From contig JBGQGY010000064.1 of assembly GCA_041497675.1 (NCBI GenBank), positions 1-20,698 of the forward strand: a stretch of DNA of 20,698 bases, given 5' to 3'. Below the pieces are notes generated by a model. It did no database searches, was not told the DNA's origin, and was given only the letters and a program-made list of their open reading frames with translations. The translations under genes and the position numbers were made by a program. Below, one piece after another: positions 1 through 20,698 of the stretch (the stretch's first letter is position 1; every line of letters starts with the position of its first letter). This stretch comes from a bacterium. Its GTDB lineage: Bacteria; Sysuimicrobiota; Sysuimicrobiia; Sysuimicrobiales; Humicultoraceae.

Positions 1-1
1 C

Positions 2-226
2 ATGGTCTTCGCGCTCGAGACCTTCTGGCCGGCCGCGGACGGCTGGTCGGCGGCGCGCATCGAAGAACAGCTCGTCGTCACCAAGACCGGCGCCGAGGTT
101 ATCACGCGCTTCCCCGCCGAGCGGCTGCTGGTGGCCGGGCAACGCTACTACACCGCGACGGGGCCGCTGCCCACCACGCGCGAAACGCAGTCGAACCTGA
201 ACAACCCGATGGGCGGAGAGGGCTAG
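2..226 (+). CDS. M24 (Xaa-Pro peptidase / pita-bread fold) family protein, C-terminal fragment running off the 5' edge
   Basis: MVFALETFW...AARIEEQLVVTKTGAEVIT matches the M24 C-terminal pattern (GMVxxxE...GxRIEDxxxVTxxGxE), with both Glu metal ligands present. Stop TAG is at 224-226, 3 bp before the next gene. Confidence 0.8.
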   Translation: MVFALETFWPAADGWSAARIEEQLVVTKTGAEVITRFPAERLLVAGQRYYTATGPLPTTRETQSNLNNPMGGEG

Positions 227-229
227 CGC

Positions 230-1417
230 GTGGCGGCGAACGTCATCATGCCCGCGTTGGGCATGGCGCAGGAAACCGGCAAGGTGCTGCGCTGGTTGAA
301 GCGCCAGGGCGATGCCGTCACCAAAGGCGAGCCGCTGCTGGAGATCGAGACCGACAAGGCGACGGTCGAACTGGAAGCGCCCGAATCCGGGACGCTCGCG
401 CAGGTGAGCGTTGGGGAAGGCGAGACCGTCCCGGTCGGCCGCGTGATTGCGAGAATCCTGGCGCCCGGTGAAACGGGCGTCGCGCCGCTACCGGCGCCGG
501 GGCCCGTCGCGTCCCCCGCGCTCCCCTCGCGCGACACACCAGCACCGGCGCGCAGCGCCGCCGGAGCGCCGACCGCGGCCGTGGCGGCTGCTCCTGTCGC
601 CCCATCCGGCCGGGTGCCCGCGTCTCCCAAGGCGCGGCGACTGGCGAAGGAACGTGGCGTCGATCTGGCCGCCATCGCGGGTTCGGGTCCGGCGGGCGCG
701 GTGCTGGCGGATGACGTGCTGATGGCGCAGGCCGCCCCGGCGATGAGCACCGTCTGGCGGCTGATGGCCGAACGGACGACCCACTCCTGGACCACGGTCC
801 CGCACTTCTTCCTCATGAGAGAGGTCGCCGCCGCCGGGCTGATCGCCTGGCGCGACGAACAACACCAGCGATCCGGCGCGGAGATCACCTACACCGACCT
901 CCTGATCGCGCTCGTCGCGGCGGTTTTGCGCGATCATCCCCGCGCCAATGCCCGTTGGGAGCACGGCGCCGTCGTGCTGAACGCCGCGATCAACATCGGT
1001 CTGGCGGTTGCGACACAGGACGGGTTGGTCGTCCCGGTCATCCACGGCGCGGACGATCTCAGCGTGAGCGACATTGCCACACAGCGGCGAGACCTGGTCG
1101 GTCGCGCCCGCGCGGGTCGTTTGCGTCCACAAGACTTGATGGGCGGCACGTTTACGATCAGCAACCTGGGCATGTACGCTATCGACGCGTTCACCGCGAT
1201 CATCAACGCGCCGCAGGCCGCCATCCTGGCCGTCGGACGCATCGCGGATCGCGTCGTCCCTGTGGACGGCCACCCGGCCGTGCGCCCAATGCTGATCACG
1301 AGCCTCTCATGCGACCACCGGGTGTTGGACGGCGCGCGGGCTGCGCAGTTCTTGGAAGCCCTGGCGCACCTGATCGAAGCCCCGACGAGTCTTCACACGG
1401 TAGGAGGCCGCGAGTGA
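230..1417 (+). CDS. Dihydrolipoamide acyltransferase (E2 component of a 2-oxoacid/acetoin dehydrogenase-type complex)
   Basis: One lipoyl domain (EIETDKATVE), an Ala/Pro linker, a peripheral-subunit-binding domain (ASPKARRLAKERGVDLAAIAGSGPAG) and a catalytic domain with GTFTISNLG and the DHRVLDG motif. GTG start. Confidence 0.95.
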   Translation: MAANVIMPALGMAQETGKVLRWLKRQGDAVTKGEPLLEIETDKATVELEAPESGTLAQVSVGEGETVPVGRVIARILAPGETGVAPLPAPGPVASPALPSRDTPAPARSAAGAPTAAVAAAPVAPSGRVPASPKARRLAKERGVDLAAIAGSGPAGAVLADDVLMAQAAPAMSTVWRLMAERTTHSWTTVPHFFLMREVAAAGLIAWRDEQHQRSGAEITYTDLLIALVAAVLRDHPRANARWEHGAVVLNAAINIGLAVATQDGLVVPVIHGADDLSVSDIATQRRDLVGRARAGRLRPQDLMGGTFTISNLGMYAIDAFTAIINAPQAAILAVGRIADRVVPVDGHPAVRPMLITSLSCDHRVLDGARAAQFLEALAHLIEAPTSLHTVGGRE

Positions 1418-2409
1418 TCGTCGACATCCACGCCCACGTCGTCGTCCCCGAGATGACGCGCGACGCCGCGCCGGAAGAGTCCTGGCGCCCGCGTGTCTTC
1501 TGGAGCGACGGCCGCCAGATCGTCGAGACCGGTGGACGCGCCGTCACGGCGGCCGTGCGGGAGTTTGTCCACATCGACGCGGTGCTGCGCGCGCAGGAGA
1601 TCGCGGGGATCGACCAGGTCGTACTGTCTCCCTGGGCGTCGCTGCTGCGCTACGACGCCGGCGACGACGAGGCGCTGCGCATCTGCCGGGTCTACACCGA
1701 GGGTCTGGCACGGATGGCGCAGGCGTATCCCCGTCGGGTCCGCGCGCTTGGGATGGTGCCCCTCCAGAATCCTGATCTGGCCGCCCGTGAGCTCGAGGTC
1801 CTGATGCGGCTCCCGGGCGTGCTCGGCGTGGAGGTCGCGGCGAACGTCCGGGGCACCTATCTCGGAGACGATCGTTTCCGGCCGTTTTGGGCCGCGGCCG
1901 AGGCGACCGACACGCTCGTCTTCATCCATCCGACGACCCGGGGGTTCGACCATCCCGTCTTCGGCGACTACTATCTCACGAATACCGTCGGCAATCCGAT
2001 GGAGACGACGATCGCGGCGGCCCACATGATCATGGCCGGGGTGATGGAAGCGCATCCTCGCCTGCGGGTGGTGCTGGCGCACGCCGGTGGCGCGATCGTG
2101 GCCCTCCGCGGCCGGCTGGAGCACGCGCGTCGCGTCGTGACCTCCGCGGGCACGCGCCTGCGGGAACCCGTCGAGGCATCGCTGCGGCGGTTCTACTTCG
2201 ACACGGTGACGCACGATGTCGACCTGCTGCGCGACCTGATCACCTTCGCCGGCGCGGACCACGTGCTGCTCGGATCGGACTACCCGTTCGACATGGGTCT
2301 GGAGCGGCCGGCCGATCCGGTGCGCGCGCTCGGGCTGCCAGCGCGGGATGAAGAACTCGTGCTCGGAGGCAACGCCACCCGTCTGGAGGCCGCCATTGCG
2401 AGACGCTAA
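1414..2409 (+). CDS. Amidohydrolase-2 family protein (ACMSD-like decarboxylase/hydratase)
   Basis: N-terminal DIHAH (HxH), FIHP, HAGG, FYFDT and LLGSDYPFD motifs. GTG at 1414 overlaps the E2 stop (GTGA), with AGGAGG at 1402-1407. The ORF-track start at 955 is a spurious upstream extension. Confidence 0.9.
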   Translation: MIVDIHAHVVVPEMTRDAAPEESWRPRVFWSDGRQIVETGGRAVTAAVREFVHIDAVLRAQEIAGIDQVVLSPWASLLRYDAGDDEALRICRVYTEGLARMAQAYPRRVRALGMVPLQNPDLAARELEVLMRLPGVLGVEVAANVRGTYLGDDRFRPFWAAAEATDTLVFIHPTTRGFDHPVFGDYYLTNTVGNPMETTIAAAHMIMAGVMEAHPRLRVVLAHAGGAIVALRGRLEHARRVVTSAGTRLREPVEASLRRFYFDTVTHDVDLLRDLITFAGADHVLLGSDYPFDMGLERPADPVRALGLPARDEELVLGGNATRLEAAIARR

Positions 2410-3457
2410 GGTCCGAGCCGCTCTCGAACACTGGGCGCCGCGGTTTGTGGCGCAGGGTATCGACTACAACGACTTTGCCCGCACCGTCGCGGGGGTCGGC
2501 CGTTGGGAGGAGTGGCTGGACGCCTGGGTCGCCACGGCCAACGTGCACGCGCGGCTGGCCCGGGACGCGGAGGCGCAGGGCTGGCGCGTGACGGCGGGCG
2601 AGGCCCACCTGCAGGCCGCCCTCTGCTACCATTTCGCCAATTTCGTGTGGATGGTCGACAAGCGCAAACACCGCGCAGCGGCCAAGAAGGCGGTTGCCGC
2701 GCTGCGATTGGCGCATCGCCTGCTCGACCCAACGGCCGAGCGCGTCGAAGTCCCGTTTGAGAAAACGAAGATGATCGCAAATCTGCGGCGGCCTCGCCAT
2801 GATCGGCCCCCGCTGGTGATCCTCATCCCGGGGCTCGACTCAACAAAAGAAGAGTTCTTCCATTGGGAAAACGTCTTCCTCAGGCGTGGGATGGCGACGC
2901 TCTCGCTCGACGGTCCCGGTCAGGGTGAAACCGGTTACAAGACCCACATCCGGCCCGACTACGAAGTCGCGGTACGCACCATGCTCGACGCGTTGGTCCC
3001 ACGCGCCGACCTGGATCTGTCGCGCGTGGGCGTGGCCGGTGTCAGCCTGGGCGGCTACTACGCCCCGCGCGCGGCGGCATTCGAGCCGCGGATCAAGGCC
3101 GTCGTGACCGTCGGCGGGCCGTACAGCTTTGGCGAGTGCTGGGACGGGGCGCCCTCGCTGACGCGAGAGACGTTCCGGTATCATGCCGGCGCGAGGAGCG
3201 ACACCGCAGCCAAAAAGAAAGCCGCGCTGCTCGATCTCCGCGACGTCCTGCCCAAGGTCAGACAGCCGTTCCTCGTCGTGTTCGGCAAACTCGATCGGCT
3301 GATCCCCTGGCAGCAGGCCGAACGCGTCGCCGCGGAAGCGCCCAACGCTCGGTTGGTCATGTATCCCGACGGCAATCACGTCTGCAACAATATCCCCTAC
3401 AAGTACCGGCCACTGGTGGGCGACTGGATGACGGAGACCCTGGCCCGTGTCGACTGA
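2396..3457 (+). CDS. Alpha/beta hydrolase, 2,6-dihydroxypseudooxynicotine hydrolase-like (candidate C-C hydrolase)
   Basis: GLDSTKEE, RGMATLSLDGPGQGE, nucleophile elbow GVSLGG and DGNHVCNN parallel my recollection of the Arthrobacter DHPON hydrolase motifs (GLESTKEE, DGPGQGE, GRSLGG, DGDHCCHN). Likely TTG start at 2396 with GGAGG at 2385-2389. Confidence 0.85.
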   Translation: MRDAKVRAALEHWAPRFVAQGIDYNDFARTVAGVGRWEEWLDAWVATANVHARLARDAEAQGWRVTAGEAHLQAALCYHFANFVWMVDKRKHRAAAKKAVAALRLAHRLLDPTAERVEVPFEKTKMIANLRRPRHDRPPLVILIPGLDSTKEEFFHWENVFLRRGMATLSLDGPGQGETGYKTHIRPDYEVAVRTMLDALVPRADLDLSRVGVAGVSLGGYYAPRAAAFEPRIKAVVTVGGPYSFGECWDGAPSLTRETFRYHAGARSDTAAKKKAALLDLRDVLPKVRQPFLVVFGKLDRLIPWQQAERVAAEAPNARLVMYPDGNHVCNNIPYKYRPLVGDWMTETLARVD

Positions 3458-3479
3458 CAACCGAAGGAGGGTCTTGACG

Positions 3480-4529
3480 ATGCACAGAGCGCTCTGGACG
3501 TTCTTGTTGGTGCTCGTGATCACCGTCCCGATGACGATCGTCCCCACGGTCGACTCGGCCCCCGCACCCGGGCAGCCGATCTATCCGCCGGAAGGTCCCA
3601 AACGCAAGATCGTCCTGGGGATGCCGGTCGTCCCGCCAAACGTCGTGCACACGCCGATGGCCCTGGCCAAGTTCTTCGGTTTTACCGACAAATTTAACAT
3701 CGACCTGGAGATCAAGAACTTCGAAGGCTCGACCCGCGCGCTTACCGCGGCCATCGCCGGCGACGTCCAGGTCGGCACGCTCGACTGCGTGAACGCCTTC
3801 GGCAACGGCGTCCCGCTGGTCGGCTTCTGGGGCGGTGCGCCAAAACTACCGCTCGTGATGGTCGCGCGCGACCCGATCAAAGACATCAAGGAGCTCAAAG
3901 GGAAGAAGATTGGCATGTCCAGCGCGCCGGGCGGGTTGATCGACAGGATGAACCGCGCCGTGCTGGCGGCCGCCACCATCAAACCCGAAGAGGTCACGAT
4001 CATCCAGACGACGACCGCCGGCCGGGTGCCGTCGTTGGTCTCGGGTCAGACGGATACGGCGATCTTCCACTACGAGCAGGCCAGCCTGCTGCTGCGCCAG
4101 CTGCCCGGCACGCGCGTGATCTTCGACCTGCAAAACGGGCTACCAGATTACCAGTACCACGTCTACTGCGGCATGCGCCAGTTCGTCTACCAAAACCGCG
4201 AGCTGGTCACCGACCTGGTGGCCGCCTCCATCCTGGCGGTGCGTCACGCGGCGAACAACCGCGCCGAGGCGATCAAGGCCCTCGTCACGCTCACCGGTGC
4301 GGCAGAGATGGACGCCGGCTACGCGTACGCGCAGATGATTGCCCGGTGCGTCTGGTCGCGCAACGTCGGGCTCGAGGTCAAGCGGATCGATTGGACCATC
4401 GACTATGCGTTCCAGGGCGGCGAGATGAAACAGAAGTACCCGGGCCGCCAGTTGCTCGACATGAACATCGCCAACGAAGCCCTGCGGCGGGCCGGCGGGC
4501 CCGTGCCGGTGCAGGGAGGATGTCAGTAG
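3480..4529 (+). CDS. ABC transporter substrate-binding protein, NitT/TauT (SsuA/THI5-like) family
   Basis: Hydrophobic N-terminal signal peptide (MHRALWTFLLVLVITV...), IKELKGKKIG motif, AAGGAGG RBS at 3464-3470, and directly followed by ATPase and permease genes. Confidence 0.88.
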   Translation: MHRALWTFLLVLVITVPMTIVPTVDSAPAPGQPIYPPEGPKRKIVLGMPVVPPNVVHTPMALAKFFGFTDKFNIDLEIKNFEGSTRALTAAIAGDVQVGTLDCVNAFGNGVPLVGFWGGAPKLPLVMVARDPIKDIKELKGKKIGMSSAPGGLIDRMNRAVLAAATIKPEEVTIIQTTTAGRVPSLVSGQTDTAIFHYEQASLLLRQLPGTRVIFDLQNGLPDYQYHVYCGMRQFVYQNRELVTDLVAASILAVRHAANNRAEAIKALVTLTGAAEMDAGYAYAQMIARCVWSRNVGLEVKRIDWTIDYAFQGGEMKQKYPGRQLLDMNIANEALRRAGGPVPVQGGCQ

Positions 4530-4530
4530 C

Positions 4531-5301
4531 GTGGCTGCCGGCCAGGTAAAGATCCGGGTCGAGAACGCGTCGCGGATATTCCTGGGCGGTGCGGTCGTGG
4601 CCCTCGAGCGTCTCGATCTGGAGATCTACGAGAACGAGATCGCGTGCATCATCGGACCAAGCGGCTGCGGCAAGACGACGCTCCTCCGTTGCCTGGACGG
4701 CCTGGTGCCCCTGTCTGCGGGGATGATTCGGATTGACGGAAAGGTGGTCACCGAACCTCCGGCCAATGTGGCGGTCGTCTTCCAACACTTCGGCCTCTTT
4801 CCCTGGAAGACCGTGTCGGCCAACACCGCCTACGGGCTGAAGCTGGCGGGCACGCCGCAAGATGCCATCGGGGCGCGCGTCGCGCGGGTCCTGAAACTCG
4901 TGGGATTGGAAGGATTTGAGCAGGCCTATCCCTATCAGCTCTCCGGGGGGATGCAGCAGCGCGTGGGTCTGGCCCGGGCGCTGGCGACCGATCCGGAGAT
5001 CCTCTTGATGGACGAGCCGTTCGCGGCGCTGGACGCTCAGACCAGGGAGATTCTACAAGAAGAAACCCTGCGAATCCTCGAAGAGGAACGCAAGACGATC
5101 GTGTTCATCACGCACAGCATCGACGAGGCCCTGCTGCTCGGCGACCGGGTGATCGTGCTGACCGCGAGGCCGGGCCGAGTCAAACACATCTTGCCGGTGC
5201 CCTTTCCGCGGCCGCGGAAGTTGTCGGCGGTCCGGGCCGATCCGACGTTTGGCGAACTGCGCACGCGCCTGTGGGACCTGCTGCGGCAGGAGATTCACTG
5301 A
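4531..5301 (+). CDS. ABC transporter ATP-binding protein, NitT/TauT family
   Basis: Walker A GPSGCGKTT, signature LSGGMQQR, Walker B LLMDEPFAALD and H-loop ITHSIDEA. Confidence 0.96.
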   Translation: MAAGQVKIRVENASRIFLGGAVVALERLDLEIYENEIACIIGPSGCGKTTLLRCLDGLVPLSAGMIRIDGKVVTEPPANVAVVFQHFGLFPWKTVSANTAYGLKLAGTPQDAIGARVARVLKLVGLEGFEQAYPYQLSGGMQQRVGLARALATDPEILLMDEPFAALDAQTREILQEETLRILEEERKTIVFITHSIDEALLLGDRVIVLTARPGRVKHILPVPFPRPRKLSAVRADPTFGELRTRLWDLLRQEIH

Positions 5302-5313
5302 GCAACCAGGGGG

Positions 5314-6150
5314 ATGCCTGTGGCCGACGCGGCCCTGGAGCTGAGGGAGCGGCAGGCGGTGCAGTTGGCAGCCGCGCAGCTGAGACAGCGGCAACGTTGG
5401 AAGGACCTCGCCATCCGCCTGGGCGGCGTGGCCGTCATCTTGCTGCTCTGGGAAGGCCTGGGGCGCCAGATGAACCCGCTCCTGTTTACGCCGCCGTCGC
5501 AGATCGCCCGGGCGGCCGTCTACGTCGTGGGGTCGGGCGAGCTGTGGAAATACCTGAGCGTGAGCCTGAAGGTCTTCGTGATCGGGATCACCCTCGGAAC
5601 GATCGCGGGCATCGTCATTGGTGTGGCGATGGCACGGTTCCGGCCCCTCGATCTTTCACTCGAACCCTTCATGATCGCCCTCTACTCTACCCCGACGGTG
5701 GCGCTGATCCCGTTGATCATCGTCTGGTTCGGCACCGGCGACAAGGCGAAGTCGGTGGCGATCTTCCTGTTCGCCCTGTTTCCCATCCTGCTCAACACGT
5801 ACCAGGGCGTGAAGAACGTCGACCCGCGGCTGCTGGAAGTGGCGCGGTCATTCCGCAGCAGCGAGCGGGCCCTGTGGCTGGACGTCATCATTCCTGCCGC
5901 GCTGCCGTTCATCATCGCCGGGCTGCGCCTGGGCATCGGCCGCGGGCTGGTCGGCATGGTGATCTCCGATCTGCTGTTGGCCGTCTCGGGTATCGGCTAC
6001 CTGATGGTGCGATACGGGCAGCTCATGCAGATCGACCGGCTGTTCGTCCCGGTCGTCACCCTCTCACTGCTGGGGGTGACGCTGGTCCAGCTCCTGCGAT
6101 GGGTGGAGGCCCGGGTCGCGCCCTGGCAGCATCAGGGGCGCGATGACTGA
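5314..6150 (+). CDS. ABC transporter permease, NitT/TauT family
   Basis: Several TM segments, an EAA-like loop (LLEVARSFRSSE) and the IIPAALPFIIAGLRLG...GIGYL pattern typical of SsuC/TauC permeases. Confidence 0.94.
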   Translation: MPVADAALELRERQAVQLAAAQLRQRQRWKDLAIRLGGVAVILLLWEGLGRQMNPLLFTPPSQIARAAVYVVGSGELWKYLSVSLKVFVIGITLGTIAGIVIGVAMARFRPLDLSLEPFMIALYSTPTVALIPLIIVWFGTGDKAKSVAIFLFALFPILLNTYQGVKNVDPRLLEVARSFRSSERALWLDVIIPAALPFIIAGLRLGIGRGLVGMVISDLLLAVSGIGYLMVRYGQLMQIDRLFVPVVTLSLLGVTLVQLLRWVEARVAPWQHQGRDD

Positions 6151-6170
6151 ACGCTCGAAGGAGGGATCTC

Positions 6171-7445
6171 GTGGCTTCGTACGATTTCAATACGATCCGC
6201 GGCGCGCTCGATAACGGCACGAACTTCGGCAACCTCCACGGATCGCCGTACTACGACGATGCGATCTATGATCGATTTTCCGACGCCGAGCATCGCCGGC
6301 GGTTCGACCTGACGCGCCGGAAGATGGACCGGCTCGGCCTCCAGGGCCTGATCGTCTGCGGCGGGCCCAGCCACTGGTCGTACGGCGGGGGGATGTTCTG
6401 GCTCACGAATCACCGCGAGTGGCACGCGCTCTCGGTCTATCTGTTCGTGCCGCGCGAGGGCGAACCCATGCTGACGTATGGGATGGGCGGTACGCACATC
6501 GAGGCGACGCGCCGGGCGGTGGCGGTCAAGGACGTCCGGCCGGCCGGACGCGGCAACTTTGCCGAGGTGCTGGCGGCGCGCAACAAAGACCAGGGGTTGG
6601 ACCGGGCGCGCATCGGCATCACCGAAATCGATCCCCGCTACGCCGACTTCCTCCCCGTCAACCAGTACCGGACGCTGACCGAACGCCTGCCGGACGCCCG
6701 TCTCGAGTTCGTCACGGACTTCTTCCACGAGTTCATGGTGGTCAAGAGCGCGGAGGAACTCGCCCGCGTCCGCAAGGCCGGCGACCTGGTTGGACGCGCG
6801 CTCTTGGCGGTCGCCGCTGCTGCGAAGCCCGGCGTCACCGAGTGGGAACTGAAGGCCGCGGCGTGCTCCGCGATCCTCGGTGGGGGCGGTGAGTTGGACT
6901 TTTGCATCATCGGATCCACGCCGATGCACGAACCCAAGATGGTCTTTGGCAATCCCCGACCGTCGGGGCGTCGCCTACAAAAGGGCGACATCATCATCAA
7001 CGAGCTCGCGGCCGGCTATGAAGGCTACACGGCGCAATCCGGGGTCCCGATCTGCGTGGGACCGCCGACGGATCAGGTCCGCCGGATGTTCGACGAGATC
7101 GTGCTGCCGGGCTTCAATCTGCTAGCGGTCGAGCTGCGCCCCGGAAACACCTTCGACGCCGTCGCCGAGAAGGCAAAGTTCTTCCGGCAGAACGGGTATC
7201 AATCGCGCCCCACGATCTTGCACAACATCGACCTGGTCACACACGCGCCGGACGTCCGCGTGGGCGGCGCGCACGCCGATCCGGCCGACGCGATCATGAA
7301 GCCGGGGATGACGCTGATGCTCGAGCCCAACCCGATCACGCCCGACGGGCTGCTCGGGCTCTTCTTCGGCCACACCTTCATTATCACTGAGACGGGAAGC
7401 GAGCGGCTGGCGGGCCAGGTGCCGCTGCAGCTCCTGATCGCATGA
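6171..7445 (+). CDS. M24-fold protein (creatinase / ectoine-hydrolase-like) with altered metal-ligand positions
   Basis: Creatinase_N-like N-domain (MDRLGLQGLIV), VKSAEELARVRKAG, KPGVTEWEL, RRLQKGDIII, MKPGMTLMLEP and ITETGSERL. GTG start with AAGGAGG RBS just upstream. Confidence 0.85.
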   Translation: MASYDFNTIRGALDNGTNFGNLHGSPYYDDAIYDRFSDAEHRRRFDLTRRKMDRLGLQGLIVCGGPSHWSYGGGMFWLTNHREWHALSVYLFVPREGEPMLTYGMGGTHIEATRRAVAVKDVRPAGRGNFAEVLAARNKDQGLDRARIGITEIDPRYADFLPVNQYRTLTERLPDARLEFVTDFFHEFMVVKSAEELARVRKAGDLVGRALLAVAAAAKPGVTEWELKAAACSAILGGGGELDFCIIGSTPMHEPKMVFGNPRPSGRRLQKGDIIINELAAGYEGYTAQSGVPICVGPPTDQVRRMFDEIVLPGFNLLAVELRPGNTFDAVAEKAKFFRQNGYQSRPTILHNIDLVTHAPDVRVGGAHADPADAIMKPGMTLMLEPNPITPDGLLGLFFGHTFIITETGSERLAGQVPLQLLIA

Positions 7446-9760
7446 GCACCCCCCAACGCTGGATCGGTCATCCGCTGCGCAGGCTCGAAGACGGCCGCTT
7501 TCTCCGGGGACAGGCGCGCTACGTCGACGACATCGTCCTGCCCGGCATGCTCCACATGGTCATCGTGCGCAGCCCGCACGCGCACGCGCGTCTCGGCGAG
7601 ATCCGAACCGACGCCGTGCTGCGCGCGCCCGGCGTAGTCCGCGTCATCACCGGGCGCGACCTCGCAGGCCGGGTCCACCCGCTGCCGGTCGCGTCCCAGG
7701 AAGGCGTTCAGGTCGAGCGAAGCGCGGCGCACCCGATCCTGGCCGTTGACAAAGTGCGCTACGTGGGGCAATCGGTTGCGGCGATCGTCGCGGAGAGCGT
7801 GACGGCCGCGTTCGACGCGGCCGAATGGCTGGAGGTCGACTATGAGCCGCTCCCGGCGGTCGTCGACCCGCACCGCTCGCTGGAAGGCGGCGTGCTGCTC
7901 CACGAAGCGCTCGGCGGCAACGTCATCGCCCGCTGGAGCCGCACGGGTGGCGACGTCGAGCAGGCTTTTCGCGCAGCGGCGCGGATCGTGAAGGGTACCT
8001 TTCACATCCCGCGGCTGGCGGCCGCGCCCATCGAATCCCGGGCCGAACTGGCCTCGTACGATCCCGGCACCGATCTGTTGACCATCTACTCGTCGACGCA
8101 GGATCCGCACAGGCCCCGCGCCCAACTGGCGCGCGTGCTCGGCCGGCCCGATGATCGGGTGCGCATGATCGTGCCGGACGTGGGCGGGGCCTTTGGCGCC
8201 AAGGGCGCGGTGTCGACGGAGGCCGGGGTTGTGTCGATCGCGGCGATGGATCTCCGCCGGCCGGTCAAGTGGATCGAAACGCGTCGCGAGAACCTGGTGG
8301 CGATGTCGCAGGGTCGGGGTCTCGACGCCGATGTCGAGATGGCCGTCGATGCCGGCGGCCGCATCCTGGGCGTCCGGGGCCGCGTCATCGCCGACGTCGG
8401 CGCGTATCTGTTCCCCGCCACCGGCGGCCCGCTGGTGACCGCGTCAATGCTGTTCACCGGCACGTACGCGATTCCCGCGTCGCAGGTCGAGATGCTCGGG
8501 GTCGCGACGAACAAAGTGCCGACCGCTCCGTACCGGGGCGCCGGGCGGCCCGAGGCCACCTATGTGGTCGAGCGCATGATCGAACTCGTCGCGGCGGAAA
8601 CGGGCATCGACTCGATCGATTTGCGGCGCCGCCATTTCATCCCCCCCGACCAATTCCCGTACAAGACGCCGCTGGGATTTGTGTACGACTCGGGCAACTA
8701 CCGGCAGGCGCTCGACCGCGCCCTGGCCGCCTTCGAGTACGATCGGTGGCGCGACGAACAGCGTCGTGCGCGGGCGCAGGGCCGGTTGTTCGGCGTCGGG
8801 CTCGCCGTCTACGTCGAGCGGGCCGGCGGCCAGTTGTGGGAAAGCGCGGCTGTCGCCGTCGACCCCGGTGGCCGGGTGCTCGTCCGCCCCGGCTCGAACT
8901 CGCACGGGCAGGGACACGAAACCTCGTTCGCGCAGATCGCCGCCGACGCGCTCGGCGTCGATCCCCACACCGTGGTCGTCGAACACGGCGACTCGGCCAT
9001 CGTGCCGCGGGGGGTCGGGACGTTTGGTAGCCGGTCCACGACCATCGGCGGCTCGGCGCTGTGGGTGGCGCTTGGAAAGGTGCGCGAGAAGGCCGCGCGC
9101 ATCGCGGCCCACCTGCTGGAGGCATCGCCCGAGGACATCGAGTGGGGCACCGGGCAATTGCGCGTGCGCGGGACGGACCGCGCCGTGACCTGGCAACAGG
9201 TGACCGCGACGGCCTACGATCCCTCGAAGATCGGCCGCGACATCGAAATGGGGTTGAACGCGTCGGGCTATTTTGCACTGCCCAGCCCCGTCTTTCCGTT
9301 TGGCGTCTACTGCGCGGCGGTCGAGATCGACCGCGAGACGGGGCAATTGCGCATCCTCAAGTTCGTAGCGATCGATGACGCCGGTCGCATCGTCAACCCC
9401 TTGTTGGCCGAAGGCCAGGTTTTTGGTTCTACTGTTCAAGGGTTGGGCGAGTCACTCATGGAGGAAGTCATCTACGACGAGGACGGCCAGCCGCAGACCA
9501 CGACGTTCGCGGACTACGGCATCCCCCGCGCCCCGGATGTCCCTCCGTTGCACAGCGAGTTTCTGGAGACCCCGTCGCCCATCAATCCCTTGGGCGCGAA
9601 AGGCATCGGCGAGTCCGGCTGCATCGCCACACCGGCCACCATGGCCAACGCCGTCGCGGACGCGCTCGCCCCGCTGGGGATCCGCCACGTCGACGTCCCG
9701 TTCACGCCGGCGAAGCTGTGGCGGCTCATCAACGGCGCCGAGGCTCGGGGTCGGTCATGA
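7442..9760 (+). CDS. Xanthine dehydrogenase family molybdopterin-binding large subunit (CoxL/CutL form II-like)
   Basis: IG..LRRLEDGRFLRGQARYVDD, RSPHAHA, DVGGAFGAK, PYRGAGRPEA, SHGQGHET, GTFGSRS and NPLGAKGIGE (catalytic Glu). ATGA overlap with the upstream gene. Confidence 0.95.
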   Translation: MSTPQRWIGHPLRRLEDGRFLRGQARYVDDIVLPGMLHMVIVRSPHAHARLGEIRTDAVLRAPGVVRVITGRDLAGRVHPLPVASQEGVQVERSAAHPILAVDKVRYVGQSVAAIVAESVTAAFDAAEWLEVDYEPLPAVVDPHRSLEGGVLLHEALGGNVIARWSRTGGDVEQAFRAAARIVKGTFHIPRLAAAPIESRAELASYDPGTDLLTIYSSTQDPHRPRAQLARVLGRPDDRVRMIVPDVGGAFGAKGAVSTEAGVVSIAAMDLRRPVKWIETRRENLVAMSQGRGLDADVEMAVDAGGRILGVRGRVIADVGAYLFPATGGPLVTASMLFTGTYAIPASQVEMLGVATNKVPTAPYRGAGRPEATYVVERMIELVAAETGIDSIDLRRRHFIPPDQFPYKTPLGFVYDSGNYRQALDRALAAFEYDRWRDEQRRARAQGRLFGVGLAVYVERAGGQLWESAAVAVDPGGRVLVRPGSNSHGQGHETSFAQIAADALGVDPHTVVVEHGDSAIVPRGVGTFGSRSTTIGGSALWVALGKVREKAARIAAHLLEASPEDIEWGTGQLRVRGTDRAVTWQQVTATAYDPSKIGRDIEMGLNASGYFALPSPVFPFGVYCAAVEIDRETGQLRILKFVAIDDAGRIVNPLLAEGQVFGSTVQGLGESLMEEVIYDEDGQPQTTTFADYGIPRAPDVPPLHSEFLETPSPINPLGAKGIGESGCIATPATMANAVADALAPLGIRHVDVPFTPAKLWRLINGAEARGRS

Positions 9761-10896
9761 AGATCCACAACCTCCGCCTGATCAGCCGGACGCCATACGG
9801 TCCCACCGGCGCGGGGCAGGTGCTCGTCGAGAACGGCTTCGCCTACATCGCGCCGATGAAGGACGTCGGTACCACGATCGTCGACGTACGCAACCCAAAG
9901 GCACCAAATGTTGTCAGCCGGCTGGCCGTACCTGTGAATACACATTCGCATAAGGTCCAGGTCGCCGGCAACCTGATGATAGTTAACCACGAGCGTCTGC
10001 CCTCATATGCCGGCCCCGACTTCGGCGCGGGCGTCGGCATCTACGACGTCTCAGACCCCGCGGCGCCAAAAGCGATCTCGTTCTTTGCGACCGGCGGCAC
10101 CGGGGTACACCGCTTCTGGTTTGCCGACGGCCGGTACGCGCATCTCTCCGCGGGCGCCAACGGCTACAGCGACCAGATCTACCGCATCATCGATCTCGCG
10201 CGGCCCGACCGCCCCGAAGAAATCGGGCGCTGGTGGATCCCCGGCATGTGGACCGCCGGAGGCGAGCGCCCCGACTGGCCGTCGTCGTGGCGCGTGCGGG
10301 TTCACGGCGCGCCCTTCGTCGCCGGCAACCGCTGCTACACGGGCTGTGTCGACTGGGGCTGGGTCATCCTGGACATGACCTCGTGGGCGAAGCCCACGTT
10401 GATCACGAGGCACACCGTCTACCCGCCCTTTGGCGACATGCTGCACACGGCAATGCCGCTGCCGGGCCGCCGCCTGATCGTGACCACGCAGGAGGCGTTG
10501 CGAAACCTCGGCGCCGGCACCGAGCGCGAAAAGTACCTCTGGCTCATCGACGTCCGCGAGGAACGCAACCCGATCCCCGTCTCCGCGTTCCGTGTCGACC
10601 CCGACGGTCTGGCCGAACCGGACTCCCGATTCGGCCCGCACAATATCCACGAGAACCGGCCCGGCAGTCTTCAAAGCGAAGACCGCATCTATCTCACGTA
10701 TTTCGCCGGCGGGCTGCGCGTCGTCGACATCCGCGATGCGATGCGTCCTCGGGAGATCGCCTCGTACGTACCCGACGTCTCGAAGGGTGTGCCCCAATCC
10801 AACGATGTCTTCGTCGATGCCGGGGGATTGATCTACCTCGTCGATAGGTTTGAAGGCGTACTCGACATTCTCGAACACTCCGGAGGACCGCTATGA
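9757..10896 (+). CDS. LVIVD-repeat beta-propeller protein, function unknown
   Basis: Repeated GxxIxDVxxPxxP units (GTTIVDVRNPKAP, GVGIYDVSDPAAP, YRIIDLARPDRP, GWVILDMTSWAKP, GLRVVDIRDAMRP). ATG 9757 overlaps the upstream stop (ATGA). Confidence 0.85.
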   Translation: MKIHNLRLISRTPYGPTGAGQVLVENGFAYIAPMKDVGTTIVDVRNPKAPNVVSRLAVPVNTHSHKVQVAGNLMIVNHERLPSYAGPDFGAGVGIYDVSDPAAPKAISFFATGGTGVHRFWFADGRYAHLSAGANGYSDQIYRIIDLARPDRPEEIGRWWIPGMWTAGGERPDWPSSWRVRVHGAPFVAGNRCYTGCVDWGWVILDMTSWAKPTLITRHTVYPPFGDMLHTAMPLPGRRLIVTTQEALRNLGAGTEREKYLWLIDVREERNPIPVSAFRVDPDGLAEPDSRFGPHNIHENRPGSLQSEDRIYLTYFAGGLRVVDIRDAMRPREIASYVPDVSKGVPQSNDVFVDAGGLIYLVDRFEGVLDILEHSGGPL

Positions 10897-11624
10897 GGCA
10901 AGCACGCATCATTCTCGAGGGATCTGAAGTCGATGCGGTGATCGAAGGCGAGGACGTGATCGCACGTGACGGCCGCCGCGTCTCGCTGGAAGCGGTGCGG
11001 TTTGCGCCCCCGTGTCTGCCCACGAAGGTGGTCTGTGTGGGGCTGAACTACCGTGACCACGCCGCGGAGATGGGCATCGAGATCCCCAAGGACGCGCTGT
11101 TGTTCCTGAAGCCCCCCAGCGCCGTCATTGCCCACGATACGCCGATCCCGTATCCGTCCCATACGCAACGGTTGGAGTACGAAGCCGAACTCGCTGTCGT
11201 GATCGGCCGCACCGCCCGCAACGTCCCGCGGGCGCGCGCGCTCGAGCACGTGTGGGGGTATACAGCGTTCAACGACCTCACCGCGCGGGATGCGCAAAAG
11301 GTCGAGAGCCAGTGGGTACGCGCGAAGGCCTTCGACGCCTCAGCGCCGCTGGGGCCCTGGATCGTCACGGACTTCGATCCGGCCGGGCGTGATGTGATCG
11401 CGCGCGTGAACGGTCACGAGCGCCAGCACGGCAACACGCGCGACCTGATCTTCGACATCCCGACCATCATCGAAATCATCTCAGCGATCATGACGCTGGA
11501 ACGCGGCGACGTCATCGCCACCGGCACGCCGAAGGGCGTCGGACCGGTCATCCCCGGCGACGTGGTCGAGATCGAGATTGGTGGGATCGGAGTGCTGAGA
11601 AACCGCATCGCCGCCCGCACGTGA
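10893..11624 (+). CDS. Fumarylacetoacetate hydrolase (FAH) family protein
   Basis: KVVCVGLNYRDHAAE, FLKPPS, YEAELAVVIG, NDLTARD, WVRAKAFD and GDVIATGTP. GGAGG RBS and ATGA overlap. Confidence 0.95.
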   Translation: MRQARIILEGSEVDAVIEGEDVIARDGRRVSLEAVRFAPPCLPTKVVCVGLNYRDHAAEMGIEIPKDALLFLKPPSAVIAHDTPIPYPSHTQRLEYEAELAVVIGRTARNVPRARALEHVWGYTAFNDLTARDAQKVESQWVRAKAFDASAPLGPWIVTDFDPAGRDVIARVNGHERQHGNTRDLIFDIPTIIEIISAIMTLERGDVIATGTPKGVGPVIPGDVVEIEIGGIGVLRNRIAART

Positions 11625-11629
11625 CTGTG

Positions 11630-11998
11630 CTACGAGCTGGCCTTCGGGCCGTGCTTGGGTTTGGGCATCTCGGGGAACGCGATGAGCCCGCTCTGCCGCT
11701 TACCGGACGCCTGCTTCGTTTGCGGCACGCGTGGGTGGTTGGCGATGTTCATGTCGAGTTTCTTGCCGCACTCGCAGACCATCTTCAGCGTCTCCGACGC
11801 GTCGATCCAGATGTTACCCTGCGACTCGGCGTGCTTCCGCGCAACGTCGACGGCGCCCGCCGCCCGTTCGGCTGCATCCTCGGCCAGCCCCATCTCCCGT
11901 GTGCCGCTGCCCGAGAGTTCGTACATGAGCGCCTTCGGATAGTAGACGGTGTACCGCCGTCCGCATCCACCGCAGGGGAACGTAAAGATCAGCGCCAT
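11630..11998 (-). CDS. Hypothetical 122-aa protein with CxxC...CxC (putative Zn-ribbon)
   Basis: FPCGGCGRRY near the N-terminus and VCECGKKL centrally. GAGG RBS before the ATG, 10 bp downstream of the GNAT stop. Confidence 0.7.
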   Translation of the reverse strand: MALIFTFPCGGCGRRYTVYYPKALMYELSGSGTREMGLAEDAAERAAGAVDVARKHAESQGNIWIDASETLKMVCECGKKLDMNIANHPRVPQTKQASGKRQSGLIAFPEMPKPKHGPKASS

Positions 11999-12008
11999 AG
12001 TTACCTCA

Positions 12009-12506
12009 TTATATCAATTCCAGCACCATGAGGACTTCACGAAGGCTCGGATTCGATGGGAGCAGTTTAGTGTGCGCCGTGTCCATAAACCGTTTCCGTG
12101 TGTACAACGACCTCGCCGCCTGATTTGTCTCGGTCACCCAGAGCTGAACGCACTTGGCGCCACGTCCCCGCGCCCAGTCAATCACTGTTTCCACGAGCAT
12201 AGCCCCTACTCCCAAGCGCCAGCGCGATGGATCCACCCACAGCGAGACAAGTCGTACGATTTCGGAGTAATCCTTGTGGACAAACCCCCGCACCAACCCG
12301 AACCAATGTTCATCCTCTTCCGCGACGAAGATCGCCATCGTTTCTGAGGTTGCAGCTTCCTGAGCGTAGCGTGTCCAATGTTCGGATGGGAGTGCCTGCT
12401 CTTCTTCGAGCGAGGATCCAAACGCGCTTGGCGCATCCGCCAGCGCATTCAAGCGAATCGCCCGAAGTCGCGGCCCCTCGTCGGTCTTGATGCGCCTGAC
12501 GTTCAT
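12009..12506 (-). CDS. GNAT family N-acetyltransferase
   Basis: IRLNALADAPSAFGSS, SLWVDPSRWRLGVG (acetyl-CoA motif A) and LWVTETNQAARSLY. Likely ATG start at 12506, since the longer start at 12572 overlaps the upstream gene. Confidence 0.9.
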   Translation of the reverse strand: MNVRRIKTDEGPRLRAIRLNALADAPSAFGSSLEEEQALPSEHWTRYAQEAATSETMAIFVAEEDEHWFGLVRGFVHKDYSEIVRLVSLWVDPSRWRLGVGAMLVETVIDWARGRGAKCVQLWVTETNQAARSLYTRKRFMDTAHTKLLPSNPSLREVLMVLELI

Positions 12507-12526
12507 TTGACGCAGACCGCGGGATT

Positions 12527-13084
12527 TTACTCGGGCGTTGTTGCCGACATGAGTTTCGCGAGATCGTCCCATCCGTAGGCTAGCTCCTTAATCGTCACCC
12601 CGAAGATCTCGATGAGCTTCTCACGTAACACGCGTCCCCCGAGCATCTCGTAGAATCGGCGGCCGCCGACATTGTCTGCCAGCACCCAGAGCAGCATCGC
12701 CGTGTAGCCGGCCTGCACCAGCCCGTCGAGCGCGGCGTGCATCAGGCGGCGTCCCAGCCCGCGGCGCTGGTGTTCTTCGAGGATGTAGATCGCGTAGAGT
12801 TCCGATTTGTAGACCGGATCGCCGGACGTCTCGCGCCCCGCGCTCGAAAACCCCACGACCTGCCCCGTCTGATCCTGAGCGACAAAAATGAAGTGCCGCT
12901 GCTCGGGCAGGAGCGCCAGCACTTCGCTCCACCCGTGTTCCCGCCGATCGTACGAGAGCCCGGCCAGCCCCTCCGCCGGCAGGGTTCCGCGATATGTCGT
13001 CCGCCAGGCATCGACGTGCACCCTGGCGAGCGCGGGCGCGTCGTTGGCCCATGCCGGTCTGATCTTGATCGTCGGCTCATTCAT
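12527..13084 (-). CDS. GNAT family N-acetyltransferase
   Basis: IRPA..NDAPALARVHVDAWRTTYRG, AIYILEEHQRRGLG and LWVLADN..GRRFYE. ATG at 13084. The ORF-track extension to 13723 is an antisense shadow of the RraA gene. Confidence 0.92.
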   Translation of the reverse strand: MNEPTIKIRPAWANDAPALARVHVDAWRTTYRGTLPAEGLAGLSYDRREHGWSEVLALLPEQRHFIFVAQDQTGQVVGFSSAGRETSGDPVYKSELYAIYILEEHQRRGLGRRLMHAALDGLVQAGYTAMLLWVLADNVGGRRFYEMLGGRVLREKLIEIFGVTIKELAYGWDDLAKLMSATTPE

Positions 13085-13089
13085 ATGTT

Positions 13090-13109
13090 CCCGACAGGTA
13101 CCTTTCGGG
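13090..13109. promoter_or_regulatory. 20-bp near-perfect palindrome (candidate operator) in the divergent GNAT/RraA intergenic region
   Basis: CCCGACAGGT|ACCTTTCGGG: 9 of 10 positions are dyad-symmetric, and it lies 5 bp upstream of the GNAT start codon. Confidence 0.35.
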
Positions 13110-13168
13110 CAAGAGCGTATCCTCCCTGGTGCTCGAGGAAACACGCGTCCCGCCGAGGAGGAAACACC

Positions 13169-13864
13169 GTGCCGTTGTCGCCATCCCAAGTTGAATCTCT
13201 GAGGAAGATCTCGAGCCCTACGATCGCCAACGCTATCGAAACGTTCAAGGTCCGGCCGCGCGAGGCCGGCAACCTTTCGTCTGACATCCGGGGACTCTTC
13301 CCCGAGCTCGGGTCGATCGTCGGCTACGCGGCCACCGGGCTCATCCGCGCCGAGCATGGGCCCGCCGAGGGCCGGCGCGCCAGCACGTTCGCCTACTGGG
13401 ATTACGTCCTCTCGACGCCTGCCCCACGCGTGGTCGTGGTGCACGACCTGGACGACCCGCGCGGTCAGGGCGCGCAGTGGGGCGAAGTGCAGGCCAACAT
13501 CCACAAGGCGTTGGGCTGCGCCGGCGTCGTCACCGACGGGTCGGTGCGCGATCTCGGCGAGGTGCGCGCGCTGGGCTTCCAGTTCTGCGCCGCGCACGTC
13601 TCGGTCTCGCACGCGAACGTCCACCTGGTCGACTTTGGCATTCCGGTCAAAGTCGGCGGCGTGTGGATCCAACCCGGCGACCTGATCCATGCCGATCAAC
13701 ACGGCGTGGTGGTCATCCCCCACGAGATTGCCGGCAAGATCGCTGATGCGGCGGCGAAGATCGAAACCGACGAGCGGCGCATCATCGACACGTGCAAGGC
13801 GCCGGACTTCTCGGCTGAGAAGTTGAAGGCCGTGTACCGCGAAATCCGTCCGGGGATGTATTGA
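13169..13864 (+). CDS. RraA / HMG-CHA aldolase family protein
   Basis: SSPTIANAIE, IVGYAAT, AQWGEV, GVVTDGSVRD and IQPGDLIHADQHGVVVIP. GTG at 13169 with GAGGAGG RBS. Confidence 0.92.
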   Translation: MPLSPSQVESLRKISSPTIANAIETFKVRPREAGNLSSDIRGLFPELGSIVGYAATGLIRAEHGPAEGRRASTFAYWDYVLSTPAPRVVVVHDLDDPRGQGAQWGEVQANIHKALGCAGVVTDGSVRDLGEVRALGFQFCAAHVSVSHANVHLVDFGIPVKVGGVWIQPGDLIHADQHGVVVIPHEIAGKIADAAAKIETDERRIIDTCKAPDFSAEKLKAVYREIRPGMY

Positions 13865-14797
13865 TTACGCGTTCGACGGCGCAGACGATGCGGCCGCGCG
13901 AACCGCGGGAATCCACTCCGTTGCAATGCGCTCCATCATACGCCGGTCCCTGATCCACGAGTAGAGCGGATAGTCGGGATCGGGGTCGCGCAGCCAGAAG
14001 AGGATGAACTCGCTGAACCCCAACTCGCGGTAGCGCCCGATGAAGTCCTGGAACGCGCCGAGCGACGCGTACGGTTCGTCGCGTGTCTGCCCCATCATGA
14101 ACGAGCGCACGATCTCGCGGGGATCGCGCCCCCGCGCCCGGCAGAGCTCGTCGAGCATCGTCCCGCGTTCCCGCGTCACGTCGAGCGCCTCTTGCGGCGT
14201 CAGGTCCCGGCCGCCGTTGGTGTTCCACACGTCGCCGTATGCGGCCGTCACCCCAAGAAGCGCGGGGCTCTTCCCGCCAATCATGATCGGCGGCCGAGGC
14301 CGCTGCACCGGCGGCGGCTGCATCGAGGCGTCCTGGATCCGATAGTACCGCCCCGCAAACGTCGTGCGCCTCTGCCGCAACATTGCGTCGAGCACCGCCA
14401 CGTACTCACGAAACCGACGAAACCGCTCGGGCCGGCCCCAGGGCTCGACCCCTGTCATCGAATGATCCATCGGCGCCCCGCCGGCCCCGATGCCGAGGAT
14501 CAACCGGCCCTCCGACACGTGATCCACGGTGAGCGCCTGTCGTGCCAGCACCGCGGGGTTGCGCAACGTGATCGTCGTCACCAGCGTGCCGACGCGCACG
14601 CGCGGCACCCGCGCCGCGAGCGCTGAAAGGAGCGTCCAGCATTCGAACCACCGGTCGATCGGCCCGCGGGGGTTGACGAAGTGATCGGGCAGCCAGGCGC
14701 TGTCAAATCCCAGGGCCTCGATCAACCGCCAGCGCTCGACCATCGCGGGCCACGGAACGCTCTGCAGGGTGATGATGCCGAAGCGGAGTGGGAACAT
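13865..14797 (-). CDS. Luciferase-like monooxygenase (LLM) class flavin- or F420-dependent oxidoreductase
   Basis: EALGFDSAWLPDHF, LLSALAA..RVRVGTLVT, RNPAVLARQALTVDHVSEGRLILGIGAG and PVQRPRPPIMIGG. AAGGGG RBS. Confidence 0.94.
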   Translation of the reverse strand: MFPLRFGIITLQSVPWPAMVERWRLIEALGFDSAWLPDHFVNPRGPIDRWFECWTLLSALAARVPRVRVGTLVTTITLRNPAVLARQALTVDHVSEGRLILGIGAGGAPMDHSMTGVEPWGRPERFRRFREYVAVLDAMLRQRRTTFAGRYYRIQDASMQPPPVQRPRPPIMIGGKSPALLGVTAAYGDVWNTNGGRDLTPQEALDVTRERGTMLDELCRARGRDPREIVRSFMMGQTRDEPYASLGAFQDFIGRYRELGFSEFILFWLRDPDPDYPLYSWIRDRRMMERIATEWIPAVRAAASSAPSNA

Positions 14798-14904
14798 GGC
14801 GACCCCTTCGTGGGTTCGCGGTCCCCGCCCTGCTGTATGCCTGCCGCATTTGTGATACGCTTGAGAATAACTCGATAGAACGGCACGTGCGGGGGGCGAG
14901 GACG

Positions 14905-15438
14905 ATGTCCAGGCGACAGACGATGATCCTCACAGTGATTATGGCGGCGATCGTGCTCGTGGCCGCGGCGGCGTACACCGTGGGTGTGGCAGCGGGCCGC
15001 TCGTCCGCAGTGGCGGCGGTGAATCGACCGCTCGTCGCGCAGCCCACAGGGACGCGCCTGGCGCAAGAGCCCTTCTTCCCCCAGATGCCGCAGGTCGCGC
15101 CGCCGGCCCAGCTCCCGCAGCAGGGGCCCGCCCCGCAGGCCCCCGCACCGGGTGGACCGCCGCAGCTTCGCGAGTTTATCCCGCTGCCCGGCCCGGGCGA
15201 TCAGCAGCCCGGCCAGCGCCCTGGACAGCAGCAGGGTGACTGCGAACCGGTCATCCTCTTCTATCACAACGGCAAGCTCTACCAGTTGAAGCCCGGACCC
15301 GGCCCTCAGAACGGTCCCGGCCGGCCCACCCAGCCGCCCGAGTTCTATCAGCTGAATCCGTATCAGGGTCCGCCGGTCCCCGGCCTGCCGGCACCGCCGC
15401 AGGGTCCGGGGTTCTCGCCCGTCAACCCTCGCTCATAG
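14905..15438 (+). CDS. Pro/Gln-rich exported or membrane-anchored hypothetical protein
   Basis: ATG at 14905 after GAGG. Basic N-terminus plus hydrophobic helix (MSRRQTMILTVIMAAIVLVAAAAYTVGV), followed by low-complexity P/Q/G sequence. Confidence 0.7.
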   Translation: MSRRQTMILTVIMAAIVLVAAAAYTVGVAAGRSSAVAAVNRPLVAQPTGTRLAQEPFFPQMPQVAPPAQLPQQGPAPQAPAPGGPPQLREFIPLPGPGDQQPGQRPGQQQGDCEPVILFYHNGKLYQLKPGPGPQNGPGRPTQPPEFYQLNPYQGPPVPGLPAPPQGPGFSPVNPRS

Positions 15439-15452
15439 CCGTTCGGCGCGTC

Positions 15453-15755
15453 ATGGGCGACGGCCGGCCTTCCGCCGCCACGGTGCGTCTACCCGGCCCG
15501 CTGCGTAATCGAGCGGGCCGGCGTGCGTCGGTCGACGCGCAGGGAGCAACCGTGCGCGCGATCGTCGACGATCTCGAGCGGCAGTTCCCCGGCATGCGTT
15601 TCGAGATCTGCGAAGAGACAGGAAACGTTCGCCCGTTCATCAACATCTTTCTCGAGAACGACAATATTCGGGATTTGCGCGGCCTCGACACGCCGGTGCC
15701 CGATGGGGCCACCTTGCATGTGTTGCTCTCAGTGGCGGGCGGCAGCGGTAGGTAA
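15453..15755 (+). CDS. MoaD/ThiS/CysO-like ubiquitin-fold sulfur-carrier family protein with a C-terminal extension after GG
   Basis: VRLPGPLR...GATVRAIVDDLERQFPG...RPFINIFL...LDTPVPDG..LHVLLSVAGG-SGR*. Confidence 0.88.
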   Translation: MGDGRPSAATVRLPGPLRNRAGRRASVDAQGATVRAIVDDLERQFPGMRFEICEETGNVRPFINIFLENDNIRDLRGLDTPVPDGATLHVLLSVAGGSGR

Positions 15756-16879
15756 TGGACAAGGGAGGTCAGACGGTGGCAGCGGTGCGGAAGTACTCGA
15801 AAGGCACGGTGGTCGTCGCGGTGGGCACGAAGCGCGGGCTCTTCGTCCTCACCTCGCGCGACCGGCGCACATGGAAACCCTCAGGCCCGTTCCTCGTGGG
15901 TAAGCGCGTGTATCATGCGTTCGTCGATACGCGGCGCAGCGCGCGGCTCTTCGCCGCCGCCAACGATGACTTCTTCGGGTCGAAGGTGCACTACAGCGAC
16001 GACTTCGGCCCCACGTGGAAGGAACCCGAACAGGGCGTCGCGTTTGCCAAAGACGGCGGGCGCAGCCTGAAGAACATCTGGATCCTCGAGCCCGGTCGCG
16101 AGGCCGATCCCGACACGCTCTATTGCGGCGTCGATCCCGCGGCGCTCTTTGTGAGCACCGATCGTGGGAAGACCTGGGCGCTGACACAGGGGCTCGAAGG
16201 CCACCAGACGCGCGAAACCTGGCAGCCGGGCCTCGGCGGTCTCTGCCTCAACTCGATCGTCGTCGATCCATCGAACCCGCGCCGAATGTGGGTCGCGATC
16301 TCGGCGGTGGGCGTCATGCGCACGACCGACGGCGGCACGACATGGACGTTTGTCAACAAGGGCACGCGCGCCGACTTCATGCCGAACAAATACCCGGAGT
16401 ACGGACAGTGCGTGCACCGGCTGCTCGGCGACCCTGCCAGACCCGACGTCCTATACCAGCAAAATCACTGTGGCGTCTACTCCACCACGAACGGCGGAGA
16501 CGAGTGGATCGACATCCATGCCAATTTGCCGTCAGATTTTGGTTTTCCGATGGCGATGGACCCGCACGATGCCGATACGCTCTACACGGTTGTCGAGACG
16601 CAAGAGGCGCGCACGAATGTGACCGACCAGTTCACGGTGTATCGGACGCAGAGCGCCGGCCGGAAGTGGGAGCGCATGTCCAAGGGCCTGCCGAAAGGGT
16701 CCACCGTCCGGCTGGGTGTGTTGCGTCACGGCATGTGCACGGACTCGCACGACCCGTGCGGTGTGTACGTGGGCACCAACACGGGTCAGTTGTTTGCCAG
16801 CCGCAACCGCGGCGATGCCTGGAGCCTGATCGCCGACTTCCTGCCGTCCATCTATTCGGTGACCGCGACGGTGCTTTGA
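15755..16879 (+). CDS. BNR/Asp-box repeat beta-propeller protein (often auto-annotated as sialidase/glycosyl hydrolase; function unknown)
   Basis: Asp boxes SDDFGPTW, STDRGKTW, TTDGGTTW, TTNGGDEW and SRNRGDAW. No signal peptide. Start is either ATG 15755 (TAATG coupling) or GTG 15776 (GGGAGG RBS). Confidence 0.88.
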   Translation: MDKGGQTVAAVRKYSKGTVVVAVGTKRGLFVLTSRDRRTWKPSGPFLVGKRVYHAFVDTRRSARLFAAANDDFFGSKVHYSDDFGPTWKEPEQGVAFAKDGGRSLKNIWILEPGREADPDTLYCGVDPAALFVSTDRGKTWALTQGLEGHQTRETWQPGLGGLCLNSIVVDPSNPRRMWVAISAVGVMRTTDGGTTWTFVNKGTRADFMPNKYPEYGQCVHRLLGDPARPDVLYQQNHCGVYSTTNGGDEWIDIHANLPSDFGFPMAMDPHDADTLYTVVETQEARTNVTDQFTVYRTQSAGRKWERMSKGLPKGSTVRLGVLRHGMCTDSHDPCGVYVGTNTGQLFASRNRGDAWSLIADFLPSIYSVTATVL

Positions 16880-18084
16880 CGGCTTCGCGGCCTCTCCCCT
16901 CGGCCAGACAGGCAGCAGCGGCCGGTGTCGTGCCGCTGCTGTTGCTTCTGGCCGGTCTGGAGATGGGCGTCTCGTTCTTTGGACCGCTCCTGCCGCAGGT
17001 CCAGCGGGACTTCAACCTCTCAGCGGGCACCGTCGCGCTGGCCCTCGCGATCTACAACGGGATCCGCCTCGCATTCAACATCCCGATGAGCCGGTTCATC
17101 GCCCGATCGCCGCTGCCGGCGTTGTTGGCGGCTGGAGGCGCGATCCTGGCCGGTGGGTCTCTTACGCTCGCCCTCGCGCCGTCGTTCGCGTTTGTCTTGC
17201 TCGGTCGCGCGATCATGGGGCTCGGCTCGGCGCTGTTCTTCCTGACCATCCAGTTCTGGCTGGCGCGCCTGGCGACAGCGGAAAACAAGGCGCAGTTGTT
17301 CAGCTACCATCAGCTGGCGGGCATCACCGGCAGCGCCATCGGGCCGGCGGTCGCCGGCTTGGTCGCCGGATGGCTCTCGTGGCGATATTCCGCGGCCTTC
17401 CCGATCCTGGCCGGATTGATCACACTGCTGGTCGGCAGGAGACTGCCCTATCCTGGGCCGGGAACTGTTCCGATATCACCTCAGACCGAGCGCGGTGGAG
17501 GCGAACGCGCCCCGCTGCGTGAGGTGCTCGGACCTGGCATCGCGATGATGGCACTGCTGATCTTCAACAACGGGTTGATGACAACGATGGTCCCCCTCTT
17601 CGCGGCACGCGACTTGCAGATGGGACCGGCGGCAATCGGCGGGATCTTGATGCTCGGGACGGTCCAGCGGTTTGGATCCGCGTTTGCGGGCGCCCGCCTC
17701 GTCAGGATCTTCGGCAGCCGCAACACGGTGATCGGTAGTCTCGCGGTGTTAGGAGTCGCGGCGTTCTCGTTCGTCCCGGTGAACTCTGCAATCGGCCTGG
17801 TCGTGGCGATCTCAATCGTATCGTGGGCCAACTTGGGAGGCAGTTTCGTGATCGCGCTGGTCACCGACCGGTTGCCCGAGCGGCACTGGGGCACGGCGCT
17901 GGGGCTGAACCGGTCGATGGGCGACGTCGGGGCGATGGTGGCGCCGATCCTGGCAGGCGTGCTGATCGACCACTTCAGCTTTCGCGTGGCGTTCGTGGTG
18001 ATGGCCGTCTTGATCGTCGTGGGCTCAGGGGTGGCGTTCGTGCTGACGCCCGCGCGACCTCAACATGCCGCAGCGGCGGCGTGA
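16876..18084 (+). CDS. MFS transporter
   Basis: About 12 hydrophobic segments, LLGRAIMGLGSA, GSAIGPAVAG and DRLPERHWGTALG. Probable TTG start overlapping the upstream stop (TTGA). The ORF-track start at 16015 is an out-of-frame overlap with the BNR gene. Confidence 0.88.
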   Translation: MTASRPLPSARQAAAAGVVPLLLLLAGLEMGVSFFGPLLPQVQRDFNLSAGTVALALAIYNGIRLAFNIPMSRFIARSPLPALLAAGGAILAGGSLTLALAPSFAFVLLGRAIMGLGSALFFLTIQFWLARLATAENKAQLFSYHQLAGITGSAIGPAVAGLVAGWLSWRYSAAFPILAGLITLLVGRRLPYPGPGTVPISPQTERGGGERAPLREVLGPGIAMMALLIFNNGLMTTMVPLFAARDLQMGPAAIGGILMLGTVQRFGSAFAGARLVRIFGSRNTVIGSLAVLGVAAFSFVPVNSAIGLVVAISIVSWANLGGSFVIALVTDRLPERHWGTALGLNRSMGDVGAMVAPILAGVLIDHFSFRVAFVVMAVLIVVGSGVAFVLTPARPQHAAAAA

Positions 18085-18085
18085 A

Positions 18086-18102
18086 CCCCGGCGCGTCCGG
18101 GG
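18086..18102 (+). terminator. GC hairpin right after the MFS stop (possible weak terminator or mRNA 3' stem)
   Basis: CCCCGG-CGCGT-CCGGGG, a 6-bp perfect stem with no clear U-tract. Confidence 0.3.
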
Positions 18103-18124
18103 CCCCGTAAGATCCCTGGGTTTG

Positions 18125-18133
18125 TGCGATAAT
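18125..18133 (+). promoter_or_regulatory. Candidate extended -10 promoter for the 18154 gene
   Basis: TGcGATAAT (TGn plus a 5/6 match to TATAAT) in an AT-richer intergenic patch 20 bp upstream of the ATG. Confidence 0.4.
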
Positions 18134-18153
18134 CCTGTTAGAGAAGTTCAGTC

Positions 18154-18435
18154 ATGTCGACGAGCCCGCTCGAAATCCGGATGGCGCACCTTGAGGGGGC
18201 GTATGAGCAGATCAACGCGCGCCTGGGCGCCATTGAAGAGAGGCTCGGTCGGTTGGAGGATCGGTTCGGCCGTCTGGAAGACCGGTTCATCCGCTTCGAT
18301 GACAAACTCGACGTCAGGATCGACAGCCTCCGTAGCGAGCTGCTCGTCCGGATGGATCGACAATTCTACTGGATACTGAGTCTGGTCGTCCTGGCCATCC
18401 TTGTGCCCATTCTCCTGCGTCTGCTGAGCGTCTGA
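18154..18435 (+). CDS. Small heptad-repeat coiled-coil protein with a C-terminal TM anchor (DUF1640/Bdr/XhlA-like architecture)
   Basis: RLGAIEE-RLGRLED-RFGRLED-RFIRFDD heptads followed by FYWILSLVVLAILVPILL. Confidence 0.8.
   Translation: MSTSPLEIRMAHLEGAYEQINARLGAIEERLGRLEDRFGRLEDRFIRFDDKLDVRIDSLRSELLVRMDRQFYWILSLVVLAILVPILLRLLSV
18220..18303 (+). repeat. Degenerate 21-bp in-frame tandem repeat, 4 units
   Basis: cgcctgggcgccattgaagag / aggctcggtcggttggaggat / cggttcggccgtctggaagac / cggttcatccgcttcgatgac. Confidence 0.6.
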
Positions 18436-18439
18436 ACGT

Positions 18440-19246
18440 CTAGTTCTCCGGCTGAGGTTCAGCCTCCGCGGCCGTGGCCGGGCGCTCGGGCGCCGGCGTG
18501 TCCGCCTTCGTAGCCACCATGTACAACCGCTGGCCCAGTTTGAACGCTTCGCCGGTGAGCGAGCTGAAGGCGTCGAGGCCTGTGAACCCAACCTCTGTCA
18601 GCAAGCTGCAAATCTCGCGATAGGTGTAGGTCCGTATCGAACTGGTCTTCGTTTCCACCTGCCCCGACTTGACCAGCGTCCAATCCACCTCGACGCGGCT
18701 GCGGACATGATCGTAGCGCCGCTCCTCGAGCACGATGACCTCGCCGACCGGCCACCAGCTGCGCTCCTGAAATCCGGGTAACAGGCCCTCAGCCACGTTC
18801 GGCATGTCGATCACGAACCTGCCGCCGGGCTTGAGCGTTCGCGCGACGGCCGTCAGGAACGCCTTATTTTCCTCATCGTCGAAGTAGCCAAAGCTCCCCC
18901 AGAAGCAGAAGGCGCCGTCGAAAGCCTCCAGCCAGGGCAGTTCGCGCATGTCGCGGCGGTGCCACGCCACCTCGAGACGCCGCTCCGTTGCGACACGCCG
19001 CGCGTCTTCGAGCACGGCCTTGGTGACGTCCACGCCCGTCACACGAAAACCTCTCGACGCAAGCTCCAGCGAGAGCCGCCCCTCGCCGCACGGCACGTCC
19101 AGGATCGAGGCACCGGGCTGCACCTTCAACACCCGCTGGATAAACTCGGCCTCAGACGTCGTCCGCGCCGCCCTCAACACTCGTTGGACGTCCAGCCACA
19201 TCCCGGAGAAGAACGTCTCCCACCATTCACCCGTCATCCCCGTCAC
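18440..19246 (-). CDS. Class I SAM-dependent methyltransferase
   Basis: Motif I ILDVPCGEGR, VTGVD, DMREL, SFGYFDDEEN and LKPGGRFVID. Start is GTG 19246 (GTGA overlap) or ATG 19237. Confidence 0.92.
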   Translation of the reverse strand: MTGMTGEWWETFFSGMWLDVQRVLRAARTTSEAEFIQRVLKVQPGASILDVPCGEGRLSLELASRGFRVTGVDVTKAVLEDARRVATERRLEVAWHRRDMRELPWLEAFDGAFCFWGSFGYFDDEENKAFLTAVARTLKPGGRFVIDMPNVAEGLLPGFQERSWWPVGEVIVLEERRYDHVRSRVEVDWTLVKSGQVETKTSSIRTYTYREICSLLTEVGFTGLDAFSSLTGEAFKLGQRLYMVATKADTPAPERPATAAEAEPQPEN

Positions 19247-20523
19247 CACAACCGCGCGAACGTGCCACCCGCCATCGGCACGCCGAGCGTCATTAGGCCG
19301 GGATCGGCCAGCCCCGGCACCTGACTGCGAAAAACGGCGCCACCCTTCATCACCAGACGCGCCTCGCGCAGATCCTTGATCTGTTGGTCCGGGCGTCCCG
19401 CGACCGCGATCAGGTCCGCGGCCTTGCCGGTCTCGAGCGAGCCGGTCTCACGATCGGTGCCGCACAGACGCGCTGCGTTGAGCGTTCCGGCCTGAATCGC
19501 CTGCATCGGCGACAGACCGACGGATGCGAGCAGCTCGACCTCACAGATCGTCGCCACGGTACCGTCGACCGGGTCACTGGGCAGCAGATCGGTGCCGCAG
19601 CACAGCGTCACGCCGCGCGCAACGGCGCGTTTGATCGACGCGAGATGGTCGGCGGCCGCGGCCTGCGCCTTCGCCAGCATCCACTCCTGGACGCCGTGAC
19701 GGCGAAGATAATCGAGTTCTTGCGTCACGCACAGCGTCGGCACTAGAAAGGTTTTCGCCTGCGCCATCATCGCGGCGGTGTCATCCTCGAAACTGTAGCC
19801 GTGCTCAATGCAGTCCACGCCAAGACGCACCGCGTCTTGAATCGGTTTGTTGCCGCCCGTATGCGAGGCCACGCGTTTGCCGGCGCTATGCGCAACCTCG
19901 ACGACCGCGCGCACCTCATCGTCGGTCATCTGTTTGTCGGCGGCTGATTCACGCGGTGTCCCGATGCCGCCGGTCAGGCAGATCTTGACCAGGTCGGCAC
20001 CCGCGCGCAACTGCTCGCGGGCTGCGCGGCGAAACCCGTCGGGGCCATCGGCTTCCAGACAGCCGACGGAGTTGTGCCCGTGGCCGCCGGTCGCGATGAG
20101 CGCGTGACCGGCGCAGGTGATCCTGGGCCCAGGCAGCAGGCCGCGATTGATCGCCTCGCGGACGTCGATATCGGTGAAGTGCGGCTCGCCGACGATCCGC
20201 AGGCTCGTGGTGCCGGTCAAGATCGCCTCGAGGGCGCGCCGATAGTTGAGCATCACCCGGTAGCCCGGCGGAAACGGGTCGGAGCGGCGCTCCGGAAACG
20301 GCAGGCGCAACCCCAGGTGGACGTGGACGTTGAAGAGCCCAGGCAACACGGTCATCCCGCCCAGGTCGATGACCGAGTCGCCGGCGCCGCGTGATGGAGC
20401 GCCCGATGCGCCGGCGGCCCCACACCAGGCGATCCGGCCATCGGCGACCACCACGTCCGCCCGCTCCACAGCCGGTCGCCCGGTACCGTCGACCAGCCGG
20501 CAGTTGGTCAGGTGCACCCCCAT
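19243..20523 (-). CDS. Metal-dependent amidohydrolase (prolidase/ochratoxinase-like subgroup)
   Basis: DLGGMTVLPGLFNVHVH, TGGHG, GADLVK (carboxylatable Lys), VASH, IEHG, LVPTL, GTD and GSLETGKAADLIAV. AAAGGGG RBS. Confidence 0.93.
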   Translation of the reverse strand: MGVHLTNCRLVDGTGRPAVERADVVVADGRIAWCGAAGASGAPSRGAGDSVIDLGGMTVLPGLFNVHVHLGLRLPFPERRSDPFPPGYRVMLNYRRALEAILTGTTSLRIVGEPHFTDIDVREAINRGLLPGPRITCAGHALIATGGHGHNSVGCLEADGPDGFRRAAREQLRAGADLVKICLTGGIGTPRESAADKQMTDDEVRAVVEVAHSAGKRVASHTGGNKPIQDAVRLGVDCIEHGYSFEDDTAAMMAQAKTFLVPTLCVTQELDYLRRHGVQEWMLAKAQAAAADHLASIKRAVARGVTLCCGTDLLPSDPVDGTVATICEVELLASVGLSPMQAIQAGTLNAARLCGTDRETGSLETGKAADLIAVAGRPDQQIKDLREARLVMKGGAVFRSQVPGLADPGLMTLGVPMAGGTFARLW

Positions 20524-20567
20524 CTTCCGCCCCCTTTGAATCTAGAAACGCGTGGGAAAATATCCCG

Positions 20568-20696
20568 CTACTTGAGCGGCGAGGCAGCGTAGATCCTGCT
20601 CGTGGCCTCAGCGATTCGAGGGTGTTCGACCGCGATCCTCAACTTGAGGAGATGTAGCACGGCCAGGAAGTCTCTAACCTCGGACATCGTGCCTTC
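20568..20696 (-). CDS. Possible C-terminal fragment of a CDS entering from the 3' edge
   Basis: Open minus-strand frame EGTMSEVRDFLAVLHLLKLRIAVEHPRIAEATSRIYAASPLK*, ending 44 bp before the amidohydrolase start. No recognisable motif. Confidence 0.3.
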   Translation of the reverse strand, partial: EGTMSEVRDFLAVLHLLKLRIAVEHPRIAEATSRIYAASPLK

Positions 20697-20698
20697 AG

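Follow-up and report, generated by a model that had tools for sequence, protein, structure and literature searches.

Does a block of eleven co-directional genes that brings together a molybdenum hydroxylase, a C-C bond hydrolase, an importer and a component of a 2-oxoacid dehydrogenase complex form one catabolic pathway, and for what kind of compound? The block lies at the 5' end of the window (the whole stretch of 20,698 nucleotides analysed here), at 2-11624 on the + strand, and the initial annotation had read it as a candidate undescribed pathway. In fact, we found no description in the literature of a pathway with this gene set. We see about an even chance that the block is a compact, lineage-specific form of a widespread, uncharacterised catabolic supercluster with a molybdenum hydroxylation/C-C cleavage route.

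Layout of the block and its gene families

The reported layout, with gaps of at most 22 nt and four 4-nt stop/start overlaps, was confirmed, and an additional overlap of 14 nt is present between g2 and g3 (the genes are numbered g0 to g10). Read directly at the junctions, the intergenic gaps are 3, 22, 1, 12 and 20 nt and the 4-nt overlaps (GTGA or ATGA) lie at 1414, 7442, 9757 and 10893. GC content is even over the block (0.65-0.71), and terminator-like sites show no excess in positions 1-13000 (6, against a shuffle mean of 6.7). The genes look like one operon, with a predicted single transcript and nothing contrary seen. Because the edge of the window truncates the block on its 5' side, eleven genes is a lower bound. 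The family names given initially were all correct by Pfam and NCBIfam.

The first gene, g0 (2-226, frame 2, stop TAG at 224-226), is the 74-aa C-terminus of an M24 hydrolase, here M24a; it is 64-85% identical to M24 C-termini in 36 of 80 related loci (73% to M24a of locus L047). Full-length M24a matches Pfam Peptidase_M24, and its best NCBIfam model is DddP (118 bits vs a cutoff of 600). An E1 identity for this gene upstream of E2 was rejected: g0 is an M24 hydrolase, and the E1αβ genes adjoin M24a in related loci, so the visible part is an incomplete operon. In L039, M24a lies between E1β and E2. The next gene, g1 (230-1417), encodes E2, the dihydrolipoamide acyltransferase of a 2-oxoacid dehydrogenase complex, with lipoyl, E3-binding and catalytic domains (Pfam, 2e-71). 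Its translation contains a lipoyl-lysine motif, ETDKA, and a catalytic one, DHRVLDG, its nearest NCBIfam models are PDH-type E2s, every score under cutoff, and its stop is overlapped by the start of g2 (GTGA).

The amidohydrolase g2 (1414-2409; Amidohydro_2, PF04909, 2e-36) is an ACMSD-like metal-dependent decarboxylase/hydrolase whose top PDB match is human ACMSD (2e-39). It retains the HxH motif, the His and Asp metal ligands, the catalytic His and the equivalent of R235, with Ala at the R47 position, and its PDB relatives are decarboxylases of ring acids or ring-fission products. The following gene, g3 (2396-3457), encodes a DHPON-hydrolase-like α/β-fold C-C bond hydrolase; its TTG start, with GGAGG 8 nt upstream, was set from 353-aa homologues. 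Residues 23-365 match 2jbw (E 4e-53), and AntI (3e-21) and an Ayg1-like protein (2e-12) rank next but are much weaker. Identity to the DHPON hydrolase of plasmid pAO1 is 34%, and in every one of the 18 relatives aligned the counterparts of the 2jbw Ser/Asp/His triad are unchanged. The family is very large (7897 of 8000 scored proteins at E<=1e-20), with relatives about 70% identical in MAGs of Chloroflexota, Rokubacteria, Actinomycetota and Armatimonadota. Some relatives carry the automatic JGI name '2,6-dihydroxypseudooxynicotine hydrolase'.

Genes g4 to g6 encode a NitT/TauT-type ABC importer. The NMT1/THI5-like substrate-binding protein g4 (3480-4529; Pfam NMT1, 1.6e-20; SsuA_fam 67 bits vs a cutoff of 163) has a hydrophobic N-terminus and no informative relative in the PDB; an alternative GTG start at 3447 would run into g3. 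The ATPase g5 (4531-5301; ABC_tran) is nearest to taurine/nitrate ABC ATPases and the permease g6 (5314-6150; BPD_transp_1) to SaoP, SsuC and TauC, all sub-cutoff in NCBIfam. Then comes g7 (6171-7445), or M24c, a creatinase/prolidase-fold hydrolase (Peptidase_M24, 3.7e-24) with E, Q, H, E and G at the five metal-ligand positions of prolidase 1pv9 in a low-identity alignment. It aligns end to end, at 35% identity, with the M24b that lies ahead of the Mo subunit in L071, and has relatives at 59% identity in L022 and 45% in L030. As judged from these comparisons, g7 is the positional counterpart of M24b.

The molybdopterin-binding large subunit g8 (7442-9760), an XDH/CoxL-family hydroxylase, has all three Pfam domains, and its translation shows PYRGAGR and GIGESG motifs. 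Its PDB matches are Mycobacterium CoxL (2.8e-162), KdhL (1.7e-159) and quinoline oxidoreductase (5.6e-142), with 40% identity to KdhL and 37% to NdhL; on these scores g8 is equidistant from CO dehydrogenase, Kdh and quinoline oxidoreductase. It falls under every NCBIfam cutoff and could be an aldehyde oxidoreductase, because the best model is the archaeal glyceraldehyde dehydrogenase alpha subunit (692 bits vs 790). The 2Fe-2S and FAD subunits are absent from the window. In 18 of 41 related loci CoxM and/or CoxS follow the Mo subunit, which argues for a normal three-subunit enzyme.

Last come a cytoplasmic LVIVD-repeat seven-bladed β-propeller, g9 (9757-10896; Pfam LVIVD, 3.8e-8), and a fumarylacetoacetate-hydrolase (FAH)-family enzyme, g10 (10893-11624). 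The propeller has 3678 relatives, and among the 120 listed every source-given name is 'hypothetical protein'. Its AF2 model (pLDDT 92.9) has as best PDB fold match the Sphingobium TCM1 phosphotriesterase (TM 0.70), and the 45 invariant columns of its family include 6 His, 5 Asp and 6 Glu; g9 is probably a metal-dependent hydrolase. The HpaG/HpcE-like g10 (FAA_hydrolase 2e-70; HpaG C-terminal model 221 bits vs a cutoff of 276) matches PDB 1gtt (1e-65) as well as acylpyruvases and diketo-acid hydrolases.

The core shared with other genomes

Among genome contigs, 581 of 604 pattern matches for g3 relatives were confirmed, and we examined the best 80 of the 581; these are the best-scoring loci and are not phylogenetically independent. 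They contain the Mo subunit (counted at >=45% identity) in 41 cases, the amidohydrolase in 46, M24a in 35, M24b in 37 and E2 in 30. The 40 loci of this set that have at least 9 kb on both sides contain M24a (27), the amidohydrolase (26), the Mo subunit (25), E2 (22) and M24b (15). All but two of the 40 (38) have at least one of Mo subunit, amidohydrolase, M24a and E2, and only 4 have all of these within 10 kb. The Mo subunit lies on the same strand as the hydrolase in all 41 loci that have it and no more than 2.6 kb from the hydrolase end in 40 of them (maximum 2.7 kb). The window's order, M24a-E2, amidohydrolase, hydrolase, M24 and Mo subunit, is found again in L003, L014, L037, L039, L055, L059 and L071.

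The conserved core thus comprises about six of the eleven genes, namely M24a, E2, the ACMSD-like amidohydrolase, the DHPON-hydrolase-like enzyme, the second M24 and the CoxL/Kdh-like Mo subunit, and MAGs from four phyla or more have it around hydrolase relatives. The wider cluster occurs in many soil bacteria that are uncultured. Co-occurrence of the whole set, on which the initial annotation had staked its reading, is borne out by the neighbourhood comparison for this core and not for the transporter, LVIVD and FAH genes. Within the best 80 loci these are rare partners (NitT-type transporter 5, LVIVD 3, FAH 1), and they are lineage-specific additions; the transporters across loci are Liv-type in 47 and NitT-type in 5.

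Several genes of related loci are missing from the window, namely E1αβ, a CrtI-like flavoprotein, CoxM/CoxS and a β-hydroxyacid dehydrogenase, and thus the operon probably continues upstream. A LacI-type regulator is present in 22 loci and a GFO/IDH/MocA oxidoreductase in 11, and a lactaldehyde-dehydrogenase-like enzyme occurs too; with the β-hydroxyacid dehydrogenase, these would suit a polyol or sugar-acid substrate as well. By Pfam, 2-11624 is indeed free of Rieske, flavin-monooxygenase and ring-cleavage dioxygenase domains. However, the oxygen-independent route that had been deduced from the lack of a flavin enzyme is not general: a CrtI-like FAD oxidoreductase sits between amidohydrolase and hydrolase in 46 of the 80 loci, and cupins occur in some. 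As the window has no CrtI-like flavoprotein, its pathway may depart from the canonical form.

A proposed route and its rivals

From these families and their setting we infer a substrate class, a set of reactions and an order of steps. The importer g4-g6 would take up a small polar N-heteroaromatic (or hydroxy-aromatic) compound with an acyl and/or carboxyl substituent. The Mo enzyme, with 2Fe-2S and FAD subunits encoded elsewhere, would hydroxylate the ring carbon adjacent to the substituent, using water, and an aryl ketone would thereby become a vinylogous 1,3-dicarbonyl. This could be cleaved by g3 in a Ser-His-Asp retro-Claisen reaction to a hydroxylated ring and a carboxylic acid, and g2 would remove a carboxylate ortho to the hydroxyl. 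The M24 enzymes and the propeller g9 may cleave C-N or ester bonds, g10 may split or isomerise a diketo acid, and the E1/E2 complex would convert the resulting 2-oxoacid to acyl-CoA. The hydrolytic ring opening placed on this route by the initial annotation was conjecture, as no enzyme of the block is tied to such a reaction.

Could the substrate of the cluster instead be non-aromatic, for example a polyol, a sugar acid or an amino-acid derivative? In that case g8 would be an aldehyde oxidoreductase, as its best NCBIfam model suggests, the α/β hydrolase and the FAH enzyme would cleave aliphatic 1,3-/2,4-diketo acids, and E1/E2 would oxidise pyruvate or a similar 2-oxoacid. In fact, g10 also matches 2,4-didehydro-3-deoxy-L-rhamnonate hydrolase (163 bits) and PDB 8gsr, an L-2,4-diketo-3-deoxyrhamnonate hydrolase; an RraA-like aldolase lies in the window 1.5 kb downstream; and related loci have the GFO/IDH/MocA oxidoreductase, LacI-type regulators nearest RbsR/CytR, tartronate-semialdehyde-reductase-like and lactaldehyde-dehydrogenase-like enzymes and a PDH-like E1α. 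We nevertheless consider this reading unlikely: in the sources cited below, all structurally characterised relatives of g3 use hydroxy-aryl or heteroaryl ketones, g2 has the ACMSD-type active site and ring-acid relatives, g8 scores as high against KdhL and quinoline oxidoreductase as against anything else, and the sugar-type genes of the related loci are all absent from the window. It is quite improbable, too, that two or three independent modules (M24a with E1/E2; amidohydrolase with hydrolase; M24 with Mo subunit-LVIVD-FAH and transporter) were packed by chance and form no single pathway. The small number of complete loci, the swapping of transporters, the wide variation of accessory genes and the Solirubrobacterales-type loci, which transcribe M24a-HIBDH-E1αβ-E2 divergently from hydrolase-Mo subunit, would fit such a mosaic. 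Yet the modules are adjacent, even if divergent, in Actinomycetota, Chloroflexota, Armatimonadota and Deinococcota loci, E1β and E2 flank M24a in L039, and the g1/g2 (4 nt) and g2/g3 (14 nt) overlaps of the window span module borders.

Two further readings take the nearest matches at their word. If the cluster were a genuine route for nicotine or another pyridine alkaloid, in which g8 is the orthologue of KdhL and g3 that of DHPON hydrolase, this would account for the same neighbour pair on pAO1, for 2jbw and 7dqx among the best PDB matches and for the automatic name of some g3 relatives. We judge it highly improbable, given identities of just 34% for g3 and 40% for g8 and a window that has no counterparts of nicotine dehydrogenase, 6-hydroxynicotine oxidase or 2,6-dihydroxypyridine hydroxylase; moreover, a tobacco alkaloid as common substrate is hard to reconcile with a g3 family conserved at about 70% in thousands of environmental sequences from many phyla. 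That g8 is a 'form II' aerobic CO dehydrogenase with unrelated neighbours is hardly credible. The mycobacterial CoxL is its top PDB match, and its YRGAGR motif is one that genome papers, in the parts drawn on here, use to label form II CoxL. However, the active-site loop of form I is missing from g8, its score with the NCBIfam CO dehydrogenase large-subunit model is 603 (cutoff 991), its gene is coupled in translation to a hydrolase gene on either side, and coxM, coxS and the cox accessory genes are absent from the window.

Relation to known systems

The block, with its proposed route through molybdenum hydroxylation and C-C cleavage, resembles several known systems in part. In pyridine-carboxylate pathways, such as that of picolinate with PicA and PicC, an N-heteroaromatic ring is hydroxylated with oxygen from water, and an ACMSD-superfamily enzyme then decarboxylates the ortho-hydroxy acid non-oxidatively; the logic proposed for the block is similar. 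Unlike the block, these pathways depend on monooxygenases of the flavin or multicomponent kind and on a dioxygenase for ring cleavage, and we know of none with a DHPON-type hydrolase, M24 enzymes or E2. The 'form II' CoxL-like proteins (AYRGAGR group), labelled putative CO dehydrogenases in the portions of genome surveys drawn on here, share with g8 the YRGAGR core and the CoxL domain architecture. The g8 subgroup differs in sitting in an organic-compound catabolic cluster without cox accessory genes, and this setting favours an organic substrate for g8.

For g3, the other relatives of known structure, AntI and Ayg1, likewise break C-C bonds in hydroxy-aryl ketones (PMC6601290) and are described with the same FrsA-like α/β fold, N-terminal helical domain, Ser-Asp-His triad and retro-Claisen chemistry. 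They are biosynthetic and belong to PKS clusters, whereas g3 sits in a catabolic setting, accompanied by a transporter and a Mo hydroxylase.

The sole characterised parallel that we found is the kdhL/DHPON-hydrolase pair of pAO1, in the nicotine pyridine pathway of Paenarthrobacter nicotinovorans. There, as PMC6122326 describes, Kdh adds a hydroxyl group to the ring, ortho to the acyl chain, and DHPON hydrolase then cuts the bond to that chain with the triad Ser217/Asp300/His329. As the initial annotation had recognised no described pathway, so too the block has no gene-for-gene match to a characterised one, the pAO1 cluster sharing only these two genes. In fact, kdhL and the hydrolase gene are divergent on pAO1, whereas those of the block are co-directional with the transporter and an M24 gene between them, and the M24, ACMSD-like, E2, LVIVD and FAH genes are without counterpart in the 31 kb of pAO1 inspected. 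In both systems, however, a CoxL-type Mo large subunit gene lies near that of an FrsA-like α/β C-C hydrolase with its Ser/Asp/His triad kept, and the small and medium subunits are encoded away from the large one (kdhMS is 3 kb from the kdhL-hydrolase neighbours). The window has no carbon-nitrogen hydrolase, but the pAO1 pair has one nearby and four related loci contain one (L004, L009, L013 and L029, two of them Armatimonadota-type), where, by analogy with pAO1, it may be a sign of nitrogen release.

Gene content of a putative eleven-gene operon

Eleven genes (g0 to g10) lie on the plus strand at positions 2-11624 of the window, in a block of uniformly high GC (0.65-0.71). Read directly at the junctions, g0 stops at TAG 224-226 and g1 starts at GTG 230; g1 and g2 have GTGA in common at 1414-1417. 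g3 starts at TTG 2396, 14 nt ahead of the g2 stop at 2409, a start that we chose because its homologues are 353 aa long and a GGAGG lies 8 nt upstream. g4 follows g3 after a gap of 22 nt (ATG 3480), and the next gaps are of 1 nt (g4/g5), 12 nt (g5/g6) and 20 nt (g6/g7). An ATGA is then shared at each of the last three junctions, g7/g8 (7442), g8/g9 (9757) and g9/g10 (10893), before g10 ends at 11624. Thus, the four 4-bp overlaps and gaps of 22 bp or less claimed in the initial annotation are exact, and the tightly coupled block of eleven genes that it described is confirmed. Terminator-like sites occur at chance (6 found vs 6.7 expected), as do promoter hits, and the visible part of the window holds no regulator.

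Gene identities were taken from Pfam, NCBIfam and PDB sequence searches. g8 is the large subunit of a CoxL/Kdh/Qor-type molybdenum hydroxylase (MoL), in which PF01315, PF02738 and PF20256, the a/b hammerhead and two MoCo-binding domains, are all full-length. It is 40% identical to KdhL and 37% to NdhL, and its GIGESG segment aligns with GLGE of KdhL, the catalytic Glu being kept. The g8 loop reads PYRGAGR, within which lies YRGAGR, the core of the 'form II' motif; for this protein, every NCBIfam match stays below its cutoff. A form I aerobic CO dehydrogenase was considered for g8 and rejected on its TIGR02416 score (603 vs a cutoff of 991), on the loop and on the lack of cox partners in the window; the loop was compared with what we take to be the form I CoxL active-site sequence. 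CoxS and CoxM, the 2Fe-2S and FAD-binding subunits, are absent from the whole 20.7-kb window. CoxM and/or CoxS lie directly downstream of MoL in 18 of 41 related loci, and we therefore take g8 to be one part of an ordinary three-subunit hydroxylase, for which the window's lineage encodes the small subunits at another site. A similar separation is found on pAO1, the nicotine-degradation plasmid, where kdhMS are also encoded apart from the large subunit.

The second enzyme of interest, g3, is an α/β hydrolase whose best PDB match is 2,6-dihydroxypseudooxynicotine (DHPON) hydrolase (2jbw, 4e-53), followed by AntI and an Ayg1-like protein. The 2jbw alignment spans residues 23-365, including the N-terminal domain of this DHPON-hydrolase/Ayg1/AntI, FrsA-like α/β fold. 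The Ser (in GVSLGG), Asp and His of g3 occupy the 2jbw triad positions in the alignment and do not vary among 18/18 relatives, while overall identity to the pAO1 DHPON hydrolase is 34%. As described for the pAO1 enzyme in the relevant part of PMC6122326, the triad is Ser217/Asp300/His329 and the C-C bond is cleaved after tautomerisation to a diketo form; AntI and Ayg1, the remaining relatives that have been characterised, are presented in PMC6601290 as catalyzing retro-Claisen cleavage of hydroxy-aryl ketones.

The window edge cuts g0, of which only the C-terminal end is left; it belongs to an M24-fold protein (M24a), and an E1 subunit was rejected. g1 codes for a full 2-oxoacid dehydrogenase E2: lipoyl, E3-binding and catalytic domains are all there, and its translation shows the motifs ETDKA and DHRVLDG; E1 genes are not in view since the window begins inside g0. 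g2 is an Amidohydro_2 protein (AH2) with human ACMSD as nearest PDB relative (2e-39). Aligned to 4ign, it keeps the metal ligands (HxH, His, Asp), the catalytic His and the R235 equivalent, and has Ala at the R47 position; for the roles of these residues (metal ligands, catalytic His, two substrate-binding Arg) we rely on what we take to be the accepted assignment. g4-g6 encode a NitT/TauT-type ABC importer, and a PDB search with its binding protein, g4, gave no ligand lead. In g7, another M24 protein, a low-identity alignment to prolidase 1pv9 puts E, Q, H, E and G at the five metal-ligand positions, and two of the five canonical ligands (D, D, H, E, E, in what is presumably the 1pv9 numbering) are seemingly replaced. 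g7 reaches no NCBIfam model, and its ESM Atlas matches are all generic 'M24 family' clusters.

g9 is an LVIVD-repeat protein with 3678 relatives, the nearest from Armatimonadota and a 'Firmicutes' MAG; the source-given names of the 120 listed are all 'hypothetical protein'. Its AF2 model is a seven-bladed propeller (pLDDT 92.9) that best matches the Sphingobium TCM1 phosphotriesterase in the PDB (TM 0.70), and 45 of its columns are invariant, including 6 His, 5 Asp and 6 Glu. Because of this modelled fold match and the invariant His, Asp and Glu, g9 is more likely to be an enzyme than a scaffold. g10 is an HpaG/HpcE-like enzyme of the FAH family (PF01557 covers 1-213 of 214 positions, 2e-70), and reaches no equivalog cutoff (HpaG C-terminal, 221 vs 276). 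Block 2-11624 as a whole encodes no 2Fe-2S subunit, FAD-binding subunit, flavoprotein, Rieske protein or dioxygenase.

Downstream, a 122-aa ORF (11630-11998, minus strand) converges on the operon end directly after g10, 5 nt past its stop; it carries two Cys pairs (CGGC, CxC), resembles a zinc ribbon and has no Pfam or NCBIfam match. Tandem GNAT acetyltransferase genes follow (12009-12572 and 12527-13159, both minus strand), in the window's only lower-GC stretch (12001-13000, 0.605). Next come an RraA-like or 4-carboxy-4-hydroxy-2-oxoadipate-aldolase-like gene (13166-13864, plus strand) and, abutting it convergently, an F420-dependent luciferase-like oxidoreductase gene (13865-14797, minus strand; TIGR03560, 180 bits vs a cutoff of 231), whose presence hints at coenzyme F420 use by the host. 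The ORF at 14788-15438 (plus strand) encodes 216 aa, rich in Pro and Gln, with a single hydrophobic segment, and matches no family. Finally, the product of 19243-20523 (minus strand), an amidohydrolase-superfamily protein nearest to the Caulobacter-type Xaa-Pro dipeptidase (268 bits vs a cutoff of 500), adds a third prolidase-like enzyme to the two encoded by the window's M24 genes.

Recurrence of the hydroxylase-hydrolase pair in related loci

The g3 family is very large: at least 7897 of the 8000 proteins scored reach E<=1e-20, many of them about 70% identical, with relatives in Chloroflexota, Rokubacteria, Actinomycetota, Armatimonadota and other MAGs, the nearest being from Dehalococcoidia and Rokubacteria. 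A pattern scan with one genome per species yielded at least 604 matches, 581 of them confirmed, and the best 80 of the 581 were fetched with 10-kb flanks. These top-scoring loci, all MAG contigs and related to each other, come from Actinomycetota (many Solirubrobacterales, Gaiellaceae and Thermoleophilaceae), Chloroflexota, Armatimonadota, Deinococcota and unclassified bacteria; the set does not include the source genome, its best match being 71% identical. Forty have at least 9 kb on both sides and are called full here, the other half of the set being truncated. Partners were counted by BLAST of window and locus reference proteins against all ORFs; an ORF clustering filtered by third-position GC skips genes in lower-GC loci (L030 and L062, for example), so counts from that clustering are lower bounds.

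MoL, at 45% identity or more, is present in 41/80 loci (25/40 full), AH2 in 46 (26 full), M24a in 35 (27 full), E2 in 30 (22 full) and a second M24 protein, M24b, in 37 (15 full). E1α accompanies E2 in 16 loci (15 full) and E1β does so in 19 (16 full). Several recurrent partners are foreign to the window's block: a β-hydroxyacid dehydrogenase (33/80; 26/40 full), a CrtI-like FAD oxidoreductase (46; 25 full), a Liv-type binding protein (47; 33 full) and an EamA transporter (33; 18 full). At least one of MoL, AH2, M24a and E2 occurs in 38/40 full loci, so the core partners do recur in a gene-neighbourhood check; all four are within reach together in only 4/40. MoL is co-directional with the hydrolase in 41/41 loci, and lies no more than 2.6 kb from the hydrolase end in 40 of them (maximum 2.7 kb).

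In the locus L071 the canonical order is M24a, E2, Liv ABC, EamA, AH2, CrtI-like, hydrolase, M24b, MoL. Compared with it, the window has its transporter replaced and moved, lacks the flavoprotein and EamA, and has LVIVD and FAH genes appended. Compared over its full length with the M24b encoded ahead of MoL in L071, g7 shows 35% identity, and it occupies the equivalent position. The flavoprotein of L071 (8425-10002, between the ACMSD-like gene and the hydrolase) is a 525-aa CrtI/CrtO-like FAD oxidoreductase with a Pfam Amino_oxidase domain (CrtO, 274 bits vs a cutoff of 1000). Window-specific partners are rare: M24c proper, the g7 type, in 2/80 loci, FAH in 1/80, a NitT-type permease in 5/80 and the LVIVD gene in 3/80 (L030, L037, L062). 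Gene order is E1β-M24a-E2 in L039 and β-hydroxyacid dehydrogenase-E1α-E1β-E2 in L047; E1 genes are therefore expected upstream of the window, and the operon very probably extends there with them.

Solirubrobacterales-type clusters carry a LacI-family regulator directly upstream of the amidohydrolase or hydrolase (L042, L046, L048, L060, L065, L068, L070, L074, L077 and L078), with RbsR, CytR and PurR as nearest models. Extra genes of the Armatimonadota-type loci encode two cupins, a DmpH-like FAH-superfamily protein, an aldehyde dehydrogenase and a CCG protein; two of these loci (L004, L009) have a nitrilase-type C-N hydrolase as well. A small cupin gene lies 3' of the hydrolase in L009, L010 and L014, of this type, and on pAO1 (locus L083, 14950-16396); the L014 and pAO1 cupins have no similarity (E 14), so that the parallel may be coincidental and was set aside. 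Plasmid relatives of g3 in Shinella, Rhizobium and Streptomyces are 36-41% identical (33-41% over all plasmid matches listed) and sit in other gene contexts that give no annotation lead. A Haloarcula ordinaria plasmid (locus L082, 4491-13053) holds an M24 gene, an amidohydrolase, a DMT transporter, two alcohol dehydrogenases and a 41%-identical hydrolase relative within 9 kb; part of the association thus reaches into Archaea.

Proposed chemistry and competing readings

The MoL-hydrolase pair occurs together in 41 loci from several phyla, and we therefore regard it as central to what the cluster does. The DHPON-hydrolase gene also lies beside kdhL on pAO1; in the account of PMC6122326, Kdh adds a hydroxyl to the pyridine ring at the position adjoining the acyl side chain, and the hydrolase then cleaves the C-C bond of that side chain. 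This nicotine pyridine pathway is the only experimentally grounded parallel. By analogy, the molybdenum enzyme would make an aryl ketone cleavable and g3 would cleave it. g2 would strip off a carboxylate that sits ortho to a hydroxyl, as do superfamily relatives among its PDB matches; the M24 enzymes and the g9 propeller may hydrolyze C-N or ester bonds, g10 may process a diketo acid, and E1/E2 would form acyl-CoA. We consider that this class of mechanism has an even chance of being correct. Of the ring-degradation pathway proposed in the initial annotation, the families and their linkage hold; we infer the reactions and the substrate class, as well as every role beyond family membership and gene linkage.

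The main rival is that the cluster could be a polyol or sugar-acid route. The best curated model for g8 is glyceraldehyde dehydrogenase, g10 resembles diketo-deoxy-sugar-acid hydrolases, and related loci contain LacI-type regulators, GFO/IDH/MocA oxidoreductases and tartronate-semialdehyde-reductase-like and lactaldehyde-DH-like enzymes. These sugar-type clues are, however, equally compatible with a polyhydroxyalkyl side chain on a heterocycle. Organosulfur metabolism was also considered, from DddP as nearest model of M24a, SBP56 in a few g9 relatives and a sulfonate-type transporter, hints that we judged too thin.

A bolder version of the ring-hydroxylation reading, which we regard as a long shot, is that the supercluster serves many soil bacteria as a general and so far undescribed route of hydroxylation then side-chain stripping, acting on a ubiquitous N-heteroaromatic metabolite and not on a plant alkaloid. 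A form-II-CoxL-type enzyme would hydroxylate the ring beside a substituent, a DHPON-like hydrolase or ACMSD-like decarboxylase would then take the substituent off, and the freed C3 unit would enter a lactaldehyde-DH/PDH-like branch. One class of candidate substrate is the 6-acyl or 6-carboxy pterins produced as biopterin, neopterin and folate turn over. On this view, heterocycle hydroxylases would account for a large share of the 'form II CO dehydrogenase' genes counted in soil metagenomes.

Comparison with nicotine degradation

We take the nicotine pyridine set to be NdhLMS, 6-hydroxynicotine oxidase, KdhLMS, DHPON hydrolase and 2,6-dihydroxypyridine 3-hydroxylase. The window lacks the amine oxidase, the FAD monooxygenase and the second molybdenum enzyme of this pathway, and identity with it was rejected since the full enzyme set does not occur there. 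Only 2/11 genes have counterparts in the pAO1 nic cluster, at the family level (g8/KdhL and g3/hydrolase), and among the pathways that we found none is copied gene for gene by the operon; the initial annotation likewise did not recognise the combination as a described pathway. In mostly open-access literature, searches for this set of genes and for Chloroflexi homologues of Kdh turned up papers on nicotine and nothing else of relevance.

Abstracts of papers that use the AYRGAGR label call the function of form II CoxL unclear, and surveys often count such genes as CO dehydrogenases. The cluster gives genomic context to one 'form II CoxL' subgroup, coupled here to hydrolases of an organic catabolic pathway. 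Thousands of hydrolase relatives, at about 70% identity in uncultured Chloroflexota, Actinomycetota, Armatimonadota and Rokubacteria, have no assigned substrate; thus, the cluster looks like a common, still unnamed route for soil carbon and nitrogen. The operon combines a known hydroxylase/C-C-hydrolase logic with a new, widely conserved partner set, and probably acts on a common substrate. To our knowledge, this logic has until now come from nicotine degradation only; its recurrence suggests a widely reused module.
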